Part shown: in pieces, positions 1-64,000 of the stretch
How positions within the stretch are numbered: position 1 is the stretch's first letter
Layout of the letters: the number at the start of each line of letters is the position of its first letter
Assembly: GCA_964549935.1 (NCBI GenBank)
Contig: CAZJVT010000003.1
Span: 78,634-142,633 of the forward strand
Origin: an uncultured Candidatus Saccharibacteria bacterium
Lineage (GTDB): Bacteria; Patescibacteriota; Minisyncoccia; UBA6257; 1-14-0-10-44-23
DNA length: 64,000 bases
Direction: 5' to 3'
Notes under the pieces: generated by a model
What the model was told of the DNA's origin: nothing
What the model saw: only the letters and a program-made list of their open reading frames with translations
Databases searched by the model: none
Program-made: the position numbers and the translations under genes

Positions 1-1632
1 GACGATCTGCTGGGTGACGGTCGAGTAGTAGAAGTAGTTGCCCTTGTCGAAGCCAAGAGGGCGGAGGTCGATGCTGCCGGTGCCGAGGCCGCCGCCGTTG
101 AGAAGCCTTTCCGCGGCGAGCCGCTTCGCAGCCTCGGCCGAGGTCTTCAGCGCATCGTCGAGGTCGCGGATCGGCACCTTGGCGCCGCGCAGCGATCCCT
201 TGACCATGTGGTAGCGCCCGAGATCGCGCTCCTTGAGATCGTTGAGCGCCTGGAGGGCTTCCGGGGCGAACGCGGCCTTCGGATCCTCCTCGCAGCTCTT
301 GATGTAGGCTTCGAAGTCGAAGCCGGCCGGATCGTCCTCTGGCGCCGCATCGGCATTTCGGCGGAAGGGCAGCACCTTCGCCGCCGGCTCCTCGTCCGGA
401 GGACCGGCCTTCGCCACGATCTCGGTCGCCTCCGAGCTGAGATCCCGATCTCCGGGAGCGCCGCCATGCTCCGCCAGCGCCGCCGCGAGCTCATCGTCCA
501 CGGGAGCCGCCGCCGCGACCTGCATCGCGCCCGCGATCATCGCCTCGAGGCGCTCCATCAGGAATTCCGGATCGCCTTCTGCATCGGCGATGTCCCAGCC
601 CTCCGGCAGGCTGGCGGGAACGTCGACCTCGAAGACCTCGATAGAGCTCAGCACGTCCAGGCCCGACCGGTCGTTCTCGGCCAGGAGGCGAAGGGCGATC
701 TCCTCCATCGCCTCACGGCCGACAAGGTCGTTGTCCGGCATGGTGATGACGCGCCATCCGGCGAAGACCGAGATATCGGCATGCCGGAAATTCTTGGTGC
801 CGCCGAGCGGCGACACGAAGGGGTAGCGGCCGGCGAAGAGCCGGTTTCCCGCGTCGGCGGCCTTCTCGCCCTCGACCAGGACGCAGGTCCTGGCCCCCTG
901 CCCGTCCTCGACCTCGCCCAGCAGGTCCGCTCCGTAGATGGGCTTCGGATCATCGAACCCGATCGACGCCCATCCTTCGCTTCCGTCCTCGAAGGAACAC
1001 CACGTCACCGGGACCGGGGACTTCTTCTTCTTGCCATCCCGCACCCACTCCATGCGGAGCACGTAGCCGAGCAGGCTCCCGGCCTTGTCGCGGTAGTCGT
1101 GGACCATCGCCGGCTGGAACTGGCGGCGCAGCGGCTTGCCGTCCTCGCCCGGGGACCAGTCGCCGAGCTCCTTGTTGCGGATCCTGACCGGCTGGGTGAC
1201 GTGGGGCCCCTTCGAGCCCCGCTCCCCGCCTTCGGCGAAGAGCGGCGTTGCCGCCACCGGGACCGGAAGGATCGGCCGCGGGACCGGCGGCGAAGCGCGG
1301 CGCTGCCGGCGTTCGACCGGCATTCCGCGGCGACCCTCGACATCGCCCTTGAGGATCTCGATCGCCTTCCCGGCTTCGACACCCTCGGCCTCCATCACCA
1401 TCTTCAGGGCGCTGCCATGCGCGCCGCAGCCGTAGCAGTGGTAGTGCTGGTCGCCTTCATCGTCGAAGACCTGGAACGACGGAGTCTTCTCGGAATGGAA
1501 GGGGCAAAGGCCGATATGGCGGCCCGCAACCATGCGGAGATCCGTATAGCGCTGCGCCACCTCGAGAATGTCGACCTGCGAGAGAAGCTCCTCGATGTCG
1601 ACCTTCTCCTTGTCCCCACGACGTCTGGGCAT
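1..1632 (-). CDS. DNA primase, CHC2 zinc-finger (DnaG-like) plus Toprim-like region; C-terminus runs off the window start
   Basis: Manual minus-strand translation from ATG at 1632 (RBS GGAGGGG upstream) gives MPRRRGDKEKVDIEELLSQVDILEVAQRYTDLRMVAGRHIGLCPFHSEKTPSFQVFDDEGDQHYHCYGCGAHG. This is the CHC2 zinc-ribbon signature of DnaG-type primases. No stop is reached before position 1. The antisense plus-strand ORF 208..1707 is Arg/Leu-rich. Confidence 0.7.
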   Translation of the reverse strand, partial: MPRRRGDKEKVDIEELLSQVDILEVAQRYTDLRMVAGRHIGLCPFHSEKTPSFQVFDDEGDQHYHCYGCGAHGSALKMVMEAEGVEAGKAIEILKGDVEGRRGMPVERRQRRASPPVPRPILPVPVAATPLFAEGGERGSKGPHVTQPVRIRNKELGDWSPGEDGKPLRRQFQPAMVHDYRDKAGSLLGYVLRMEWVRDGKKKKSPVPVTWCSFEDGSEGWASIGFDDPKPIYGADLLGEVEDGQGARTCVLVEGEKAADAGNRLFAGRYPFVSPLGGTKNFRHADISVFAGWRVITMPDNDLVGREAMEEIALRLLAENDRSGLDVLSSIEVFEVDVPASLPEGWDIADAEGDPEFLMERLEAMIAGAMQVAAAAPVDDELAAALAEHGGAPGDRDLSSEATEIVAKAGPPDEEPAAKVLPFRRNADAAPEDDPAGFDFEAYIKSCEEDPKAAFAPEALQALNDLKERDLGRYHMVKGSLRGAKVPIRDLDDALKTSAEAAKRLAAERLLNGGGLGTGSIDLRPLGFDKGNYFYYSTVTQQIV

Positions 1633-1711
1633 ATCCCCTCCCGAGTTCGTTATAAGAGTGTACGCCTCTGCTTTTTCATGAACAACAGAAACCGCAGGCC
1701 GAAATGAGTGC

Positions 1712-1738
1712 AATGTTAGAAATGTTAGAAATGTAAGA
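1712..1738. repeat. Tandem iteron-like repeats AATGTTAGA AATGTTAGA AATGTAAGA in the primase/GcrA intergenic region
   Basis: Direct reading of the sequence: caATGTTAGAAATGTTAGAAATGTAAGacg. The ATGTTAG/AATGTAA core recurs at 5494..5511, 5725..5741 and 40031. Confidence 0.6.
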
Positions 1739-1837
1739 CGATCCGGCACAGCGCATGCCCGCGCTGGCCTAGCTCCGGAACGTCAGGTTGGGCTGGTCGA
1801 TGTGGAGCGGCGCTCCGGGCGAGGGTCGCCTCACCCG

Positions 1838-2326
1838 CTAGACATGCAGGCTGTAGTCTTCCTGGCCGACGATCTCATTGTTCTGGGCGCAGGGGGTGCA
1901 TCGACGATGCCCGGCATGCTCGGACATGAAGAGCTTTCCGCATGAAGGCGCAAGACACCTGCGCATCTTGGTCACCAGCTTCCAGCTCCGCTCGCCGTCG
2001 ATGACCTTGTCGTCCCTCTTCGGCAGCCGGGGAACCAGCGAGCCGTTTTCGCCGCGGCCTCGCCCAGGAAGGTTCTGGCGATTGGCGCGAAGCTGGATGG
2101 AGGCAGGGGTCCGGCCCGGCATCTTCTTGGCGATCTGCTCGGCGGAAAGGCCCTGCGCCCAGAGATCCGTCAGCATCTGCTTGTCCGCCGCGGACCATTT
2201 CGGCCGCCGGCGGGGATCATCGCCGGCCGCAAGCGTGCTGGGGACCTGGGACTTTGTCGAGCCGGCTGACTGGCTCGAGATGGTGCTCGGCTGCGAGGGC
2301 GCTTGCGGCTGCGACAAGGCGCTCAT
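1838..2326 (-). CDS. GcrA-like cell-cycle regulator family protein (N-terminal extension possible)
   Basis: Protein contains W...LTDLWAQGLSAEQIAKKM, matching the GcrA N-terminal DNA-binding signature. A Cys-rich C-terminus (CLAPSCGK...CTPCAQ) is also as in GcrA. It overlaps the upstream gene by 4 nt, indicating an operon. Confidence 0.5.
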   Translation of the reverse strand: MSALSQPQAPSQPSTISSQSAGSTKSQVPSTLAAGDDPRRRPKWSAADKQMLTDLWAQGLSAEQIAKKMPGRTPASIQLRANRQNLPGRGRGENGSLVPRLPKRDDKVIDGERSWKLVTKMRRCLAPSCGKLFMSEHAGHRRCTPCAQNNEIVGQEDYSLHV

Positions 2327-2793
2327 GCCACGGCTCCTTCGACCATGCCGGGGACCTGACGCCGTGCGCTGGCGGAGCGGGCGGCCTGGAGCCGCGGACA
2401 GCCGGCGATGTAGGAAATGACCTTCGCGGCCGTCTCCGGCTTCGCCTGCCGGCCGCTGCGCAGCCCCTGGACGAAACCGGCGTCGTTCATGACCGAGGTG
2501 CCGAAGGCGCTGACGGCGATGCCCGTCTCGGAAAGATACATCTCGATCGTGGCGAGAAGCTGCGAGCCGGTGCGCCTGGCCGAGCGCCTGAGCCGCTGAA
2601 GCTTCTCAGGGTCGAGAAGATCCGCTGCGGAAGTGCCCTTGCCGGCTATGTCCCGGCCAAGAGCGGCGATGGCTTGGTTGCTTCTTGACATGACGACTGC
2701 TGTTCCGATCGTTCCTGTCAGGCTGCCGTGGACTGCTGCACCTGCTTGTGCAGGGTGCATAAGCATGATCCTAGGACGCGTCCCAGAAGTCAA
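2323..2793 (-). CDS. Putative DNA-binding (HTH-like) protein, co-transcribed with the GcrA-like gene
   Basis: 156-aa ORF with coherent composition. The segment SETGIAVSAFGTSVMNDAGFVQGLRSGRQAKPETAAKVISYI resembles phage-type HTH regulators. It is translationally coupled to the downstream ORF. Confidence 0.4.
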   Translation of the reverse strand: MTSGTRPRIMLMHPAQAGAAVHGSLTGTIGTAVVMSRSNQAIAALGRDIAGKGTSAADLLDPEKLQRLRRSARRTGSQLLATIEMYLSETGIAVSAFGTSVMNDAGFVQGLRSGRQAKPETAAKVISYIAGCPRLQAARSASARRQVPGMVEGAVA

Positions 2794-2824
2794 GCCGATC
2801 GGCTCGCCGGAGATCTAGATTTCC

Positions 2825-2930
2825 TTCCGGAATTCCGGAAGCGAACAGGTGTAGGACGAGTTTCCGGAATGCCAGAAAATCACGGGGTAGCCTGATCGAT
2901 CGGGCGATCCCGAATCCAGGTTTCCGGAAT
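2825..2930. promoter_or_regulatory. Operator-like array of TTCCGGAA palindromes upstream of the HTH/GcrA operon
   Basis: TTCCGGAATTCCGGAA at 2825..2840, GTTTCCGGAAT at 2860..2870 and GTTTCCGGAAT at 2920..2930. The core TTCCGGAA is self-complementary. The same core recurs at 23488..23496. Confidence 0.45.
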
Positions 2931-2959
2931 TTAACCTTGTTCGACAAGCAAATCCGGGA

Positions 2960-4500
2960 TCAGGAGTCGTCGAAGGCAGCGAGATCGACGTCGCCGCCGC
3001 GGCCGCCCATCGGACCATCATCCTCGATGGCGCTTCCCGCCTTCACCGCCTCGACGGCGCCGGCGACCACGTCCTTCGCCACCTCCGAGAAGCGCGAGAG
3101 GATCTCGAAGCCCTTACCCTTCTTCGACTGGCTCAGGCGAATGCTCGCCGTTTCCGTCAGGAACATCGACGGGTCGCCGCCCATCTCCTGGAACATCGCG
3201 CAGATCTCGGCGACGTTGAAATCGCCGCGCTTGAAGAACTTGTCCAGGTCGATACCCTTCCGGGACAGGAGGGCGCGAAGCTCCGCGACCAGGTCGATGT
3301 CCTTCTTCGCGGCGACCGCGAGGATCTCGTCGATGTCGATCGCGTCGGGGAGCCGCATGCTGTCGACATCGACGTTGGATCCGGTGAGCCGGGCCAGGCG
3401 CTTGGCCTCGTCGACCAGGCGCGGCACGCTCATGACGGGCTTGCCGGTGATGGTGCCGATCTCGCCAAGCTTGATCTTGCCGTCGCCGAGCTCGCCTGCC
3501 GTCTCGGCCCATGCCTTGATCCTGGTCTGGATCTCCTTCTCGCGCTCCTCGAGCTCGGACTTCATGGCCTTGATGCGGCCAAGGTCTCCGGCGGCTTCCA
3601 GGATGTCCTCGGGAACCTCGACGTCGATGGCCTTCCTCCGCTCGGGCCATGGCGGCAACTCGCCCTTCAGGACGAAGTCGTTCCAGAAGGTGGAGCCGGC
3701 GGCGACGAGCTCCTCGACCAGCTCCGGCTGGTAGGGCACCAGCTTCGGGTGCGGCTCGAACCGGTCGAGGTCGAACATGACGATGAAGCGGGCCTTGAAG
3801 CGAAGATCGAGCGTCGTCCGGCTGAGTTCGTCGTACTGGTGCAGCTGCGATTGCCAGTAGCTGGGCACCCCGCCGGAGACGTAGGTCGGGAAGGCGTTCG
3901 CCGAGGGGCACTTGTAGTCGACAAGGATCAGGTCCCCCGGCTCGAGGCGGAAGCCATCGAGGACACAGGAGACCCCGACCTTTACGATGTCGTCCGGGCT
4001 CGAGATCATCCAGCGGTGGACGGGATGCCGGCAGCCCGAAAGCTTCGCCAGCGCATCCTCATGGCTCTTCCCGCCGACCATGGCGTGGAAGGCATCCCGA
4101 ATGACGCCCTCCGAGCGGATGCCTCGAAGCATGTCGTCGCTCGGTGCGTCCGGCATGTACGCGAGCAGCTTCTCGCCGACGGTCTGGCGCGCGGTCTTGA
4201 AGGGGCTGGGCTCGCCGCGAAGCTCGTCGACGAGACCGCCAATCTCGGATCCGCCGATGCCGGTCAGCCGGCGCATGTGCCAGTAGCACCGCTTGGTGCC
4301 GCCGCCCTCGCGCTCGAGGATCATGCCGCACCAGCGGCGCGCCTTGTCCGGATCGAAGGACTGTCGGAGATGCGGCATGCCCGACAGCACGCGCATCATG
4401 TCCTTCTCCGCCCGCGTCCACTCAGCCGTGCCGGGACGGACGATCGCCGGCAGCGGCTCGGGAGCCGCCTGCGCCGGTTTATGAGCGAGGGCGGTGCTCA
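2960..4500 (-). CDS. YqaJ/lambda-exonuclease-like PD-(D/E)XK 5'-3' exonuclease with a roughly 250-aa C-terminal extension
   Basis: Start ATG (complement) at 4500 with GGGAAGGA RBS. The protein MSTALAHK... contains GIGGSEIGGLV and LILVDYKCP motifs (GxGxSE and the E.KCP-like hallmark of YqaJ/lambda Exo). The 820-aa ORF in the track is a run-on of this frame upstream of the real start. Confidence 0.65.
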
Positions 4501-4520
4501 TGCGAGAAGATCCTTCCCTG

Positions 4521-5346
4521 TTCAGGCGACGAACGCCGGCTCCGGGCGCCGCGCCGCGGCTGGCGTCGCCGGGAGGACGAGCTGGCGGTAGCTCTCCGGC
4601 AGGTCCGGCGAGAGCCGGCGGCCGGCATTGATCTGGTAGGAGCGGAAGATCGTCGATGCCTGGTTGCCGCGGATCGTGGCGAGAGGATCCGCGGGGTCGG
4701 TCTCGACGAGGCGCGCGGTCGTGAACTCCGCGACGACTTCCTCGACCAGCTTCTCGTAGCCGAGCGTCATGTCGTTGACCAGGTCGACCGTGAGGACGTC
4801 TGCGCCGAGATCGATGTAGGAGCGCGAGTCGGTGTAGCGCTTGAAGTCGCCGGTCGCCTTGTCGATCGCATGGATCCGGACGAGCATGACGTTCTCGCGG
4901 CCGAAGCGCTCGATCAGCGGCTCGTTCTCGCGGGTGAAGCCGGAATCCGCGATCAGGACGACCGAAGGATCGCTGGGGTTCGCCTCGCCGCCCATCATGC
5001 GATCGAGGCGCTGGAGGGCGAGCTCGCCGAAGATCCTCATGCCGTGGTGCGGCTTGTAGTAGGTCTCCGACACCGCGATGTAGGCTTCGCGCGGTGTCTT
5101 GCCTAGGAACCGCGGATTTGGAAGATCCTTGACCTCCTCGAAGTGATCGGGGCCGAGCGGTCGGCCGAATTCGTCGAAGAGCCCGTAAAGCGCGTGGGTG
5201 CGCTCCTTGAGCTCGTCGGCGAACTTCAGCTTGACCGGGCTGATGCCGAACTGGCCGTTGAACCCCTCGAGCACCGACGAGGTCGCCTTGCGGACCGAGT
5301 GATCCTTGCCGCAGCGCGGCGGTCCGTTGAACAGGCAGACGATCAT
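4521..5346 (-). CDS. P-loop kinase, phage dNMP-kinase-like
   Basis: N-terminus MIVCLFNGPPRCGKDH has a Walker A with the GKD variant typical of T4-type dNMP kinases. The stop lies 21 bp upstream of the exonuclease start on the same strand. Confidence 0.45.
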
Positions 5347-5439
5347 GGCGAAAACCCTGCGGCTCGGTGTCTGGTCCCGCCATTGTGCCACGCGGCGGCG
5401 AAAGCTCCAAACCTGTCGGCACATGCTTTTACAGCGTTC

Positions 5440-5900
5440 CGGATTGATCGAGCCTCGAGGCCGTCTATCGAGGTATTGCAGTAACTTACAAGATGTTAGG
5501 CGAAATGTAATAAGAGCAACGGCGAGTAAGTTGTTGATTTTGATAAGAGCCGTGGCGTTCTCTTATATATATTATATTTCTTATAGTATAAAAATATATA
5601 TATAGAATTAAAAGCCGTCCTGGACACAGACGCGCGTGGACGGACGCATGGGGATCCATGCGGTGTAATGTATGTAATAACTGTTAGATTGCTGATTTCT
5701 CTGGGGTTTTCAGCCCTGGCGGAAATTACATCGCCTAACAGGCCAGCCGCACAAGTCATTGGCGGCGAAGAGAAATCCCTCGGATGATAGGTCGATCTCG
5801 AGGAAAGCGCAAGAACTCGCGGCGATCGCCCCCACAGGATAGGCGAGCCATCGACCGATTGGCGCTTCCGGGCTTTTCACGTATGCTGGTGGTCGGGCGC
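5440..5900. promoter_or_regulatory. AT-rich divergent promoter hub with TA-repeat core, separating the minus-strand exonuclease operon from the plus-strand helicase operon
   Basis: Sharp GC drop. TA-rich core at 5562..5610 (tcttatatatattatatttcttatagtataaaaatatatatatag). A short hairpin CCGTCC...GGACGG is at about 5617..5643. The region contains no credible ORF. Confidence 0.4.
5494..5741. repeat. Imperfect 18-bp inverted repeats bracketing the AT-rich core
   Basis: Left arm TGTTAGGCGAAATGTAAT at 5494..5511. Right arm ATTACATCGCCTAACAG at 5725..5741, which is the reverse complement apart from a 2-nt gap. This is either a MITE-like footprint or paired operator sites. Confidence 0.45.
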
Positions 5901-5919
5901 GATTAATACGAGACGCACC

Positions 5920-6576
5920 GTGACCATCCCCGGGAAATCCGACCGCGAGACGGTCATGGAAGCGCTCCTTCAGCGCATCCTCGGTCGTCTCGACCCTTCC
6001 ACCGGTTGCGTCGCCGATCTCGACGCCGCCTCCCTCGGCCTCGACGGCGCCGCCTCGAACAAGATCATGGAGCGGATCGAGGGATACGCCATGGCGGCCG
6101 AGACCTTGTGGAATGCCTATTACGGACCCGGATCCAATCCCGAAAGCGTCGAATGGTTCGATGTGCAGCAGGCACTCGCCTTCGCCGCCGCCGCCACCGG
6201 CCGCGGAAATCCGGACTTCGTGCCTGGTGCCGACAAGGCCCTGATCTCGATCTTCAATGGATCCAGGTGTGTCGAGACGATCGACATCACCGACGAGGTT
6301 GTCAGGCTCGACGCGACATCGCTCGTCGCCATGATCGCCGATCCGACGCTGTGCTTCGACCATCCGGTACTGGCGTTGAAGCTCGACCGATCGAGGCTCG
6401 ATGAACTGCGTCTTTCAAGCCAGAAGGTTTCCGACTTCCTCGGCACCGAAGATCCGACGGACGAGCTCATGGAGGCGGTCCGCGAGCGCTACGGAATCGC
6501 CGAGAGCGAGAAGCTCGTCTCCATCATCGATGCGATCGCCAGCCTCCCGGGCGGCCCGCCTGCGGTGACGATGTGA
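5920..6576 (+). CDS. Hypothetical protein (first gene of the helicase operon)
   Basis: 218-aa ORF with non-repetitive, acidic composition. It overlaps the next ORF by 4 nt. No recognisable motif. Confidence 0.5.
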   Translation: MTIPGKSDRETVMEALLQRILGRLDPSTGCVADLDAASLGLDGAASNKIMERIEGYAMAAETLWNAYYGPGSNPESVEWFDVQQALAFAAAATGRGNPDFVPGADKALISIFNGSRCVETIDITDEVVRLDATSLVAMIADPTLCFDHPVLALKLDRSRLDELRLSSQKVSDFLGTEDPTDELMEAVRERYGIAESEKLVSIIDAIASLPGGPPAVTM

Positions 6577-7463
6577 AGGAGAAGCAGATGACCGGACGCG
6601 AAGCCCTCATCATCGAGATCGCCCAGGCGATCGAGCGCGCCTTCCTTTCCTGCGGGCGGAAGGTCCTGGTTCAGCCCCATTTCACCCTCAGGGAGTGGAC
6701 CTTCCTTGTGACCGAGCCTCGCGAGGACGGCCCGCGCGGCATCGGCAGCCTGACCTTCGCCGATCGCAAGGATCTCGACCGTCGCCTTGCCATCGCCGGA
6801 GTTCCTGGCTTCACCACGACCAATGCCGTCGGAGAGAAGGGTGCGGACGACATGTGGGTGTCGATCGACTCCCGCCTTGTTGGCGCCGCCGGCTTCGATA
6901 CGGATGCCGCGGAGGCGCTCGAGATCGTCCATACCGACCAAGTAGGCTTCGCGCTGGTGAAGGAGGACCCGGAGCGTGCGATCGCCTCCGGCGCCGCCTG
7001 CCGCCTCGACGCGACGGCGGTCGTGCTTTCCCTGAGCCTGCCGGTCCTCCATCGCATCGACCAGGTCGCGCCCTTGATCCAGGGCCTCGCCGGGGTTCCC
7101 TACAAGCGCTTCGCGACGAAGGTCACTGCCGCTTCCCTTTCGGCCTACTTCGGCGTGACCACCCCGTCCGAGATCTCGCTATCGATGCTCAACTCGGCCC
7201 GCCGCGCGGCCAGGCTTGTACCGCCCAAGGACCTGGTTCCGGTGGCTGACGGTGCGTTGCCGGTATCCGAGATCCTCGTGTTCCGGACCATCGATGTCCT
7301 CTCCAGGATCGGAGCCGGCCACGACCCGCAGAGGATCTCGGCCGACATCGATGCCGTGCGCAAGGAATGGGCCGACATGGCGAAAGGGCTGGTGGCGACG
7401 CGGGAGGGAATGGCCTCGCAGCAGCCTGGCTCGAAAGTCCCGCTCACCACTTTGTCTCTCTAG
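6573..7463 (+). CDS. Hypothetical protein (second gene of the helicase operon)
   Basis: 296-aa ORF, translationally coupled on both sides. Competing minus-strand ORFs are Arg/Ser-rich. Confidence 0.5.
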   Translation: MKEKQMTGREALIIEIAQAIERAFLSCGRKVLVQPHFTLREWTFLVTEPREDGPRGIGSLTFADRKDLDRRLAIAGVPGFTTTNAVGEKGADDMWVSIDSRLVGAAGFDTDAAEALEIVHTDQVGFALVKEDPERAIASGAACRLDATAVVLSLSLPVLHRIDQVAPLIQGLAGVPYKRFATKVTAASLSAYFGVTTPSEISLSMLNSARRAARLVPPKDLVPVADGALPVSEILVFRTIDVLSRIGAGHDPQRISADIDAVRKEWADMAKGLVATREGMASQQPGSKVPLTTLSL

Positions 7464-7481
7464 AATTGCCGGAAATCCAGG

Positions 7482-10265
7482 ATGCCACTCGATAACGTCG
7501 GCTCGTCCGATCCGACTTTCGCTACGGGCGATGGTCGTCGGAGATCTACGAGGCTGGGCCGCCGATCGAATCGGATCGCCCCGGACCCCCGTTATCAGGT
7601 CCAGGCGCTCGACGACATCGCCAGCACGCTGGCCGAGAACGATCGCGCAACCGCGGTCATGGCGTGCGGTGCCGGCAAGACGCTGGTTGCTCTGTGGACA
7701 GCCGAGCGCCAGAGCGCGCGCGTCATCCTTGTCCTGCTTCCGTCTCTGTCGCTCCTCAGCCAGACGCTGAAGACATGGAAGAGGGAGAATGTCTGGGGGA
7801 GCAGGTTCAGCTACATCTGCGTCTGCTCGGACGAGACCGTCGACGCCGGCACCGACGATCCGTCGATGGACGAAGGCTCGATTGATTTCCCGATCGACAC
7901 CGACCCAGCCGAGGTGAGGAAGTTCCTCAGGTCTCGCATCGACGACGTCAAGGTCGTCTTCTCGACCTACCACTCGGCATCGATCGTCGGCGAGGCCGCG
8001 GCCAAGCTGAAAGCGTTCGACTTAGGTGTTTTCGACGAGGCACACCGGACCGCCGGCGCCGCCGGCCGCTCCTTCGGCTTCGCTCTCTCTGACAGGAACA
8101 TTCGGATTCGCAAGCGCCTGTTCATGACGGCGACGCCGCGCCACGTTGATATCCGGCATCGCGATCGTGACGGTGACTTCTGCTCCCGGTCGATGGACGA
8201 CGAGGAGATCTACGGCCCACGCGCCTACACCCTCTCCTTCGCCAAGGCGGTGCGGCTCGGGATCATCTCACGCTACAAGGTCATCGTCTCGATGATCGAT
8301 AAGAAGATGGTCTCGGATTTTGCGCGCAAGCATGGAATCACTCTCGTCAAGGGCGATGCGATCGCTGCCACGAAGATCGCCAACCTGATCGCGATGCGCC
8401 AGGCGATCGGAGCGGTCGACGCGCGCAAGATCATCACCTTCCATGGCCGCGTTCAGCGAGCGAAGGACTTCGCCTCCGATCGTGACGACGGCATCGCACG
8501 CTATCTCGACGGCTTCGAGGTACATCACGTAAACGGCAAGCAGGCCAGTGGAGAGCGCGGCGGCATCATCCGGTCCTTCGCCGAAGCCGATCGCAGCCTC
8601 ATCACGAACGCCAGGTGCCTGACAGAAGGCGTCGACGTCCCGGCGGTCGACATGGTCGCCTTCATCGATCCCAAGCAGAGCCGGATCGACATCGCCCAGG
8701 CCGTCGGCCGAGCCATGCGTAAGCCGCGGGGCCCGACGAGGAAGATCTGCGGCTACGTGGTCATCCCGTTGTTCGCCGGCATGGACGGTGATGATCTTGA
8801 AGATGCGATCAAGGACGGCCGCTTCGACGCGATCGCCGAGGTCGTCAACGCGCTGCAAGAGCATGACGAGGAACTTGTCGAGATCATCAAGGGTATCCGC
8901 GAGCGGAAGGGCGCCGGCGAGAGTTCCTATGGCGGCGAGCTCGGTGACACGATCGAAGCAATTGGCCCTTTCGTGGATCTCGACAAGCTAGCGGCGAGCA
9001 TCGCGGTCGAGGTCGCTGACCGGATCGGTTCCGGCTGGGATGAATGGTATGGGCGACTGAAGAGTTTCGCTGAACGCGCAGGACATTGCAGCGTACCGAG
9101 AGATTACAGAGAGGGCGGATTTAATCTCTCACGGTGGGTTGCTTATCAGCGCCATGCCGCAAAGAAGCTGTCGCCGGATAAGCGGGCAAAACTCGACTCG
9201 ATTGGTTTTTCTTGGAATGTGCGCGCTGATGAGTTCGATAAGGGATATTCGGTCCTCGTGGCTTATCATGCTCGCGAAGGCCATACTCGAGTCCCCTCGC
9301 GTCACATGGAAAGTGGCTTTCGCCTGGGGTCTTGGGTCGCCTCCCGGCGCAAGCACTGCGACAGAATGTCGACTACCCAGAGAGCATCGCTCGACGCGAT
9401 CGGCTTCATCTGGGATCCGTTCGCCGAAGACTTCATGCATGGACTCAACCAGCTCGTTGCTTTCAAGGCGCGCACCGGACACTGCCGGGTACAGGATGGG
9501 TACAAGTCAGAGGGGTTCGATCTCGGAACCTGGGTAGGCACGCAACGCAGGAATCGAGATACCCTGTCCACGGACCGCAAAGCGAAGCTCGATGACATCG
9601 GCTTCATCTGGGATCCGTTCGCCGAAGACTTCATGCGCGGGCTCAACCAGCTCGCTGCTTTCAAGGCGCGCACCGGACACTGCCGGGTACACCCTAAACA
9701 CAAGGAAGACGGATTTAATCTCGGGGCCTGGGTAGGTACGCAACGCAGGAATCGAGATACCGTGACAGTTGACCGTAAGGCGAAGCTCGACGCGATCGGC
9801 TTCATCTGGGATCCGCTAGTCGAAGACTTCATGTGCGGGCTCGCCGCGCTTACTGCTTTCAGAGCCCGCAACGGCCATTGCCGATTGCCTGCAGGGCACA
9901 AGGAAGGTGAATTCAACCTCGCGAACTGGGTCAATAACCTGCGCGCACGAAATAGACGAAACAACTTGCCGGCAGATCGCAAGGCGATGCTCGATGGCAT
10001 CGGTTTCATCTGGGACCCACTGACCGATACCTTGATTCGAGGGCTCGCCCTGCTCAAAGCTTTCCAATCCACCAATGGCCACTGTCGGGTGCCTTTCAGC
10101 TACAAGGTCGACGAATTCAACCTTGGAACCTGGGTCTGGAAGCTACGCAAAAGGCGAGACCTGTCGCCTGACTTCAAGGAGGCGCTCGACAAAATCGGCT
10201 TCTATGAAAACATGACCTATGCCGCGGGAGTATCAGCCAACACATCTAAAGTCATGGCTTCATGA
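7482..10265 (+). CDS. Superfamily-2 DEAH-box helicase (ResIII-like N-terminus) with a C-terminal array of helicase-associated (HA) domain repeats
   Basis: Motif I AVMACGAGKTLVAL, motif II VFDEAHR, motif III MTATP, motif VI-like QAVGRAMR. The C-terminal 400 aa are six or seven roughly 66-aa repeats with W..W/LG.WV...R and G(F/H)IWDP signatures typical of HA domains. Confidence 0.75.
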   Translation: MPLDNVGSSDPTFATGDGRRRSTRLGRRSNRIAPDPRYQVQALDDIASTLAENDRATAVMACGAGKTLVALWTAERQSARVILVLLPSLSLLSQTLKTWKRENVWGSRFSYICVCSDETVDAGTDDPSMDEGSIDFPIDTDPAEVRKFLRSRIDDVKVVFSTYHSASIVGEAAAKLKAFDLGVFDEAHRTAGAAGRSFGFALSDRNIRIRKRLFMTATPRHVDIRHRDRDGDFCSRSMDDEEIYGPRAYTLSFAKAVRLGIISRYKVIVSMIDKKMVSDFARKHGITLVKGDAIAATKIANLIAMRQAIGAVDARKIITFHGRVQRAKDFASDRDDGIARYLDGFEVHHVNGKQASGERGGIIRSFAEADRSLITNARCLTEGVDVPAVDMVAFIDPKQSRIDIAQAVGRAMRKPRGPTRKICGYVVIPLFAGMDGDDLEDAIKDGRFDAIAEVVNALQEHDEELVEIIKGIRERKGAGESSYGGELGDTIEAIGPFVDLDKLAASIAVEVADRIGSGWDEWYGRLKSFAERAGHCSVPRDYREGGFNLSRWVAYQRHAAKKLSPDKRAKLDSIGFSWNVRADEFDKGYSVLVAYHAREGHTRVPSRHMESGFRLGSWVASRRKHCDRMSTTQRASLDAIGFIWDPFAEDFMHGLNQLVAFKARTGHCRVQDGYKSEGFDLGTWVGTQRRNRDTLSTDRKAKLDDIGFIWDPFAEDFMRGLNQLAAFKARTGHCRVHPKHKEDGFNLGAWVGTQRRNRDTVTVDRKAKLDAIGFIWDPLVEDFMCGLAALTAFRARNGHCRLPAGHKEGEFNLANWVNNLRARNRRNNLPADRKAMLDGIGFIWDPLTDTLIRGLALLKAFQSTNGHCRVPFSYKVDEFNLGTWVWKLRKRRDLSPDFKEALDKIGFYENMTYAAGVSANTSKVMAS
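9390..10200. repeat. Intragenic tandem DNA repeats of about 198 bp encoding the HA-domain array
   Basis: Near-identical stretches begin near 9397, 9597, 9795 and 9996. For example, cgatcggcttcatctgggatccgttcgccgaagacttcatgc occurs at about 9397 and about 9597. Identity is at the nucleotide level, not only the protein level. Confidence 0.7.
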
Positions 10266-10429
10266 CCAACTCCCTCGACGAGCCCCATCATGGGCAGGCC
10301 CCGGGTTCGTAAACGACCGGCCTGAACGAAGCCCACCTGGGTTGATAAATGCCGCCGCGCACCCGGCAGCTCCTCCTTTACATAAATCCTGTTTGCTGTT
10401 ATCTATGCTGACAACACCGGAGGAAGCCG

Positions 10430-11077
10430 ATGTCCGCCAACACCGCCAAGCGCAGCCTTTCACTCGCCGCCGCCATGCTCGCGGCCACGCTCGTTTCCTC
10501 ACCGGCTTCCGCCGATCTCCGCAACATCATCCAGAGCCAGCTGCAGGGGCAGCTCCAGCAGCGCGCGATGCCCGGCGTCGCTGCCGGGGTCCCCACCATC
10601 CAGCGGCCGCAGGGCTTTGCGCCCAGCGCCTCCTTCCAGACCTGCTTCACGCCCGGCAACGACTGCACCGGGCTGATCGTGCAGACGATCCGCGAGGCGC
10701 GCAGCCAGGTCCTGGTCATGGCCTACGAGTTCACGTCCGATCCGATCGAGCAGGCCCTGCTCGACGCGAAGCGTCGTCGCCTCGATGTCCGTGTCGTCCT
10801 CGACAAGACCCAGACCCAGCCGAACCGGCGCTCGGCGCGCCTCTTCACCCAGACCGGCATCCCGGTCGTGATCGATGCGCAGCCGGCGATCGCGCACAAC
10901 AAGGTGATGATCCTCGACGGCGTGTCGGTGATCACCGGCAGCTTCAACTTCACGCTCTCCGCCCAGACGCGCAACGCCGAGAACGTGCTGATCGTGCGGA
11001 ACGCGCCCGAGCTCGCGCGGGGCTACATCGGCAACTGGGAAGCGCGCGCCCGGGCCAGCCAGGCGTTCGGAGGTTGA
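10430..11077 (+). CDS. nuc: Nuc-like phospholipase-D-family endonuclease with signal peptide
   Basis: The N-terminal region AAAMLAATLVSSPASA is signal-peptide-like. A single HKD motif HNKVMILDGVSVITGSFNFT (HxKx4Dx6GSxN) is present. Size and architecture resemble the plasmid periplasmic nuclease Nuc. RBS GGAGGAAG precedes the ATG. Confidence 0.7.
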   Translation: MSANTAKRSLSLAAAMLAATLVSSPASADLRNIIQSQLQGQLQQRAMPGVAAGVPTIQRPQGFAPSASFQTCFTPGNDCTGLIVQTIREARSQVLVMAYEFTSDPIEQALLDAKRRRLDVRVVLDKTQTQPNRRSARLFTQTGIPVVIDAQPAIAHNKVMILDGVSVITGSFNFTLSAQTRNAENVLIVRNAPELARGYIGNWEARARASQAFGG

Positions 11078-11081
11078 GACC

Positions 11082-11591
11082 ATGAGGCACAAGCCGAACA
11101 TCCACCTTCCGTACACGCGGAAACAGCTCCTCGATTGGGTCGATGCCTCGAAGCTGTCGAAGGCCGTCGCGCTCCTCAAGCGTGGCAAGTCTGGCCGCGA
11201 GATCGATCTGCTCATCCATCTGGGGCTCTGCGACGTCGACGACGCCTACAAGGGCTGGCGCTTCTGGCACGGCGGCAAATGGATCGCTCTCCGAAAGGGC
11301 GCCGAGACCATCGAGCTGGGCTCCGTGCCCAACTACTCGACGTCGAAGGATGCCATGGACTTCCTTCTGTCGCTCCTGCCGGAAGCGAGCATCGCGTCCA
11401 GCTTCGAGAGCTTCGTGGATGTCGTGGCCTCGGTGACCTATGTCAAAGGACGGATCTCTCGCTATGCCGACCTGAAGATCAAGGGAGGTCGAGAGCCGTC
11501 GATCGAGGCCGCGGCGCGCTGTGGAGCCCTGCTTCGTCTTCTGCTTCTCCTTGTTGCAGACAAGGCGCGGCCCGCGAAGGCCGGGGCGTGA
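11082..11591 (+). CDS. Hypothetical protein, paralog A of a tandem pair
   Basis: Shares YSTSKDA..LL..ASI.SSF and AAARCGALLRL blocks with the next ORF. Confidence 0.5.
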   Translation: MRHKPNIHLPYTRKQLLDWVDASKLSKAVALLKRGKSGREIDLLIHLGLCDVDDAYKGWRFWHGGKWIALRKGAETIELGSVPNYSTSKDAMDFLLSLLPEASIASSFESFVDVVASVTYVKGRISRYADLKIKGGREPSIEAAARCGALLRLLLLLVADKARPAKAGA

Positions 11592-11671
11592 GCCATCCTG
11601 TCGTCATCTAGATAGCTCGACACGCGAAAACCCGACCGGCGCCGGCCCGGTCTCGAGGAAGGGTCATCAAG

Positions 11672-12241
11672 ATGCAAAAGATTCCCCATCATCGTGAGCC
11701 TTCCAATCTCACCTCGCTGATCTCGCGCGTCGACCCTCTGTCGCTCCGCGTAATCGCGACCTACATCGAGGCCGGCCGCCGCGGCCGCAAGATCGACTTC
11801 CTCGTCCACCAGGCAATGGCCGAACATCACCTGGCCCTCCAGGGGTGGCGCTATGGCCGTGCCGGCGAGCATCTCGCGATCGAGATCCGTCGACGCCTTG
11901 CCAAGCCGCGCCTTATTCATGGCGTCCCGCGCTACAGCACGTCCAAGGACGCGCTCGACGGGATCGTCCGGCTTCTCCTCCCGCAGGCTTCCATTACATC
12001 GTCCTTCGGCGCCGGCCGCTCTCGCATCGTCGCCGAGACGACCTATGCGAACACGCGTGGCGAAGCCTACATGACCAAGGCGACGGTTCCTGCCAGCAAC
12101 GATCCGGCAGCGGAAGCCGCGGCACGATGCGGCGCTGTCCTGCGCCTGGTAGCCGACATGGCGGTCGAGCGGAGGCGCTTTGCCGACGAGCAGTCCGAAG
12201 ATCGCGGCCGGGCGCCGAAGAAGCGGAACCCTCGCTCGTGA
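11672..12241 (+). CDS. Hypothetical protein, paralog B of a tandem pair
   Basis: Shares RYSTSKDALDGIVRLLLPQASITSSF and AAARCGAVLRL blocks with 11082..11591. Confidence 0.5.
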   Translation: MQKIPHHREPSNLTSLISRVDPLSLRVIATYIEAGRRGRKIDFLVHQAMAEHHLALQGWRYGRAGEHLAIEIRRRLAKPRLIHGVPRYSTSKDALDGIVRLLLPQASITSSFGAGRSRIVAETTYANTRGEAYMTKATVPASNDPAAEAAARCGAVLRLVADMAVERRRFADEQSEDRGRAPKKRNPRS

Positions 12242-13095
12242 CCTGCCGCCTTCCATCGGTCGATCTCGACAAGCGATGGCTCGATCGTCGCGAACGCTGG
12301 GCGCGGCCCGACGTCGTCTTCGATCCCCGCGGCTATGCGGTCGAGGTCGTGCCTGAGCGTCTCGCCCGGGATCTCGTCCTGGCCCATCACTACTCGGGAT
12401 CCTTCCCCGCGGCTCGCCTCTCCGTCGGCCTCTTCCGCAAGTCGGGTCCGGCTGCCGCGGCGGAGCTCGCCGGCGTCGCCGTCTTCTCCGTTCCTATGTC
12501 CTCCGCGGTGATCCCGGCACGCGTCGGCATTCCCGCTGCCGAGGGTGTCGAGCTCGGCCGCTTCGTCTGCCTGCCCGAGGTCGCCTTCAACGGCGAGACC
12601 TGGTTCCTTCGCCGCGCGCTCGCCGCCCTCCGCGTCGAGAAGCGAGAGGTTCGCGCGGTGCTCTCCTATGCCGACCCCCTCGAGCGATGGACAGAGGGCG
12701 GCCTCCTCTGCAAGCCCGCCCATTACGGCACCATCTACCAGGCCGGGAACGCGTCCTTCATCGGCCGCGCCAAACCCAGCTTCGTCGTCATGACCCGTGG
12801 AGGCCAGGTGGTCTCCGGCCGCTCGCTCTCGAAGATCAGGACGCAGGCTCGCGGCCACGTCTATGCGAGCGAGCAGCTCGAGGCCGCCGGCGCCGATCCG
12901 CGCCGACCGCTCGAGGATCCGTCCGACTGGCTTCGCCGCGTGCTGGTCGAGCCCGCCTTCGTGAAGGTCCGTCACCCCGGCAACTACTGCTATGCGTTCG
13001 GGCTCGATCGCGCGGTGAACCAGAACCTGAAGCCGCGGGCGCTCGCCTACCCGAAGAAGCCGACCCAGGCGCCGGAACTGGCGGAGGCCGCCTGA
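12238..13095 (+). CDS. Hypothetical protein with conserved HHYSGSFP motif (possible Mom-like/acyltransferase-fold enzyme, uncertain)
   Basis: GTG start overlaps the upstream stop (GTGA). The ORF-track entry 11845..13095 is an upstream run-on in the same frame. The protein has the LAHHYSGSFPAARLSVGLF and YCYAFG motifs. Confidence 0.4.
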   Translation: MTCRLPSVDLDKRWLDRRERWARPDVVFDPRGYAVEVVPERLARDLVLAHHYSGSFPAARLSVGLFRKSGPAAAAELAGVAVFSVPMSSAVIPARVGIPAAEGVELGRFVCLPEVAFNGETWFLRRALAALRVEKREVRAVLSYADPLERWTEGGLLCKPAHYGTIYQAGNASFIGRAKPSFVVMTRGGQVVSGRSLSKIRTQARGHVYASEQLEAAGADPRRPLEDPSDWLRRVLVEPAFVKVRHPGNYCYAFGLDRAVNQNLKPRALAYPKKPTQAPELAEAA

Positions 13096-13097
13096 CC

Positions 13098-13349
13098 ATG
13101 ACCGCGACGCTCGTCTTCGAGCATGAAGGGTGGGCTGTCGCCACCTCTGCCTGGACGGCCGCGGCAGTGGAAGGCACGAGGTCGACCGAGATCTGCTACG
13201 TCTGGTCCATGCTGCCGTCGATGGGCGTGCTCGCCAGCTCGACCGGCGTCGAGCGCCTTACGCTCAGCATCCCCTTCGCGGAATTCCTGGATCGGGTGAA
13301 AGGCGGCGGCGTCGTCGACTTCCGCCGGACAGAAGGAGAGAGCCCATGA
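13098..13349 (+). CDS. Small hypothetical protein
   Basis: ATG at 13098, 3 nt after the upstream stop. 83 aa. Coupled to the next ORF. Confidence 0.35.
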   Translation: MTATLVFEHEGWAVATSAWTAAAVEGTRSTEICYVWSMLPSMGVLASSTGVERLTLSIPFAEFLDRVKGGGVVDFRRTEGESP

Positions 13350-13597
13350 GCGAGGCGACCGCCCGGCTGTCGCGCGAGGATCTCCTCCGCCTGAAGCACA
13401 AGCTGGTGGGCTCGTGCGACTCGGTCGAGCTGGCCCTCAGCCAGCTCGACCTCGAAGCCTTCGAAGGGTGCGACATGGAGGACCAGCTGCTCGACGTCAA
13501 CGTCGAGCCTTGCGCGGTCTGCGGCTGGTGGTTCGAGAGCCACGATCTCGACCCGGACGTGAACCCCAAGGGCCCCGTCTGCACGGATTGCACCTGA
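13346..13597 (+). CDS. Small Cys-containing hypothetical protein (possible zinc ribbon)
   Basis: ATGA overlap with the upstream gene. C-terminus PCAVCGWW...PVCTDCT. Confidence 0.4.
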   Translation: MSEATARLSREDLLRLKHKLVGSCDSVELALSQLDLEAFEGCDMEDQLLDVNVEPCAVCGWWFESHDLDPDVNPKGPVCTDCT

Positions 13598-13598
13598 G

Positions 13599-13871
13599 AT
13601 GCCGGGCACCGGCATCACCATCGGCGGTATCCAGGCGTCCCGAGGCTCGGCGACCGTCTATTGCGGCAATCCGCTCTGCTACAGGTTTCGCCACGGCGCG
13701 ACCAGGAGCCTGAAGCTGGAAACCCTGCCGCCACAGGTCACGGTGGACGAGGTGAAGGTCAGACTTCGCTGCGATGCCTGCGACATGTTCCAGGCCGAGA
13801 TCGTGGTCGTGCTCGGATCGAAGGGGAGCGGCAAGATCGGCCAGGCGGAAATGCGAGGTCTTTTCCGCTGA
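13599..13871 (+). CDS. Small Cys-containing hypothetical protein
   Basis: 90 aa with YCGNPLCY and CDACD pairs. Immediately follows the previous gene. Confidence 0.4.
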   Translation: MPGTGITIGGIQASRGSATVYCGNPLCYRFRHGATRSLKLETLPPQVTVDEVKVRLRCDACDMFQAEIVVVLGSKGSGKIGQAEMRGLFR

Positions 13872-13872
13872 T

Positions 13873-14259
13873 CTAGTCGAGTTGCGGTCTACTACCCCAC
13901 CATCCCGCCAGCTGGCTAAGCACGTAGAAACCGGCGATGAAGACGATCAGGCCGATCAGGCCCTTCGCGTCGGCCCATATCTCCTGCCGGGTCATGGTCG
14001 GGGTCCGGCGAAGCCAGCTGATCAGGCCCCTGGCGCCCATGACATAGGCTGAACCGATCTGACCGAACGCGAAGGCCAGGGCCATGACCATGGCGATCGC
14101 CAGGCCGAGCCCGAAGATCATCCCCCAGTCCCAACCCAGGTAGATCAGGGCGCAGGCCGCCGCGGCGATCGCAACCAGGAGCGTGAACTCGCCATATCGC
14201 CTGACCAGGTAGTCAATGCGCTCGCCTGTTTTCATCGGGTCAGGTTGGTATCTCGCCAT
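13873..14259 (-). CDS. Integral membrane protein (3-4 predicted TM helices)
   Basis: Hydrophobic stretches LLVAIAAAACALIYLGW, MIFGLGLAIAMVMALAFAF and LIGLIVFIAGFYVL. Confidence 0.5.
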   Translation of the reverse strand: MARYQPDPMKTGERIDYLVRRYGEFTLLVAIAAAACALIYLGWDWGMIFGLGLAIAMVMALAFAFGQIGSAYVMGARGLISWLRRTPTMTRQEIWADAKGLIGLIVFIAGFYVLSQLAGWWGSRPQLD

Positions 14260-14372
14260 GGCTCGCGAACCAGATCATATTGCCTTCTCCGATGCGATCT
14301 CAAATCGCGGCGTGCCTGGATCCTGGGATTATGCAACTCTGATAAGTCATTTTTTTCAATGAATTAACCGAG

Positions 14373-14488
14373 TTATAGCGAGTTTATCTCAGTTTATGAT
14401 TTTTTCATAAACTTAGGTAACTTCCTTGAAATTAGGAAAGTAAGTATATATTATCAAAATCAGATAAACCGCCCTAAGGTCGCTATAA
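14373..14488. promoter_or_regulatory. AT-rich promoter with inverted repeat TTATAGCGA ... TCGCTATAA abutting the ATPase start codon
   Basis: TTATAGCGA at 14373..14381 and its exact reverse complement TCGCTATAA at 14480..14488. The ATG is at 14489. GTTTAT motifs are repeated in between. Confidence 0.4.
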
Positions 14489-15721
14489 ATGGACCCCAGA
14501 ACCAATCCCTATGCGCCCGGCGCCGGCTCCCAGCCGCCCGAGCTCGCGGGTCGTGACGAGATCCTGGAGAAGGCCGCGACCGCGCTCGACCGCATCAAGG
14601 CCGGCAAGCAGGCAAGGAGCCTGGTCCTCCACGGCCTTCGCGGGGTCGGCAAGACCGTGCTGCTCAACAAGATCCGGCGCGAGGCCGAGGCACGCGACAT
14701 CCAGAGCGTCGTCATCGAGGCGCCAGAGCATCGCTCCCTCCCCGGGATCCTGGTGCCGGCGCTGCGTGCCGTGCTGATCCGTCTCGATCGCGTCGAGGCC
14801 ACGAAGGCTATCTTCGGCAAGGCCAAGAAGGCGCTCGCCGGCCTGGCGAAGGCCGCGAAGGTGAAATACGAGGACGTCGAGTTCGGTCTCGACTTCGAGG
14901 TCGAGGACGGCCTGGCCGACTCCGGCGACCTCGAGCACGACCTGGGCGAGCTCTTCATGGCGGTCGGCGAGGCTGCCAAGGCGCGCAACACGGCGATCGT
15001 CCTCTACATCGACGAGGTGCAGTATGTGCCCGAGGAGCAACTGGCGGCCCTGATCTCCGCGCTGCATCGCGCGGCGCAGGAGATGCTGCCGGTGACCATG
15101 CTCGCCGCCGGCCTGCCGCAGATCCTGGGGCAGATGGGCAAGGCCAAGTCCTATGCCGAGCGTCTCTTCGAGTTCACCGAGATCGACAGCCTGGGCGCGG
15201 AGTCGGCGAAGAAGGCGCTCTGCAAGCCGGCGGAGGCCGAGAAAGTCACGTTCGAGCAGGGCGCGATCGACGAGATCCTCGAGCAGACCAAGGGGTATCC
15301 GTACTTCCTCCAGGAATGGGGCAAGCACAGCTGGAACATCGCGGCATCCTCGCCGATCACCGCGGCGAACGCGCGCGAGGCGACCAAGTCGGCGATCGCC
15401 GAGCTGGATGCGAGCTTCTTCAGCGTGCGCCTCGATCGCCTGGCGCCGGCGGAGAAGCTTTATCTCCGGGCCATGGCCGAGCTCGGGCCCGGACCGCACC
15501 GCTCGGGCGATATCGCCGCGAGCCTGGGCAAGCCGGTCAACCTCGTCGCACCTACGAGAAACAGCCTCATCGCCAAAGGTATGGTGTTCAGCAAGGCGCA
15601 TGGCGACACCGCCTTCACCGTGCCGCTCTTCGATGGCTTCATGAAGAGGGCCATGGTGTTCAAGCCCGAGGACGGACATAAGCGCAAGCGCGCGGCCGAG
15701 CCGAAGCCGCCGGGCATGTAG
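14489..15721 (+). CDS. AAA_16-type (Orc1/STAND-like) P-loop ATPase with C-terminal winged-helix-like region
   Basis: N-terminus NPYAPGAGSQPPELAGRDEIL then Walker A LHGLRGVGKTVLL. Walker B VLYIDEVQ. Confidence 0.65.
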   Translation: MDPRTNPYAPGAGSQPPELAGRDEILEKAATALDRIKAGKQARSLVLHGLRGVGKTVLLNKIRREAEARDIQSVVIEAPEHRSLPGILVPALRAVLIRLDRVEATKAIFGKAKKALAGLAKAAKVKYEDVEFGLDFEVEDGLADSGDLEHDLGELFMAVGEAAKARNTAIVLYIDEVQYVPEEQLAALISALHRAAQEMLPVTMLAAGLPQILGQMGKAKSYAERLFEFTEIDSLGAESAKKALCKPAEAEKVTFEQGAIDEILEQTKGYPYFLQEWGKHSWNIAASSPITAANAREATKSAIAELDASFFSVRLDRLAPAEKLYLRAMAELGPGPHRSGDIAASLGKPVNLVAPTRNSLIAKGMVFSKAHGDTAFTVPLFDGFMKRAMVFKPEDGHKRKRAAEPKPPGM

Positions 15722-15795
15722 GCGGCTTCGGCGAAGTTGCTATTTATCGCGTCTACTGCTATCTATAGTGACGACTGACAAGGGAAGGATCCCAG

Positions 15796-16290
15796 ATGCG
15801 CAGCCCCGTCCTCCTCCTCGGTACCGTCGCCGCACTCGCCCTTCTCGCCGGCGTTGCCGACGCCGCCGATCTTCCCTGCCCCGAGGGCACCTACCCGATC
15901 CACCGCGCGGCCGGAACCGGCCCGAGCTCGATCGAGCTCAAGCGCTACCCGGGCGAATGCTCGGTCAAGGTCGGCAACGAGTGGATGACGGTTCTTCCCG
16001 GCATGGTGAAGGCCCTCGCCGGAACCGATTTCCAGCCGGGCGCCAAGGGATCGGGCCAGGCGATGGGCACCGGCGGCGCCTTCGACTTCGAGGCCAAGGT
16101 CCTTTCGAAGGAGGAGATCGACGTCGCCGGGGCGAAGGTCGAGACCGTGAAGATCGAGGCGACCTCTTCCCGGGTGAAGGACGTCTGGACTGCCTGGTAC
16201 GTGCCGGCCACGGGCATGGTGGTCCGCTATCGCTTCGTGGGTCCCTACCAGTCCTCGGACTGGCAGGTGACGAAGATGCCGGCGCGCTGA
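15796..16290 (+). CDS. Exported hypothetical protein (signal peptide)
   Basis: MRSPVLLLGTVAALALLAGVADAAD is signal-peptide-like. A CTATCTATAG -10-like box lies upstream. Confidence 0.5.
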   Translation: MRSPVLLLGTVAALALLAGVADAADLPCPEGTYPIHRAAGTGPSSIELKRYPGECSVKVGNEWMTVLPGMVKALAGTDFQPGAKGSGQAMGTGGAFDFEAKVLSKEEIDVAGAKVETVKIEATSSRVKDVWTAWYVPATGMVVRYRFVGPYQSSDWQVTKMPAR

Positions 16291-16313
16291 GCGATCGAGC
16301 AGGGAGAGCTGTC

Positions 16314-16583
16314 ATGACCAAGCCGGCCTTCAGCTCTCCCTACATCGAGAACGAGCAGCAGGAGCGCATCTACCAGCTGGCGAAGCGCCGCCGGGACACC
16401 GCCATCCGTCGGGCTGAAGCGAAGCGCGAGCGGCAGGGACAGGCCGAGCTCACGCGACACAACAGGCGCCTCAGGATCATCTCTGACGTTTGCGAGCACA
16501 CAAAGAGGCTCGCGCAAGAGGAATACGAGGCTTCGGAGATGATGGCCTTCTCGACGGCGTCCGGCAGCGCCGAGAAGGCGTGA
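16314..16583 (+). CDS. Small basic hypothetical protein
   Basis: ATG at 16314 with GGGAGAG RBS. Arg/Glu-rich, helical-looking. Confidence 0.35.
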   Translation: MTKPAFSSPYIENEQQERIYQLAKRRRDTAIRRAEAKRERQGQAELTRHNRRLRIISDVCEHTKRLAQEEYEASEMMAFSTASGSAEKA

Positions 16584-16632
16584 TAGCGATCCATCCGGAC
16601 GACACCACAGCAGACGATGCCCGAAGGTTACG

Positions 16633-16974
16633 ATGATCGGCATCAGGAAGGTCACCACGCACCATCACGGTCGCTCGATCGAGTGGAACGAGAGCGTCAT
16701 CCGCATCTCGGCGATCGTCGACGGCCTCGCCGTCTCCATCCAGAAGTTGCACAAGTCGACCTTCCAGAAATCCCGCGGCGGCAAGCTTGCGAAGTCCGAT
16801 GCTCCCCGCTATCGCGTGCTCGTCGACAACATCTTCGTCCAGCCCGGCTGGGGCTTCAGGCGAGATCTGAAGCAGGCGAAGGACGACGGTGTCGCGCTGG
16901 CGATCGGAACCGCTGCCGCGGTCGCCGAAAGCAGGAAGCAAACCCGAAAGAAGAGCGCCGCGACCAAGACCTGA
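16633..16974 (+). CDS. Hypothetical protein
   Basis: 113-aa ORF with plausible composition. Confidence 0.4.
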   Translation: MIGIRKVTTHHHGRSIEWNESVIRISAIVDGLAVSIQKLHKSTFQKSRGGKLAKSDAPRYRVLVDNIFVQPGWGFRRDLKQAKDDGVALAIGTAAAVAESRKQTRKKSAATKT

Positions 16975-16998
16975 CGCGGGTCACCTCAAAACCGCGGC

Positions 16999-17523
16999 TC
17001 AGGCACCCATCGCCATCGCCGGCGTACGCTCAGGCGATTTCACCATCGCCTCTATCTCCGCTCCATGCTTCTCGATCAGCCAGGCCGCGATCGAGGAGCA
17101 GACCTTCCATTTCCAGCCCTGGATCTCCTCGGACCTGGCCTTGGCGCCGATCGCGAGGCAGACCTTGAGGGCGTCGAGCGGCCCCGAGACATGTCCGGCT
17201 TTCGGCGACTCAGGCAGCCTGATGTTGAAGAGCGCGGCGGGGTCGGCTTCGACAGCCAGGTAGAGATCGTGGTCAAACCGGGCATCGACGGAAGCGCCAT
17301 GCTCGGAGACGAAGACCGCAAGCGTGTTGATGGCGTCCTTCCGTTGCTCGGCATCGAAGGCAAGATGCCCTTTCGCCAAGACCTCCGCCTGGATGTGGGC
17401 GATGCTCGCCGCATGAAGCACGACGGCCAGGGCGCCATCGACGGCGGTGCCGCCGCTTCGCTCCGACAGCAGAAGCAGGTCGTCGCGAGTCAGCTCGTCT
17501 TCGTAGGTTTTGGTCATCGCCAA
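16999..17523 (-). CDS. Hypothetical acidic protein, paralog 2 downstream of Fic
   Basis: The C-terminal block AAWLIEKHGAEIEAMVKS matches AAWLLKEHGATIESEVKT of 17528..18049. Same operon. Confidence 0.5.
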   Translation of the reverse strand: MAMTKTYEDELTRDDLLLLSERSGGTAVDGALAVVLHAASIAHIQAEVLAKGHLAFDAEQRKDAINTLAVFVSEHGASVDARFDHDLYLAVEADPAALFNIRLPESPKAGHVSGPLDALKVCLAIGAKARSEEIQGWKWKVCSSIAAWLIEKHGAEIEAMVKSPERTPAMAMGA

Positions 17524-17527
17524 TCTC

Positions 17528-18049
17528 CTAGCCGCCCATGGCCGGACCGATGTCGATTGTCTTCACCTCGCTCTCGATCGTCGCGCCGTGCTCCTTGAGC
17601 AGCCAGGCAGCTACAGCCGGAGCGACCACATCGCGAATGCTCCGCTTGTCGTCGTCACCTGAGGTGGCCACCTCGCCGGCTGCAAGCTCCAGACAGATCG
17701 CGAGAGCCTTCATCGGCGTCATCGTCCCACCATCTTCCGGGGTCGGCGCCGGCGAGTGCTCTATGTCCATGATCGAGGACGGATCGGAGCGGACGATCTC
17801 TACGAGGGCCGGCCCGAAGCGCTTGTCGAGCGCCTCGCCATGGTTGGTGACGAAATCGACGAGCGTTCTGATCGCCTCCTCCTGCCACTTCAGCTGGTCG
17901 ACCAGGCTGTCGTCGCCATGGTTGTCTTCCGGATCCATCTGGTTGCCCTGCGCGGCTTCGGCCACCGCCTCGAGAGCATCGGAGATCATCGTTCCGCTGT
18001 CGCTCGGCGGAAATCCGGCGGGGCGCCGCGGGGCCTCTTCGAGACTCAT
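17528..18049 (-). CDS. Hypothetical acidic protein, paralog 1 downstream of Fic
   Basis: Its start overlaps the Fic stop (ATGA). Paralogous to 16999..17523. Confidence 0.5.
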   Translation of the reverse strand: MSLEEAPRRPAGFPPSDSGTMISDALEAVAEAAQGNQMDPEDNHGDDSLVDQLKWQEEAIRTLVDFVTNHGEALDKRFGPALVEIVRSDPSSIMDIEHSPAPTPEDGGTMTPMKALAICLELAAGEVATSGDDDKRSIRDVVAPAVAAWLLKEHGATIESEVKTIDIGPAMGG

Positions 18050-19746
18050 GGTTCCAATCCCTTCTGTTTCCTGGAAGATGGATCTGCCGGCTCCGGCGTC
18101 TTGCCGCTGACCGGAATTCGGTGGTCCATCGCAACGGCGACTGCGCGCTCGGCCGCTGCGACCTGGGTGTCGTCGAGATCGGCGAACAGGCTCTTGCGCT
18201 TCTTCTTCGAGAGCGCTCCGCCGTTCTCGTGGATCAGCTTTGCGAGAAGCTCGGCATTATCCTTTGGCATGCCCGTCGCGCCGCGTACGCCGGCGACGGC
18301 GTCGTCGAATCCCTCGATGAAGGCGATCTCGTGGGGCAGGTCGCGCTCGACCGTCTGCTCGACGCACCGGTAGAGGAATTCGGTCTGCCGGGTGAGATCC
18401 ATGTAGCGGTAGTGACGGCCGCGGGCCTCGCCGCTTCCGGCGCCCTTGACCTTGAGGGCCCCGTCGTCGTCGAGCGACCATGACAGGCGATCCAGAAGCG
18501 GCCGCGAGAAGCCCTCGAGGGCGCGGTCGTAGCCATCCATGTCGCGAAGCATCGCCGCCGATACCGGGAGGATGCCGCCCTGGGGCGTATAGCCGGTCGA
18601 GGCCAGGGTCGAATGCACCAGGAAGCGGCTGGTCCGGCCGTTGCCGTCCTCGAAGGGGTGGATGTAGACGAGCCCGAACTTGAGCAGGGCGGCGACGACG
18701 ACCGGATCCGTGCCGGCGCCCGCCAGGCGATTGGCCTGCGCCACCAGGCCGCGCATCATGCCGCCGACCTGCGCCGGATCCGGGCTGATGTAGTCCACCA
18801 CCCCGCGGTTGCCGCCGCCGCTCCGCTTGAAGACGTAGTTCGACGTGTTGCGGTAGCCTGTCCTGCGATCGGTGCCGGCGAGAACCTCGGCGACGACGTT
18901 CTGGATCTCGTGCTCGGATAGCTGGGGCGCGCCGCCTCGTCGGCCCTGGGACCCGGCGGATCGCGCCAGCATCTGGACGAAGCGCCGCTCCTTTTCCGGA
19001 CTGGGCTTCTCCTGCTCGATCGCGAAGCTGTCCCTGGTCTCCTTGGCGAAGAGCCAGCCGGCGGCGCGGCGCGCGGTCTCTGGATCGGCTTCAGCGACGA
19101 TGCGGCGGGCACGGCCGGACAGGTCCAGGGCGCGCATCGACTCGATCTCGCCGGTGATCCACACCATCGGGCACCATTCGGGCGTGCCAGGCATGTTGTC
19201 GACGACATGGTGGCGGCGCGATCTCGTGCCCATCGCCGGCGCCACCTGCATCTTCACGTCGATCGCCGGGACGTAGAAGCCCTCGATCGCGCTGTCGGGC
19301 AGCTCGAGCTGGCGGCCGGTGAGCCATTCGGCGAGGAACCAGGCGCGCCTGGCATGCCGGCCGGTCGGTTCCGACCGCACCCAGTCGGCGACATGACGGC
19401 CGGCGAGATCGGAGGCTGGGGATGCCTGGAAGAGGTCGGCGAGGACAGCGAGGTTCACGCCTTCGTTGCGAAGGGCGAAGTCAAGGTGCCAGGCGAGGAA
19501 CCGCGGGTCCTCGCCGCCGCCGAGAGCGTCCGGCTTCGGTGCCTGGTGCGGACGATGGCGGATCCAGGTCCTGCCGCTGATCGGGTCCTCGATCTCGGCC
19601 TTCTTCCAGCTGTCGCCGGTCGAAGCGCAGCGCAGCGGCCGATCGACGATCGGGTCGAGGCCGTAGGCCGCGATCAGGGCCGCATAGCCGAGGGGGACGG
19701 TGCCGGTCGGGGATTCCATGACCATCGCAGGATCGTTATGGAGCAC
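18046..19746 (-). CDS. Fic/Doc-family protein (probable AMPylase) with a long N-terminal domain
   Basis: Canonical Fic motif HPFEDGNGRTSRFL. The start is uncertain (GTG at 19746, or ATG at 19722/19716). The antisense ORFs are Arg-rich. Confidence 0.75.
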   Translation of the reverse strand: MLHNDPAMVMESPTGTVPLGYAALIAAYGLDPIVDRPLRCASTGDSWKKAEIEDPISGRTWIRHRPHQAPKPDALGGGEDPRFLAWHLDFALRNEGVNLAVLADLFQASPASDLAGRHVADWVRSEPTGRHARRAWFLAEWLTGRQLELPDSAIEGFYVPAIDVKMQVAPAMGTRSRRHHVVDNMPGTPEWCPMVWITGEIESMRALDLSGRARRIVAEADPETARRAAGWLFAKETRDSFAIEQEKPSPEKERRFVQMLARSAGSQGRRGGAPQLSEHEIQNVVAEVLAGTDRRTGYRNTSNYVFKRSGGGNRGVVDYISPDPAQVGGMMRGLVAQANRLAGAGTDPVVVAALLKFGLVYIHPFEDGNGRTSRFLVHSTLASTGYTPQGGILPVSAAMLRDMDGYDRALEGFSRPLLDRLSWSLDDDGALKVKGAGSGEARGRHYRYMDLTRQTEFLYRCVEQTVERDLPHEIAFIEGFDDAVAGVRGATGMPKDNAELLAKLIHENGGALSKKKRKSLFADLDDTQVAAAERAVAVAMDHRIPVSGKTPEPADPSSRKQKGLEP

Positions 19747-19790
19747 GCAAAATCGTTATGGAACACGCAAATTCATTATGAAGACGAGAG
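19732..19790. repeat. 20-bp tandem direct repeats at the Fic 5' end/promoter
   Basis: ATCGTTATGGAGCACGCAAA (19732..19751), ATCGTTATGGAACACGCAAA (19752..19771) and a partial third copy TTCATTATGAAGACGAG. Confidence 0.6.
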
Positions 19791-19922
19791 GAGAAAGCGT
19801 CAATGGATAGATGGATTAATCGCGTAGCTATAGAAGATGCTCTCCTGAAACCGCAATTTTTTGACGCCAATTTCGCATCCGCTCGCCTTCTTGGTTTCTG
19901 TGTGCTCTGCTAAACTAGGTGG

Positions 19923-22900
19923 ATGCACGATAAATCAACCGTCAGGCCCTCCCTCCCCGCCGTCCAGATGGCTACAGGCAGCGGTTCTGGGCCGGATGTC
20001 GAGGCCATGCCGCTCCCGGAGCTCCAGCCGGGCCAGTATTGGCGTGCCAACAGGGAGATGCCGGAGGGCGACCGCGGCCGGGAGTGGTCGGGGGCCTGGG
20101 AGGTCGGCTTTTCCTACCTGGTCAAGGACCTGAAGGTCGTCGACGGGCGCCTCCATACCGTCGTCCTGCATCCCCATCCGCTGAGCGACTACCAGCACGA
20201 CACCGAGATGCTGGCCCGGCATTTCTTCGCCGCGTTCGAGCGCGATCTCGATCCGGACGTGTCCCGTGCCGCCGACATGAAGGCGCTGCAGGAACGCATC
20301 GGGCAGATCAACCAAGAGATCGCCGACGGCCCGAGGCTGGAGGATGTCTCGACCGCCGCCCAAAGGCGCCTGATCGAAGCCGGCACGGCAACCCCTCGGC
20401 CGGAGGCGGCCGGCGCAGGCGCTCTTTCCATCAGCGAGACCGATATCCAGAAGGCGCAGAAGCGTTCGGGCGCCCTGCTGGAGGTCAGCAAGAAGAAGGC
20501 CGCCTGGCTCCAGCAGCGGGTCGAAGCCGTCGGCGAGACCGCCAGCCGGATCGCTCTCTTCGGCCGCGAGAAGGCGGAGACCGCCCTTGCCCAGGTCAAG
20601 GACGTGCTGCGATACGCGCAGCACCTCGAGGAAGGCATCGAGACGCTCGGCCTCTACACCGGCAAGGACGTGCAGGTGCAAATGCTGTGCGACGGGCCGC
20701 TCGCCTCCGACGATGCGCCGCTTTCGATCTTCCAGCGCCGTCTCTACATGGACGAGGAATTCCTTGTCCATCTGGCGGAGGGTGGCGCCACCTGGCGTGA
20801 CGTCGAAAGCTTCGGCAAGGCGCTCGGTGAAGACGAGACGCTGCTGGACCGCATCATCCCGTCGGAACGCGGCGTCGTCTGCATGCGCTATCGGCGCCAC
20901 GAGAAGCAGATCGATCTCGGGGAATTCAAGACGGTGGCCGAGGCTTTCAGCGCGGGCCTCAAGGCGCAGGAAGAAGAGGCCCGCAACAGGACGACTTTCC
21001 TCCTGATCCGAGACGGCCGTCGCGTTTGGCAGGTCTGGTCCGAGATCTCGACCGACAACAGCCCGCGCCTGTTCCCGACGATGAAGGAAGTCGACAAGCC
21101 GTTCGTCGGATGGGGCTGGCACGGAGAGGAGAAGCAGCGGATCGACCTCGAGGACATCCGGTTCTCCGACAAGCTCGAGGAAAGTCGGCGGATCCAGCTG
21201 CACTATCGCCGTCTGCTGATCCTGCTCTGGGGACTCGACGATCGCGAGAACCTGGTCGGCCTCCGCCGCTCGGGTGATACGCGCAAATTCACCGACCTCT
21301 CCTTCCAGAAGGACCGCTTCGTCTTCATTTCCGACGATGACGAGGAGCGGCTTCTCAGCACCGGCCGCCCGTCTTTCAGAAAGTTCGCCGCCGAGCACAA
21401 CGCCATGCTTCGTTCCGGCTCCCGTGTGCTTTGCCTCTGGGGAAACCTACTCACGAGCGATACCGCGCCCGGCTGCGTGAAGTCGATCGATCGACGGTCG
21501 AGCCACGGTCCGCGCGACGAGGTCAGGCTGTGGCCCGACAACGACACCGACATCCTGATTGCCAGGAAGGATGGCGACGAGATCGTCGTCGACGTCGAGG
21601 CGTCGGGCGAGAAGCGCAGCTGGATGTACGACCGATACGAGACCTCGGGCCAGACGCGTCGCATCAAGGCGCGCGTGAGCCTGACCGCCTACAGGGAAGC
21701 AAGCATCGGCTTCCTTGTGCTCGACGCGATCAAGGCCGAGGATTTGAAGTTCTACTGCGAGTCGCGACTCGAGCGGCAGAGCTATCTCCACTACCTCTCC
21801 ACGTTCATTGCCGCCCGCAAGCATGTCGAAACCGTGCGCGAGGCCGAAGTCGAGTCCCGCGATGTGCTCGCCAATGGCCTGAAGGCGGCGGGCTTGTTCG
21901 ATGACGAGCGTTGTGCCGGCGTCCTCGACGAAGCGATCCTCGCTTGGCGCGCACGGAACCGCGGCAAGGCGTTGCCCGGTCCGCTCGATCCAGAATGGAA
22001 GGCTGCCGCGACCGCCATCTACGGCTTCTGCTGGATCGCGCTCGGCAAGGATATCGACCTGGAGCCGATCGCGACCGACCTCGCGGCGAAGGGCGGCCGC
22101 AAGCCGCTGCGCCTGGTGCTGACAGGCAACAACCAGGTGATCCTCTATGCGTCCTCGACGGCGAACGAGATGCAGGACGCGCTCGGGAACTGGCCATGGG
22201 TCACCCGGATCGCTTGCCGGCGACTGCGGAAGGCACCATGGCTGGCGGTCGAAGGAGAAAGCTTCGCCATCCTCCCGGCGCGCGCCGCGGACGAGCGCGT
22301 GCTGACCGAATGGCCGGAGGCGACGAAATGGATCGACCTCGTCGATCACGACAAGATCGGCCCCGATGGCAGGCGCGAGCTCGTTGCCTGGCTTAGAGAC
22401 GCCGCCGCGGCTGCTCCTCAGCTGATCGCGCCCTCCCGCCATCTGGTCGAGACCATGCTGAAGGAGGCGACCGAGCTCAGCCGCCTGAACTCGAAAGGAA
22501 TGGTGAGGCGGCCCGACGTCGTGATCCCGTTCGCGATCGTCAGGAAGAAGGAAGTGGAATTCCGCCAGCCGGACGCATGTCGTGTCCTCGCAATGCGCAT
22601 CGATGCCTTCTGGTGGTGCTGGCGCCATGGGCTTGCCGCGGAGACCGAAGAGGCTCTGAGGGGGCGTTACAGCAGGCCGGGGACGCATGTCCGGCAGCTT
22701 CGCGGCGAAAACGATCCGGAAGGCGAGGATCGCGCCTGGTCGGGAGACTTCGAGGCGTCGCTGGTCTCGTTGTCGTCCAAGGATGTGGTCAGGGCTCTCG
22801 ACGATGGGCAGAGCCTCCCGAACCTCATCGATGCCCATGTCTACGACAGCGTTCCGATCAACGAAGGCCACTTCGAAGCCCTGCAGGACATCCTCCGCGA

Positions 22901-23165
22901 TGGCCGTAGCAACTGGATGTTCGGGGAGAGGTTCGCCTACCGCAAGAATCGATCGAAGCCTGCTGCCTGGGACTTCGTTTTGAAGATCAAGGACGCCTGG
23001 GCGCTCGCCGTTCCGTTCAGCGACAGCTCCCGACGTCCCGGGAAGCCGGCCCCGAAGCCGGAAGCGGATGACGAGGCGGAGCAGGAGGACGCCAGACCGG
23101 CCGAGCAGGACGATGAGGATGATCAGGATGACGGGCCCGCAGCGCAGGAGGATCTGAATCCATGA
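19923..23165 (+). CDS. Large hypothetical protein (1080 aa) with an acidic C-terminal tail
   Basis: Continuous ORF with natural composition. Both long antisense ORFs are Arg/Gly/Pro-rich. -35/-10-like TTGACG...GCTAAACT lies upstream. No motif recognisable by eye. Confidence 0.6.
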   Translation: MHDKSTVRPSLPAVQMATGSGSGPDVEAMPLPELQPGQYWRANREMPEGDRGREWSGAWEVGFSYLVKDLKVVDGRLHTVVLHPHPLSDYQHDTEMLARHFFAAFERDLDPDVSRAADMKALQERIGQINQEIADGPRLEDVSTAAQRRLIEAGTATPRPEAAGAGALSISETDIQKAQKRSGALLEVSKKKAAWLQQRVEAVGETASRIALFGREKAETALAQVKDVLRYAQHLEEGIETLGLYTGKDVQVQMLCDGPLASDDAPLSIFQRRLYMDEEFLVHLAEGGATWRDVESFGKALGEDETLLDRIIPSERGVVCMRYRRHEKQIDLGEFKTVAEAFSAGLKAQEEEARNRTTFLLIRDGRRVWQVWSEISTDNSPRLFPTMKEVDKPFVGWGWHGEEKQRIDLEDIRFSDKLEESRRIQLHYRRLLILLWGLDDRENLVGLRRSGDTRKFTDLSFQKDRFVFISDDDEERLLSTGRPSFRKFAAEHNAMLRSGSRVLCLWGNLLTSDTAPGCVKSIDRRSSHGPRDEVRLWPDNDTDILIARKDGDEIVVDVEASGEKRSWMYDRYETSGQTRRIKARVSLTAYREASIGFLVLDAIKAEDLKFYCESRLERQSYLHYLSTFIAARKHVETVREAEVESRDVLANGLKAAGLFDDERCAGVLDEAILAWRARNRGKALPGPLDPEWKAAATAIYGFCWIALGKDIDLEPIATDLAAKGGRKPLRLVLTGNNQVILYASSTANEMQDALGNWPWVTRIACRRLRKAPWLAVEGESFAILPARAADERVLTEWPEATKWIDLVDHDKIGPDGRRELVAWLRDAAAAAPQLIAPSRHLVETMLKEATELSRLNSKGMVRRPDVVIPFAIVRKKEVEFRQPDACRVLAMRIDAFWWCWRHGLAAETEEALRGRYSRPGTHVRQLRGENDPEGEDRAWSGDFEASLVSLSSKDVVRALDDGQSLPNLIDAHVYDSVPINEGHFEALQDILRDGRSNWMFGERFAYRKNRSKPAAWDFVLKIKDAWALAVPFSDSSRRPGKPAPKPEADDEAEQEDARPAEQDDEDDQDDGPAAQEDLNP

Positions 23166-23545
23166 GCCGCAAGCAGTATCCTTTGATCCTCTCGGCACCC
23201 GACGCGCTGCGCGAAGCGGCCGCGGCGATCGTCGACCCGGACGCCCGCTTCCTCACCTGGCTCGACGGCAATCGCGCGACCGCGAATTGGCAGGCGACGC
23301 ATGCTAGGCAGAAGTCCGACCCGATCATCGAGCTGATGCTGCCTTCCCTTCTGGCCGGCATCGAGCTCGCCAAGGAAGGCGTGGCGTCTTCGGATCCCGG
23401 GATCCGCGGCAAGTCCGCGGCCTTCCTCGAAGCCGCGAGCGCCATCGGGTTCGATTTCCGAAATACGTTAGCAAATTTGTTAACAGATTCCGGAATTTCG
23501 ACCATTTCGACTTCTTCTCCCAGCCAATCGGAGCCTTCTCCATGA
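23162..23545 (+). CDS. Hypothetical protein (middle gene of the 3-gene operon)
   Basis: ATGA overlaps at both ends. Its 3' end is a low-GC stretch carrying a TTCCGGAAT motif and a GTTAAC palindrome. Confidence 0.45.
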   Translation: MSRKQYPLILSAPDALREAAAAIVDPDARFLTWLDGNRATANWQATHARQKSDPIIELMLPSLLAGIELAKEGVASSDPGIRGKSAAFLEAASAIGFDFRNTLANLLTDSGISTISTSSPSQSEPSP

Positions 23546-24759
23546 GCCTCTCCATGATCGACCCGATGCGCTTTCGGACGGCGATGGAGGAGATCCGTCG
23601 CCGCACCCACAACCAGGGCGAGGAGGCGGTGAAGGCCGCGGTCCAGGAATGGATCGAGGGTGCCTTCTCCGAGTTCGAAGGGACGGTCCGCCGCTTCCGG
23701 CGCGGTCCGGAAATCTTCGATGCCCGACTGCCCTTCGCCGAGGAGGGTGGGCTCGCGGCCTTCAGCACCGTCTCGCTCGGCAACTGGATGGAGGTCGCCG
23801 CCGTCGCCGGGGTCCCTGCGATCCAGGCCGACTTCCTGGGATGCCTGCCGCTCACGCCTCTTCTCGGCATGGCGGATCCCGGCGATCTCGAGGCCGCATC
23901 TCGGAACGAGACCTTCAAGAAGGTGGCCGCCGACATCGAGGCGATCGTGAGTAAGGTCCCTGACGGCCATATTCTACGCATGGACGCGGCTGGCGGCGCC
24001 GAGCTCAAGATGGCGATGGCCGAGGGCTCCATGGATCCGCTCGCGGCGCGGCCGCGGGCGCGCGGTTTCATCGAGCACGAAGGCAAGCGCTTCATGGATC
24101 TCGACGATCCGCGCTTCTTCGAGATCCTGATGTCGTATCCCGAGGACGCCGTGCCGATGTGGTCGCGGCCATGGATGCAGGCGAAAAGGCGCGCCGGCAC
24201 CAACCAGTGGGGCGAGCCCGGTAGCTTCCCACGCGAATGGCGCGTCTTCATCGCCGAGTCCCGGATCGTCGGCATCAGCAATTACTACCCGCAATCGCCG
24301 ATGACGATCCGCGAGCTCGATGTCGAGGTGATCAACGCGGTCACGTCGCGTGCGATCTCGATGATCGGCGCGATGAAGGCCGGGCGCGTGCGGCCGTTCC
24401 ATCCGACCTATACCAAGGAAGTGGCGCCGAACGACATCTGCTGCAGCCTCGACTTCATGGAGGCCGAGGACGGGCGGCTCCTTTTCCTCGAGGGTGGTCC
24501 GGGCCATCTCAGCTTCTGGGGAGCGTCGGGCTGCTGCTTCGGCGAGAAGTCGCCGATCCGCGGCGTCGCGCTCGCGGCCGGCAAGCCTCCGACGATGCAG
24601 GCGGCGTTTCCGATCGAGCTCGAGCATTTCCCTGAGATCGCCGTCATGATGAAGGCGCGCGTCGCTAAGCGCGCCGAGGACATCGCTCAGATGATGGATC
24701 TCGCCGAGCAGGTGCGGGGCGCAGCTAAGGAAGAGAAGAGCGAGATGGCGATCGCGTGA
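23542..24759 (+). CDS. ATP-grasp-like protein (R2K-clade-like, DUF4343-like), tentative
   Basis: The C-terminal half contains the EWRVFIAESRIVGISNYY pattern, reminiscent of phage/plasmid ATP-grasp families. Confidence 0.4.
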   Translation: MSLSMIDPMRFRTAMEEIRRRTHNQGEEAVKAAVQEWIEGAFSEFEGTVRRFRRGPEIFDARLPFAEEGGLAAFSTVSLGNWMEVAAVAGVPAIQADFLGCLPLTPLLGMADPGDLEAASRNETFKKVAADIEAIVSKVPDGHILRMDAAGGAELKMAMAEGSMDPLAARPRARGFIEHEGKRFMDLDDPRFFEILMSYPEDAVPMWSRPWMQAKRRAGTNQWGEPGSFPREWRVFIAESRIVGISNYYPQSPMTIRELDVEVINAVTSRAISMIGAMKAGRVRPFHPTYTKEVAPNDICCSLDFMEAEDGRLLFLEGGPGHLSFWGASGCCFGEKSPIRGVALAAGKPPTMQAAFPIELEHFPEIAVMMKARVAKRAEDIAQMMDLAEQVRGAAKEEKSEMAIA

Positions 24760-24988
24760 GCGATCGTCGTTGACTCTAGCACTGTGTCGTCGTTGAATGC
24801 GCATGGACGAGCGCGTCCGATCGACGATCGGGCAATCGCTAAATGGCGCTCCTCGAGAAGCAAGGCTTCTTCGACGCACAAAGCAGGCGCAAGACTGCAC
24901 GCGGTCCGAATGATCCCGAAGGTCCGGACATCGTTCGATCCGCTCGCCCGAACTATGTCCTTAAATCGTAGAGCTTTTTTAAGAGGGC

Positions 24989-25147
24989 ATGGGCATGCCA
25001 TCCGTTGAAGAGATCGAAAAGCTGCTGAAGCGGTTCAAAGTGACGAGGCGTCCTGGGGATTTTCCAGCCCCCGACCTCATCATCACGCTCAAGGACAAGC
25101 TCGACTCCGATCACCTCTGGTCGCGGTTCATTGCGATCCGATCGAGC
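24989..25147 (+). CDS. Possible small protein (53 aa)
   Basis: ATG with AAGAGGG RBS 7 nt upstream. Not in the ORF track because it is under 60 aa. Coding status uncertain. Confidence 0.2.
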
Positions 25148-25250
25148 TGAATCTCGCATCGTTGGAACGGGCGGCTTCGGCCGCCCGTTCCTTCCTCGCC
25201 GGCCCCTTGCTGGCCGTGCTTGTCCGGAAGCCATGCTAGTCTTTGCCGCC

Positions 25251-25448
25251 ATGGCCGACGACAAGCAGCCCCTCAGCCCCAAGGCGCTTCGCAAGTTGCG
25301 CCGCCGTCTCGAGAACGACGAGAGCGTGAGGGTCGCGCGCTTCTGGTCGAAGCCGCGATCGGCCGAGCAACTGGACGACAGGTCGCGTCCCGTCGATCGC
25401 CAGGCATCCAAGGACCTTAGCCACGCCAAGAAGAAAAGGCGCCGCTAG
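25251..25448 (+). CDS. Possible small basic protein
   Basis: Internal ATG of ORF 25131..25448. Basic C-terminus KKKRRR. Weak evidence. Confidence 0.25.
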   Translation: MADDKQPLSPKALRKLRRRLENDESVRVARFWSKPRSAEQLDDRSRPVDRQASKDLSHAKKKRRR

Positions 25449-25460
25449 CGACGTCCTCCA

Positions 25461-26420
25461 TCAAGGCTCGTGCAGCACACGGTACTCGATCTCCAGCAGC
25501 TTGGCGCCGCCGGCGGCGCCGGCCACCTTCTCGACCTTCTCCCTATGCAGACCGCCGGGCATCGGTGCCGGCAGCGAGTTCTCGACCTTCCGATACGCCG
25601 GATGCTTGAGATCCTCGATGCTCGCCCAGCTCTCGCAGAGCATCACCGGGTCGGTCTCGAGATTGCGCCAGGCTTGGTAGGTCCCCCAGCCGCTGTCGAC
25701 CAGGCTGATGACGACGCCGAGCACGGTCGCGTCCCATCTCCGCCAGATCGTATCGGAGCAGCGGGTGATCCGGTCCTTGCCGTCCGGAAGGCGGATGCGA
25801 TACCCACCCCTCGTGTCGACCTCTTCCCAGACGACCGCGTCGAAGCCCGGGTCGATCTCGACCTGCTCGTAGCTTTCGAGCCCGGACACGACCTCCTCGA
25901 TCTTCTTCAGGGCCGACACCGAGGCGGGGTCGCCGCGACCCTCGAGCAGCTGGTGGATGACGCGGGCTTCGGCCAGCGACAGGTAGGTCGCCTGCTGGAT
26001 TCCTGAACCCGGCCCCCGTTCCGCCGCCTCGCGGGCCTTCCTTTCGTCCCGCTCTGCGCAGTCCCTCCTGAACTCGGTCGCTTCCCAGCTGTGGAGCGGA
26101 AGCTTCTCGCCCGGCCTGGCCATGGACCAGGCACGCAGGTCGCCGACGATGTTGAGGACCTCCCTGCGCTTCTGCTTGTGGACCGACCTCAGGGCTTCCT
26201 CGATCGCCATGTCAGGCGCCTCGATCAGCGCGCTCCAGTATCGCCAACCGGCGGCCTCGATCGCCTTCATCGCCGCGGGCGACGGCACGATGTAGTAGAG
26301 AGTGCCGCCACGCCGGCGCTTCCGATGGCTGAGGATGACCGGCTCGATCAGCGACCAGGGCCGGAGATCCTCCACCCGCGGCATGCGCCGGGCGTCGTCT
26401 TCGGACATCTTGATCGCCAT
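25461..26420 (-). CDS. Hypothetical protein (third gene of a coupled minus-strand operon)
   Basis: 319-aa ORF. Start overlaps the upstream stop. The competing plus ORF is Leu/Arg/Gly-rich. Confidence 0.5.
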   Translation of the reverse strand: MAIKMSEDDARRMPRVEDLRPWSLIEPVILSHRKRRRGGTLYYIVPSPAAMKAIEAAGWRYWSALIEAPDMAIEEALRSVHKQKRREVLNIVGDLRAWSMARPGEKLPLHSWEATEFRRDCAERDERKAREAAERGPGSGIQQATYLSLAEARVIHQLLEGRGDPASVSALKKIEEVVSGLESYEQVEIDPGFDAVVWEEVDTRGGYRIRLPDGKDRITRCSDTIWRRWDATVLGVVISLVDSGWGTYQAWRNLETDPVMLCESWASIEDLKHPAYRKVENSLPAPMPGGLHREKVEKVAGAAGGAKLLEIEYRVLHEP

Positions 26421-26752
26421 CAGCCCATCTCCATCCTTGCGCGCGTCTCCCTGACACCTTCCTCGTCCGATGCCAGGAGAACGAGGCCCTTCCGAGGCTC
26501 GCCCTTCGGGTGCCAGAGGAAAAGCAGCGCTGCCTCGTCCAGGATCGTGCAGCTGTGCTCGCCATCATCGATCGAGTCGAGCGGGAGATTGGCGGAGACG
26601 AGATCCGGCGGGATCCTGCTTTCCCGAGGCATCTCGGGGTTCAGCGTGTCGAGCAGGTCTTCGGCCGCCCTGTGCGCATAGACATAGGGCCAGGCGTGCT
26701 GGCCGCGGCCGCGGAGCGTGAAGGCGAGCTCGGCCGTGATCTTCTTCGGCAT
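26420..26752 (-). CDS. Hypothetical protein (second gene, 110 aa)
   Basis: Manual translation MPKKITAELAFTLRGRGQHAWPYVY... Its ATG at 26752 overlaps the TGA of the upstream gene. The ORF-track 442-aa entry is an out-of-operon run-on. Confidence 0.4.
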   Translation of the reverse strand: MPKKITAELAFTLRGRGQHAWPYVYAHRAAEDLLDTLNPEMPRESRIPPDLVSANLPLDSIDDGEHSCTILDEAALLFLWHPKGEPRKGLVLLASDEEGVRETRARMEMG

Positions 26753-27876
26753 CAGGCTTTCACCACCTTGGTCTTCACCGGGGAGATCCCCTTGGTGATA
26801 TCGCCGCGCCACTGGTCCATCCACCAGACCAGGCGAGCCTTCTTCGCGCCTGTCGGCCGTCCGCGATCGTCGAGCACCCGACGATCCACCGCCTTGAAGT
26901 GCCCGGTCGCCCAGTGATAGCGGCGGGTGTCGCCGGTCACGCCCTGGGCCTTCATCCGGTTCGACTGCACCTTGGTCAGGCGCATCGAGACGACAGAGTG
27001 CTCCTTCAGCGGCTTCTTGCCGGACTTGGCGCGGGATCTGTTGAGCTTCGTCAGGTCGGAGTCCCGGGCCTGCACGGCATTGGTGGCGTTCAGCAGCAGG
27101 AGGATCGCGACCAGGAACGGCGCTTCGTGCATGGCATCGCCGATGTCGCTGACGACCTTCTCGGTGGTCCTGACGATCTCGTCGATCTCTTCCTGGCTTC
27201 GGGCCCGCCGGATCTGGGAGGCGGTCACGTCGACCATGCTGTCCCGGATCGTGCCGCGGAGCTCGCAGGTGAAGGCGGCCGACAGCTTGACCTGCGCCTC
27301 GACCTCGACCGGGTCGTTCAGGTGAAGATGGCGACGAATGGCCGGCTTGGCCGCATAGATCTCGGACTTGGCCTGCTCGCGGAGGTCCCCGACGATGTTC
27401 TCCGGCGGCTCCTCGAGCGACCAGACCAGATGATGGGTCGCGAGGCCGATGCGGGACGGCTCCATCGCGTCCTGCGCCTTCACGCGCCAGAAGATCTCGG
27501 CCCGATAGGTCGGTCCTTCGCCGATCTCGCGGATCAGCATCCCGACTTTCTCGCAGGAAACGGCGCCGTCCCTTACCCCAAGGCCGAAGGTCTCCGACTC
27601 GAACCGGTCTCTTACCGGCGCCGGATACTCGATCCAGGTCACAGGAGCTGGCGCCCGTGCGAAGCCCATGTTCTTCAGCATGTTGCTGGGGCGCATGAAG
27701 CTGAGGTTCGCGGCTGCGCGCGTCACGTCGTCGTCGAGGATCCAGCACCTGGCGTCATCGATGCGAGACCTAAGCTCGGGCGCCTCCGGCATTACCGAGA
27801 GGTAGCCGCTGACCAGGCATTGCCGGACGTCGTCGATGAGCATGGCTAGGTGGCGACCATATTGTCCGTTTGTCAC
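26752..27876 (-). CDS. Hypothetical protein (first gene of the operon, 374 aa)
   Basis: Coherent composition. A promoter-like AT-rich stretch lies upstream at 27880..27905. Confidence 0.5.
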   Translation of the reverse strand: MTNGQYGRHLAMLIDDVRQCLVSGYLSVMPEAPELRSRIDDARCWILDDDVTRAAANLSFMRPSNMLKNMGFARAPAPVTWIEYPAPVRDRFESETFGLGVRDGAVSCEKVGMLIREIGEGPTYRAEIFWRVKAQDAMEPSRIGLATHHLVWSLEEPPENIVGDLREQAKSEIYAAKPAIRRHLHLNDPVEVEAQVKLSAAFTCELRGTIRDSMVDVTASQIRRARSQEEIDEIVRTTEKVVSDIGDAMHEAPFLVAILLLLNATNAVQARDSDLTKLNRSRAKSGKKPLKEHSVVSMRLTKVQSNRMKAQGVTGDTRRYHWATGHFKAVDRRVLDDRGRPTGAKKARLVWWMDQWRGDITKGISPVKTKVVKA

Positions 27877-28157
27877 CTAGGCATATAGCATACAGGATAT
27901 TTATGGACAACGCCTCGTGTACGGATCTCGCTCGTCCCCATTCCCGCACGGGCGCCGCACCAGCTTCCGGGTCGGGTCAACCCCGAAATCCGGCATCCCG
28001 TCAATATAATCTCCTTTGCACTTCCTTATAAGTTACCTAAGATGATGGCTCAGCGGCCCGGGATACGGACCGCGACGCGGTCCGGTCGTGAACCGGATGA
28101 AACAATCGGCGGCCCGGAGATCCCGGTCCGGCCCCATCTGAACGGAGACTTCCTCCC

Positions 28158-29378
28158 ATGTCGTTCAAGAACCTCAAGAATTCCGGCGGCAACGGCACCC
28201 CGGGCCGCAATTTCGCGATCAAGGTCGTCTCGTACGACACCAAGGACGCGAACCCGAACAACCACACCGTCACCGGCGTCGACCTCGCGACGGGCAAGGA
28301 AGTGAAGGTCGCTCTCTCCGAGAAGCGGACCTACAACAACCGCCCGACGATCAAGGAACGCCAGGACGGCACCAAGCGCATCAGCGCGGTCAAGAAGAAC
28401 GGCCTGATGGTCGTCTCGGCCGCCTATTTCGACGACAAGCTCGGCGCCTGGTCGGCTCGCGGCACCAACGTCGCCGATGCGGACGGCAAGTCCAAGGTCG
28501 CGGTCGTCATTCGCGGCATGGGCAAGATCAACCACCTCCAGCACACCGGCGAGGGCAAGCCCTACGTCCGCCTCGACCTGATGAAGTCGGTCGAAGGCGA
28601 GCCGCGCAAGCTCGACGCGATCGCGGTGACCAGCGCGGCCGAACTCTCCAAGGCCGTGGCTTCGGCGTTCGCCTGGGCGGCGGAAGCCTCGAAGGGCTTC
28701 GCGATGCCGAAGGCGATCGTCCGCGGCATGGACGACAACGGCGACGTGGCCTACTTCGAGATCCTCGGCCGCTACAACAAGGACGAGAAGAAGTACGACA
28801 CCGCCGAGATCGCCCTGGCGAAGTTCGCCGAGGACAAGGAGGTCTTCGTTCCCGGCATCAGCTTCATGTCGGACAAGACCAAGGACGGCACCAAGCGCGA
28901 GAAGTCGATCGCGATGAACCTGCAGAAGGGCGCCGATCTGATGAACGAGATCGGCGGCGAGGGCTACAAGTGGGAGGTCATCCCGGCCCTGTCGGCGCAC
29001 ATCGGCAGCAAGACGGTCGAGGCTTCCATCAAGAACAAGATGGACCTGTCCTCGCCGTATCGCATGAACTTCGAGGACAAGGACTCGAAGGCCCTGTGCA
29101 TCCTCGACTCGCAGGCGGTGATCGGCGACGTCGAAGGCTCGCCGTTCCTCATGTCCTGCGCCCCGGTCGACATCGATCGCGACCAGCCGCGCATCTCGCT
29201 CCTCTACAGCCCGTCGAACAACATCGTTCCGACCTGGCCGCGCGAGAAGACGGCCCCGGAGCACACCGACAGCAAGGCGGGCGACGAGCTCGACGCCACC
29301 CAGGTTCCGGGGGGCAGCGTCGAGGAAGAGCTCGATCGCGCGGCCTCGGGCCAGCCGGCGGTTCCGGCGGCGGCCTAG
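28158..29378 (+). CDS. Hypothetical Lys-rich protein (406 aa), monocistronic
   Basis: AT-rich promoter upstream. A strong terminator hairpin lies downstream. The antisense ORF is Arg-rich. Confidence 0.55.
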   Translation: MSFKNLKNSGGNGTPGRNFAIKVVSYDTKDANPNNHTVTGVDLATGKEVKVALSEKRTYNNRPTIKERQDGTKRISAVKKNGLMVVSAAYFDDKLGAWSARGTNVADADGKSKVAVVIRGMGKINHLQHTGEGKPYVRLDLMKSVEGEPRKLDAIAVTSAAELSKAVASAFAWAAEASKGFAMPKAIVRGMDDNGDVAYFEILGRYNKDEKKYDTAEIALAKFAEDKEVFVPGISFMSDKTKDGTKREKSIAMNLQKGADLMNEIGGEGYKWEVIPALSAHIGSKTVEASIKNKMDLSSPYRMNFEDKDSKALCILDSQAVIGDVEGSPFLMSCAPVDIDRDQPRISLLYSPSNNIVPTWPREKTAPEHTDSKAGDELDATQVPGGSVEEELDRAASGQPAVPAAA

Positions 29379-29428
29379 GCCGTCACCTGAAGGATCGACG
29401 TCCGCGTCCCCTCCTGCGGACGTAATTC

Positions 29429-29462
29429 AGGGGCCCGCTCTCAAGGCGGGCCCCTTCTTTCT
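29429..29462 (+). terminator. Rho-independent terminator hairpin
   Basis: GGGGCCCGCtctcaaGGCGGGCCCC followed by TTCTTTCTC. Confidence 0.5.
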
Positions 29463-29488
29463 CCACCAGTCGCGCCAGGGGACTTCCT

Positions 29489-31969
29489 ATGAGCACCGCC
29501 AGTGCAGCCCATCCAGGAAGAACGAACGGGGATGCCATGCCCGAGAACAAGACCCCGGAAGCCGCGGCGACTGGCTTCGACCAGCTGAACGAGTCCCAGC
29601 AGCGGGCAGTCCTCGCCCCTCTGGACAAGCCCTCCCTGGTCCTGGCGGGGCCCGGCACCGGCAAGACCAAGACCCTCGTCGAGCGCTGGATCCACCTCAC
29701 TCGGGAAGGGGTCCGCCCGGCGCGGATCATGACGACCACCTTCTCGAAGGACGCAGCGAGCGAGATGAAGGAGAGGATCTCGAGCTCCGCGCGCATCGCC
29801 ACCGACAAGCTGCCCATTTCCACGCTCCATTCCGCGGCCTTCAGCCTCCTTCGCCAGTCGGCCGGCCTTCATGGCGTTCCCGCCAAGGTCTCGGTCGCGG
29901 ACGAGGCGACGTCCAGGGGCATCCTGTACGACCTCAGTATCTTCGCCCGCGAGGACGACGACATCCTCGACCAGTTCAGCAGATGGAAGGACCGTCTGGT
30001 GACGCCGGAGATGGCGATCGCCGACGCCGAGAAGGCGCGCGACAAGCGGATGGAGGAGATCGCCCGCCACTACGCCACCTACCAGGCCGAGCTGGCGCGC
30101 CGGGGTCTGTTCGATTTCGGCGACCTCATTCTCGAGGCGGTGAAGGCGCTCGAGGGTTCGGACCGGCTCCGCGAGCAGTGGCAGGGGCGCTACGACCACC
30201 TCCTGCTCGACGAGTACCAGGACATCAATCCGGCCCAGGATCGCTTCATCAATTGCCTCTGGACCCCGGGCAAGGGGCTCTGGGTCGTCGGCGACGACGA
30301 CCAGTGCATCTACGCGTTCCGCTCGGCGGACTCCAATTTCATCCTCGACTACGCGGCCCGCTACGGCGAGGCGATCGGCGAGGAGGTCGAGGTCTTCAGG
30401 CTCGATCGCAACTATCGCTGCTCGCCTTCGATCATGTCGGCGGCCTCGGCCGTCATCGCCAACAACGAGCGCCGGCTGCCGAAGCAGATCGTCGCCACGC
30501 GCGACTACGACAACGGCGTCTTCCTGCATGGTTTCGACAACGCCCATGACGAGGCGCGCTTCGTCGCCCGCCAGATCCGGATGCTGTTGGACGGCGGCTT
30601 CAAGCCGAAGCAGATCGCTGTCCTGATGCGGGCAGGCTTCGTTGCCGTCTACATGCAGGCCGCGCTCCAGAAGGAAGGCATCCCCGTCGTCATCAAGGGT
30701 GCCGCTGATTTCTGGGGGTCGGCCGAGATCAAGGCCGCCCTCGGTGCGCTCCGCCTTTCCGTCGACCCGAAGGATACCGCCGCCGGCGGCCTTTGCCCTG
30801 CCGGCAAGCGCGGCGAGAGCCTGAAGAAGGCGGCAATGGACCTCGCCGACGAGAAGGACCTCGCCTGGCCGCAGCGTGTCGCCGCGATCAAGGCCGCGCT
30901 CGATGCGATCCCGCCTCGCGTGGGCGGCGAGGAACGTCGGATCCAATGGGACGAAGGCGTCGCCGCGGCCTGTCGCATCGCGATCGATCTCGGGAACCTC
31001 GACGCTCTCCTAAAGGAAGTTCAGGCACAGCAGCGCAAGGAGAAGGTCGACGAGTCGGAGGCGGTTCCTCTCTCGACGATCCACGGCGCCAAGGGCCTGG
31101 AATGGGACACCGTCTTCGTCGTCGGCGTCGAGGACCAGCTTCTCCCCCACAAGCGGGCGGAGGACATCGAGGAGGAGCGCCGGCTCTTCTACGTCGCCCT
31201 GACGCGCGCCATCCGGCATGCCTGGGTGACCTATGCGCTCGAGCGCGGCGAGGACACGACCGCCGCGTCCCGCTTCATCGCCGAGATGCTGCCCGGCCTC
31301 GAGCCGGGAAAGCTGACGGCATCCGGCCGCGCCAGGGACATGATGGTCGAGCTGATGGCGGCCCGCCGCCAGGCCAGGGCGGATTATCCTGAAGAGAGGC
31401 GGCCGGCCGACGGCGCTGCCGATCGCGGTCGGGCCGAGCCCGGCCGTCAGGAGGCGGGCTTTCCGGTCCACGACGAGATCGAGGCGATGATCCGCGGGGA
31501 AGCGGATCGGAAGCCACCGCAGGCGAAGGCCGTCCGGCCTCCCCGTGCCGGGGGCTTTGCCGCCATGCGCAACGACACCCCGCCGCGCCGCGCGGCGACG
31601 GATGTCGCCAGGATCCATGCGGATCGCGCCCCGCCGCCGCCGACGATCGACCTCCCTGCGTCCCGAGAGTCTTCCGCCATCACCGTGCCCGGCGCCCCGG
31701 TCCGCGTCGCGAAGCCGGAAGCCCTGCAGCGATACCTCGAGGGGCTGAGGAAGGCGCCCGCATCGGGCCAGCCTTGGGACGAGCAGGCGACGGAATTCCT
31801 CAGGCAGTCCTTCCGCCGGCGCCCCGCCGCCGAGATCGCCCGCCAGCTGGGCCGCACCGAGGCGAGCGTCGCCTACCGCCTCCTCGGCATCGGCCTGATC
31901 GACGAGAACGAGTGCCAGCTCATGCTTCGCAACATCGAGCAGACCGGGACGCCTTCGCCGACGGCCTAG
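29489..31969 (+). CDS. UvrD/Rep-family superfamily-1 DNA helicase with C-terminal HTH-like extension
   Basis: Motif I LAGPGTGKTKTL, motif II LLLDEYQDINPAQ, motif III VVGDDDQCIYAFRSA, motif IV NYRCSPSIM, motif V TIHGAKGLEWDTVFVVG, motif VI YVALTRA. Confidence 0.8.
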   Translation: MSTASAAHPGRTNGDAMPENKTPEAAATGFDQLNESQQRAVLAPLDKPSLVLAGPGTGKTKTLVERWIHLTREGVRPARIMTTTFSKDAASEMKERISSSARIATDKLPISTLHSAAFSLLRQSAGLHGVPAKVSVADEATSRGILYDLSIFAREDDDILDQFSRWKDRLVTPEMAIADAEKARDKRMEEIARHYATYQAELARRGLFDFGDLILEAVKALEGSDRLREQWQGRYDHLLLDEYQDINPAQDRFINCLWTPGKGLWVVGDDDQCIYAFRSADSNFILDYAARYGEAIGEEVEVFRLDRNYRCSPSIMSAASAVIANNERRLPKQIVATRDYDNGVFLHGFDNAHDEARFVARQIRMLLDGGFKPKQIAVLMRAGFVAVYMQAALQKEGIPVVIKGAADFWGSAEIKAALGALRLSVDPKDTAAGGLCPAGKRGESLKKAAMDLADEKDLAWPQRVAAIKAALDAIPPRVGGEERRIQWDEGVAAACRIAIDLGNLDALLKEVQAQQRKEKVDESEAVPLSTIHGAKGLEWDTVFVVGVEDQLLPHKRAEDIEEERRLFYVALTRAIRHAWVTYALERGEDTTAASRFIAEMLPGLEPGKLTASGRARDMMVELMAARRQARADYPEERRPADGAADRGRAEPGRQEAGFPVHDEIEAMIRGEADRKPPQAKAVRPPRAGGFAAMRNDTPPRRAATDVARIHADRAPPPPTIDLPASRESSAITVPGAPVRVAKPEALQRYLEGLRKAPASGQPWDEQATEFLRQSFRRRPAAEIARQLGRTEASVAYRLLGIGLIDENECQLMLRNIEQTGTPSPTA

Positions 31970-31988
31970 GTCAATCGAGGAGCAGTCG

Positions 31989-32441
31989 ATGCATACACGG
32001 ATCTACGTGGCCAGCCGGGCCAGCCTTCCGGCCCGAGCGGAGATGTGGCGCCGGCTGCGTGCCGAGGGCGTACCGATCATCTCGAGCTGGATCGACGAGG
32101 ACGGACCCGGCGAGACCGAGGATTTCGGTCTTCTGTGGGAGCGGATCGAGGACGAGATCGCCCAGTCCCAGGCTCTGGTGCTCTATGCGGAGACCGAGGA
32201 CTTCCCGCTGAAGGGCGCCCTCATCGAGGTCGGCATGGCCTTGAGGGGCCGCATTCCCATTCACGTCGCCATGCCGGGCGTCGTCCTCGAGGAGCGCAGT
32301 ATGCGACCCCTCGAATCTTGGGCGGCGCATCCTCTGGTCACGATCCACCAGGATCTCTCCTCTGCCATGGAGGCCGCCCTCTCTCCGTGGAAGCCCTTTC
32401 CAAAGCGGCCCGCCCCGACCTCGAGCATCCCGGCACCCTGA
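31989..32441 (+). CDS. Nucleoside 2-deoxyribosyltransferase-like Rossmann-fold protein, tentative
   Basis: N-terminal RIYVASRAS...W and GALIEVGMALRGRIPIHVA resemble the E.G.A...GKPV motif of the deoxyribosyltransferase-like family. Confidence 0.4.
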   Translation: MHTRIYVASRASLPARAEMWRRLRAEGVPIISSWIDEDGPGETEDFGLLWERIEDEIAQSQALVLYAETEDFPLKGALIEVGMALRGRIPIHVAMPGVVLEERSMRPLESWAAHPLVTIHQDLSSAMEAALSPWKPFPKRPAPTSSIPAP

Positions 32442-32530
32442 TCCGGCGTTGCCGATCCGCGATCGAGGCCGAGACTCCTCTGGGCGCTTTCTTCGTTCCT
32501 CTATAGAATGGTGGCATCACTCTTTTATCT

Positions 32531-35500
32531 GTGACGGGCCCTGACATGACCTTGCAGAAATGGATCGACCTCTCGGCTTACGGGGTGTCCCTCATCCTGG
32601 TCACCCTGCCGAGCGGCAACCAGCTCATGGTGATCGACGGGCATCAGAACTCCCCGCACAAGGAATTGATCCAGAAGAGCTTTCTGTCGCTCGGGTACAA
32701 CCTGTCGAAGGCGGGTTTCCTCTACAGCGACAACATGAAGATCTCGCCCTCCGCGGTCTTCAGGCTGCTCCCCAAGGGCAAGGTCGCGGAGATGCCTGTC
32801 TCGCAGATCCGCCAGAGCTGGCGTCCGCCCGGCTCCCAGGCGGACCAGCCGAAGGCCCAGCCCGGCCGCGTCTCCGCAACAGGTCCCCGGAAGTCCGCTG
32901 CCCGCGTCCGCGCGCCCGAGCCGGCGCGCCTCGACGTAGCGCTCACCCAGCATCGCCGCCTCGGCCTCAACTCGCTGGGCCAGGAGGTCTTCGAAGGCAT
33001 CGACGGGCGCTTCATCCGCGACCAGGGCGGCAAGCTTCACCGCGAGGCCGAGGTAGGCAACATCACGCCGGCCCTGTTCCTGCGTGCCGAGGCTCAGCCG
33101 CCCCACAAGGGGCTCGATGTCTGCGCCGACGGCCTGGTCAACGAGATCGCCGGCGGCCGCATCATTCGCTTCGACGACCTGAAGCGTTTCGCCGCTGCGG
33201 TCATGGGACAGGCAGACGAGGATATCGAGGACCGGGATCCGCGCGTCCGCCTGGCCGTGGATGCCGTTGCCGACGCGATGCAGCGCCGGGTGGCGCGCCG
33301 CATGGGTTCCAGTCGCGAAGTCTATGCGCTGGCGACCCAGCTGCAGGAAGCCGGGGCCTTCCTCTCCGATGCCACCCGCGTATTCGGGCCGCTCGGCCAC
33401 CCCAGCCTCCCGATCCTCTCGATCCTGCAGCGCGCGATCGGCGGCGAGAGCGAGGTCGGCAACAAGAAGATCGCCATCATCGGCGCCCACGGCCGCGCCG
33501 CCGACATCCTGGCATCGAACCTGCCGGCGACCTCCGAGATCGGCCGCGACGAGCGGCATGCCCTCTACCAGATCGGCCTCCTGCCGCCGGACACGAACTA
33601 CCATGTCGAGATCGACGAGATCGTCGGCGCCCGCGGGCCGGCCGGCCGCACCCTTCTCGTCTTCGCCGGCGATCCAGAGGCCGACGAGGCGATCAAGGCT
33701 CTTCGGACCCGTCTCGGCGAAAGCTACGAGATCGAGGGAACGGCCCGCATCGATCCCTCTCTCCATGCCGGCGACCCCGGTGCCCAGCCGCTGACCCTGA
33801 TCGCGCTCGGCCGCCTGCGGCCCGAACGCCTGCAGCCGGCGCCGGAGGCTTCCCTCCGCGTCCAGCCCATCTCCTCGCATGCCGAGCTCTGGACCTGGTC
33901 CTCCGAGCTCATCTCGACCCGGGCGAAGATCGCCGAGTGGCGCCGGATGCAGGACGACGAGGTCGACGAGGCGCAGCAGCTCCTCGCCGGCAATGTCGAC
34001 CGGACGCTCGAGAACAAGTTCCAGACCCCCTACCAGCCGCTGTCGCGGGCCTCCCTCTCGCGCACGATGATCCCCCGCAGCCTCGAGGGCGCCACCCGCG
34101 AGGCGCTCGAGCGGCTAGCGCGCCGGCATGGGGACATCGACCGCATGGTCTGCGAGGAGCTCGGCTGGACGAACGAAGAGCTGCAGGAGCGGCTTTCGGC
34201 GGAGCAGGTCGACGGCTTCGCGCTCTCGATCGACGCGGAGATGCGCGGCCGCGGCATGCTGATCGCCGACCAGACCGGCGTCGGCAAGGGCCGCCAGATC
34301 GCCGCGATGATCCTTCGCCATGTCCTCGCCGGCCGCAAGGTCATCTTCCTGACCGAGCGCGAGCTGAACCTCCACGACATCTGGCGCGACATCTGCCATA
34401 TCCGCGCCGACGGCTTCATCTCGCCGCTGATCCTCAACGATGGCGTCCGCATCGTCGATGACCTGACCACCGAGACGCTTCTCTCCCCGGTGCCGACCGA
34501 GGAGATGAGGGAGATCCTCCGATCGGGCAAGTGGCCGGAAGGCTTCAACGTCGTCCTCGGCACCTACAGCCAGTTCAACCGGCCGGCGCTCGGCCGCGGC
34601 GGCAAGCTCGTTTCCCTGAAGTCGAAATGGCTGCGCGAGACGGTGACCGCCGGCAGCGGCATCGTCGCGGTCGCCGACGAGGTCCATAACCTCGCCGCCA
34701 AGGAGTCGAACCAGCTCAGCAACATCGACGCCGTCCTCAACAACTTCGAGCACGTCCACTACTCGTCCGCCACCCACGCCAAGACCGGCACGACGCTTCG
34801 CATCTATCGGCGCCTGATGCCGCCGTCGGTGTCGATGAACAACATCATCGACACGATGTCGAAGGGCGGCGAGCTGCTGCAGGAGGTCTTCACCTCCATG
34901 CTGGCCAAGGACGGCGTCATGATCCGCCGCGAGCTCGACCTGTCGGAGGTCGAGTTCGAGGTCTATCACGACAGCGACCACTACGACCGCAACCGCGCGA
35001 TCGTGAACCAGATCGCGCCGATCCTGGCGGCGATGGCCAACATCTCGGGCGAGGTCGACGGCTTCGTCGCGCGCATGGACAAGGACATCGAGGAAGCCCT
35101 TGCCAACGTCGGCGACGACGAGCGGGAGCAGATGAAGGGCAAGCTCGGCGTCTCCAAGCTGTCCTTCGGGTCGCCCTTGCACCACATGACGCGACTCCTG
35201 ATCGCTGCCCTCAAGGCCGACGCCGTGGTTGCCAAGGCTCTCATCGCGCTCGACAAGTCGATGAAGCCGATGATCGTCATCGAGAACACGATCGAGACGC
35301 TCCTCAAGGACATCGTCGCCACCCGCGGCGACGACGGTCAGCGCGTCGACGTCGCGGACGATGCGCTCGAGGGCGTCGAGATGCCCGACTTTCGATCCCT
35401 CTTCCATCGCATGCTCAACCAGGTCTGCAAGATCCGCGAGAAGGTCGACGGTGTCTGGCATACGCGCGACCTGGCCCAGGAGATGCCCGACATGGCCGAG

Positions 35501-37606
35501 GCCATCCGGGTGGTCGCGCGCATGATCGACGAGATGCCGATCATTCCCGCCTCGCCCATCGACGTCGTGCGCGAGAAGATCGAAGCGCAGGGACACAAGA
35601 TCGCCGAGATCTCCGGCCGCGGCCTTCGCTTCGTCAACGGACGGATCGTCAGGATCTCCAAGGAGGAGCGCGACAAGACCCGCATCAAGAACGCCTTCAA
35701 TTCCGGCGATCTCGATGCGATCGTCGTGACCGTCGCGGGCTGCACCGGCATCTCGCTGCACGCCGGCGCCCGCTTCGCCGACCAGCGCCGCCGGAACCTG
35801 ATCGAGCTCCAGGCGCCCTCCGACGTCCTGAAGCAGATCCAGGCATACGGACGGGTCAACCGCTTCGACCAGGTCAATGCGCCGCTCATCACCACCGTCA
35901 ATTCCGGCCTGCCGATCGAGCTCCGCCTGATCGCGATCAGGAACGCGCATCTCCGCCGCATGTCGGCGAACGTCTCCGCCAACCGGGACCACGCGGCCCT
36001 GGTCGAGGGCATTCCCGACATGTTCAACCGCCTCGGCGACCGGATCTGCTCGACCTATATCGAGGAGCGGCCCGATCTCGCCAAGCGCCTGGGCATCAAG
36101 CTCTACGAGCCGGAGGACGACGAGGACGTGGACGATGGCGGCGACCTCGAGGACTCGGGGGCCGAGAGCTCGGACGAAATCCGTTCCGCCAACCAGATCA
36201 TGTGCCGCCTCATCATGCTCCCGATCCAGGAGCAGGAGCGGGTCGCGCGCGAGCTGACCGCCGAGTTCGAGGCGGCGGTCCAGGAGCTCGACGTCAAGGG
36301 TCTCAACCCGCTCAAGGTGAAGGAGCTCGACGGCACCGTCGAGGTCCGCAGCCGGAAGATCTTCGAGGGCGACGACTCGTCGCTTCCGCGGTCGTGCTTC
36401 GACGAGCCGGTCTTCGTCGAGAGCGTCCTGATCGAGCGAAGCCGCGAGCCGATGCGCTCCGGCGCGGTCATGATCGAGGTCGAGAAGGGCCAGCAGGTCC
36501 TCGGCCGAGCGCTGCCGGAGGCCGCCGCCGATCGCATCGAGGCCAACCGGACGCTGCTTCTCGCCCATCGGCTCCCCGCCCGGTACCCGACCGTCGAGGC
36601 CGCCCTCGCCGGTGGCGACACCGGCATCGTCGAGGCGCATGGCCGCCTTACGGATCTCTGCGCGGCACTGCGCGGCATCTATCCCGGCGCGGCGATCCGC
36701 TACTCGCAGGACGTCGGCACGCCGGCGACCGGGCTCATCACCCGCGTCATCTCGGCGCCCGCCGCCTTCGAGCACATTCCCTCACATTGGGAGGTCGAGA
36801 TCGTCGCTCCGGGATCCGGCATGCCGGTCCGGCTCAAGCTCAAGACCCTGATGATGGACGAGCACTTCGCCCTCGGCCCGGGCATCAAGGGCGAGAGCTA
36901 CCAGGAGATCCTGGACACCTTCGACCACGCCGGCCGGGAGCGCCAGAAGATCTCGGGCCACATCCTCACCGGCAACCTGTTCCGGGCGACCCAGCTCGCC
37001 GCGGACCACAAGCTCGGCTCGGTGGTGGTCTTCAAGGACGCCAACGGCGTCCGCAATCGCGGCGTCCTTGTCTCGAAGCAGGTCCGCAACTTCGACGCCC
37101 TCCCCGTGCGCATGCCGTCGCCCGAATGCTTCGTCGCCTTCGCCGCGGCGAAGATGGCCAAGTCGCGTGGCGTGGAAGGCGCCACCCTCTACTCGAATCC
37201 CGATCTCGAGTCGAAGAAGGGCCTGATGATGATGCGGGTCCGCAACCAGCTGCGCATCAGCATGCCCAACCCCGGCGGTCGCAACGGTGCGGGCTTCTTC
37301 GAGAACCAGCCGCTGCTGCAGGAAATGCTGGCGACGGCGGCCGAGAACGGCTGGATCGTCGGTGCCCGTCCATACATCCAGTTCGAGGACGACCAGCTCG
37401 TCGACTGGGTCCGGCGCCTGGCCGACGTGGGCATCAGCTTCTACGCGCTCGGCACCCATCGGAATTGGGTGAACGACTGGATTGCCCAGCAGAACCCGCA
37501 GGCCCCGGCACCGGCGGCTCCGGTCGAGATCCCGGCGGCGGTGCCTGCGGTCGAGGTGCTGGAAGAAGCCCCGGTGGAGCAGGACGACCTCCTGCTTCGC
37601 GCCTGA
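32531..37606 (+). CDS. Giant strawberry-notch-like (SBNO) SF2 helicase-domain protein (about 1690 aa)
   Basis: P-loop IADQTGVGKGRQIAAMI (SBNO signature GVGKGRQ), DEVH box VAVADEVHNLAA, motif VI QAYGRVNRFDQ. About 550-aa N-terminal and 700-aa C-terminal regions have no recognisable motif. No methyltransferase motif was seen. The start could be GTG 32531 or ATG 32546. Confidence 0.7.
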   Translation: MTGPDMTLQKWIDLSAYGVSLILVTLPSGNQLMVIDGHQNSPHKELIQKSFLSLGYNLSKAGFLYSDNMKISPSAVFRLLPKGKVAEMPVSQIRQSWRPPGSQADQPKAQPGRVSATGPRKSAARVRAPEPARLDVALTQHRRLGLNSLGQEVFEGIDGRFIRDQGGKLHREAEVGNITPALFLRAEAQPPHKGLDVCADGLVNEIAGGRIIRFDDLKRFAAAVMGQADEDIEDRDPRVRLAVDAVADAMQRRVARRMGSSREVYALATQLQEAGAFLSDATRVFGPLGHPSLPILSILQRAIGGESEVGNKKIAIIGAHGRAADILASNLPATSEIGRDERHALYQIGLLPPDTNYHVEIDEIVGARGPAGRTLLVFAGDPEADEAIKALRTRLGESYEIEGTARIDPSLHAGDPGAQPLTLIALGRLRPERLQPAPEASLRVQPISSHAELWTWSSELISTRAKIAEWRRMQDDEVDEAQQLLAGNVDRTLENKFQTPYQPLSRASLSRTMIPRSLEGATREALERLARRHGDIDRMVCEELGWTNEELQERLSAEQVDGFALSIDAEMRGRGMLIADQTGVGKGRQIAAMILRHVLAGRKVIFLTERELNLHDIWRDICHIRADGFISPLILNDGVRIVDDLTTETLLSPVPTEEMREILRSGKWPEGFNVVLGTYSQFNRPALGRGGKLVSLKSKWLRETVTAGSGIVAVADEVHNLAAKESNQLSNIDAVLNNFEHVHYSSATHAKTGTTLRIYRRLMPPSVSMNNIIDTMSKGGELLQEVFTSMLAKDGVMIRRELDLSEVEFEVYHDSDHYDRNRAIVNQIAPILAAMANISGEVDGFVARMDKDIEEALANVGDDEREQMKGKLGVSKLSFGSPLHHMTRLLIAALKADAVVAKALIALDKSMKPMIVIENTIETLLKDIVATRGDDGQRVDVADDALEGVEMPDFRSLFHRMLNQVCKIREKVDGVWHTRDLAQEMPDMAEAIRVVARMIDEMPIIPASPIDVVREKIEAQGHKIAEISGRGLRFVNGRIVRISKEERDKTRIKNAFNSGDLDAIVVTVAGCTGISLHAGARFADQRRRNLIELQAPSDVLKQIQAYGRVNRFDQVNAPLITTVNSGLPIELRLIAIRNAHLRRMSANVSANRDHAALVEGIPDMFNRLGDRICSTYIEERPDLAKRLGIKLYEPEDDEDVDDGGDLEDSGAESSDEIRSANQIMCRLIMLPIQEQERVARELTAEFEAAVQELDVKGLNPLKVKELDGTVEVRSRKIFEGDDSSLPRSCFDEPVFVESVLIERSREPMRSGAVMIEVEKGQQVLGRALPEAAADRIEANRTLLLAHRLPARYPTVEAALAGGDTGIVEAHGRLTDLCAALRGIYPGAAIRYSQDVGTPATGLITRVISAPAAFEHIPSHWEVEIVAPGSGMPVRLKLKTLMMDEHFALGPGIKGESYQEILDTFDHAGRERQKISGHILTGNLFRATQLAADHKLGSVVVFKDANGVRNRGVLVSKQVRNFDALPVRMPSPECFVAFAAAKMAKSRGVEGATLYSNPDLESKKGLMMMRVRNQLRISMPNPGGRNGAGFFENQPLLQEMLATAAENGWIVGARPYIQFEDDQLVDWVRRLADVGISFYALGTHRNWVNDWIAQQNPQAPAPAAPVEIPAAVPAVEVLEEAPVEQDDLLLRA

Positions 37607-37618
37607 TCGGAGATCCGG

Positions 37619-39994
37619 ATGACGACCACCCTGAAGAAGCCGTCGACCGCTACTTCTCCGGCCTCAACCCCGGCGCTTCCTGATCTCGGCGAAGAGCGCA
37701 TGCTCCGGTACCGCCGGCACACCGCCCTGCTTCCTTTCGAGTGTGCGCTTCCGGGCCGCGGACCCGATGGCAGCTCCTACCTGATCGGCTTCGATCCCAG
37801 GAAGTCGATGCTGACGGCGATCGGTCTCGTGCTGGCGAACGGACGGCTCCGCGCCTTCTCCGCCGCGGTGACCTCCAACGATCGCGGCTGGACCCCCGCC
37901 GTCATCCAGGCTCGTTTCCAGAACCTGGTGAAGGCGGGGATGCTTCGAACCCTCGCTGCCCAGGCGATTGCCCAGATCGCCCCCAAGATGGCTGACGACG
38001 CCACCGCCGCTTTCGGCCAGATGGTCAGCTTCGCTTCATCGAAGGCAGCGAAGCCGCGCCAGGTCGGATGGCGGCTGCCCGTGTTGGGCAACGACGGCAA
38101 GCTGCTCGTCGTCGGGTCCGCCAACGACGACGCCGCGTTGATCCCGGGCGAGTTCTGGAAGCCGTTGCCGCTCGAGCTGTCCGAAGCGATCCGGTTCTTC
38201 GGCATCGACGGATCGACCCCTTTCTTCGCTGACCTTTCGATGCAGAGGTTCCGCAAGCATCTCGAGGCCGAGCGCGGAGTGGCGGGTGCGGTCCCGCGGA
38301 CCGAGATCTGGGACGATGCCGCCTATTCCGACGTCGCCCTGCTCGAGGCCGGACGCATCTCCCGCCTCGTCGAAGCCTTCGGTCGCGGGCTCGACAAGGA
38401 AGCCCTTGCGGTCGTGACCCCTTCAGCCCGCTATGGGTCGGGCGCCTATGATTTCTACGCGGAGGCGTCCGGCGACGTGAGGACCCGGCGCCTCCAGGCG
38501 GCCCGTTCCTATCCGCTCCTGGCGCCTTCGTTCGCCCATCGTCCGATGATCCGGAAGGCGATCGATGCGGCGGAGCCGATCGGCGACCTCATCGCCACCG
38601 GCTTCGGCCTGGGCAAGGCCGGCACCAAGAGGCTGGCGAACTGCGGCTGGCGCGCGGACGGCCTCATGGTCGAGCAGATCGCGGAAGCGATCGGCAAGTT
38701 CCCGCCCGACTGGTTCCCGAAGGACCAGAAGGAGTGGATGGCCTTCCTCGACGTCGCCGTCGCCGCGGGTGCGGTGATGGAGGAGATGATCGGGGTCCCG
38801 GTCGAGAAGCTGTTCGACGGCACGAAGGGAAAGTGGTCGGAGATCGCGCTCAAGATGGCGCAGGCCCTGCCCCGCCTCGATCGCGACGGCAATGCGCTGC
38901 CGCCGGATACGTCCCGCGAGAACCTCGTGACGCTCTGCCGCCAGGTCGGCGACGTCATCAACGCATTCGCGACCGAGGTGCTGAAGCCGGCGCTGGCCAA
39001 TCATTTCGGCAGGGCGGAGCTGGTATCCGGCTATGCGCGCGATCGCGAGATCCGGAAGATCGCGGCCGGCATCCTCTTCTCCGGCAAGAACATCGTCTCG
39101 ATCATCGAGGCCGCCAAGTCGTGGCATGTCCACCACCACCGGATGCTCCTCGAGCGCGAGGCCGCATCGGCCGAGCTCAAGAGATACGAGGACGACACCT
39201 GGGCGCCGCTGTTCAAGCCGATCCAGGCACCCAACGGGATCTGGATCGTCTCGCTGACCAATACCGACCAGCTCAAGGAGGAGGGCCACGGCCCCAGCTT
39301 CGGCGCCAAGGCCGGCGAGGAACCGAAAGGTCTCAACCTCTGCGTCGGGGGCTATACCTCCTCCTGCAAGAACTATGGACATCACATCATCAGCTTCCGC
39401 CAGTCGGTCGAGCCCGATCCCGGGCAGAAGTCCATGGGTCGCATCAGCGTGGCGGAGATCACGCAGGTCGCCGCCGGCGACACTGCCTTCAAGATCCGCC
39501 AGCACTACGGATACGGGAACTCGCCGCTGAAGGACGATAGCCCTTCCAAGGTGGCGCTCGCCTGGCTCCAGGAGATGCTTGCGCTCGGGCGCCTTGAGAT
39601 CGACTTCGCCGAGATCGAGCGCAGCCGGGAACGGAACGCCGAGGCCGAGGCCAGGGCGGAACGCGAAGGCCGCCGAGATGCGCTTGCGAGGGCGTGCGGT
39701 TTCGACTGGCGCGACAGGAACGCCGTTGCCGCTTCATTCCGCACCTGGTCAAAGACCAGGTCGTCGGGCTCCTTCCTGCCGAAGGACCTGCGCAGCCGCG
39801 AGCGCGACTATGACGAGGCCAATCCGGATCCTCTCGCCGGCGCCGAGCATGCCGCGGCCAGGGATGAGCGCGAGGCGTTCTATCAGCAGGAGGCCCACAA
39901 GAACCTCGCCGCCGTACTCGACCGGCCGGATTGCCGCGCGCTGATCGACGACATCCTCCCCTCCTACAAGACGGTGGCGGCACCGACGCGCTGA
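37619..39994 (+). CDS. PcfJ-like protein, tentative
   Basis: The C-terminal region SLTNTDQLKEEGHGPSFGAKAGEEPKGLNLCVGGYTSSCKNYGHHIISF resembles the PcfJ-like domain signature of conjugative elements. It lies immediately downstream of the SBNO gene with a good RBS. Confidence 0.5.
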   Translation: MTTTLKKPSTATSPASTPALPDLGEERMLRYRRHTALLPFECALPGRGPDGSSYLIGFDPRKSMLTAIGLVLANGRLRAFSAAVTSNDRGWTPAVIQARFQNLVKAGMLRTLAAQAIAQIAPKMADDATAAFGQMVSFASSKAAKPRQVGWRLPVLGNDGKLLVVGSANDDAALIPGEFWKPLPLELSEAIRFFGIDGSTPFFADLSMQRFRKHLEAERGVAGAVPRTEIWDDAAYSDVALLEAGRISRLVEAFGRGLDKEALAVVTPSARYGSGAYDFYAEASGDVRTRRLQAARSYPLLAPSFAHRPMIRKAIDAAEPIGDLIATGFGLGKAGTKRLANCGWRADGLMVEQIAEAIGKFPPDWFPKDQKEWMAFLDVAVAAGAVMEEMIGVPVEKLFDGTKGKWSEIALKMAQALPRLDRDGNALPPDTSRENLVTLCRQVGDVINAFATEVLKPALANHFGRAELVSGYARDREIRKIAAGILFSGKNIVSIIEAAKSWHVHHHRMLLEREAASAELKRYEDDTWAPLFKPIQAPNGIWIVSLTNTDQLKEEGHGPSFGAKAGEEPKGLNLCVGGYTSSCKNYGHHIISFRQSVEPDPGQKSMGRISVAEITQVAAGDTAFKIRQHYGYGNSPLKDDSPSKVALAWLQEMLALGRLEIDFAEIERSRERNAEAEARAEREGRRDALARACGFDWRDRNAVAASFRTWSKTRSSGSFLPKDLRSRERDYDEANPDPLAGAEHAAARDEREAFYQQEAHKNLAAVLDRPDCRALIDDILPSYKTVAAPTR

Positions 39995-40108
39995 ACGGCG
40001 CACCGCCCGGGAACAAAACGGATTCTCCCGAATGTTACAAACCTGTATGCTGTTGGTTATGCGTTTATCTTCGACCAGTGACTAGGAAACGAGCAGCGAT
40101 ACCAGCCC

Positions 40109-40537
40109 ATGAAGCCCGAACGCATTTCCCTTTCGCAGATGCAGCGCGAGCTCGCATCCATCTCCCACCTTCTGGCGCCCGGAAGCTTCCAGCCCGGATG
40201 CCAGGCGGTTTTCGTCAACCTCCAGGACGGGGTTTCGCTGCTGGCCAGCATCACCTGGTCGACCGAGGGCGGCGAGATCCGCGGCGAGCTCGGCGAGCGC
40301 GTGGCGGAAACTGATCGCCGGATCCTGCTCTCCTTCGTCTTCGAACCGGGCGCCGGCCGCGGGAACGATCTCCAGGGCCGGCTGACTGCCGAGGACGAGA
40401 TCTCGCCGGTCCCGATCGAATCTCCGATGGATGTCCTCAAGTCATTCGCCCTCCGCGTCGAGGGGCTCGTCCCTCGTATCGAGCGGTCGCCCGATCATGC
40501 CCGGTCTCAGGGCGTCATCGCCCAGGCTTCGGTCTAG
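40109..40537 (+). CDS. Hypothetical protein
   Basis: 142-aa ORF preceded by an AT-rich promoter-like stretch containing AATGTTACA. Confidence 0.4.
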   Translation: MKPERISLSQMQRELASISHLLAPGSFQPGCQAVFVNLQDGVSLLASITWSTEGGEIRGELGERVAETDRRILLSFVFEPGAGRGNDLQGRLTAEDEISPVPIESPMDVLKSFALRVEGLVPRIERSPDHARSQGVIAQASV

Positions 40538-40546
40538 GAGACGGAC

Positions 40547-42868
40547 ATGCCATCGATCGTCATCTGCGAGAAGGCGTCCCAGGCGGCCGATATCCGCAAG
40601 GCCATCGGCAATGCCCACGGCCAGGTCCTGCCCTGCCAGGGCCACCTGCTCAAGCTCAAGGAGCCGGGCGAGGTCAATCCGGCATGGGAGCGCTGGAACT
40701 TCGATGTCCTGTGGCCGGGTCAGCTCTATCCCTCGGTGCCGGATTCCTCCAGCGGCAAGGGCCGCGCCCTGGGCGCCATCAAGGATGCCATCAAGGGCGC
40801 CGACACGGTGGTCATCGCGACGGACTGCGACCGGGAAGGCCAGCTGATCGGCGAAGAGGTCGTTCGCCACTTCAAGTTCAAGGGCAAGGTGATGCGGGCC
40901 ATGTTCGTGGCCCAGGATCCGAAGACCCTCCAGGATGCCTTTCGCGGACTCCGCCCGAACTCCGAATACCGGGCTCTCGGCGACGCGGCCATCGCCCGCC
41001 AGCAGGCGGACCAGGTGTTCAACCTGTCGCTGACCCGTGTCGGCACGCTTTCCCTGAGGGCGCCCGGCACGAAGGGCGTGATCGGCATCGGCCGGGTGAA
41101 GACCCCGACGCTGGCGATCGCCTGCATCCGGGAGCTCGAGATCCTCAACTTCAAGCCCACCACCTATTTCGAGGTAGCGGCGACGGCGAACGTGGCGGCC
41201 GGCAGCTTCGAGATGCTGCATGAGCGGAAGCCAGAGGACCGGATCATGGATACCCGCCTGGCGCAGCGCATCGCCCAGGCGGCCGAAGGGCATCGCGGAC
41301 CGCTGGCGGTCAAGACCGAGACCAAGCGCCGATCCCCGCCGCGCCTGTTCGACATCACCGCGGTCCAGAAGCTGTGCGGTCGCTGGGGCTGGGGAGCGGA
41401 TCGGGCGAGCGAAGTCCTCCAGCGTCTCTACGAGGAGCACAAGCTCATCACGTATCCGCGCGCGGAAGTGGTCTACCTCAAGGAGACCCAGATCGAGGAA
41501 GCGGCGCCGATCGTGAACGGCCTGTCAGGCATCGAGGGGCTGGGCGAGCTCGCCGGCCGCGCGATTCCCGTCGAGGGCGGCCGCCCGAAGCTGACGATCC
41601 GCAAGGGCAAGGACGGCCATTTCTACGACAAGGGCCTCGAGGGCTTCTCGCACCACGCGATCATCCCGAACGTCAACGTGATGGACCGCGCAGCGCAGCT
41701 CTACCAGGGCCTCGACGACAGCGAGCGCCGTCTCTTCGACGAGATCGCGAAGACCTACCTGGCAGCCATGGCCCCGGACTATGTCTATGAGCAGACCACC
41801 GCGACGATGGGCGTCCCGGTACCGGGCGAGCCTGGGCCTGTGGAGTTCCGCGCCATCGGACAGGTGCCGAAGCAGCTCGGGTGGAAAGTCGTCTTCGGCG
41901 CAGTGGCCGAGGACGAGGAGGAGCCGGACGAGAAGCCGGGCAAGGGACGCGGCCGGGCGCCGAAGCGCAAGGCAATGCCCGTCCTTCCCGCCATCCGCAA
42001 CGGCGAGACCGCCGAGCTGACCGACGCGAAGGTCGTGGAATGCGTGACGCAGCCGCCGCATCGCTTCAGCGAAGGCGACCTGGCGACGGCGATGAAGGAG
42101 GCGTGGCGGTTCGTCGAGGACGATGCCATTCGCGCCCGGCTGAAGGAATGCACCGGGATCGGCACGCCGGCGACGCGCTCGACCGTCATCGAGGGGCTCA
42201 AGAAGCAGCAGCTCCTCGTCAACAAGGGCAAGCACATCGTCCCGACCCAGGAAGGCATGAACCTGTACCAGACGCTGAAGACGTCTGCCGCCGACCTGGT
42301 CGATCCCGGCGTCACGGCGAAGTTCGAGATGGTGCTCGATGCCGTCCTGTCGGGGCAGGTGCCCCTCGACAAGGCCATCGCCACCGTCGTTTCCCAGACC
42401 GGGCGCCTTGCCGAGCAGCTGAAGGGCGCCGGCGTTCGCCAGCATGGCGAGGGCATCCTCAAGGCTGGTTCCGGAGGAGCCGGCGGCGGCCGCTCCGGGC
42501 CGACCGACGCCATGCTGAAGGCGATCGAGGCCATCTGCGCGCGCAAGGGGATCGAGGCGCCGAAGGAGGCGATGACCGACTTCGACCAGGCTCGCGCCTT
42601 CCTCAACGAGCATCCGCGCGAAGGCGGCGGCGGCCCCTCGAAGGGTGGCTTCAAGAACGGACCCAGCGGCCGGCCCTCCGGTCCGGTCGAAGGTACCGTC
42701 CTCAACGTCTCCTATGACGATCGCGAGGAGGCCAAGAGGCTGGGTGCGCGGTGGGACCCGGAAAACAAGGTCTGGAAGGCCCCCAAGGGCGCGGATCTCC
42801 AGGTGTTCGTGGCCAAGGGGTTCCTGGCATCGAAGCCGAACATGGGCGGCCCGGGCGCAAGGGCCTGA
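40547..42868 (+). CDS. topB: Type IA DNA topoisomerase (Topo III-like) with C-terminal Gly-rich linker and DUF5710-like tail
   Basis: Toprim region TVVIATDCDREGQLIGEEV, active-site Tyr region LITYPRAEVVYL, C-terminal tail YDDREEAKRLGARWDPENKVWKAPKG. RBS TAGGAGA precedes the ATG. Confidence 0.8.
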   Translation: MPSIVICEKASQAADIRKAIGNAHGQVLPCQGHLLKLKEPGEVNPAWERWNFDVLWPGQLYPSVPDSSSGKGRALGAIKDAIKGADTVVIATDCDREGQLIGEEVVRHFKFKGKVMRAMFVAQDPKTLQDAFRGLRPNSEYRALGDAAIARQQADQVFNLSLTRVGTLSLRAPGTKGVIGIGRVKTPTLAIACIRELEILNFKPTTYFEVAATANVAAGSFEMLHERKPEDRIMDTRLAQRIAQAAEGHRGPLAVKTETKRRSPPRLFDITAVQKLCGRWGWGADRASEVLQRLYEEHKLITYPRAEVVYLKETQIEEAAPIVNGLSGIEGLGELAGRAIPVEGGRPKLTIRKGKDGHFYDKGLEGFSHHAIIPNVNVMDRAAQLYQGLDDSERRLFDEIAKTYLAAMAPDYVYEQTTATMGVPVPGEPGPVEFRAIGQVPKQLGWKVVFGAVAEDEEEPDEKPGKGRGRAPKRKAMPVLPAIRNGETAELTDAKVVECVTQPPHRFSEGDLATAMKEAWRFVEDDAIRARLKECTGIGTPATRSTVIEGLKKQQLLVNKGKHIVPTQEGMNLYQTLKTSAADLVDPGVTAKFEMVLDAVLSGQVPLDKAIATVVSQTGRLAEQLKGAGVRQHGEGILKAGSGGAGGGRSGPTDAMLKAIEAICARKGIEAPKEAMTDFDQARAFLNEHPREGGGGPSKGGFKNGPSGRPSGPVEGTVLNVSYDDREEAKRLGARWDPENKVWKAPKGADLQVFVAKGFLASKPNMGGPGARA

Positions 42869-42915
42869 CAAATCCGGGGGCCTCTGTCGTCGCCTCGTCG
42901 GTGGGGGCCTCCGGC

Positions 42916-42945
42916 ACCGTCCTGCGGACGGTCTTTAAGATTTTG
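42916..42945 (+). terminator. Candidate terminator hairpin after the topoisomerase gene
   Basis: CCGTCCtgcGGACGG stem followed by TCTTTAAGATTTT. Confidence 0.35.
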
Positions 42946-43106
42946 TCGGTTTTATCGATTTGGAAGATTTGAATTTTATCGAAAAATGGAATTGGAAGAG
43001 ACTTCGCTGCATTTTTTTCTCAGCGCTTTCTCACCTTTCAAATATCTTGAAGAGGACGGAGCAAGAACACTTCTTGTTTCGGCAAGGTTCGTAGATCGGC
43101 AACGAG
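42940..43106. promoter_or_regulatory. AT-rich region with short direct repeats (TTTTATCGA x2, GGAAGA x2)
   Basis: gattttgtcggttttatcgatttggaagatttgaattttatcgaaaaatggaattggaaga. Sharp GC drop between the topoisomerase and the next operon. Confidence 0.3.
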
Positions 43107-43754
43107 ATGGAGCGCAGACGGCCGAAATGGCCGTTTGAGGACAAGAAGAGAAGAGACTTCAAGATGACCGCCCACCGCAGCATCTGCTTCAGCGACCCCG
43201 GCGGCGGCTGGATGAGGCTCCCTTCCGGCTTCGTGAGCGAGGTCCTTTCCAAGACCCCCGGTCTCGCCGAAAGCTTCAACCTCGGTGCCGTCCCCTCCAA
43301 GCTCACGGTCGACTTCGTCTACATCGAGGCGGACGACGCCTACCCGCTCTTCGAGAAGGCGGCGAAGACCCTTGGCCAGGAGATCGTCGTCCACCAGCAT
43401 GTCCACGACCCCAAGCGGTCGGCGGTGCGCTCGATGTTCGACTGGAGCCCTGAGCTCCTCAAGACCGGGTTTCTCGGCGCCGAGCTCAAGCTCTCCAGTG
43501 GGGAGATGGCGGATGTCGTCTCCCACAACCGGCCGGACGGACACGGGATCGAGCTGGTGGTGAAGGGTCGCGAGACCGGGAACAGCTACTGGATCCCGGC
43601 CTCCGAAGCCCTTTCCTACGCCCTCGAGATCCGGGTACCCGAGCACGTTCTCGCAGTCGGCGGCATCGATCCGCGGCCGCCGGCATCCGAGCTCGGCATC
43701 GATCTCTCCGGCTTGGGCTCGGGCTCGCCGAAGACCCCCTCCCTCGGGATGTAG
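43107..43754 (+). CDS. Hypothetical protein (start may be ATG 43164)
   Basis: ORF with reasonable composition. No motifs. Confidence 0.4.
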   Translation: MERRRPKWPFEDKKRRDFKMTAHRSICFSDPGGGWMRLPSGFVSEVLSKTPGLAESFNLGAVPSKLTVDFVYIEADDAYPLFEKAAKTLGQEIVVHQHVHDPKRSAVRSMFDWSPELLKTGFLGAELKLSSGEMADVVSHNRPDGHGIELVVKGRETGNSYWIPASEALSYALEIRVPEHVLAVGGIDPRPPASELGIDLSGLGSGSPKTPSLGM

Positions 43755-43768
43755 GCGGCGAGAGTGCC

Positions 43769-44485
43769 GTGCCTCGCCGCCGCTCCTTTCTTCCGACCGA
43801 GATCGGCGCGCTGAGACATGCCGCCGATCGCGGCGGCAGCCTGGTCCTGAAGTCTTCCGATCTCGAGAAGACGCATTTTCGATATCTCCTGCATACCAGA
43901 CTGATCCAGCCGAGCTCGATCACGTTCGATCGGCCCTGTCCGTCATGGCGTCTCGGCACGCCGGAACAGGACCCCGCGGTTCCGACCCATGAGCTGACGC
44001 TTTCCGGATGGGAGGAGTCCGGCCGCGGCGATCGGCGCACCGACGGCTTCATCCGGATCGTTTTCAGGCTGGATGATCGAAAGCGGCCATGGCGGGAGCT
44101 GATCCTTCAGCCCGCATCGATCGGCTGCCTGATCAGCCGCAACGGCTACAGGATGAAAGACGGCCTGACGGCGCCGCATTCCTGGGACCGGATCGCCACG
44201 ATCGAGAGCGCCATCCGGATCCTGGCGAGGGAGTGCGCGGTCGACCAGATGGAATTCGACGATCACGGTTTCGTCGCGGATACCCGCTACGCTCACTGGC
44301 ATGGCCGAAGGATCGATCTTCGCGCCGGGACGAGCGCCAGTGTCGCTCTCCGCCTGATGGCATCCGAATGGGTGCCCGACGCCGACTTCGAGACCGATCT
44401 GGCGAGAATGGTCGAACCATGGCGCCGTCATGCCCTGCGGCCTTCGTCGCCGGCATCTTCCCCCGCTTCGCCGATGGAGATGTAG
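43769..44485 (+). CDS. Hypothetical protein (GTG start)
   Basis: 238-aa ORF. The next gene starts 1 nt after its stop. Confidence 0.4.
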   Translation: MPRRRSFLPTEIGALRHAADRGGSLVLKSSDLEKTHFRYLLHTRLIQPSSITFDRPCPSWRLGTPEQDPAVPTHELTLSGWEESGRGDRRTDGFIRIVFRLDDRKRPWRELILQPASIGCLISRNGYRMKDGLTAPHSWDRIATIESAIRILARECAVDQMEFDDHGFVADTRYAHWHGRRIDLRAGTSASVALRLMASEWVPDADFETDLARMVEPWRRHALRPSSPASSPASPMEM

Positions 44486-44980
44486 ATGCCCGTCGCCTAT
44501 GTGAAGTTCTTCACGCCCGAGCTCTGCCGCCGCTTCCCCGACGCCTTCTTCGTCTTCGGCGACAACCACCAGGGCTGGGGCAAGAAGGGGCAGGCGGCGA
44601 TCCGGGACGAGCCGAATGCGCTCGGCTTCCGGACCAAGATCCATCCCGGCTACAACCCTCTGGACTACTACACCGACCAGGGCGAGCGCGGCGGCCATTG
44701 CCGTCATGCGATCGAGGAGGATCTCGGCAAGCTTCGGATCAAGCTCGAGGCCGGCAAGACGGTGGTTCTTCCGCTCGACGGCCTCGGCACCGGTCTCGCC
44801 AAGCTCGACACCAAGGCGCCGGCGCTCTACGCCCGCATGTGCGACGGGATCGAGGAGCTGGTGGCGCTTCATGGCGTCGTCGATCTCGAGACGGATTGCA
44901 TCGTGAAGCTGCCGACACGCACTGCCGCCGCCGCGACTTCTCCCACGCCAGCGGCTTCGGCCGCACCTCCCGGTCCCTGA
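44486..44980 (+). CDS. Hypothetical protein with conserved FVFGDNxxGxGxxGQA motif
   Basis: The N-terminal block FFVFGDNHQGWGKKGQAAIRDEPNALGFRTK looks like a conserved small-domain signature. The family is not identified. Confidence 0.45.
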   Translation: MPVAYVKFFTPELCRRFPDAFFVFGDNHQGWGKKGQAAIRDEPNALGFRTKIHPGYNPLDYYTDQGERGGHCRHAIEEDLGKLRIKLEAGKTVVLPLDGLGTGLAKLDTKAPALYARMCDGIEELVALHGVVDLETDCIVKLPTRTAAAATSPTPAASAAPPGP

Positions 44981-45004
44981 CCCTTTTCATCAAGGAGCGC
45001 ACCC

Positions 45005-45628
45005 ATGCGCATGTCACCCGACGGACAGAAGGAAGTGTTCGAGGCGCCGGCGCCGCTGCGCCCGCGTCGCGCCCAGATCGTCCTGATCTACGGCGACGGC
45101 CTGCCGCCCAAGGCATGCGTCGGCGTTTCGGAGATCGAGGACAGCTATTGGCTGGAGATGGTCAATCGCTTCAGGTCCGGGACCCAGCGCTACGACCGGA
45201 TCGAGCGCCTCCGCTTCGGAGTGGTTCCGCTCGCCGCGCAGCCCTTGCAGGACGAGGACAGCTACATGTCCCACGGCGGCTCGTACTTCCACCAGGGCAA
45301 GGCGAGCGAGAAGAAGGACGAGAAGGTGCTCGAGCTCGGTCACCGCAGCGTCGACGAGGCCGATCGCTATCCGTCGATCTCGCCGATCTGGCTTGTCCGC
45401 CACAAGGGCGGCGCCATGCTGTTCATGGTTCCCGGAGACGTCGAATCCGACAGCATTGCCAGCCAGATGGAGGACTTCTTCGTCGGCGAGTTCACCCTGG
45501 AAGCCGTCAACGGCGGACAGTTCACCGCGATGGACCCGCCGGTAGCGCCTGGATGGAACCAGGTCCTCGCATCCGCGCCGGTTCAACCCAATCAAGCCCG
45601 CAAGGTGCCGGAGATGGTCCCCGCGTAA
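45005..45628 (+). CDS. Hypothetical protein
   Basis: 207-aa ORF with varied composition. The antisense ORF is Arg/Leu-rich. Confidence 0.45.
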   Translation: MRMSPDGQKEVFEAPAPLRPRRAQIVLIYGDGLPPKACVGVSEIEDSYWLEMVNRFRSGTQRYDRIERLRFGVVPLAAQPLQDEDSYMSHGGSYFHQGKASEKKDEKVLELGHRSVDEADRYPSISPIWLVRHKGGAMLFMVPGDVESDSIASQMEDFFVGEFTLEAVNGGQFTAMDPPVAPGWNQVLASAPVQPNQARKVPEMVPA

Positions 45629-45677
45629 ACCGTTGGGTTATCCACCGGATTCGGTCGCGCCTCAAATTTTCTGCTTT

Positions 45678-45713
45678 GTATTATCGTGTTTGCACCCTAT
45701 TATGAAAATGTAG
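45678..45713 (+). promoter_or_regulatory. Conserved promoter/operator element, copy 1 (GTATTATCGTG-N-CACCCTATTATGAAAATGTAG)
   Basis: Nearly identical to 48691..48720 (GTATTATCGTGAAGACACCTTATGATGTAG). Both precede plus-strand operons. Confidence 0.45.
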
Positions 45714-45823
45714 ATCGGCCGGCCGTACAGCGAGATGCCTTGCCCCCCTGGGCTCTCCCTCTAGCGGTCCTCCCCCGCGAAATCGCGGCCGGCCGATCGA
45801 CATCCTTCCAGGAGGCCGCGATG

Positions 45824-46228
45824 CTCGCCTACGCGCTCTACCTCGCCTCCTTCGGCCTCCTCATCGCTCTCGTGTCGATCGGCTGGCGCGGGTTCCGCGT
45901 CTATCGACGTTTCTCGGACCACGAGACCCTTCTCGCGCATCGCGCGGACGCCCTGCGCCTCCAGATCGGCCACGATCTGGCGATGACCGGCCTCTATCTT
46001 GTCTCAACCCCCGTCCTGTTGCCGGCCTTGCTCATCATGGCGGTCAGCTGGCCGTTCTGGTGGGTCTACGAGAACTTCGAGATCGCCCGGATGCCGCTCG
46101 CCGGACGCATCAATGCCCTTGGGCGACGGATTGATTCCTGGACGCAGGTACGCAACAAGCCGCTGATCGACGCCTTGCGCCGGGTCCGCGGCCCCCGCCG
46201 TGGCCTTGCCTACGTCGAGGAGACCTGA
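45824..46228 (+). CDS. Membrane protein (2 TM helices)
   Basis: MLAYALYLASFGLLIALVSIGW and LYLVSTPVLLPALLIMAVSWPFWW. The ORF-track start at 45686 is probably a run-on. Confidence 0.4.
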   Translation, partial: LAYALYLASFGLLIALVSIGWRGFRVYRRFSDHETLLAHRADALRLQIGHDLAMTGLYLVSTPVLLPALLIMAVSWPFWWVYENFEIARMPLAGRINALGRRIDSWTQVRNKPLIDALRRVRGPRRGLAYVEET

Positions 46229-46383
46229 GCCATGAAAGTCAGCCGTGCCGAAGGCAGCTTCGTCCAGCTCGAGGACGGCCTTTTCTCTACGTCTTCCGAA
46301 AACCCGCCTTCCTTGAGCCGGAATCTCCGGCGACGGTGTCGATCACCCTCTTCTTCCATCGCCAGCCGTCCTGGACGGTAACG

Positions 46384-46707
46384 ATGACCGAAGCCGAGGC
46401 GAAGACCCTGCTCGGCGGGATGGAGGAGATCTCGGACTACTGCGCGAAGCGCAAAAGCGGCTTCCGCAGCCCCTCCATGAACATGCCGACCGACACTTCG
46501 GTCATGGTGCTGAGGGTGACCTACACCAATCGCGGCGATCCCTATCGCGAGGGCATGAGCTTCGGTCTTTACCAGCCGCATGAAGGCTACGAGACGCCGA
46601 TCGCGACCGTCGATGCGATGGAGCACGAGATGATGGACCTCATCGCGGCGCTCCGGTCGGCTCTGGCCGAGCCGGTCGCCGCTCCGTCATCGAGCCCGTC
46701 GCCATGA
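46384..46707 (+). CDS. Hypothetical protein
   Basis: ATG at 46384 (MTEAEAKTLLGG...). The ORF track extends to GTG 46336. Stop overlaps the next start. Confidence 0.35.
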   Translation: MTEAEAKTLLGGMEEISDYCAKRKSGFRSPSMNMPTDTSVMVLRVTYTNRGDPYREGMSFGLYQPHEGYETPIATVDAMEHEMMDLIAALRSALAEPVAAPSSSPSP

Positions 46708-47240
46708 AGAATCTGCCGCCGGACGTCCTCGCGAAATGGACGAGCACCAACTGCAAAGCGTCCTTCGCCGGCTTCACGGTACCGACCACCGAGACCACCC
46801 CCTGGGGAGAAGAAGGCGCGGTCGTCGAGCGCTCGGTCGTCGTCAACTTCGAGATGGGCGAGCTCCGCGAGACGAGGCGTTTCGCCCGCGGAATCTGGAA
46901 CCGTCAGGGTCACGGTCTATACCTCGTCATCGCCGATGGCGAGAGGGACGCTGGCAAGCCTGGCCTCTACGGCCTCAGCGGCCTCGTGCGAGTCAATCTG
47001 GAGCCGGCGCGCGACAAAGCATCGGTCGTCCACGGCCGTTGCCTCCTCGAGGACGAGGAAAGGCTTCACACCATCATCCATTCCGTGGCCCGGGACGAGA
47101 TCCAGCGCTTCTACGTGAAGGCCATGCGTCTGCAGAAGCTGGCGGCCGAGGTGTATTTCGACCCGCCGGCGGACCAGAAGCCATTCGGCCTTCCGGATCC
47201 GAACGCGGTGCGCGCCGCGTCGCCGGCGCCGTCTCCTTGA
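46704..47240 (+). CDS. Hypothetical protein
   Basis: 178-aa ORF translationally coupled to the previous one. Confidence 0.45.
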   Translation: MKNLPPDVLAKWTSTNCKASFAGFTVPTTETTPWGEEGAVVERSVVVNFEMGELRETRRFARGIWNRQGHGLYLVIADGERDAGKPGLYGLSGLVRVNLEPARDKASVVHGRCLLEDEERLHTIIHSVARDEIQRFYVKAMRLQKLAAEVYFDPPADQKPFGLPDPNAVRAASPAPSP

Positions 47241-47480
47241 ATGTGCCTTCGCTGCTCGCGCGGCGGCGAGATCGACGAGGACGATGTCGCCGAGGTCGGA
47301 TGGCTCGGTGCTCTCTCCGACTGGACCTTCGCGAGAATTCCGGCGGACATCTCCTTCGAAGGCGGCCGCCTGGAAATCACACGCTGGGAATTCGGCCTGG
47401 CGCTGAGGGCATCGGGAAGCCTTTCACCGTCCGCGCTCTCGCAGCCTCTCTCCAAGGCTCAGACGTCGCCGCTCTTCTAG
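47241..47480 (+). CDS. Small hypothetical protein (CxxC at N-terminus)
   Basis: 79 aa. Starts 1 nt after the upstream stop. Confidence 0.3.
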   Translation: MCLRCSRGGEIDEDDVAEVGWLGALSDWTFARIPADISFEGGRLEITRWEFGLALRASGSLSPSALSQPLSKAQTSPLF

Positions 47481-47629
47481 AGCCAGGCGGAAGCCAGGCG
47501 CACAAGTCGTTGCAACCACACGCTATTAGGCGATGAGTATCCAGCTACCTTGACAGGAATTTATCCCGTGACGCTTGATTGACGCCGCACTGTCTCTATC
47601 GGGGATGGGCGAAATTCACGGGGGAGAAC

Positions 47630-48613
47630 ATGCTCAGTAGCAAAAGACTGCCTTTGGTAGTGGTCATGGTCGCCCTGGCTGGGTGCCAGACCACGAAGAG
47701 CCAGATACCGGGCGACTATGTGATGCCCGGATACGTCATGGTCGAGCCGCCGAGGAACAACCTCAGCGTCTGGATGCCGGTCGACGAGAAGACTAGCCAG
47801 CCCGCCGCGCTCAACATCGGACATTGCTTCAAGCCGGCGATCGTGGGGCCGGCCAGCGACGAGAAGTTCGTCCTCAATGAGACCCGAACCCTCGGTGCCG
47901 GCGCTGCCTTCAAAGCCGGCATCAAGAACGTGGTCGACGTCGATGTCGGTGCGAATTTCACCGGGACCGCGGTCAGGAAAATCGAGAACGGAAGCATCGA
48001 AACCGGTGTCTCGGCCCAGATCGCGGACGATGCCGACTGCCAGACACTCGATCGCAACAAGCTCCAGAACATTTGGCTCGTGAAGTCGATGGTTCGCTAC
48101 GGCAAGGTGCATTACGAGCTCAAGGACGAGAAGGGCGCGCACCTGAATCTCAAGTCGGGAGAGATCCTCGACAAGTATTTCCCGAACAAGGCTACGCTCG
48201 AAGGCAAGGTCGGCGCCGACGGCAATCTTACGGTGGACACCAATAACGCGGTCTACCAGGTGATGCGGGTGAATGCGTTCGACTCCATCGTCGCGCAGAC
48301 GGTCACCTGCAAGACTTACAGGGTCTGCACGACAGCTTTCACCTGGGAGCCGTATAATTTCTGGATCCAGGATGGCGGCCTGGATAATCGCGGCGGGCGC
48401 GTGATCACGGTCAGCGTCTGGCCCAGCACCCCCAACAAGGAGGGTGCGTTCGATATCAGGATGCTCAACAACGAAACGAGCAAGATGTGGTTCGACGATG
48501 ACCAGGAGCGTCCGACGGAGGCCCGTGTCATCGCTCGCTTCGATTCCGGGGCCCAGGCAATCGAATCCGCGACCCTCACCTTCGCAATCGAGCGGCCCAA
48601 GCCCAAGAAGTAA
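47630..48613 (+). CDS. Lipoprotein (lipobox LAGC)
   Basis: MLSSKRLPLVVVMVALAGCQT has a signal peptide and lipobox. Asn/Lys/Val-rich mature part. A hairpin GGCCGGGcatcggtCCCGGCC lies downstream at about 48622..48655. Confidence 0.55.
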   Translation: MLSSKRLPLVVVMVALAGCQTTKSQIPGDYVMPGYVMVEPPRNNLSVWMPVDEKTSQPAALNIGHCFKPAIVGPASDEKFVLNETRTLGAGAAFKAGIKNVVDVDVGANFTGTAVRKIENGSIETGVSAQIADDADCQTLDRNKLQNIWLVKSMVRYGKVHYELKDEKGAHLNLKSGEILDKYFPNKATLEGKVGADGNLTVDTNNAVYQVMRVNAFDSIVAQTVTCKTYRVCTTAFTWEPYNFWIQDGGLDNRGGRVITVSVWPSTPNKEGAFDIRMLNNETSKMWFDDDQERPTEARVIARFDSGAQAIESATLTFAIERPKPKK

Positions 48614-48690
48614 GCGTCCTGGCGGCCGGGCATCGGTCCCGGCCGTCCCTTTCCTCTCGTCGATGCCGTTCAAATGAACGGTTTCCCTAG

Positions 48691-48720
48691 GTATTATCGT
48701 GAAGACACCTTATGATGTAG
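48691..48720 (+). promoter_or_regulatory. Conserved promoter/operator element, copy 2
   Basis: See 45678..45713. It precedes the 48766..51438 operon. Confidence 0.45.
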
Positions 48721-48765
48721 GTCTCGGGCCTGACCCCGCGCCAGGCTTCCGGCAGGACAGGATCG

Positions 48766-49026
48766 ATGAGCGGCACCGACGGTCTCGACAAAGCGAAGCT
48801 GAACACGGCCCGGCACGACCTCATCGTGCGTGTCGCGCAGATGCAGGAAGAGGCCGGTCGTCTCGGCCTTTTCAAGACCATGCACAGCCTCCATGAAGCC
48901 AATCGCGCCGGCGGCTTCGAGCTGGCTGAGATCCTCGAGAACGACCGCAAGGCCAAGCTGGCGGCGAAGAAGACGGCTTCTTCCGCCGCCACCCGATCTC
49001 GCGAGCGAGAGCCGGGGCTGTCATGA
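48766..49026 (+). CDS. Small hypothetical protein
   Basis: 86 aa, helical-looking. Overlaps the next ORF by 4 nt. Confidence 0.4.
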   Translation: MSGTDGLDKAKLNTARHDLIVRVAQMQEEAGRLGLFKTMHSLHEANRAGGFELAEILENDRKAKLAAKKTASSAATRSREREPGLS

Positions 49027-49787
49027 ACTCCACAGCCTCTTCTTCGCGCCTCGCCGTCATCGGATCCGCCGGCCGCGGTCTCGATGGCCGCTCGATCACC
49101 CGCGAGCTCTATGCCGCGATGTACCGCCTGACGGTCATGACGATGCAGGAACACGGCATCCGTCATCTCGTGTCTGGCGGCGCCGCCTACTCCGATCACA
49201 TGGCGGTCCTCGCCTATCTGAACGGCGACGCCGCCCACCTGACGCTTCACCTGCCGGCGCCGTTCCTCGCGGACGGAGCCGACGTCTTCGACGTCACCGC
49301 CGGAGGCCAGGCCGGCCAGGCCGCCGGGACGGCCAACCGCTATCACCGACAGATGGAGTCCAGTATCCGCGTTCCCGGCCTCTCCCTGATCGCCAAGGCG
49401 ATCGAGAAGGGCGCTGCCGTCACGGTCAGCTCCGGTTTCCATGCACGCAACAGCCTGGTGGCGGCAGAGGCCGACGTCGTCCTCGCCTTCACCTTCGGCA
49501 AGCCGGGCAAGACCTCGAGCCTCTACTACGTGGACAGCTTCGTTACCGGCAACGACGGCCACGCTTCCTATGTCGAGGCGGGTCTCAAGGACGGCGGCAC
49601 GGCCGACACCTGGAACAAGGCGCAGCGTGCCCAGGTCAAATCCCATGTCGACCTCATGGGCCTAAAGCTCGGCCTGACATCTGGTGCAGTTCCGCCGATC
49701 CTCGGAAGCGACCTCAACCGGATCCTGTTCCCGGGCGTCGATCCGGCGCCCCGGTCATCTTCCGCAGCCCCATCGATGGGGGTCTAA
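49023..49787 (+). CDS. SLOG-superfamily Rossmann-fold protein (DUF2493/DprA-like), tentative
   Basis: RLAVIGSAGRG, HLVSGGAAYSDHMAVLAYL and HARNSLVAAEADVVLAF resemble the GxxRGxD...AH and RN..M....d.v.aF patterns of the SMF/DprA-LOG-like DUF2493 family. Confidence 0.4.
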   Translation: MNSTASSSRLAVIGSAGRGLDGRSITRELYAAMYRLTVMTMQEHGIRHLVSGGAAYSDHMAVLAYLNGDAAHLTLHLPAPFLADGADVFDVTAGGQAGQAAGTANRYHRQMESSIRVPGLSLIAKAIEKGAAVTVSSGFHARNSLVAAEADVVLAFTFGKPGKTSSLYYVDSFVTGNDGHASYVEAGLKDGGTADTWNKAQRAQVKSHVDLMGLKLGLTSGAVPPILGSDLNRILFPGVDPAPRSSSAAPSMGV

Positions 49788-49788
49788 G

Positions 49789-50391
49789 ATGCCTCTCGAC
49801 AACACCTTCGACGTCACCGCGGTCCGCGATCGTGCCGCGCTCCTCGAGGAGGCGGCCGACGGTCTGCAAACTCCTGCCCCGACATCGATCCCGGACGGAA
49901 AATGGCTCGTCTCGTGCGAGGTGACCTCCCGCGAGACCCGGACCCATCTCGTTGAAGCGGAGACGGAAGAGGATGCGATCTCGGACCTCCGCGATTTCTA
50001 TCTCTACGGCACCGAAGCCGGCCAGGTCCCGCCGCGCCTGGTGAAGGTGCGCAAGGTCTCCGATGCGGACGATCCCGCTTTCGATGCCCAGCCGGCCCCG
50101 GCATTCCAGCCGCCCGACTACTCGATCTTCGCCGCCACCGTCCGCGACGACGTCCGCGAAGCCGCCATGAGGGCGGTGCGCGACCTTGCAGACGACGAAG
50201 TCGCGCTCGCAGCCCTGCCGGCCGATGTCCGGATCCGCCTGACCTTGCTTCGTCGCTTGATGACGGTCTCCGGCATCGACGCCCCCGAGGTGCATGACGG
50301 CTTCGAGGTCGATTCCGGCCTGGAGACCGGGGATCATCCGGAACCCGCGTGTCCACCGTCGCCGCCGCCGGCATTCCAGAACTGGCTGTAG
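49789..50391 (+). CDS. Hypothetical acidic protein
   Basis: ATG 1 nt after the upstream stop. Confidence 0.4.
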   Translation: MPLDNTFDVTAVRDRAALLEEAADGLQTPAPTSIPDGKWLVSCEVTSRETRTHLVEAETEEDAISDLRDFYLYGTEAGQVPPRLVKVRKVSDADDPAFDAQPAPAFQPPDYSIFAATVRDDVREAAMRAVRDLADDEVALAALPADVRIRLTLLRRLMTVSGIDAPEVHDGFEVDSGLETGDHPEPACPPSPPPAFQNWL

Positions 50392-50395
50392 CCCG

Positions 50396-50734
50396 GTGAT
50401 TGACCTCGTCCTTGCCTGTCATGCCGACGCTGAGGTCTTCGACCGTCTCTCCATCGTCCATGACGAGGAGGCTATCGCCGCCGTCCGCGCTGTCAGCCTC
50501 GAGTGCGGCACGATGCTTCGCCTCGTTGCCGGCGACGGCTCGATCCTTGACGTGATCAGGCTTTCACCGCCAGTCGCGCAGCAGATCGAACGCACCAGGC
50601 TCTCGGGTCGCGAGATCGAGGTCGAGCTCTGCCGCATGGACGGCTGGAAGCCAAGGCCACGCGAGCTCGGCCTCATCAGGTTCGCCCAGGCGACCATCCT
50701 TCCATTCGCCGGTGCAAGGAAGGCGGCCGGATGA
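50396..50734 (+). CDS. Hypothetical protein (GTG start; the ORF track extends to 50294)
   Basis: The upstream extension overlaps the previous gene in another frame and is Arg-rich, so the shorter start is preferred. Confidence 0.35.
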   Translation: MIDLVLACHADAEVFDRLSIVHDEEAIAAVRAVSLECGTMLRLVAGDGSILDVIRLSPPVAQQIERTRLSGREIEVELCRMDGWKPRPRELGLIRFAQATILPFAGARKAAG

Positions 50735-51438
50735 TCGCCATCCGAGGCAAGTTCGGTGGAACCGTGATGGTCCATCGCGCGACCGGTACCCGCTACTTCC
50801 GTCTCTACGAGACCGATAGCGGCGACGTTTCGGTCATCGCGACGCCGCAGCTTGCCGACCGTCTTGCCAATGTCCGCGGTCTCGTCCGGGTTTTCGGGAT
50901 CTGCGATCCGCGGCCGTTCGCGACGCTGAAGGCAGCCCATGGTCTCGATCTCACGGCCGACGTCATGGTGCTCGGCGAGGACTTCCGCCTCGAGACCGAC
51001 CTCGTGCCCGAGCAGAAGGTCGTGCGCTTCGGCGAGGATCCTGTCTTCGCCCATCGCGGCTTCGTCTTTCCGGAGACGCTCGAGATCGGCGCCAAGGGCC
51101 GCAACGGCTGGATCCATCAGAGCGGCCTCAACGTCCAGGCTTGGCGGGCCCGGCATGGCGACACCAAGTCCGACTACCTGCATATCGAGGCACTGAACTC
51201 CCAGGGCCGTGGCGGCGCCGCGATCATGAGCGTTCATGGCGCCGTGGTCGGCGAGCTCGCCGCGTTGCTCGCGGAGGTGCATGCCTCCAGCCTGTCGCCG
51301 CAGGGAAGGCGCGAATTCGTCGCCGAGATGGCTCGCCGTCTGGGTGTCGATCTGAAAGCGCCCGATCCCGAAGCGCGTGCCGAAGAGGCACCCCAGGCGC
51401 TCCAACCGGATGCCCGACCCGCGACGCCGGTATTTTGA
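50731..51438 (+). CDS. Hypothetical protein
   Basis: 235-aa ORF with ATGA overlap to the previous gene. Confidence 0.45.
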   Translation: MIAIRGKFGGTVMVHRATGTRYFRLYETDSGDVSVIATPQLADRLANVRGLVRVFGICDPRPFATLKAAHGLDLTADVMVLGEDFRLETDLVPEQKVVRFGEDPVFAHRGFVFPETLEIGAKGRNGWIHQSGLNVQAWRARHGDTKSDYLHIEALNSQGRGGAAIMSVHGAVVGELAALLAEVHASSLSPQGRREFVAEMARRLGVDLKAPDPEARAEEAPQALQPDARPATPVF

Positions 51439-51444
51439 CGCTGC

Positions 51445-51793
51445 CTAGCGCGGGCCGCGCATCCTGTCGAAGAGCTCGAAGACGCTATCGGCATAGAGCT
51501 TACGCGGATTCGCGTCGCACCATTTGCCGATGGCGACCATCTGCTCCGTCGTCGTCATCGAGCTAAGGATGACGGGCGCAATCTTCTGGCTGATGAGCAT
51601 TACGTTGAGGCCCGACATGTAGCCCTGCGCCCAGGTGAAATAACTTAGCCCGATGAGGCCGCCCTGCTTCTTCAGGTCGTCGTTGTACTCCTGGCAGGTC
51701 AGATACCCCGGGCCCATGCCGGCGCTCTCGGCCTTGGCGTGGCCGGCCTGGAAGACGAGCATGGCAGCTGCCAGGGCGGCGGCGACTCTCACG
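51445..51793 (-). CDS. Small periplasmic protein (signal peptide)
   Basis: GTG start giving VRVAAALAAAMLVFQAGHAKAES... The ORF-track N-terminal extension is Ser/Arg-rich and rejected. Confidence 0.4.
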
Positions 51794-51802
51794 GCCTGCT
51801 CC

Positions 51803-52330
51803 CTAGAATTGTCCCTTCGCAACGGTCGTCGGTGCGATGTAGTTGACGAGTTGCGCGCATTTTTTTCCCGCGGGATCGTATGTGGTCGAGACATGGATCT
51901 CGGCCTTGTCCTTGAAGAGATAGGTCGAACGGCGTTGGATCTTGCTGATGGGATAAGGGCTGTCGGTCTCGCTATCGGGCTTGCCATAGGTCGAGGAGAC
52001 CATGCTGGCCAGCGGAACGTGGAGCACGAAGCACTCATCCTGCGTCGGTTTCGACGGGCTATCCGCCCTCACTAGGACGATGTCACGTACCTTGCCGCCG
52101 GCTCCGGTGAACCATACGGAAACGTCCCAGAGCGTCCCGCCGATCTCGGTGTTGTACTGGATGGTTCCGTTCGGACCCAAGGTCGCCGCGGTGCCGCCGG
52201 CGGATTTCGCCTGGGCATGCGTCATGGCGAACTTGAAAGGCCCCCAGCCGTCGAGCTTCGCTCGCTCGGCTGCGCTCGAGGGCGCCGCCTCGATCAGCAG
52301 CATCGCCAAAACCAGGATGATGAGCCGCAT
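51803..52330 (-). CDS. Exported hypothetical protein (signal peptide)
   Basis: MRLIILVLAMLLIEAAPSSAAERA is signal-peptide-like. Confidence 0.5.
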   Translation of the reverse strand: MRLIILVLAMLLIEAAPSSAAERAKLDGWGPFKFAMTHAQAKSAGGTAATLGPNGTIQYNTEIGGTLWDVSVWFTGAGGKVRDIVLVRADSPSKPTQDECFVLHVPLASMVSSTYGKPDSETDSPYPISKIQRRSTYLFKDKAEIHVSTTYDPAGKKCAQLVNYIAPTTVAKGQF

Positions 52331-52557
52331 CGATGTCCCCGTTGTCCGAGGGCATGGTATCTCGGGGCGAAGGCCGATCTCAAGGCGGCGATCGGGTTCT
52401 TCCGCTCGTTGATCTCGACGTAGCGCGCATGAGCTCAGATCGCTGACGCATGGCCTCGTCGTATTCCTGGCGCTCGACCTCGCTGAGCTTGCTGGCGACC
52501 GCCTTCGCGATCAGCCGGCGTATCTCCAGGTCGAGATCTTCTTCCCTGGGCAAGTCG

Positions 52558-52857
52558 TCAGGCGTCGACGGGAATAAAGCCCCGGATCCTCGCTTCGGTG
52601 ATGCCCTCGCCCGTCGGTCGTCCCATGGGCTCGCCGATGCTTCGGTCGCGGTACTCCGCCCAGCCCAGCTTGACGCAGGCGTCGAAGCCCTTGACGCTTC
52701 CGCCGTCGAGCCAGAGACGATCGACCGAGCGCCCGTAGTAGTAGGGCCCGCCGGCGCAGAGCGCCTCGAGGGTCGGGAGCGCTTTCAGGACCCGGCGTTC
52801 GCGAATCCAGGTGCGGACCTTGTCGATCGCGCCGGTGATCGTCTTCAGGGGGCTCAT
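52558..52857 (-). CDS. Hypothetical protein
   Basis: 99-aa ORF. Its start overlaps the upstream stop. Confidence 0.35.
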   Translation of the reverse strand: MSPLKTITGAIDKVRTWIRERRVLKALPTLEALCAGGPYYYGRSVDRLWLDGGSVKGFDACVKLGWAEYRDRSIGEPMGRPTGEGITEARIRGFIPVDA

Positions 52858-53315
52858 CGCGACTTCTCCTTGATTTCGGTGTCCTTGATGACGGCCTCGA
52901 CCATCGCCGCGGCGATGACCGCGGACAGCAGCGCGCGCCGGCTGACGGTGACGTTGATCTTCGGGTCGTCCTCGCGCTTGAGCGTGACGAACCAGACGGG
53001 GACCATCCCCCGATCGCGCCGCCTGGTGCCGATATGGCTGAGATACCAGCCAGCAGGCAGCTGCCGGCGCAGACCCTCGACATTGGGCACCGTGGCGCAG
53101 GCCATCAGCTCGTAGGCCCTGGCCGGAGTCCTGACGGGGAGAAGCTTCATCGAGCGGATCGAGGCGACCGAGGCATCGGAGAACTTCCAGATCCTCGCCT
53201 GGATGGCCCTGAGGGCACGGACCCGGGCCGCGGTTCGGGAGGGCGTCTTCTTCTCGCTGCCGACGCGAATGCTCGGCTCTTTCGTCGCTTTGGCGCCCGA
53301 GATCTTCATTCTCAT
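52854..53315 (-). CDS. Hypothetical protein
   Basis: 153-aa ORF. The competing plus ORF 52450..53115 is Ser/Arg-rich. Confidence 0.4.
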   Translation of the reverse strand: MRMKISGAKATKEPSIRVGSEKKTPSRTAARVRALRAIQARIWKFSDASVASIRSMKLLPVRTPARAYELMACATVPNVEGLRRQLPAGWYLSHIGTRRRDRGMVPVWFVTLKREDDPKINVTVSRRALLSAVIAAAMVEAVIKDTEIKEKSR

Positions 53316-53319
53316 TCCC

Positions 53320-53634
53320 CTACTCGATGCGCCATGTAGCCGATGCTTTTAATTCGTCATCGGGTGCAGATCCTTCGCCTGGGCGGGTTTTCTCCCATGG
53401 AGGCTCCACCGTCCATTCGGTCCAGGCCGTCCGCCAGGTCACGTTGAAGAACCAGAAGCCGAAGCTTGGATGAGGGCCGTCGTAGTAGAACCAGTCGCGG
53501 CCCCAATAACGGTAGCCCTTATCCAGCCAATTAAAGGGGTAGAACCAGTACAGGTCGTAGTAGGAGCCGTCCTTGGTATTGCGTCCCAACCAGGTGACGC
53601 CGCCGTTCGACAGGTCGATCCGCCAGATTCTCAC
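53320..53634 (-). CDS. Small aromatic-rich (Trp/Tyr/Phe) protein
   Basis: 104 aa. The central 55 residues contain about 20 W/Y/F. No signal peptide. Confidence 0.4.
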   Translation of the reverse strand: MRIWRIDLSNGGVTWLGRNTKDGSYYDLYWFYPFNWLDKGYRYWGRDWFYYDGPHPSFGFWFFNVTWRTAWTEWTVEPPWEKTRPGEGSAPDDELKASATWRIE

Positions 53635-53739
53635 GACTGCGAGCGCCCTTCAGTTTCGGTCGCGGCATCTGTTGTCGCTTTCATATCACCATGATAGTAT
53701 GTATACGCGATTTATCCAAGGGGAAAGGGGCAGGGGCGG

Positions 53740-54312
53740 ATGTCGGGCGCCGAATTCATCACGCCGCCACGGCACATCTCGCAAAAGGTCGGCAAGGGCA
53801 TCGTCGGGTACGACGCCCATGTCACCAGGGCCGAGCGCGCCGTCAACGCCCAGATCGAGGCCACGGACTATCGCATCCTCGCGAAGCCCCATGTCGACGC
53901 GCTGCGCACGGCCCTCAAGGCCCTCCATGCGGACACCGCAGATACCCTGGCCTGGAAGACCCTCGTCGAGGTCGTTCACGATTTCCGCGGCGAGGCCGCC
54001 AGCTTCCGGCAGTTCGCCGTGGCCGAGGTCCTCATGTCGCTCAAGTCCCTGCTGACGCTCGACCGGCACGTCAACGCGCGCTTCATCCAGATCGCGTCGC
54101 TGATCGTCGACGGGATCTCCGCCATGATCGCGCAGGGCATCGGCAAGGATAAGAACGGTCCCGCGGCGCCGGTCGTGAAGGGCCTCGGCGACATCGCCAA
54201 CTCGATCATGCCCGCGTGGAAATACGGGCCGAGGATCCAGGTCACCTATGCCGGCAATGGGGTCGGGCACGCGGACAGCGGCAAGTCCTCGCTTTCCAAC
54301 GTCGCGGCCTGA
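53740..54312 (+). CDS. Hypothetical protein
   Basis: 190-aa ORF preceded by an AT-rich divergent promoter (53635..53739). Confidence 0.45.
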   Translation: MSGAEFITPPRHISQKVGKGIVGYDAHVTRAERAVNAQIEATDYRILAKPHVDALRTALKALHADTADTLAWKTLVEVVHDFRGEAASFRQFAVAEVLMSLKSLLTLDRHVNARFIQIASLIVDGISAMIAQGIGKDKNGPAAPVVKGLGDIANSIMPAWKYGPRIQVTYAGNGVGHADSGKSSLSNVAA

Positions 54313-54325
54313 AGGCAGAGACCCC

Positions 54326-55393
54326 ATGCGCCGGACACCTACCAATCCTCCCGTGCTGCTCACCCGCGACGCCTTCCGCGAAGGGGTATTCGCGCGCGAC
54401 GGCGGCTGCTGCGTCTTCTGCAAGGAGCCGGCGATCGACGCCCATCACATCGTCGAGCGGCGACTGTTTCCGGATGGCGGCTACTACCTCGAGAACGGGG
54501 CCTCGGTCTGCGAGAAGCATCATCTCGAATGCGAGATGACGACGATCTCGGTCGAGGAGGTTCGGCTCGCCGCCGGTATCCGGCGCATCGTGTTGCCGCC
54601 TCATCTCTACGACGACCAGCAGATCGACAAGTGGGGCAACCCGATCCTCGCCAACGGCACGCGGCTCAAGGGCGAGCTGTTCGAGGACGAGAGCGTCCGG
54701 AAGATCCTCGAGCGCGGCCGTGTCCTTCAGCTCTTCACCGATCTCGTGAAGTACCCGCGCACGCATCACCTGCCGTGGTCGCCGGGCGTCTCGGACGACG
54801 ATCGCGTCGTTCATGACCTGTCGCGGCTCAATGGCCGCCGCTGCGTCGCCGCGACCAAGATGGACGGCGAGAACACCTCGCTCTACCGCCACAAGATCCA
54901 TGCGCGCAGCGTCGACAGCCGCCATCACCGCTCGCGCGACTGGGTGAAGCAGTTCCACAGCACGATCGCCGGCGACATTCCCGAGGGCTGGCGCATCTGC
55001 GGCGAGAACCTCTATGCCGTCCATTCGATCCGGTACGAGGACCTCCCCAGCTACTTCATGGGCTTCTCGATCTGGGACGAGAAGAACCGCTGCCTGCCCT
55101 GGGACGAGACCCTCGACTGGTTCGGCCTCCTCGGCATCGAGCCGGTGCCGGTCATCTACGACGGCGTGTTCGACGAGGCCGCCCTGCGCGCTCTGTGGAA
55201 GCCCGCCGATGCCGTGCGCTGCGAAGGCTACGTGCTGCGGCCGGCCGACGGCTTCTCCTATGCCGAGTTCAAGGACCTGGTTTTGAAATTCGTCCGCCCC
55301 GGGCATGTGCAGACGGTCAAGCACTGGATGCACGGCCAGCAGATGGAAGTGAACGGTCTCAGGTCGAGGCCAAAACAGGAGATGACACCATGA
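54326..55393 (+). CDS. HNH endonuclease domain fused to an ATP-dependent RNA/DNA ligase (Rnl-like nucleotidyltransferase) domain
   Basis: ATG at 54326. HNH: CCVFCKEP...DAHHIVERRLFPDGGYYLENGASVCEKHH. Ligase motif I KMDGEN (KxDG), motif III-like RICGENLYAVHS, motif IV CEGYVLR, motif V KFVR. Confidence 0.55.
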   Translation: MRRTPTNPPVLLTRDAFREGVFARDGGCCVFCKEPAIDAHHIVERRLFPDGGYYLENGASVCEKHHLECEMTTISVEEVRLAAGIRRIVLPPHLYDDQQIDKWGNPILANGTRLKGELFEDESVRKILERGRVLQLFTDLVKYPRTHHLPWSPGVSDDDRVVHDLSRLNGRRCVAATKMDGENTSLYRHKIHARSVDSRHHRSRDWVKQFHSTIAGDIPEGWRICGENLYAVHSIRYEDLPSYFMGFSIWDEKNRCLPWDETLDWFGLLGIEPVPVIYDGVFDEAALRALWKPADAVRCEGYVLRPADGFSYAEFKDLVLKFVRPGHVQTVKHWMHGQQMEVNGLRSRPKQEMTP

Positions 55394-55593
55394 GCAGGAA
55401 TCGAGAGGGAATGCCAACGGTGCTGTGCCAGGCCCCGCAGTGCTTCAGGCCGAGCTCAGGTTACGCCGTCGAGGAGGGTCTCGGCGTCACGCATTGCGAC
55501 CGCCATGCGGAATGGGCGAAGGCCCGGGTCGCCGAGATCGTCAAGGAGCAGGCTTCGAAGGTCGAAGCGGGGAAAGGGGCGACCAATGGCTAG
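55391..55593 (+). CDS. Small hypothetical protein (Cys/His-containing)
   Basis: ATGA overlap with the ligase gene. 67 aa. Confidence 0.35.
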
Positions 55594-55834
55594 GACACGC
55601 ACGCCGGAGCCGCCGGTCGAGATCGGCATCCAGAAGACCACCGCGGTCGCCATCGCCATCTCCCAGGCAAAGCTCCAGGAGATCGTCTTCGACTGGCTGA
55701 ACCAGGGCCTGGTGAAGGACGGTAAGGCGCCGGCGCCGGCTTCGAAGGAGGCTGTCGAGGTGACCGGCAATGTCGGAGGCGACGAGCAGCTCGACGGGAT
55801 CTCGGTCCAGTACCGGATCCAAGAGAGCCTCTGA
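55588..55834 (+). CDS. Small hypothetical protein
   Basis: 82 aa. Overlaps neighbours on both sides. Confidence 0.35.
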
Positions 55835-56832
55835 TGCAGAGAGAGCGCGCCACCAGGATGCTCGAGCGCATCTGTCAGCAGATCGACAGCGGCGACACTC
55901 CGGTTTCCTTTCATGGTCTCTGGGTATTCGGCTCCTATGCACGCGGCGCCACATCTCCTGGCGACCTGGACATCGTCGTCCTCCATGGGTCAGCCGATCG
56001 AGCGCGGGCCCGGAAATGGAAGAGCGAGGCTCGGCAGAAGTCCCTCAACTACATCGACTATCTCTGCTACCCACAACGGAAGTTGCAAGCCCTGGTCGGT
56101 ACGACCTTGCGACGCCCTGGGGAATCTATCGATATCTTGACGGGAAAATCCTTCAAGGACATCGAGGATAGTTTCACGATTACCAAAAAGGACTGCACCT
56201 TTCTTTGGTCTCCATCCGATAGAGACTGGCGGACAAAGTTGGCTGGAATTCGCGTCGACACCGCCGCAAAGAGCTTCGAGCACGGCCTGTTCATGAAACC
56301 GAAAGCGGCTCGCTGCGACTGGGATTCGATGGAGCATCTGACGGAGATGCTGCGCCAGGAGGTGCTTGTCGTTTCGAAGATCGGGCTTGGCGACGTCGAG
56401 GCGCCTCCGACCCTAAGCGCCTGGCCGGAACATGTCCGGTCTTCTTTGGAGCTGGCGTCGAGGTACGCAGGAAAGAAACGGCGCGAATGCCTGCCTTTTG
56501 CCTTTCAATGGCTCATCGACCAGGGAGAAGCTGGAATCTACGACTTCGATAACGAAGTACGGTCGGATGACGGACAATTCAAAGTCCTCATCGGGAACCT
56601 GTATCCCTATTGGATCAGCAGAACCTTGTGCGACGATGAATATGTCAGCGCGCTTGCGCATATCCTGCATTTCAGACGTGGGACGCCGCGCGAAATCCTG
56701 GTGTTCAGGCGTGGACCGCGGTGGCGGGAGCGCACTGCGATCAGCCGCGCCCTCCAGGAGGGCTTCGTGAGCGTGCCGGCCGTCGCGGTGGTCGCGGTTC
56801 CGGAAGAGCCGGACCACAGGAAAGCTGCGTAG
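55834..56832 (+). CDS. Pol-beta-superfamily nucleotidyltransferase (GS...DxD), possible CD-NTase/SMODS-like
   Basis: N-terminus LWVFGSYARGATSPGDLDIVVLH = GS-x-RG ... DLD NTase signature. 332 aa. GC and codon usage are visibly lower than in neighbouring genes. Confidence 0.5.
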   Translation: MQRERATRMLERICQQIDSGDTPVSFHGLWVFGSYARGATSPGDLDIVVLHGSADRARARKWKSEARQKSLNYIDYLCYPQRKLQALVGTTLRRPGESIDILTGKSFKDIEDSFTITKKDCTFLWSPSDRDWRTKLAGIRVDTAAKSFEHGLFMKPKAARCDWDSMEHLTEMLRQEVLVVSKIGLGDVEAPPTLSAWPEHVRSSLELASRYAGKKRRECLPFAFQWLIDQGEAGIYDFDNEVRSDDGQFKVLIGNLYPYWISRTLCDDEYVSALAHILHFRRGTPREILVFRRGPRWRERTAISRALQEGFVSVPAVAVVAVPEEPDHRKAA

Positions 56833-56838
56833 CGCACA

Positions 56839-57170
56839 TGGGCTTCCAGTCTCGCTTCCGGTCCCGATCGTCATCGATCGGCGCGAAGGTCGCCTACGTC
56901 AAGAGCCAAGGCCAGACGCGCAACCATCATTGCCACTGGCTTGGCTGCGAGAAGCAGGTCCCGCCGGCGGTCTGGGGATGCAAGCCGCACTGGTACGCGC
57001 TGCCGCCGGAGATCCGGAACCGGATCTGGAATGCCTATCGGACCGGACAGGAGAAGGACATGCGACCGTCGCGCGAGTACGTCGCGGCTGCCCAGGAGGC
57101 GCAGGCGTGGATCGCCAGGAACCATCCAGCCAAGGCAGTCGAGATTCCGGCACAGATGACTCTCTTATGA
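56839..57170 (+). CDS. Small Cys/His-rich protein (putative zinc-binding)
   Basis: HHCHWLGCEKQVPPAVWGCKPHWY. Start 7 nt after the NTase stop. Confidence 0.4.
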
Positions 57171-57604
57171 GGTTCGAGCTCGACGACGGTGGCCGCTCGG
57201 CCGCCGGATACAAGGGCAGCGCCGGCGACTGCGTCTGCCGCTCGATCGCCATCGCTTCCGGCCGACCCTACGGCGAGATCTACCGGCGCCTCGCCGATGG
57301 CATGGGCGCGCAGCGCGCAGGGAGGTCGGGCAAGCGAGCGCGGTCGGCCAGGAATGGCATCGACGTTCGGCGGAAGTGGTTCAAGGCACTGATGGCAGAG
57401 CTCGGCTTTGCCTGGACCTCGACCATGTCGATCGGATCGGGATGCAAGGTTCACCTCCGCGAGGACGAGCTTCCTTCGGGTCGCCTGGTCGTCGCCGTGA
57501 GCGGTCACTACACGGCGGTCGTGGACGGCACGATCCGGGACACTCACGATCCTCAGCGAGAGGGATCGAGATGCGTCTACGGATACTGGAAGATGAGCGA
57601 CTAG
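57169..57604 (+). CDS. Hypothetical protein
   Basis: ATGA overlap with the previous gene. 145 aa. Confidence 0.4.
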
Positions 57605-57664
57605 GCTCTCATCGTCGCGTCGCGCGGTCGCGCCGCCGGAGGACCTGCATCCCTCCTCGGATAC

Positions 57665-59191
57665 TCAGTCCTGCCCCTTGATCATGTTGTGCAGGCCCTC
57701 GACCTTCGCCGACGGATCCTTCACGGTCAGCAGGAGGGCGTAGGCAGGCTTGAGACCTTGCGATCTTGTCATGTCTCCGGCGATGGAGGCGATCGCCGCA
57801 TCACGTCGCGAACTGTTCCCGATGGCGTCTGCGTACTTGATCGCCTCGGCGACCTGCCCCGCCTTCGACAGGGCTCTCGCGATCGCGGCTTGAGTGAAAT
57901 GGCGCGTGATGTCGAGCGAGATGAGCTTGATCATCTCGGTAGCCTTGTCCATCTGCCCTTTCGATGCGCGCCCGACGGCGATGGCCTCGATGACCCTTTC
58001 CTTCCTGAACTTGTCAGGGATCGATGTCGTCAAGGAGAAGGCGTCGTCGAGGAGGCTCCGAGAGATCTCGGCGGGTGCCTCCTGCCAGGAAGCAATGAAG
58101 ATCAGCATATTTGCCCGTTCCTCCGGGCCCTGGATTTCGCGAGCAAGCGCGACAGCCTCATCGAAACGCTTCGCCCTGGTCAGCTGCCTGACAGCATTCT
58201 CAAGGCTCCTGATGCGCTTGGAGTCATCCTCGATCATGCGCATCGCCGAAATCGCGCCGGCGAACGCTTCCTGTCCGCCGGGAAGCTCCAGCCTCGTCTC
58301 GACGACCCCGATCATAGCCAGGGCGGTTGATCTTTCTGAAGGGTCGACCAGGGATTCAGTGGCGCGGCGGGCTTGACCGACGAGAGCAAGAGCTTGCTGG
58401 CGACGGCCATTCTTCCGGTCGTCATCGGCGATGAAAAGGAGAGCGAAGACTCTGTAGTCGACGTTGTCGAATGTCTCGGAAACCTGGAGAGCGGCATCTC
58501 GCCTTCCGTGTTTCGTCAACGCCACCACGGCATAGAACCTGGCGTCTCGCGCCTGGCCCTTGTCGGCGATCGCCTCCACCTCCTGCAGGACCTCGCGTAC
58601 CTGACCGAGCGCGATCTGGGCTCGCATCCGGGAGGCGTTCACGATGGTTTTCTCGTATCCTTTCTCTGCCCTCCCCGCCATGTCCCTGATCTGATCGATG
58701 GTTTCCAAGGCGCCGGTCCGATCGCGCGATCTGGCTTGCACCTCCGCGACGGTCCTCATCGTCTCCGCCCTCGACATCAGCGAATCTTGCTTATGCGCCA
58801 ACGCCAGGATCTGAACGGCGATGCAGACCTCGTTCGGGTTCTCGATGCATTTCGGCTCTTCCTTCCGAGCTCGCTCGGTCCGGATCGCCACGATCGTCTT
58901 TGAGATTTCCTCGTCGATCGCCTTGAGCCAGAAGGTTCCGATCGGCTGGCCCGAGATCAGCTGGACGGCGAGATTGGATGCCGGATATTCCTCGACGATC
59001 CTGTCCGCGAGACTGCGTGCCTGCCTCAGGTTCTTGAGCCTGTCCTCGCTGTTGGCGGAGGCCGGTTCCTGGAGCAGCTTCTGCGCCTGCACGAAAAGGC
59101 GGTTGGCGGCAGCGTTCGGATCCTGGGCGGCGCTCGGCCACGGCAGGCTCCAGGCCAACATGATGGAGATCAGGATGCCGACGATGCGCAT
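57665..59191 (-). CDS. Exported TPR/helical-repeat protein (signal peptide), low-GC gene
   Basis: MRIVGILISIMLAWSLPWPSAAQ is signal-peptide-like. Ala/Leu/Arg-rich helical repeats. Lower GC than flanks. Confidence 0.55.
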   Translation of the reverse strand: MRIVGILISIMLAWSLPWPSAAQDPNAAANRLFVQAQKLLQEPASANSEDRLKNLRQARSLADRIVEEYPASNLAVQLISGQPIGTFWLKAIDEEISKTIVAIRTERARKEEPKCIENPNEVCIAVQILALAHKQDSLMSRAETMRTVAEVQARSRDRTGALETIDQIRDMAGRAEKGYEKTIVNASRMRAQIALGQVREVLQEVEAIADKGQARDARFYAVVALTKHGRRDAALQVSETFDNVDYRVFALLFIADDDRKNGRRQQALALVGQARRATESLVDPSERSTALAMIGVVETRLELPGGQEAFAGAISAMRMIEDDSKRIRSLENAVRQLTRAKRFDEAVALAREIQGPEERANMLIFIASWQEAPAEISRSLLDDAFSLTTSIPDKFRKERVIEAIAVGRASKGQMDKATEMIKLISLDITRHFTQAAIARALSKAGQVAEAIKYADAIGNSSRRDAAIASIAGDMTRSQGLKPAYALLLTVKDPSAKVEGLHNMIKGQD

Positions 59192-59289
59192 GGGTGGTCG
59201 CCCCGATTTTTCGCCATCTTAGCGAGTTTTCGGAGCCACTTCTCCAACTTGCCTCTCGGAGCTTTCTCCGCCAGCTGATACCTTCCACT

Positions 59290-60690
59290 ATGGCGTTCTC
59301 GCCCGAAACGATCGAGCGCGTCAGGCTCGCAAATCCCCTGGCCGACGTGGTCGGCGAGCGCGTGGATCTGCGCCGGCGCGGCGGCAGCCTCTCCGCCAGC
59401 TGCATGTTCCACGAGGAGAGGACGCCGTCTTTCCATATCTTCGAGGACGACCGCGGCGGCCATTTCCACTGCTTCGGATGCGGCTGCCATGGCGACGTCC
59501 TCGACTTCGCCCAAAGGCATCTCGGCCTCGGCTTCAGCGAGAGCGTGCGCTTCCTAGCGGAGCGCGCCGGCATCGAGATCGCCGAGGATGCCCATGCCGT
59601 GGACCGCCAGCGGCTTTCATCCCAGGTCTACGAAGTCATGGACTACGCTTTCCGGCTGGCCCAGGCGACGTTGGCGTCGCTGGCCGGACGGGATCCGGAT
59701 CATCCGGCCATGGTCAGCCTTGCACGCCTCGGCCTCGACGCCGAGGCGATCGGTATCGCCGGCCTCGGCTTCATCCCTGAGGGCACCGCCCTCACGCAAC
59801 GGCTGGTCCAGGACGGAGTGACCCGACAGCTCCTCGAGGAAGCGGGCTTCATCGGGTCCGGCGAGGACAGCCTCGGAGGCCGGATTGTCCATCCTGTCCG
59901 AGACCGGCTAGATCGCGTCGTCGCCCTGATCGGCCAGCCGATCGATCTCGCGTCCGGAGATGCGGCGCTGGTGCATCATCGAAACGCGGGCCGGCTCCCG
60001 GCGATCGTCCACTACGGCAGCCGGCGCAACAGGATGCGAACGAGTCCATTGCCCGACGAAGGCGACTTTGCTCGCCGGGCTGCCGGCATGGACGGGCGCC
60101 CGGCCGGGATCGTGGTCCCCGACTTTCTCGCTGCCTCCATCCTCGCCGGACACGGCTTTGCCGACGTCATGGCGCCGACCTCCGGCCTTCTCCTGCCGGA
60201 CGCGATCGCCGCCGCCTGGCGCATCACCGACGAGCCCGTGCTGGTCGTCCCAGACGACGAGGTGGGGAACGCGTTCATGCGATCGTCGATCGAGGGGATC
60301 CTTCCCCTGGTTGGCCCCGGGCGCTCTTTCCGCTTTCTCCGGGTCCAGCCGGCCGCCTTCCCCGGCGGTCCTGCCTTCGATCCGGAGGTCATGCGGCTGA
60401 GGATCCTCGGAATGGCGGAGAACCTGGTCGACGTCGTCTGGGATCTCGAGGTTCCAGGCCCTCCTCCTGGGAAGTCGGCGTCCTCCTGGGATGCGATCCA
60501 TGGCCGCTCCCAGTCTCCGGTGGCCCTGGACCGCCTTATCCGCCGCGTTCGCGGGATCCATCACGAGGAAGTCAGGTCCTTCTACGCGCTCGACTATGCG
60601 GGAAGATCCCGGATCCAGCTGGGCATCGACCCGAGGTGGCCGGAGGCGGATCCGGTCCGCGTGCTGGCGCTGGACCTGGCGCCGGCCTGA
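59290..60690 (+). CDS. Second CHC2 zinc-finger primase-like protein
   Basis: Start at ATG 59290 (MAFSPETIERV...). CHC2 signature CMFHEERTPSFHIFEDDRGGHFHCFGCGCHG. The C-terminal domain is divergent. Confidence 0.6.
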   Translation: MAFSPETIERVRLANPLADVVGERVDLRRRGGSLSASCMFHEERTPSFHIFEDDRGGHFHCFGCGCHGDVLDFAQRHLGLGFSESVRFLAERAGIEIAEDAHAVDRQRLSSQVYEVMDYAFRLAQATLASLAGRDPDHPAMVSLARLGLDAEAIGIAGLGFIPEGTALTQRLVQDGVTRQLLEEAGFIGSGEDSLGGRIVHPVRDRLDRVVALIGQPIDLASGDAALVHHRNAGRLPAIVHYGSRRNRMRTSPLPDEGDFARRAAGMDGRPAGIVVPDFLAASILAGHGFADVMAPTSGLLLPDAIAAAWRITDEPVLVVPDDEVGNAFMRSSIEGILPLVGPGRSFRFLRVQPAAFPGGPAFDPEVMRLRILGMAENLVDVVWDLEVPGPPPGKSASSWDAIHGRSQSPVALDRLIRRVRGIHHEEVRSFYALDYAGRSRIQLGIDPRWPEADPVRVLALDLAPA

Positions 60691-60767
60691 AGACGCACGC
60701 GGTCTTCCCTGGCGCGCCTATCTGCCGTCCTGTATAATCCTGTCGGCTCTTGTCGATAGGGAAGCAA

Positions 60768-61172
60768 ATGGCCGGCACCGAGATCAAGGTCTTCACCGTC
60801 GTCCGGGAGCGCTTCGTTCCGATGCGCCAGGTCCTGACGATCCGCGCGGCCTCCGGCGAGGAAGCGCTGATCAAGGCTGCCGCGGCATCCTGGAAGGGCG
60901 AGGCGGCACAGCCCGCCGACGAGGGCGGCCTCTGCCAGGCTTTCGAGGGTGACCACGAGAACGCCGATGCCGCCCGGGACGCGCGGGCCGTCGAGCACGC
61001 CATTCCCTACTCGCTGCTGCATAGGAACGACCGCAACGAACGCCTTCTCGAAGGACTGATGGGGCTCCTCGATCGCCTCGTCACCGATGCGAAGCCCGAT
61101 CTCGAGAAAGAGGTCCGCCGGCTGCGGCTGCTCGCCGAAGGGAAGCATGCCCCGGAGGACCTGGACGCATGA
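60768..61172 (+). CDS. Hypothetical protein
   Basis: ATG at 60768 preceded by TATAAT...CGATAGG promoter-like motifs. 134 aa. Confidence 0.4.
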   Translation: MAGTEIKVFTVVRERFVPMRQVLTIRAASGEEALIKAAAASWKGEAAQPADEGGLCQAFEGDHENADAARDARAVEHAIPYSLLHRNDRNERLLEGLMGLLDRLVTDAKPDLEKEVRRLRLLAEGKHAPEDLDA

Positions 61173-61438
61173 CCGGCGAGGTCAGACCCCTCTACTCGCT
61201 CTGGATCACCTTCCGCTCCAACGAGCACCCGTTTCAGACCGATTACGATCCCTATCCTAAGAACAAGTTCGCCTCCGACGAGGAAGCATTCGCCTGGTGC
61301 CGTGGGATGCGCGAGGGCATGGGACCCGACTACGACATCTCGCTGAGGAAGAACGGGCAGCCTATCGAGGTGCCCCAGCTGCCTGAGCCGGCCGCCTCGG
61401 AAGGCGTCGACGTTCCATCCCCAGGCCCGACTCCATGA
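61169..61438 (+). CDS. Small hypothetical protein
   Basis: 89 aa with ATGA overlaps. Confidence 0.4.
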   Translation: MTGEVRPLYSLWITFRSNEHPFQTDYDPYPKNKFASDEEAFAWCRGMREGMGPDYDISLRKNGQPIEVPQLPEPAASEGVDVPSPGPTP

Positions 61439-62067
61439 ACGATCCCGTGAAGCTTCTCCCCTGCCCGTTCTGCGGGGGCCAGGCGTCGATGGACGAGCTC
61501 GATGGCCGCCGCGGAACGTCCCGGCAAAGCTGCATCGTCACATGCCTCGACTGCGGCGCCAGCCACGAGAGCTCTGACGAGGGCGACCGATGCGGCACGT
61601 CCTGGAACCGGAGGGCATCACCGTCGCCGGCTGATTTTCCGGACATCTCGGCCGAGATCGACAAGTTCGCCCACTCCTTGGACGAGGCGGCGAAGCTGCT
61701 CGACATCCGTCGTCCGGTCGGCGGAAGCACGACCATCCGCGACATGCTGGCCGATGCCGGCGCCGTCGTCCGCCAGCTGCACGAACGCCTCGTCGTCCAG
61801 CACTCTTCCGCACCGCCGCCGCCCAACCCCTGGCCAAGCCGACCGCCAGAGTTCAATCGCTGGTATGCGGAGGCGCCGCGCTTCCTGGCATACGTCCAGC
61901 GGCATCCCGAGGCGTGGTGCCGCGACGGCAGGCTGAAATACCTGAACGTCCGGGTCGACACCCGATCGAGCCACTTCCGGGTCTTCGCGGACCCGGAGCA
62001 TGGCGGCGGCGAGATCTCGCCCGACGAGTTCGTCGCCGCGTCGCAAAAGGGCCGCGCCGCGGTGTGA
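61435..62067 (+). CDS. Lar-family restriction-alleviation-like protein (N-terminal zinc ribbon) with C-terminal extension
   Basis: LLPCPFCGG...CIVTCLDCGA...GTSWNRR matches the Lar-family pattern PCPFCG...C..CGA...WNRR. Confidence 0.55.
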   Translation: MNDPVKLLPCPFCGGQASMDELDGRRGTSRQSCIVTCLDCGASHESSDEGDRCGTSWNRRASPSPADFPDISAEIDKFAHSLDEAAKLLDIRRPVGGSTTIRDMLADAGAVVRQLHERLVVQHSSAPPPPNPWPSRPPEFNRWYAEAPRFLAYVQRHPEAWCRDGRLKYLNVRVDTRSSHFRVFADPEHGGGEISPDEFVAASQKGRAAV

Positions 62068-62130
62068 GCTTTCGCTTCACGCTGCTATAATCCCTTCCGC
62101 CATCTGCTATAGGCGAACGGAAGCCGATTC

Positions 62131-64000
62131 GATGCCCGTCCTGGCGCTGCCCAAATCGTTCTTCGTCCGCGAGCGCAACGATGTGTATGGGCGATGGCAC
62201 ATCGCTTTCTGGCGCGAGCTCGTCTCCAACTCGATCGACGCCGGTGCTTCCCGCATCCAGATCCGGACTTCGTACGGAACGATCCCCGGCGGCGACGGCA
62301 CCGAGGTCTTCGAGGTCACCTTCGCCGACAACGGCTGCGGGATGAACCGCGAGACGCTCGAGGACGTCTACTTCAAGCTCGGGGCCTCGACCAAGGGCGA
62401 GGGATCCAGCGGCGTCGGCGGCTTCGGTCGTGCCCGCATCCTCACCTGTTTCAGCCATGTCGCCTACTATATCCGCACGCTCGACTGCGAGGTCACCGGC
62501 GATGGGGCGGAATATTCGCTGACCAGCGGTCTTCCTCGCCAGCCGGGCTGCACCGTCGTCGTCGGCATCGATCGCAAGGAAGCAGAGAGGCTCGAGGAGG
62601 GGCTCAGGAAGTTCCTGCAGGAATGCCAGCTCGACTGCGAACTCGAGATCAACGGCGAGCGCTACCAGGGCTGGGGCTACAAGGGCCGCGTCAGCCGGCA
62701 GCTCGTCGACGAGGCCGGCAACCCATTCGCCAACGTCCATGTCAGCTATGGCGAGAAGGCCAGGAACAAGGGCCGTCTGATCGTCCGCGTCAACGGCGTC
62801 TCGATGTTCACGCCCTGGGTGCGGGACCTTGACGCTCAGGTCATCGTCGAGGTCTCGCCCGAGAGGTCGCGTGCCATCCTGACCGGCAGCCGCGACAATT
62901 TCCGCTCTCCCTATTCCGACATCCTCGACCGGTTCACCCAGGAGCTCGCCTCGGACCGCTCCAAGATGCTTCGGGTGCATGACGAGGTCTCTGTCCAGGT
63001 CTATCGCGGCGCCGGCATTGCCGCGGCGACGCCAGGATCCTACGCCGGCATCAGATCGGGATCGACCAGGGAGAGCACCGGTCTCTGGGCTCCGGCTCCC
63101 GCCGGCTCCGTCGGCGCGTCCGAGAGCGCGGGCGGCATCAGCCCGATCAGGTTGCCGGCGGACTTGCCCGACATGGTGGTCCGCATCGCCAGCCCGAATG
63201 CGGCTTCGAAGCGATCCCTCGTCAGGTTCCTGCCCGAGAACTGGACTAGGGCTTCCGGCGAAGGATCGTCTGCCCGCATCCTCTATGCCATGTGGGTGGC
63301 TGCCTGCGAGCATGCGATCGCGGCTCTGCTCAGGGTGCGCCCCGGGCTCGGGGAGGTGCGCTACATGCCCGGCTTCTATTTCGACACGCCGGAGGACGGC
63401 GCCAGCTACACGCGCGGCCTCCATTCGACGGTCGCGATCCCCGGAGAGCTCGACAGGCGGACGCACGCGATCCTCCTGAACCCGCTCGACGACAAGGGCC
63501 GGCTCCTCTACTCGGCGACGTCGAAGTCCGATCGCAAGACGCTGATCGCGGTCGCCAAGCACGAGGCCGCGCATGTGGTCGAGGAGTCCCACGACCAGGA
63601 CTTCGCTTCCCTGCTGACCTTCATCGACGCGGCCTTCGACGAGCGCCTGGCCTTCCAGCGCATGGACGAGCTCGCCTCCCGGATGCGCTCGGCCTTCGGC
63701 AGGAAGGCGCTGGTGCAGCAGGTGACGCAGGCTCAGCGGGCAGCGCCCCAGCCGCCGGCAGAGACAGGCATCCAGCGGCCCTGGGAACGACGCCTCGCCG
63801 CCGATCACCCGATGACGATGTCCATGGCCGGGCTTTCGACGCCGCCGATCGGAAGAACCGGATCACCCGCGCCCATCGGCCCGGTCGCCGCCGCGGTCGC
63901 GACCTCCGTCGCCGATACAGGACGTGCCGGCGTGGTCGCCGTGGACGCCACGCTGGTCAGCGATCTCGAGCGGCTCTTCGCAGAAGGTGCCGAGAGCGCC
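62131..64000 (+). CDS. GHKL (Bergerat-fold) ATPase-domain protein, MORC/Hsp90-like; 3' end beyond the window
   Basis: ATG at 62131. N box ELVSNSIDAGASRI, G1 FADNGCGM, G2 GVGGFGRA. No stop before the window end. The antisense 651-aa ORF is Arg/Gly-rich. Confidence 0.55.

Follow-up and report, generated by a model that had tools for sequence, protein, structure and literature searches.

A Fic gene with direct repeats on its promoter and two downstream acidic paralogs in a conjugative-type mobile element

Introduction

How is a Fic enzyme controlled when direct repeats cover its promoter and its gene is followed by two genes for acidic proteins that are paralogs of each other? Class II enzymes are the majority of bacterial Fic proteins, and their control and roles are mostly unknown (PMC9755527). 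The question is raised by a locus in the 64-kb stretch of DNA analysed here (the window), and it divides in two: what binds the repeats, and what the acidic proteins do beside Fic. Our leading answer, to which we give a little less than an even chance, is that the locus forms a self-contained module, in which the repeats are an operator bound by Fic and the co-translated paralogs modulate the enzyme.

Results

The Fic locus is a tight operon on a mobile element

The ORF list of the window contains a tight operon of about 2.8 kb on the minus strand, in which the Fic gene is followed by the genes for paralog A and paralog B (Table 1). A sequence-only reading of this DNA had described a canonical Fic gene, two acidic paralogs that share its operon, and repeats at the promoter; all of these elements are real and lie on that strand where they had been placed, and the shared operon is borne out. 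The start codon of paralog A overlaps the stop codon of Fic (ATGA), a gap of 10 nt separates paralog A from paralog B, and no promoter-like or terminator-like site was found between the genes. The Fic frame in the ORF list opens with a GTG (18046..19746, 566 aa). From sequence comparison, however, the ATG at 19725 is the better start, because public gene calls use the ATG and the N-termini of relatives with 83% and 70% identity align there. A clear Shine-Dalgarno sequence is missing at the Fic start. For paralog B, AGGAG lies 8 nt upstream of the ATG, and a TTG start would give 174 aa.

The setting is a conjugative-type mobile element. The window holds equivalents of genes for a strawberry-notch-like helicase and topoisomerase III found in another such element, at locus L097. 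The element also encodes a divergently transcribed 1080-aa protein.

Table 1. Positions of the genes, motifs and promoter elements of the Fic locus, numbered as in the window.
Feature	Position	Strand	Description
Fic gene	18046..19725	-	559 aa from ATG
Paralog A	17528..18049	-	173 aa, pI 4.28, acidic
Paralog B	16999..17517	-	172 aa from ATG, pI 5.31, acidic
Predicted sigma-70-type promoter	19775..19803	-	-35 TTGACG (19798-19803), 17-nt spacer, -10 CATAAT (19775-19780)
Direct-repeat array, putative operator	19723..19780	-	20-bp period, covers promoter and leader
Catalytic Fic motif	18625..18660	-	HPFEDGNGRTSR, residues 356-367, regular expression on translation
Inhibitory-helix motif	19012..19029	-	S233-F-A-I-E237-Q, from family alignments; family consensus SFAIEG

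The Fic protein and its predicted inhibitory helix

The protein matched the Pfam Fic family (PF02661; E = 1.5e-13, 51.8 bits against a cut-off of 24), and its catalytic motif conforms to HPFx[D/E]GN[G/K]R. The H, P, F, D, G, N, G and R of this motif, together with its final R, showed no variation among 81 family members; the family consensus from the alignment is KETRSSFAIEGE. The inhibitory S233 is present in 80 of the 81 members and E237 in all 81. Both residues lie, in SxxxE spacing, on the same chain as the catalytic His and 119 residues ahead of it, and the protein has an inhibitory helix of its own of class II type, with Q238 in the place of the G or N that follows the inhibitory Glu in class II. 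The sequence-only reading had named an intramolecular inhibitory helix in Fic as one half of what would speak against its view of the paralogs as inhibitors, and in this half the finding went against it, the helix being N-terminal. Across the 81 members, the residue after the inhibitory Glu is G in 55, R in 15, H in 6, Q in 2, N in 2 and S in 1; a tie between Q238 and the possession of partner proteins was considered and rejected, since residues other than G or N occur in 24 members, stand-alone ones included.

From the N-terminus, the protein consists of an extra domain, the inhibitory helix, the Fic core and a C-terminal helical (wHTH-like) region. The stretch before the inhibitory helix is about 215 aa long, and roughly its first 190 aa form the extra domain; the 370 aa given earlier for the N-terminal domain just measure how far into the protein the catalytic motif lies. 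Pfam searches with the N- and C-terminal regions of the 81 members gave nothing consistent and no HTH match. The AlphaFold2 model (pLDDT 91, pTM 0.91) has the Fic fold: in Foldseek, it matched 39 Fic structures of the PDB at E ≤ 0.001, with SoFic (3eqx/3zec), CbFic2 (8cil), CccR (7xux) and 7cb8 at the top. SoFic, CbFic2 and CccR aligned nearly full length, and the PDB title of 3eqx is 'Fic domain containing transcriptional regulator'. Judged by this model, the window Fic is an AMP-transferase-type enzyme of the architectural class of SoFic, CccR and CbFic2.

The protein also matched the PADLOC profile PDC-S24 over its full length (E = 7.2e-144, 478 bits; residues 17-542 on profile positions 5-491 of 497). 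Members of this family are about 500 aa long, are usually encoded by a stand-alone gene and occur in many phyla; PDC-S24-type members were found in 257 plasmid records. A literature search for PDC-S24 returned no paper with that name and no experimental report of phage protection.

The acidic paralogs belong to a rare and fast-diverging family

Paralogs A and B are 31% identical over 154 aa (BLASTP, E = 1e-19) and carry net charges of -20 and -8, respectively. Each is an internal tandem duplication of a helix-acidic loop-helix module of about 55 aa, and the AlphaFold2 model of paralog A is all-helical (pLDDT 83). Searches of Pfam, NCBIfam, PADLOC and PHROG with paralog A returned no match. Foldseek comparison of the paralogs with the PDB reached E = 0.17 at best, with TM-scores below 0.3, and viral structures gave no match; homology or fold likeness to ArdA or Ocr was found in none of Pfam, PHROG, the PDB and the viral structures, acidity being all that they have in common.

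The family is extremely rare, with 20 matches among 1.84 billion representatives. Word-indexed searches for relatives returned 1 and 4 proteins; a first metagenome scan returned none, and a second gave three matches, two of which are new distant loci. None was found by tblastn in 72,556 plasmids or in a viral contig collection. Beside Fic, paralogs occur only in the small lineage of the window and are missing from all of the other full-length loci of this Fic family, about 30 in number, so the arrangement is as atypical as had been supposed. In all three lineages with the linkage, a paralog directly follows Fic although the genes further downstream differ, and the copy number and order of the paralogs vary. 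One of the linked loci, L003, has extra genes in this variable spot. A MAFFT alignment hinted that a 251-aa ORF of that locus is a third paralog, but this was rejected, as BLAST gave E-values between 0.005 and 2.6 and the paralog HMM did not respond to it. Paralog B and its L003 ortholog are 44% identical (E = 2e-51), as against 83% for Fic; the paralogs thus diverge much faster than the enzyme. In eight independent loci, the distant relative is present in one copy and has no Fic gene next to it; the ancestral function of the family is therefore not Fic-specific.

The paralogs may be independent cargo of the mobile element that uses only the promoter of Fic, which we regard as rather less likely than not. 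They would act as an anti-defence or host-interaction factor, perhaps as a nucleic-acid or protein mimic, and Fic and its operator would work as in stand-alone members. The distant loci speak for such cargo, as do the acidity of the whole paralog family (pI 4.05-5.3), the variable spot downstream of Fic and the relative at L097, whose element is of the type found in the window. The 44% identity of paralog B, beside neighbours that are 65-93% identical, and the variable copy number and order are typical of genes under diversifying pressure. On the other hand, the Fic stop and the start of paralog A are coupled in translation, all three lineages have kept a paralog immediately behind Fic, and nothing like the paralogs turned up among known anti-restriction or DNA-mimic families (Pfam, PHROG, PADLOC, PDB and viral structures) or in the plasmids and viral contigs searched. 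The adjacency to Fic in three related elements could also be plain shared ancestry. We infer that the paralogs are either modulators of Fic, in the manner of SoFic and AS1, or cargo of this kind.

A direct-repeat array overlaps the predicted Fic promoter

The predicted promoter (match 10/12) is the sole promoter-like site in 16400-20200, and TTGACGCTT and CATAATGA in the promoter region are invariant in a five-locus alignment. Tandem Repeats Finder reported an array with a period of 20 and 2.5 copies at 19732-19780 (89% matches, score 77). The two and a half copies noted from the sequence alone were right as to the period, but their 'half copy' is the -10 box, and a third, degenerate copy reaches the start codon. 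Copy 1, CATAATGAATTTGCGTG, contains the -10 box, copy 2 is CATAACGATTTTGCGTG, and the degenerate copy 3, CATAACGATCCTGCGATG, ends in the Fic ATG. The repeated sites hence overlap the core promoter of the gene itself, as expected of an autorepressor, with copy 1 on the -10 box and copies 2 and 3 filling the leader as far as the ATG. The window contains two occurrences of the 17-nt core CATAAYGANTTTGCGTG, where 0.23 are expected, and none of 100 shuffles reached two. The array is kept in three related loci (L003, L004 and L006), and it is invariant in the relatives with 83% and 70% identical Fic proteins while neighbouring intergenic bases differ; this preservation within diverged intergenic DNA fits a regulatory role.

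The same type of array lies upstream of family members without paralogs. Tandem Repeats Finder alone detected repeats in 8 of 33 upstream regions, the copies being dispersed, and we used k-mer statistics instead. Fifteen of 30 family loci, from many phyla, have a repeated 10-mer in 4-7 copies, a count reached by at most 2 of 30 dinucleotide shuffles, and about half of the 30 do not pass this statistic. The spacings are mostly 20, 30 or 50 nt. In an unbiased 6-mer test, TTTTCA was found 37 times against 8.9 expected (z 9.9), and its reverse complement twice. Upstream of Fic genes, core words, which were picked from the same data, had a sense-strand density of 3.27 per 250 nt, as against 0.34 on the antisense strand and 0.39 elsewhere in the same loci; the TTTTCA-type core is thus enriched about 8-fold and strand-specifically across phyla. 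The repeat motif varies by lineage (TTTGCGTG, TTTTGGAAG, TTTTCTTG, TTTTACCAG and TTTTCAC), and the repeat of the clade of the window, TTTGCGTG, is unlike the commonest family core TTTTCAC. The 20-bp repeats of the window are the form that a family-wide element takes in this lineage. The C-terminal helix of the protein may be matched to the operator: where it reads LSxRAR, the operator is mostly of the TTTTCA(C/T) type, and where it reads LSx(K/R)(K/R)R, the operator has a different 3' half, an association confounded by phylogeny.

Arrays of this type upstream of paralog-less members make the paralogs unlikely as repeat-binding regulators and leave Fic itself, by analogy with CccR, as the most likely binder and a putative autorepressor. 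The sequence-only reading, which suggested autoregulation and offered both the partners and Fic as binders to be tried, is supported in its placing of the repeats at the promoter.

We consider it distinctly improbable that the repeats are something other than a Fic operator, be it sites for DnaA or for the divergent 1080-aa protein, elements of the mRNA leader, or replication iterons. The relaxed DnaA box is TTWTNCACA, which the commonest family core, TTTTTCAC, resembles; but a motif that changes from lineage to lineage points to a dedicated protein evolving along with it and away from a host factor common to all, and Fic is the only gene common to the loci with arrays. Copies 2 and 3 would be transcribed if the predicted promoter is used, and the lack of a clear Shine-Dalgarno sequence would also suit a role in the leader. 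However, the leader RNA does not fold stably (z +0.86, with 162 of 200 shuffles folding equally well) and matched no Rfam family, on which grounds an RNA-level explanation was rejected, and in many loci the array reaches across promoter elements to beyond 200 nt upstream. As for an iteron origin, no replication initiator (Rep-like) gene or AT-rich unwinding region adjoins the array, which falls on a predicted promoter; the GC content is 0.64-0.66 in 2-kb windows over 16001-22000, a resolution at which nothing AT-rich shows. DnaA boxes and iterons were judged unlikely on the lineage-specific motif and the absence of an adjacent replication initiator gene.

Operon linkage and the S-D-A-L-E of paralog A (residues 23-27, corresponding to SEALE, the most conserved motif of the wider family) would suit a class-I-like toxin-antitoxin pair whose paralog(s) supply the (S/T)xxxE(G/N) helix and bind the repeats, but this is extremely improbable, given that a motif search found the strict motif in neither paralog, that the SxxxE of paralog A is not kept (GALAV in paralog B, GALAL in the L003 ortholog, A-EALE in P0123, SEALD in P0124), that Fic has its own inhibitory Ser and Glu, that repeats also occur at members without paralogs, and that the paralogs lie downstream of Fic and not upstream as VbhA does of VbhT. 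Nor was any small ORF with (S/T)xxxE(G/N) found upstream of Fic. The motif search on both proteins and the family alignment led us to reject a class I antitoxin identity, and the antitoxin- or inhibitor-like role first proposed for the paralogs, which was to be recognised by aligning the two and locating that motif, is not supported in that form; a partner role by some other mechanism would have a published precedent in SoFic and AS1 (PMC12249575).

Discussion

Our preferred reading is that the locus would be a self-contained Fic module carried by a conjugative-type mobile element. Fic, bound to the phased direct repeats, would repress its own transcription as CccR does, and a potentially toxic enzyme would thereby be kept at a low level. 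The paralogs, probably a recent and lineage-specific addition translated from the Fic mRNA, may bind Fic and modulate or neutralise it in a way that does not use an inhibitory helix, functionally like AS1 of SoFic. Binding of the repeats by Fic, repression by Fic and the interaction between Fic and the paralogs are each what we infer from the locus and its relatives.

A bolder version of the self-contained module, which we think unlikely, is that the PDC-S24 family consists of sequence-specific DNA-binding AMP-transferases that sit on phased direct repeats in the promoters of their own genes and whose activity, like that of CbFic2, is tied to the binding of DNA. The duplicated acidic proteins would then be new partners that neutralise or retarget Fic without an inhibitory-helix motif, with an arms race on the conjugative element behind their fast divergence.

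If the repeats are Fic operators, one simple rule, by which each enzyme represses its own gene through an operator peculiar to its lineage, would hold for a family known from hundreds of plasmids and many phyla, and pairs of operator and protein could be mined for the residues that recognise DNA. The paralogs are candidates for a second case, after SoFic and AS1, of a class II Fic protein needing a separate partner, and for a new family at the level of fold. If they are instead independent cargo, they would represent a new fast-evolving gene family of conjugative elements.

Comparison with known Fic systems

Class I FicTA pairs (VbhT-VbhA, FicT-FicA) have a Fic protein and a small protein in one operon, as in the window. 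Their antitoxin has about 60 aa and supplies (S/T)xxxE(G/N) from an upstream gene; in the window, by contrast, Fic itself contains the motif, and the partners, encoded downstream and three times the size, lack it.

PDC-S24 shares a full-length profile match with the window Fic; its typical members are stand-alone and often on plasmids. It is defined as a single gene and as candidate defence only, to which the window locus adds two co-transcribed genes.

SoFic/EcSoFic (PDB 3EQX, 3ZEC) is a class II protein whose toxicity is neutralised by the downstream 47-aa antitoxin AS1 despite an intramolecular inhibitory helix (PMC12249575). It carries a C-terminal domain and counts among the anti-phage defence systems listed with one gene; the window Fic resembles it in being class II and differs in its additional N-terminal domain. 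The PADLOC model of SoFic matched the window Fic over the core (E = 3e-21), and the structural alignment took in 359 columns of the SoFic chain, which has some 365 residues. Against the NCBIfam SoFic equivalog NF046030, however, the window Fic scored 23.7 bits, where the cut-off is 550; it is SoFic-like in architecture and not a SoFic ortholog. The paralogs occupy the position of AS1, a small gene directly downstream, but AS1 is single-copy and 47 aa long, whereas the window has two acidic helical proteins of 172-173 aa that are internally duplicated.

CbFic2 of Coxiella burnetii (PDB 8CIL) binds DNA through a C-terminal HTH, which regulates both AMPylation and deAMPylation (PMC10628234). Its target-normalised TM-score with the Fic model of the window was the highest (0.63, 374 columns). 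Unlike the window Fic, it is a secreted effector that acts on host histone H3 and has no partners, and neither a DNA-sequence specificity nor an operator at its own promoter is described for it.

CccR of Yersinia pseudotuberculosis (PDB 7XUX), itself a Foldseek match of the window Fic model, represses its own promoter through repeats near the -35 and -10 elements by means of a C-terminal HTH, and no cognate immunity gene was found for it (PMC9755527). CccR is a T6SS effector of 380 aa without acidic partners and without the N-terminal domain of about 190 aa seen in the window Fic. Its operator consists of two inverted 10-bp boxes 26 bp apart, whereas that of the window would consist of phased direct repeats; even so, the CccR half-site, AGATAATCAT, resembles the 5' half of the window motif (ATAAYC/G).

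Gene layout and promoter of the Fic operon

The sequence-only reading had described a Fic gene followed in the same operon by two acidic proteins (here paralogs A and B) and preceded by 20-bp repeats. All of these elements are present, with the three genes on the minus strand, and only the start codons and lengths were slightly corrected. Paralogs A and B are spaced by 10 nt, share 31% identity (E 1e-19), and are both acidic (pI 4.28 and 5.31, respectively). We also noted a 24-nt gap (16975-16998) between paralog B and a convergent 113-aa gene.

Features of the Fic operon and of the surrounding window
Feature	Coordinates	Strand	Details
Fic gene, ORF listing	18046-19746	minus	566 aa, GTG start
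Fic gene, ATG start	start at 19725	minus	559 aa; public gene calls on identical contigs; N-termini of closest relatives align there
Fic C-terminal helix	about 18181-18219	minus	residues 503-515
Paralog A	17528-18049	minus	173 aa; ATG overlaps Fic stop codon (ATGA)
Paralog B, best reading	16999-17517	minus	172 aa; AGGAG 8 nt before ATG
Sigma-70-like promoter	19803-19775	minus	TTGACG-17-CATAAT; sole such site in 16400-20200
20-bp repeat array	19732-19780		2.5 copies (Tandem Repeats Finder)
Repeat unit 1, gene strand			CATAATGAATTTGCGTGTTC
Repeat unit 2, gene strand			CATAACGATTTTGCGTGCTC
Repeat unit 3, gene strand			CATAACGATCCTGCGATG; ends in Fic ATG
DEAD/ResIII helicase	7482-10265	+	927 aa; then six 'helicase associated' HA domain copies, E 4.6e-103
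Mom-family-domain protein	11845-13095	+	416 aa; E 4.8e-21; phage Mu Mom-like DNA-modification family; also in L003
AAA_16/STAND-like ATPase	14489-15721	+	410 aa; region's most conserved gene
1080-aa protein	19923-23165	+	divergent from Fic
Large genes typical of conjugative elements	29489-42868	+	run of four kinds (next four rows)
UvrD-like helicase	within 29489-42868	+	826 aa
Strawberry-notch-like helicase	within 29489-42868	+	1691 aa; AAA_34 plus Helicase_C_4
Protein without match	within 29489-42868	+	791 aa
Topoisomerase III-like protein	within 29489-42868	+	ends in DUF5710
RNA-ligase-domain protein	54248-55393	+	381 aa
DnaG-type zinc-ribbon primase-like protein	59194-60690	+	498 aa

The 17-nt core of the repeat is unique to the array in the 64-kb window (two matches vs 0.23 expected; 0 of 100 shuffles reached two), and what had been taken for a half copy is the -10 box of the promoter. 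At the related loci L003/L004 (Fic 83% identical) and L006 (70%), both promoter boxes (-35 and -10) and the two full units are unchanged, unlike the remaining intergenic DNA, which has diverged. In many family members the last copy of the putative operator holds the start codon (…TTTTCATGG, …ATTTCATGG; L022, L016, L026, L039; window 19723-19740), and several of these genes, the window's Fic included, lack a clear Shine-Dalgarno sequence.

Repeat arrays upstream of Fic genes across the family

Fic-family members without the paralogs have upstream arrays of the same kind, with a sequence particular to each: GTAAYYGATTTTGGAAGAT in five copies at L007, GGTGATnnnTTTTCAC at L011 and L013, GTAAYCGTTTTTCTTG at L019, CGTTTTTCACC in six copies at L033, TAATAnTTTTACCAG at L036, and RTAATCGATTTTGCGC at L040. 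Spacing is mostly 20, 30, or 50 nt, and the final copy often overlaps the ATG. At 15 of 30 loci, no more than 2 of 30 dinucleotide shuffles matched or exceeded the observed copy number. An unbiased count over 33 upstream regions returned TTTTCA as the top 6-mer (37 vs 8.9 expected, z 9.9; reverse complement only 2), followed by TTTTTC and TTTCAC. Core words occurred 3.27 times per 250 nt in the upstream sense orientation, 0.34 times antisense, and 0.39 times in the rest of the same loci; these words were picked post hoc, so the fold-enrichment is no more than a rough guide. Taken together, the repeat statistics are partly post hoc.

An LSxRAR sequence in the C-terminal helix mostly goes with putative operators that end in TTTTCA(C/T), and LSx(K/R)(K/R)R with other 3' halves (TTTGCGTG, TTTTGGAAG, TTTTCTTG, TTTTACCAG); the second group takes in the window, L003, L006, L007, L012, L019, L020, and L036. 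This pairing may mark the recognition element, with phylogeny as a confounder.

The Fic protein carries its own inhibitory-helix motif

The protein has a Pfam Fic domain with the motif HPFEDGNGRTSR and gives a full-length match (E 7e-144) to PDC-S24, which PADLOC lists as a single-gene candidate for phage defence; it scores far under the cut-off of the NCBIfam SoFic equivalog. Relatives of ~500 aa are plentiful (253 proteins at E <= 1e-20 among 8,000 candidates scored) and occur on 257 plasmid records. An extra domain, with invariant R126 and R127 within PTGxxARRAWF, occupies the first ~190 residues, and this domain matched neither a PDB sequence nor a Pfam family.

Alignments of 25 and 81 members place the class II inhibitory-helix motif, KETRSSFAIEGE, ~120 residues ahead of the catalytic His. 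S233 is kept in 80 of 81 members and E237 in all 81, and the residue after E237 is G (55 members), R (15), H (6), Q (2; also the residue of the window protein), N (2), or S (1). The earlier suggestion that the paralogs might be antitoxins of the inhibitory-helix type is disfavored because Fic itself carries such a helix, which the sequence-only reading had named as counter-evidence. Moreover, (S/T)xxxE(G/N) was found in neither A nor B.

The acidic paralogs form a small, fast-evolving family

The paralogs had no match in Pfam, NCBIfam, PADLOC, or PHROGs. When 1.84 billion representative proteins were searched in full by HMMER with an A+B profile, only 20 passed E <= 0.001, four of them strong (A, B, and two from L006), and the family is acidic throughout (pI 4.05-5.3). 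Within each paralog, a ~55-aa helix-acidic loop-helix module is duplicated (N-terminal vs C-terminal half: hhalign probability 97%, E 6e-11). The AlphaFold2 model is all-helical and confident (pLDDT 83), and Foldseek matched it neither in the PDB nor among viral structures.

Beside Fic, the paralog HMM matched in the window's genome, at L003/L004/L005 (one copy), and at L006 (two copies, reversed order), a clade of just three lineages related to one another; there were no matches in about 30 other full-length Fic-family loci. Likewise, the Fic HMM found nothing within 6-8 kb of distant paralog relatives at eight independent loci, one of which adjoins a strawberry-notch-like helicase and topoisomerase III, like the window. 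Identity to the L003 element is 93% for the AAA_16 ATPase, 84% for the Mom-like protein (over the domain), 83% for Fic, 75% for the 113-aa gene, 68% for a 164-aa gene, 65% for the 1080-aa gene, and 44% for the paralog B ortholog. Given this co-occurrence and divergence, the paralogs are a fast-evolving, copy-number-variable, lineage-specific addition. The region 3' of them varies; L003 has three extra genes there (L003 4451-6330: 113-aa membrane-like, 251-aa, and, on the other strand, 242-aa) that have no match in the window.

Mobile-element context

In gene content, the window resembles a portion of a conjugative-type element. Homologs of the 1080-aa protein (about 28-31% identity over about 78% of the length) were present on 1,244 plasmid records (typed conjugative in 1,083 cases), chiefly from Klebsiella, Enterobacter, and Escherichia; it is a protein very widespread among conjugative plasmids, and it had no match in Pfam, NCBIfam, PADLOC, or PHROGs. 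Strawberry-notch-like helicase, topoisomerase III, UvrD, primase-like, RNA ligase, and Mom-like proteins are also encoded, the window has no tRNA genes, and most of its ORFs lack any family match. Relatives of the AAA_16/STAND-like ATPase, with identities of up to 68%, are carried by 98 plasmids, and the ATPase weakly matches the PADLOC mad8 and PDC-S01 models. The distant paralog relative P0133 (locus L097) has a helicase and topoisomerase neighborhood similar to that at 29489-42868.

Partner or cargo, and the binder of the repeats

Tentatively, we read the paralogs as partners of Fic. Paralog A is translationally coupled to Fic, a paralog is kept directly 3' of Fic in each of the three lineages, with variable genes beyond it, and the SoFic-AS1 pair, in which a class II Fic may nonetheless depend on an antitoxin encoded downstream (PMC12249575), counts in the same direction. 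That they are instead independent cargo is only slightly less likely: their distant relatives are solitary, without Fic nearby, Fic relatives are self-sufficient, and acidity with rapid divergence is typical of conflict genes on mobile elements.

As for the repeats, action at the RNA level is unlikely (leader fold z +0.86, no Rfam match), as is binding by a universal host factor such as DnaA, since the motif is particular to each lineage. Fic is the sole gene common to the array-bearing loci and the motif varies with lineage, hence the most economical reading has Fic as the binder of its own putative operator array. The composite of these preferred readings is our best explanation, at a little under an even chance of being right in full.

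Collectively, our results suggest a class II Fic that regulates its own expression and is accompanied by novel accessory proteins. Fic and its putative operator resemble the other members of a widespread family whose genes normally stand alone, and the tripartite operon is a rare variant. The most useful outcome is the family-wide phased-repeat putative operator rather than the tripartite layout, along with a new orphan protein family that lends itself to simple tests.

Known Fic proteins resemble the predicted structure: the model matched SoFic (359 columns aligned of about 365 residues), Coxiella CbFic2 (target-normalised TM-score 0.63), CccR (7XUX), and 7CB8. CccR is a class II Fic that bears an HTH at its C terminus and acts as repressor at its own promoter (PMC9755527), and the activity of CbFic2 is regulated by DNA binding (PMC10628234); both are direct precedents for the proposed DNA binding by Fic.

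Follow-up and report, generated by a model that had tools for sequence, protein, structure and literature searches.

A three-gene block joined by ATGA overlaps in a mobile-element accessory array is probably a lineage-specific juxtaposition of independent cargo genes

Introduction

When do overlapping genes in a mobile element constitute a system? The window, by which we mean the whole stretch of 64,000 nucleotides analysed here, contains a block of three genes that a first-pass annotation, made from the letters alone, had put forward as its best candidate for an undescribed system. We considered whether these genes are evolutionarily linked or have simply come to lie side by side, and to what families their products belong. 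The block and its upstream region are composed as follows.

19747..19922, no strand: intergenic region that separates the three-gene block from the divergently oriented fic operon (minus strand); both promoters are presumed to lie inside it
19923..23165, plus strand: gene for the 1080-aa protein (ORF)
23162..23545, plus strand: gene for a 127-aa orphan protein (ORF; start codon shared with the stop of the large gene in an ATGA overlap)
23542..24759, plus strand: gene for a 405-aa putative ATP-grasp ligase, divergent and R2K-like (Cdc123-like) (ORF; start codon shared with the stop of the small gene in an ATGA overlap)

Results

The three genes lie on the same strand and are coupled by ATGA overlaps, as the first-pass annotation had described: a 4-nt start/stop overlap with the sequence ccATGAgc occurs at each junction, and a GGAG/AGGAGG motif is located 9-12 nt upstream of both overlapping starts. 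GC3 is 0.83, 0.73 and 0.86 in the genes for the 1080-, 127- and 405-aa proteins, against about 0.45-0.54 at codon position 2; because this pattern fits coding in sequence of 65% GC, all three ORFs can be taken as real genes. In comparison with L006, a close, fully syntenic relative at 65% identity that also has the Fic operon, dN/dS is 0.33 (1080 aa), 0.51 (127 aa) and 0.15 (405 aa). Judged from these sequences, purifying selection acts on all three genes. The public gene call for the large gene (P0001) places its start at M29 (position 20007; 1052 aa). Because the 28 residues upstream of M29 are conserved in P0002, the other large protein that adjoins an ATP-grasp, the start at 19923 is plausible. 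A simple scan of the divergent intergenic region detected one sigma-70-like match, on the minus strand (19803-19775), and no plus-strand promoter for the trio; we infer that the trio promoter lies in this same region. None of the three proteins contains a hydrophobic segment.

The surroundings, suspected earlier to be an island, are those of a mobile-element accessory array. The Fic assignment of the adjacent gene held (PF02661, E 1.5e-13), and the other neighbouring genes include those for a PLD nuclease, a Mom-like protein, a STAND NTPase, UvrD, an Sbno-type helicase, topoisomerase III, an RNA ligase, a primase and Lar.

Do the three genes occur together elsewhere? HMM searches were run over 65 fetched loci, a sample in which the context of the large family is represented by roughly 50 of its more than 2300 clusters. 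A relative of the large protein was found at 57 loci (48 distinct genes at <90% identity), one of the ATP-grasp at 10 and one of the small protein at 2. The large-protein and ATP-grasp sets overlap only in L001, which is the window's own element, and in L006. Among the 19 non-self full-length relatives of the large protein whose loci extend 2 kb or more downstream, none is accompanied by the small gene or an ATP-grasp; not a single downstream ORF is conserved across the large-protein loci, and no recurrent neighbour cluster was found outside near-identical elements. The 4-nt overlaps and the upstream Shine-Dalgarno-like motifs are kept in both trio-bearing elements. However, because L006 repeats the Fic operon too, it represents the orthologous region of the same element family, and the trio thus amounts to one independent observation. 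The co-occurrence across genomes that the first-pass annotation had suggested looking for was not found in any phylogenetically independent case among these loci, and its proposal of an undescribed system did not hold. An unsampled minority sub-clade with linked ATP-grasps could exist.

The large protein, in contrast to the trio, is widespread. By sequence, it is a member of a very large, unnamed and uncharacterised family, which comprises 2339 clusters at 50% identity with E <=1e-3 and 1449 at E <=1e-30. The window protein (as P0001) aligns to profile positions 20-955 of 1001, and the alignment is full-length and colinear over a core of about 800 residues, with invariant residues common to the family. 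Members typically measure roughly 1000-1150 aa. Hundreds of full-length homologues (950-1190 aa) are colinear with the ORF, which rules out the alternative, raised earlier, that it is a fusion of frameshifted fragments. Family members are encoded on 1253 PLSDB plasmids, 1084 of which are conjugative; examples are the IncHI1A plasmid p99063, the IncHI2A plasmid pEh60-2 and the MOBH plasmid pCFR-4109, and tblastn coverage on IncHI and other plasmids is 72-78%. The family is also found in the protelomerase phage-plasmid pEL101-131, the 309-kb jumbo phage Tunturi_5 (gp128), large siphoviruses and ICE-like islands. Recurrent neighbours are RNA/DNA ligases, UvrD-type helicases, topoisomerase III, DnaB, UmuDC and anti-restriction genes.

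The themes of these neighbourhoods are loose, and most neighbours of the large family are hypothetical.

A component of conjugation (T4SS or relaxosome) was considered and rejected, in that a jumbo phage, large siphoviruses and a protelomerase phage-plasmid carry the family as well. The large protein has no Tra-family match in Pfam or NCBIfam, and no tra genes were found as neighbours in the loci examined. Because elements of every transmission type carry the family, its role is unlikely to be conjugation as such. The first-pass annotation had been prepared to abandon its proposal if remote homology placed the large protein among known structural or conjugation components without conserved linkage to the ATP-grasp gene. 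The large protein was not shown to be such a component; the second half of that statement does apply, because the linkage is not conserved.

Within the large protein, a conserved core can be distinguished from a variable end.

20013..22322, plus strand: conserved core, residues ~31-800 (176-sequence MAFFT alignment)
22887..23162, plus strand: variable, predicted-disordered C-terminal region, residues 989-1080 (pLDDT <50)
about 23043-23162, plus strand: acidic tail, at the end of the variable C-terminal region

Columns at least 90% conserved in the 176-sequence alignment, with invariant columns recurring in A1 and A2, define the near-invariant polar residues of the core: H78, H85, R115, E118, E216, Q271, E278, E279, D290, R316, N355, R363, Y428, R430, R441, D471, N493, S500, R501, D601, R615, R618, R676, Y742 and E791. 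Past residue 920, column conservation falls to about 0-0.07. The acidic tail reported earlier is present (19 D/E versus 7 K/R in the last 60 residues). Since a net tail charge of -8 or below occurs in only 13 of 177 family members, the sequences indicate that it is a lineage-specific feature and no family trait. Both large proteins that adjoin an ATP-grasp (the window protein and P0002) have acidic low-complexity tails. P0045 (L062) is another acidic-tailed member, and it has no ATP-grasp close by. The earlier remark that the large protein has no recognisable motif also stood: no nuclease, NTPase, TIR, Sir2 or protease domain was recognised in it, and no polyvalent-protein domain or known anti-defence family was detected. 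It is a cytoplasmic, stand-alone member of its family.

For the third protein, the ATP-grasp-like character proposed at first is upheld by the predicted fold. In an AF2 model of the 405-aa protein (pLDDT 81.5, pTM 0.83), the chain adopts a predicted ATP-grasp fold (RAGNYA plus protein-kinase-like domains), and Foldseek returned 95 PDB matches at E <=1e-3, of which all 50 listed are ATP-grasp enzymes. The best were human and S. pombe Cdc123 (E ~3e-6), followed by LysX, Ddl and PurK; biotin carboxylase, PsnB and MdnC are also among those listed, the last two at E ~1e-4. In Pfam, R2K_3 (E 2.5e-4; 21.7 bits versus a gathering score of 26.3) and R2K_2 (E 1.3e-3; 19.1 versus 26.2) were matched below threshold and nothing else was matched; the precomputed R2K matches of the homologue P0051 are flagged faint.

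For the R2K families, a role as protein-modifying ligases in conflicts between phage and host has been proposed (Burroughs, Zhang & Aravind 2015, PMC4431377). Their hallmarks are an 'absolutely conserved' Lys that closes RAGNYA strand 2, a Lys/Arg in the loop after it and, in the kinase-like domain, an acidic residue on strand 4 together with an ExN motif (in R2K.3, ExGD) ending strand 5 (PMC4431377). A word-index search retrieved only 13 relatives of the 405-aa protein, in which R146, K156, R234, D304 and E317-G318-G319-P320 are invariant. First, R146 lies in predicted strand 143-147 and K156 follows 10 residues on; placed in this way by predicted secondary structure, the first basic residue is Arg, not Lys. 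Second, predicted strand 232-238, the first kinase-like strand, contains E232-W-R234; R234, invariant in 13/13, is the residue expected of peptide/amide-forming ligases. Third, the acidic residue of the strand-4/5 pattern is represented by D304, whereas the ExN/ExGD end motif is absent, the EGGP having no Asn or Asp there. The protein also has helical extensions of its own at the N-terminus (residues 1-60) and the C-terminus (364-404). From its likeness to Cdc123, RimK and LysX, its most probable activity is that of an ATP-dependent carboxylate-amine ligase with a protein as substrate. Relatives of the enzyme were found singly, in a phage early region beside YqaJ and Lar, on 5 IMG/VR contigs and on 6 plasmids, the plasmid settings being accessory arrays.

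The 127-aa protein has a single homologue among 5.8 billion proteins (P0197, in L006; 67% identity), and no family match was found. Its C-terminus is Ser/Thr-rich with a conserved TIS...EPSP, and the stretch D109-E124 is poorly conserved between the two known copies.

Discussion

How might this arrangement have arisen? We consider it probable that three independent cargo genes have come to lie together in this lineage and do not form an evolutionarily linked system. The genes would sit in the accessory array of a large mobile element, either an ICE or a large plasmid, from a high-GC host that is probably alphaproteobacterial, and would share one transcript and translational coupling in this setting. 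The abundance of invariant Arg, Asp, Glu and His residues in the large protein, together with the recurrent neighbours, suggests that it acts inside the host cell while large elements are being established or maintained, and that it is probably an enzyme or a factor binding nucleic acid or protein. All of these biochemical activities, and a role in establishment or counter-defence, are what we infer. Two observations sit uneasily with unlinked cargo, in that the conserved overlaps and Shine-Dalgarno-like motifs would be expected of proteins made in fixed proportion, and both large proteins adjoining an ATP-grasp have the acidic tail that RimK/LysX substrates typically have.

These same observations would suit a genuine lineage-restricted three-component system, in which the ATP-grasp adds amino acids to the acidic tail or to the small protein and thereby tunes an activity of the large one, with ATGA coupling to enforce stoichiometry. 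We regard such a system as unlikely. Its ATGA junctions are kept in L006, but synteny with L006 extends well past the trio, so that there is one independent occurrence. The rarity of acidic tails in the family makes their presence in the window protein and P0002 suggestive, yet P0045 has one without an ATP-grasp, and the terminal Pro shared by both upstream proteins is a mere product of the CCATGA overlap. LysX is among the top structural matches and all three genes are under apparent purifying selection; against this, the partners are missing at all 19 other full-length loci, and phages and plasmids carry relatives of the ATP-grasp without either partner. It is likewise improbable, though it would be the more far-reaching outcome, that the large family represents a new enzymatic or counter-defence activity for the establishment of large elements and that one lineage gained a dedicated EGGP R2K-like ligase modifying the acidic tail or the small protein.

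An anti-phage or anti-plasmid defence or toxin-antitoxin-like module, with the large protein as sensor or effector and the ATP-grasp as modifier, seems very unlikely. The Fic gene, STAND NTPase and PLD nuclease of the array, and the proposed part of R2K families in phage-host conflict (PMC4431377), would be in keeping with it, but none of the three proteins has a match at E <=1 in PADLOC-DB v2 (systems up to 2023), and none of the domains listed above was recognised in the large protein. Moreover, IncHI1/IncHI2 plasmids keep a gene of the large family as a stable part of their backbone, and lytic-type large and jumbo phages carry the family too; for this reason a function that benefits the element fits better than host immunity. 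Finally, a graspetide-like RiPP pair unrelated to the large protein, in which the Ser/Thr- and acid-containing C-terminus of a 127-aa precursor is cross-linked by the ATP-grasp, is highly improbable: the small ORF does lie directly upstream of the ATP-grasp, with its Ser/Thr-rich end and conserved TIS...EPSP, and graspetide ligases are among the fold matches, but Cdc123 and LysX match better, the small protein has no homologue at the 8 other ATP-grasp loci, a protease, a transporter and a repeated core motif are all absent, 127 aa would be long for a precursor, and the residues between D109 and E124 are poorly conserved.

As a new three-gene system the block matters little, because its linkage is not conserved. 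The large protein, however, marks a very abundant dark family without a name, a Pfam model or a solved structural relative. IncHI1 and IncHI2 plasmids are vehicles for the spread of multidrug resistance among Salmonella, Klebsiella, Enterobacter and E. coli, and a gene kept by elements of such different lifestyles probably serves a general task for large mobile DNA. The ATP-grasp, for its part, adds to the Cdc123-like R2K clade a small phage- and plasmid-borne group with an invariant EGGP in place of the metal-binding ExN, a motif that bears on whether such R2K-like enzymes are active ligases and on what their targets are.

How do these proteins compare with known systems? The closest counterparts of the large protein are WP_000502663.1 (p99063), WP_000502666.1 (pEh60-2) and Tunturi_5 gp128, which share 26-31% identity with it over ~72-78% of its 1080-aa length, are of similar size (1100-1125 aa) and are all annotated as hypothetical. 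Unlike the window protein, they are encoded with neither the small gene nor the ATP-grasp beside them, most members of their type lack an acidic tail, and the IncHI members are syntenic with umuDC and dsbA, whereas the window member is syntenic with fic. Among polyvalent and other large accessory proteins, for which the anti-defence genes of plasmid leading regions provide a comparison set (PMC11541004), the likeness is one of size, cytoplasmic location and placement in accessory arrays, and the array neighbours are likewise of anti-restriction type (Lar, Mom-like, methylase-helicase).

The ATP-grasp resembles Cdc123/R2K (PF18299 R2K_2, PF14243 R2K_3) in its fold, its weak Pfam matches, its R234 and D304 and, as placed by predicted secondary structure, its basic residues R146 and K156, and its group is scattered among phages and mobile elements as are R2K.2 and R2K.3; it differs in scoring below both gathering thresholds, in having Arg at the place assigned to the conserved Lys and EGGP for ExN/ExGD, and in its terminal extensions. 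RimK acts on ribosomal protein S6, LysX on LysW and the TTLL enzymes on tubulin; ligases of the RimK and LysX types typically modify acidic C-termini. With RimK and LysX/ArgX, the 405-aa protein shares the fold class (LysX ranking next after Cdc123) and an acidic-tailed protein encoded in the same block upstream, whereas it has no similarity to them at the sequence level and its linkage to that partner is not conserved.

Results

The three genes and their reading frames

All three reading frames were found at the location that the first-pass annotation had assigned to them.

19923-23165, plus strand: large-protein gene (1080 aa)
23162-23545, plus strand: small-protein gene (127 aa)
23542-24759, plus strand: ATP-grasp gene (405 aa)

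The translational coupling described at that time can be read directly from the DNA: ccATGAgc occurs at both junctions, where the start codon, with a GGAG or AGGAGG motif ahead of it, overlaps the preceding stop by 4 bases. In this window of 65% GC, the GC3 and GC2 values of the large (0.83 and 0.45), small (0.73 and 0.54) and ATP-grasp (0.86 and 0.47) frames combine a high GC3 with a low GC2, which is a coding signature. Against L006, the only close relative, the dN/dS ratios were 0.33, 0.51 and 0.15, respectively. The public call of the large protein (P0001, 1052 aa) starts at M29; because the 28 residues ahead of M29 are conserved in the L006 large protein (P0002), the longer frame is plausible. 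A fusion of frameshifted fragments, the alternative raised at first pass, is ruled out, as hundreds of proteins, 950-1190 aa in length, align with the large ORF from end to end. No hydrophobic segments were found in any of the three proteins. A perfect 12-bp GC-rich hairpin (GGAACGGGCGGC-TTCG-GCCGCCCGTTCC) at 25164-25191 lies just 3′ of a 51-aa ORF (24995-25150); as this is the first strong terminator-like structure 3′ of the trio, the trio transcript may extend to it.

Linkage of the three genes

We assembled 65 loci by exact look-up, by scanning genomes and metagenomes, and from plasmid and phage records, and used HMMs of the three proteins to search the stop-to-stop ORFs of these loci. Relatives of the large protein were present in 57 loci, those of the ATP-grasp protein in 10 and those of the small protein in 2. 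The earlier proposal of an undescribed three-gene system did not survive this search, in that more than one member of the trio occurred together only in the window's own element (L001) and in L006. Moreover, in L006 the divergent Fic gene and the small ORF that directly follows it are also retained, with matching sizes; L006 is therefore an orthologous copy of the element region, and the two loci count as a single observation. Collapsing near-duplicates left 48 distinct large-protein genes, and neither partner was beside the large gene in any of the 19 non-self full-length loci with at least 2 kb of downstream sequence. Clustering of the neighbours within 5 kb revealed no family common beyond closely related loci, and the ORFs immediately 3′ of the large gene were mutually unrelated even at a phmmer E value of ≤10 and carried no Pfam domains. 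A fast-evolving, positionally fixed small downstream partner was rejected, because this phmmer threshold joined only near-identical elements. An ATP-grasp HMM match upstream of the large gene in locus L033 (E 0.008) was taken as noise, having no Pfam support. A megablast search of the three-gene block against PLSDB gave no match.

When all three proteins were searched against Pfam, NCBIfam, PADLOC and PHROGs, the only matches were sub-threshold R2K (Cdc123-like ATP-grasp) matches of the ATP-grasp protein. The large protein, in which no motif had been recognised by eye, matched no model, and the small protein matched no family. A search of 5.8 billion proteins gave a single homologue of the small protein, encoded in L006 (130 aa); by sequence comparison the small protein is an orphan.

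The large-protein family

A word-index search found 48 relatives of the large protein. An exhaustive profile search returned 2339 cluster representatives at E ≤1e-3 (1449 at ≤1e-30), and nearly all of the best 150 of the 2339 were full-length. By tblastn against PLSDB, the family occurs on 1253 plasmids, 1084 of them conjugative, with Klebsiella (552), Enterobacter (207), Escherichia (127), Citrobacter (109) and Salmonella (89) among the hosts. Carriers of the family include the following plasmids and one phage.

IncHI1A p99063: WP_000502663.1
IncHI2A pEh60-2: WP_000502666.1, with umuDC-dsbA synteny as in p99063
pCFR-4109: a MOBH plasmid
Pseudomonas pMRCP2 (L064)
Agrobacterium plasmid carrying protelomerase and prohead genes
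Jumbo phage Tunturi_5 (309 kb): gp128

All family records are labelled hypothetical protein. In the paper library searched, no paper was found on the accession of the IncHI1 protein, and a literature search on anti-defence in the IncHI leading region yielded nothing on this gene. Pfam scans of 43 members taken singly gave no recurrent weak match, those of ten shorter or plasmid relatives gave nothing, the family profile against PDB sequences gave noise only (14-3-3, E 0.05), and the BFVD match was one uncharacterised phage homologue.

In an alignment of 176 sequences, about 25 polar positions spread between residues 37 and 800 are near-invariant, among them many Arg as well as E216, E278, E279, D290, H78, H85 and D601; the last ~280 residues are unconserved. 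This pattern points to either an enzyme or a binding protein under tight constraint, without telling which. A shorter sister family (550-890 aa; loci L012-L018, L038-L052 and L067, e.g., L015 9407-11371) has only roughly residues 100-500 in common with the large protein, and this part may constitute a functional core module. Its carriers include Pseudomonas megaplasmids, Paraburkholderia, Saccharibacteria and siphoviruses of 130-170 kb (Mesorhizobium phage Cp1R7A-A1, Erythrobacter phage vB_EliS-L02 and Flavobacterium phage MaF61). The acidic tail reported at first pass is present, with 19 D/E versus 7 K/R in the last 60 residues, and residues 989-1080 are predicted to be disordered (pLDDT <50). 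Such a tail is rare in the family (13/177 members). Given this rarity, and because the acidic-tailed member in locus L062 (P0045) has no ATP-grasp gene nearby, a role of the tail as a family-wide ligase substrate was rejected.

The neighbours of the large gene vary from locus to locus, but certain themes recur: RNA/DNA ligases, UvrD-type helicases, topoisomerase III, DnaB, UmuDC, HNH and anti-restriction genes. The homologue on pMRCP2 has genes for a DUF5710 protein and a UvrD helicase close by. RNA ligase genes were noted in the window (54248-55393) and in loci L062, L066 and L061; those near large-protein relatives include three copies in L062 and gp134 in Tunturi_5, and another lies near an ATP-grasp relative on an Erythrobacter plasmid. 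Their recurrence hints at RNA-repair or counter-defence arrays. In L040, a UvrD-type helicase (3868-6333) located 3 kb upstream of a short-family relative is split by an intein that carries a DUF559/MTES_1575 endonuclease domain, and homologous helicases also lie upstream in L041, L043 and L027.

The ATP-grasp protein

The best Pfam match of the 405-aa protein was R2K_3 (E 2.5e-4, 21.7 bits; cutoff 26.3), and R2K_2 was also sub-threshold. An AlphaFold2 model based on an alignment with 12 homologues reached a pLDDT of 81.5 and a pTM of 0.83. In a Foldseek search of this model against the PDB, human and fission-yeast Cdc123 ranked first (E about 3e-6), followed at lower ranks by LysX, D-Ala-D-Ala ligases, PurK, biotin carboxylases and the graspetide ligases PsnB/MdnC; the label "ATP-grasp-like" is thereby borne out. 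A search of PDB sequences with the ATP-grasp profile yielded no significant match (Cdc123 at E 1.8). From the model and this ranking, the predicted ATP-grasp fold is solid, with R2K as the nearest characterised clade.

We applied the R2K criteria of Burroughs et al. (PMC4431377). R146, an invariant basic residue but Arg where the criterion has Lys, lies in the predicted RAGNYA strand, and a second one, K156, lies ten residues on. R234, corresponding to an Arg typical of amide-forming ligases (PMC4431377), and the strand-4 acid D304 are both invariant in the group. In the position of the terminal motif, E317-G-G-P (residues 317-320) is invariant in 13/13 members. C331 is invariant, the adjacent C332 is near-invariant and F333 is again invariant. 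The relatives are few and solitary: one in a phage early region beside YqaJ and Lar (L007), and the others come from five viral contigs in IMG/VR and from six, mostly alphaproteobacterial, plasmids. INPHARED phages gave no match.

Surroundings in the window

The window is a dense accessory-gene array of the mobile-element type, with most genes on one strand and many ORFs without family assignment.

2960-5422, minus strand: 820-aa ORF, central YqaJ-like recombinase/exonuclease domain (E 1.6e-6)
7482-10265: DEAD/ResIII helicase, 927 aa, six "helicase-associated" HA domains (PF03457, E 5e-103)
10430-11077: PLD-type nuclease, after the HA-domain helicase
about 12238-13095: Mom-like gene (PF25680), upstream of the AAA_16 NTPase
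14489-15721: AAA_16/STAND (nSTAND-type) NTPase, 410 aa
16999-19746, minus strand: fic and two co-oriented small ORFs (173 and 174 aa)
18046-19746, minus strand: fic (PF02661)
29489-31969: UvrD, 3′ of the trio
32531-37606: Sbno-type helicase (AAA_34 + Helicase_C_4), 1691 aa
37619-39994: 791-aa protein, no family match
40547-42868: topoisomerase III, C-terminal DUF5710
54248-55393: RNA ligase
59194-60690: DnaG-type primase
61435-62067: Lar

The gene model at 2960-5422 is uncertain (GC3 only 0.73, overlapped by other ORFs), and the 410-aa NTPase could be a defence-type sensor. The Fic neighbour noted at first pass is a 566-aa Fic-domain protein, divergent from the trio. No family match was found for the 173- and 174-aa ORFs that follow it; in L006 a 569-aa Fic gene is followed by ORFs of 172, 113 and 251 aa, and these genes may form a Fic module with uncharacterised partners. 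At the 5′ end of fic, in the divergent region common to the large gene, lie two tandem 20-nt direct repeats (19726-19765; CGCAGGATCGTTATGGAGCA / CGCAAAATCGTTATGGAACA; 85% identical), which may be followed by a third, degenerate copy and could act as an operator or regulatory element. Among the window ORFs scanned, none was a conjugation or virion gene. Judged only from the accompanying genes, the element is a putative ICE or large plasmid.

Discussion

How might the three genes have come to lie together? The simplest fit to all of the evidence is that three independent cargo genes would have become packed side by side in a single lineage of one element. Tight ATGA packing is of a kind common in mobile-element gene arrays, and a new three-gene system is not supported. 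It is improbable that the genes are functionally coupled in this lineage, such that the ligase would have the acidic tail or the small protein as its substrate; the points in favour are solely the ATGA overlaps and two acidic tails, which are not independent of each other.

Among these presumably independent cargo genes, it is the large gene that is widespread and autonomous. Its carriers are conjugative plasmids, ICE-like islands, phage-plasmids and lytic-type large phages; because these represent many transmission types, its product is not a conjugation component, and the same range makes host immunity an unlikely role. From the recurrent neighbour themes, we propose, with low confidence, that the large protein acts inside the cell to help large mobile DNA with establishment, maintenance or counter-defence. 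The interest of this family lies in its size and clinical reach (IncHI1 and IncHI2 backbones), with no structural or sequence precedent, and it should be a worthwhile and easily testable knockout target.

R2K families have been proposed to join a protein carboxylate to an amino acid or a peptide (PMC4431377), and by analogy this is the most likely activity of the ATP-grasp protein. The EGGP motif, together with C331, C332 and F333, raises the question of whether the enzymes of this group are catalytically conventional, and this variant of the metal site is a smaller point of interest. Because EGGP is neither the canonical Mg-binding ExN nor the ExGD of R2K.3 (PMC4431377), we describe the 405-aa protein, on its sequence motifs, as a putative divergent R2K-like ligase rather than assigning it to R2K.2 or R2K.3. 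Two proteins of the trio are thus newly placed, one in an uncharacterised but abundant family and the other on a divergent branch of a described clade.

Follow-up and report, generated by a model that had tools for sequence, protein, structure and literature searches.

In tRNA repair of the T4 type, an RNA ligase, Rnl1 or Rnl2, acts with a polynucleotide kinase-phosphatase and counters anticodon nucleases. Fusions of an HNH nuclease domain to an RNA ligase have also been described: according to a paper that cites them (PMC7824862), they were noted by Burroughs and Aravind in 2016, and HNH-fused ligases of phages, assigned there to the Rnl2 family, appear again in Iyer et al. 2021 (PMC7824862). 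In the searchable literature we found no biochemical study of this HNH-Rnl fusion family. The pairing of pol-beta nucleotidyltransferases (NTases) with RNA ligases is likewise an established theme (PMC7824862); one such enzyme, RlaP, adds one or two NMPs to an RNA 3'-OH and has a helical C-terminal domain that forms an RNA cleft (PMC12776372).

The window analysed here, by which we mean the whole 64-kb stretch of DNA, carries a cluster of seven genes on the + strand, for which the reading of open reading frames and independent gene calls are in agreement. All of the features that a preliminary description had placed at 54326-57604 are present there, far beyond chance expectation. The cluster opens with g190, a 190-aa hypothetical protein (53740-54312, +; GC3 0.91), which is followed by the HNH-RNA ligase fusion of 355 aa (54326-55393, +), by g67, a small Cys/His-containing hypothetical protein whose gene overlaps the ligase stop codon by 4 nt (55390-55593, +), by g82, another small hypothetical protein (55586-55834, +), and by a pol-beta NTase of 332 aa (55834-56832, +). 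It ends with g110, a small zinc-binding Cys/His protein (56838-57170, +), and g145, a phage-type hypothetical protein (57167-57604, +) with which a minus-strand gene (57665-59191) is convergent. From the ligase through g145, each stop codon overlaps the next start codon or is no more than 5 nt away from it, which makes an operon a reasonable reading. None of the seven operon proteins had a significant match in PADLOC or NCBIfam; scans against Pfam, PHROG, NCBIfam and PADLOC profiles found no family match for g67 or g82 and no significant one for g190, and an Rfam scan of window positions 50-60 kb found no RNA family. Based on the comparisons described below, we propose that the phage-type genes of this operon, with a ligase of a widespread family and a separately inserted NTase, are probably cargo on a mobile-element-like island rather than a dedicated multi-component system.

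The fusion protein matches phrog_24030 from end to end (E=5e-131; residues 11-340 on profile positions 3-336 of 342). Its HNH domain, of the beta-beta-alpha-Me, zinc-finger type (residues 14-70; 54365-54535, +), aligns with IscB HNH domains over residues 14-68 (E about 1e-4), and the HNH part also matches PHROG HNH profiles (E=2.6e-6). The CxxC...HH...N...CxxxH signature is present, with the catalytic His and Asn conserved: in an alignment of 26 homologues, C29, C32, H41, N57, C62, H66 and C69 are invariant and H40 is conserved in at least 90%. A middle region with no profile coverage (residues 71-172; 54536-54841, +), which contains an invariant D101-K-W-G-N105, leads to the nucleotidyltransferase domain of an ATP-dependent RNA ligase with motifs I-V (residues 173-323; 54842-55294, +). 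This domain covers PF09414 (RNA_ligase) from position 3 to 171 of 171, with 106.5 bits against a cut-off of 27 (E=2.2e-30). The motifs K178-M-D-G-E-N, E300-G-Y-V and K321-F-V-R were all found, and the 26 homologues share without exception K178, D180, G181 and E182 (motif I), E227 and N228 (motif III), E300 and G301 (motif IV), K321 (motif V), and likewise V323 and R324. A profile search of the PDB with the ligase gave only a Naegleria Rnl5-type ligase, as a weak match (E about 0.6-0.9), while T4 Rnl2 was not matched. The N-terminal HNH fused to an Rnl-like ligase with KxDG, EGYV and KFVR motifs, as first described, is thus borne out by PF09414, the IscB alignment and the motifs themselves, and the conservation that the same description had proposed to check was found for the motif I lysine, K178, and for the HNH histidines H41 and H66. 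On this sequence evidence, both active sites look intact and conserved, and the protein looks active.

The fusion had also been taken to be unusual, a view that has to be given up, as it has a PHROG of its own (phrog_24030), more than 6250 relatives, the best 120 of which are all full length, and the literature mention cited above (PMC7824862). Full-length homologues occur in 17 phage records, including proteins of Ralstonia phage RsoM2USA, Caulobacter jumbo phages and Salicola phage SCTP-2 that are 58-62% identical to the window protein, and 195 matches to the fusion were found in IMG/VR. The window copy has the same full-length two-domain architecture as the phage fusions and keeps all of their catalytic residues; it differs in its setting, a plasmid- or ICE-like island with no tRNA genes within 64 kb, and is otherwise indistinguishable from them. 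Judged by its sequence, the window fusion is an ordinary, intact member of a large and already described phage and plasmid family.

The NTase entered the operon separately. At the closest related locus, L095, the same operon is present at 76-80% nucleotide identity without the NTase: window positions 52654-55834 and 56877-57321 are collinear with positions 34-3233 and 3291-3735 of L095, and 1043 bp of the window are replaced by 58 bp. The junctions of the insertion lie exactly between the stop codon of g82 and the start codon of g110. Amino-acid identity between the two loci is 77% for the syntenic g190, 64% for g67 and 73% for g82. The NTase gene has a GC content of 58.7% and a GC3 of 70.6%, compared with 64-66% and 79-91% in its operon neighbours, and only 3.7% of 1-kb windows have a GC content below it. 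The lower GC from which a recent acquisition had been suspected is therefore real, if moderate (58.7% vs 64-66%), and the acquisition itself is demonstrated directly by L095. Taking together the lack of a counterpart in L095 and the lower GC, we conclude that the NTase is a recently acquired single-gene insertion. Its gene overlaps g82 by 1 nt, that is, it is translationally coupled into the operon, and it may be co-expressed, and may to some extent cooperate functionally, with the operon in this lineage.

This history does not extend to a conserved association. Neither the ligase nor any other operon gene was found at 15 loci carrying NTase homologues (0/15), and among 14 loci of the NTase family no common neighbour was found beyond pairs of closely related loci. 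Conversely, other operon genes were absent from ligase loci in viral contigs (0/80), in phage or plasmid records (0/5) and on three more distant metagenome contigs (0/3; L096-L098). At these viral and phage or plasmid loci, and on four metagenome contigs with the ligase, no NTase homologue stands beside it. The NTase family is uncharacterised and has no conserved partner. Because the NTase was inserted separately, the operon does not constitute a new multi-gene system. The earlier proposal that the operon serves either RNA repair or signalling is thus retained in part: RNA repair is sensible for the ligase, whereas a conserved module is contradicted by the loci just listed (0/15 and 0/80). For the window itself this is of little import, the apparent system being an accident of gene insertion, but the NTase is a clear-cut case of one gene inserted between two defined junctions.

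The NTase shows both the hG[GS]...DxD...D signature and the NTase fold of the pol-beta superfamily. Its catalytic residues, G33-S34...D44-L-D46 plus D100, are intact, and PF01909 is matched by 38 of 43 members of its family. The GS...DxD pol-beta NTase first reported here is indeed part of the run of coupled codons from the ligase through g145. In an AF2 model (pLDDT 91.3), the core (residues 1 to about 126) resembles minimal NTases and groups structurally with minimal and aminoglycoside NTases, and it is followed by a mixed alpha/beta C-terminal domain of ~180 residues, for which no informative match was found among solved structures or curated profiles. In the family, which counts ~600 representative sequences, mainly from Planctomycetota, this domain contains many basic and aromatic residues that are conserved; several family-conserved residues of the domain are lost in the window NTase. 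Compared with MNT (PDB 2rff, MntA antitoxins) and KNTase/ANT(4'), the window NTase has the ~180-residue domain in addition, and its sequence scores far below the family cut-offs. A type VII toxin-antitoxin of the MntA/HepT kind was rejected, as NF047752 gave 15.5 bits against a cut-off of 60 and no HEPN Pfam match was obtained on g82 or g110.

The preliminary description had likened the NTase to the CD-NTases, or SMODS, of CBASS, with which it has the pol-beta superfamily and a similar length in common. It has no profile match or significant PADLOC match to these enzymes, they are not among the families matched by its 43 relatives, and the CD-NTase fold is not its best structural match. The profile placement that had been recommended gave no CD-NTase or SMODS match and none above the MntA threshold, and the structural grouping with MNT and aminoglycoside NTases is the outcome that had been named beforehand as speaking against the comparison. 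A CBASS-type scheme, in which a nucleotide second messenger made by the NTase activates the HNH part of the fusion as a nuclease effector, is therefore extremely improbable and already largely refuted; nothing beyond the size of the NTase (332 aa), its GS...DxD motif and a nuclease domain in the same operon speaks for it, and the nucleotide-signalling half of the earlier proposal finds no support.

A closer functional parallel is RlaP, which is likewise a pol-beta NTase encoded beside an RNA ligase and carries a C-terminal domain behind its N-terminal NTase core. It could be argued that the window NTase is a non-homologous analogue, recently recruited, that restores one or two nucleotides to damaged RNA 3' ends in preparation for sealing by the ligase. 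This would agree with its position, adjoining and translationally coupled to the genes of the ligase operon, with the established pairing of such NTases and RNA ligases (PMC7824862), with its intact catalytic residues and with a C-terminal domain whose basic and aromatic residues would fit nucleic-acid binding. We nevertheless regard such a role as decidedly unlikely, since the operon exists in L095 without the NTase, the ligase is found at none of the 15 NTase loci, the reverse search at ligase loci was equally negative, and the window NTase lacks several of the conserved C-terminal residues. Moreover, PF10127, the RlaP profile, is matched neither by the window NTase (E<=0.1) nor by any of the 43 family members (E<=0.01), and the C-terminal domain is alpha/beta in the AF2 model but helical in RlaP. 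Finally, 2.9 million viral contigs contain essentially no member of the NTase family. A tblastn search of phages with the NTase gave no match, and a Foldseek search of a viral structure library gave nothing at E<=0.001.

The ligase of the preferred reading, a member of a phage and plasmid family, can be examined through the surroundings of its relatives. At 34 of 80 viral loci, a raw count without a matched control, tRNA genes lie within 10 kb of the ligase, and 26 of these 34 loci have at least five of them. The tRNA genes are nearly always on the same strand as the ligase (398/410 at the viral loci), although their density shows no peak right at the ligase. Arrays of tRNA genes also adjoin the ligase at three plasmid-like loci. 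On plasmid 3 of Variovorax RA8 it lies inside a 23-tRNA array, and on a Rep3/ParAB contig of Paucibacter soli inside a 33-tRNA array; in both arrays the fusion is followed immediately by another HNH gene, which stands alone. That the family often stands beside tRNA arrays supports, at the level of the family, a role in sealing tRNA or other RNA. The 64-kb window contains no tRNA genes, and the association with tRNA arrays therefore has no local application.

The same surroundings invite a different explanation. Among the coding sequences of tRNA array units, those for HNH homing endonucleases are the most widespread (PMC5966550), and such endonucleases are conserved beside cyanobacterial L-arrays (PMC8421152). 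Since tRNA arrays commonly house selfish HNH genes (PMC5966550), homing, and not repair, could underlie the association: the HNH-ligase would then be mainly a selfish gene of the homing-endonuclease type, its HNH domain cutting DNA at cognate sites such as tRNA-array regions, and the link to tRNAs would be a preference for homing sites. Besides these precedents, the stand-alone second HNH genes in the Variovorax and Paucibacter arrays fit this view, as does a family distribution that is patchy, yet with 55-70% identity among phages and plasmids of very different hosts. On the other hand, strong purifying selection acts on both domains and on the linker between them, the HNH and ligase are fused in all of the 80 best viral matches, and no tRNA array lies near the window copy; the invariance of the ligase motifs would be unexpected if the nuclease alone mattered. 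We consider this explanation rather unlikely.

Based on the position of relatives beside or inside mobile tRNA arrays, and on the lack of any healing enzyme among the neighbouring ORFs scanned, we suggest that the most likely role of the ligase is the sealing of breaks in tRNA or other RNA that carry 3'-OH and 5'-P ends, as might arise during conflict between the element and its host. The invariant motifs suggest that ATP would adenylylate Lys178, that the AMP would be passed to the RNA 5'-phosphate, and that attack by the 3'-OH would seal the break. For the HNH domain, a metal-dependent nuclease activity is predicted. The resemblance to T4-type repair lies in an ATP-dependent RNA ligase carried on a mobile element and belonging to a tRNA-associated family. 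Two differences set it apart: a scan of ORFs flanking the operon revealed no end-healing enzyme (PNK, phosphatase or 2H/HD), and the N-terminal HNH of the fusion has no counterpart in T4 Rnl. Without a healing enzyme, only 3'-OH/5'-P breaks would be sealable; other ends would first have to be prepared by host enzymes or by the HNH domain. Being abundant, highly conserved and often located in mobile tRNA arrays, the HNH-Rnl family is a good candidate for studying how mobile elements counter tRNA-targeting defences.

It is also conceivable, though very unlikely in our view, that the HNH and ligase domains act on one and the same RNA as a self-contained enzyme, with the inserted NTase of the window possibly co-opted to restore trimmed nucleotides. 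The HNH domain would then cleave or trim tRNA, pre-tRNA or damaged ends and leave 3'-OH and 5'-P termini for the fused ligase. Such an activity would account for the missing healing enzymes, the invariance of the active sites and the linker, the embedding in tRNA arrays and the spread as a single gene.

The cargo reading that we favour is in line with the remainder of the window, which encodes UvrD, a Sno-like helicase, topoisomerase III, two DnaG-type primases, Lar, Fic and a STAND NTPase. The topoisomerase has its best matches on alphaproteobacterial plasmids, and the majority of plasmid matches overall are typed as conjugative; no relaxase, T4SS or integrase was identified among the window ORFs scanned. 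The island carrying the operon is mobile-element-like and probably an alphaproteobacterial plasmid or ICE. A megablast search with 12 kb around the operon hit nothing but the ligase gene of a single Variovorax plasmid, with no match among phages. The two genes at the end of the operon are independent phage-type small proteins. The Cys/His zinc-finger-like protein noted earlier corresponds to g110, which matches phrog_18063 (E=3e-32) and whose phage homologues share six invariant residues (H30, C32, H33, C37, C48 and H51, in the arrangement H-x-C-H...C...C-x2-H); these homologues lie in early regions of temperate and other phages and do not adjoin ligases. A PDB sequence search with g145 found nothing; the protein matches phrog_3754 (E=1.6e-11) and has homologues with 47-54% identity in the large phages Tunturi_5, Mx1 and Phosso.

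The HNH-RNA ligase (355 aa; 54326-55393) is the second of seven plus-strand genes, preceded by g190 (53740-54312) and followed by g67 (55390-55593), g82 (55586-55834), the nucleotidyltransferase NTase (332 aa; 55834-56832), g110 (56838-57170) and g145 (57167-57604), with a 508-aa minus-strand gene convergent on the end of the cluster. Gene calls made independently for identical metagenome contigs coincide with our ORF reading. From the ligase through g145, stop and start codons overlap by 1-8 nt or lie 5 nt apart, and the seven genes thus look like one translationally coupled operon.

The fusion proposed in the preliminary description is real. Residues 173-323 of the protein belong to the Pfam RNA_ligase family (PF09414; E=2.2e-30, 106.5 bits vs. 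a cut-off of 27), while residues 14-68 align to the HNH domain in structures of IscB (E about 1e-4) as well as to several PHROG HNH profiles. In an alignment of 26 homologues (46-83% identity, five phage and plasmid proteins among them), the HNH signature C29, C32, H41, N57, C62 and H66 is invariant, as are ligase motifs I (K178-x-D-G-E), III (E227-N), IV (E300-G) and V (K321-x-V-R), demonstrating that the catalytic residues of both domains are intact. The interdomain segment of ~100 residues (71-172; window 54536-54841) is conserved as strongly as the catalytic domains, with DKWGN at 101-105 and many aromatic and basic residues invariant, and lies outside every Pfam, NCBIfam and PDB match.

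The fusion was thought unusual, yet it forms an abundant family. A single PHROG, phrog_24030 ("RNA ligase"), spans residues 11-340 (E=5e-131), and IMG/VR holds at least 195 copies. More than 6250 relatives were found among 5.8 billion proteins searched, the best 120 of which all have 94-100% query coverage at 63-83% identity. At 47-62% identity, the protein has full-length homologues in Ralstonia phage RsoM2USA, Caulobacter jumbo phages, Salicola phage SCTP-2 and Acinetobacter phage ME3; the homologue in Halogranum tailed virus 1 is more divergent (31%). The HNH-Rnl architecture was previously described in a passage of Iyer et al. (PMC7824862); we found no biochemical work on it in the literature searched.

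The NTase is a late single-gene insertion that stands outside any module. The closest related locus, a 3.7-kb metagenome contig (L095) whose ligase is 82% identical, shows the window's gene order (g190, ligase, g67, g82, g110, g145) without the NTase, and aligns collinearly with the window (76-80% nucleotide identity) except at the NTase site, which measures 1043 bp in the window vs. 58 bp in L095. The junctions are exact: CTCTGA-gaccggcgc-ATG(g110) in L095 becomes CTCTGA-TG[NTase ORF]TAG-cgcac-ATG(g110) in the window. The recent acquisition previously suspected from base composition is thereby borne out, the GC content of the NTase being 58.7% (GC3 70.6%) vs. 64-66% (GC3 79-91%) in its neighbours. 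Other patches of 1-kb windows whose GC falls under 60% (background 65%) lie at 4701-6500, 8601-10700, 13501-14900 and 47301-48900, and may mark further inserted genes of this kind.

The ligase, NTase and Cys/His protein (g110) had also been read as one system, for which we found no conserved linkage. None of 15 NTase-homologue loci carries relatives of the remaining operon genes, the ligase included, and 14 such loci share no neighbours beyond pairs of closely related loci. Likewise, the other operon genes are absent from all 80 viral ligase loci, from all five phage or plasmid records with the ligase and from the three metagenome contigs of greater distance (L096-L098). Conservation of a block is limited to g190 to g145 minus the NTase, which the window shares only with its close relative, a synteny that descent alone can explain. 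By sequence, g110 (phrog_18063, E=3e-32), in which H30, C32, H33, C37, C48 and H51 are invariant, is a conserved, predicted zinc-binding protein; its homologues lie in early regions of unrelated phages, including VarioGold, DrLupo and Carli, where there are no ligases. The phage-type g145 (phrog_3754) has homologues in three large phages, Tunturi_5, Mx1 and Phosso (47-54% identical), and in five IMG/VR contigs (54-63%); it carries no structural or family annotation. The value of the locus rests mainly on the ligase family and the undescribed NTase family, and not on the operon as a system.

The NTase sequence alone gave only sub-threshold Pol-beta matches, an MntA match far below threshold (15.5 bits vs. 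a cut-off of 60) and nothing significant in PADLOC. A word-indexed search recovered only three relatives; with a full HMMER profile search, 1.84 billion representatives yielded 618 (73 at E<1e-30). [quoted passage not shown] An AlphaFold2 model built from the family alignment is confident (pLDDT 91.3, pTM 0.80). It places an NTase core at the N-terminus and, after it, ~180 residues in a mixed alpha/beta domain that has conserved aromatic and basic residues, no nuclease-type triad and no informative match in structure searches. Full-length genomic homologues come nearly all from Planctomycetota MAGs, and 2.9 million viral contigs contain practically no members of the family. We classify the NTase as a Pol-beta enzyme outside the CD-NTase and RlaP kinds. 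In structure it falls with minimal and aminoglycoside NTases, an outcome that the preliminary description had itself named as counting against its reading; the CD-NTase/SMODS likeness suggested earlier does not hold, and a nucleotide-signalling module with a nuclease effector is effectively refuted. RlaP-like cooperation of the inserted NTase with the ligase in the window lineage is an unlikely and unsupported possibility. Relative to the family consensus, the window NTase departs at several C-terminal positions that other members conserve, within residues 143-158 and 275-286 (DPxAGRxxR to DTAAKSFEH; CLIPH to AHILH); catalytic G33, S34, D44, D46 and D100 are intact. A second clade (P0099-P0148, alignment A3) comprises 410-450-aa proteins with the core GSxARGAxxCGDLDL, the same uncharacterised C-terminal domain and an additional C-terminal extension.

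Ligase homologues sit within a 23-tRNA array on Variovorax RA8 "plasmid 3" and a 33-tRNA array on a Paucibacter soli Rep3/ParAB contig, and a Methylobacillus contig that carries conjugation genes (IcmW and TraW-like) has four tRNAs ~2-3.5 kb upstream of the ligase and RF-1 and HD genes nearby. In raw counts without a matched control, 34 of 80 viral loci have tRNA genes within 10 kb (five or more in 26), and 398 of 410 tRNAs are co-oriented with the ligase; the density of tRNA genes is not highest at the ligase itself. In four isolate phages checked there are no tRNA genes within 5-10 kb of it, and the window has neither a tRNA gene nor an Rfam match near the operon. The association fits published themes: no coding sequences are more widespread in tRNA array units than HNH genes (PMC5966550), long cyanobacterial tRNA arrays are linked to HNH and RtcB (PMC8421152), and RNA ligases supplement the tRNAs of jumbo phages (PMC7824862). 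We propose that the ligase would seal RNA through the standard three-step lysine-AMP pathway. Because of the tRNA-array association, and because no end-healing enzymes were found in the ORFs scanned, its substrate is probably broken tRNA with 3'-OH/5'-P ends, whose sealing would probably serve as a counter-measure in element-host conflicts. For the HNH domain, Iyer et al. suggested DNA as the target (PMC7824862), and PtuB provides a precedent for a tRNA-cleaving HNH (PMC12409363).

Ligase homologues in or beside long, co-oriented tRNA arrays were noted at L010 6247-10189, L192 4662-11229 and L191 6596-8154 and in 34 of the viral loci L099-L178. In both the Variovorax and Paucibacter contigs, a stand-alone HNH gene follows closely downstream. 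An RF-1-domain (ArfB-like) gene and HD_4 (RelA/SpoT-type HD) genes occur near the ligase on plasmid-like contigs, at L191 13546-14918 and L192 1754-2311, in agreement with published ribosome-rescue genes in tRNA array units.

The window also encodes a UvrD helicase, a 1691-aa Sno-like helicase, a topoisomerase III best matched by alphaproteobacterial plasmids, and two DnaG-type CHC2 zinc-finger primase-like genes (1-1749, minus strand; 59194-60690, plus strand). Most plasmid matches overall are typed conjugative, and we infer a plasmid- or ICE-like element. No relaxase, T4SS or integrase was found among the scanned ORFs. Cargo of conflict or DNA-metabolism type comprises a STAND-type AAA ATPase (14489-15721, plus), a Fic-domain protein (18046-19746, minus), an 820-aa protein with a YqaJ-like domain (2960-5422, minus) and a helicase with six HA (helicase-associated) repeats (7482-10265, plus). 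Directly downstream of the primase lie Lar restriction-alleviation and GHKL/HATPase_c_3 ATPase proteins (61435-62067 and 62000-64000), followed on the longer source contig by a TIR-domain gene (L001 20254-20999), suggesting an anti-defence or defence cargo region.
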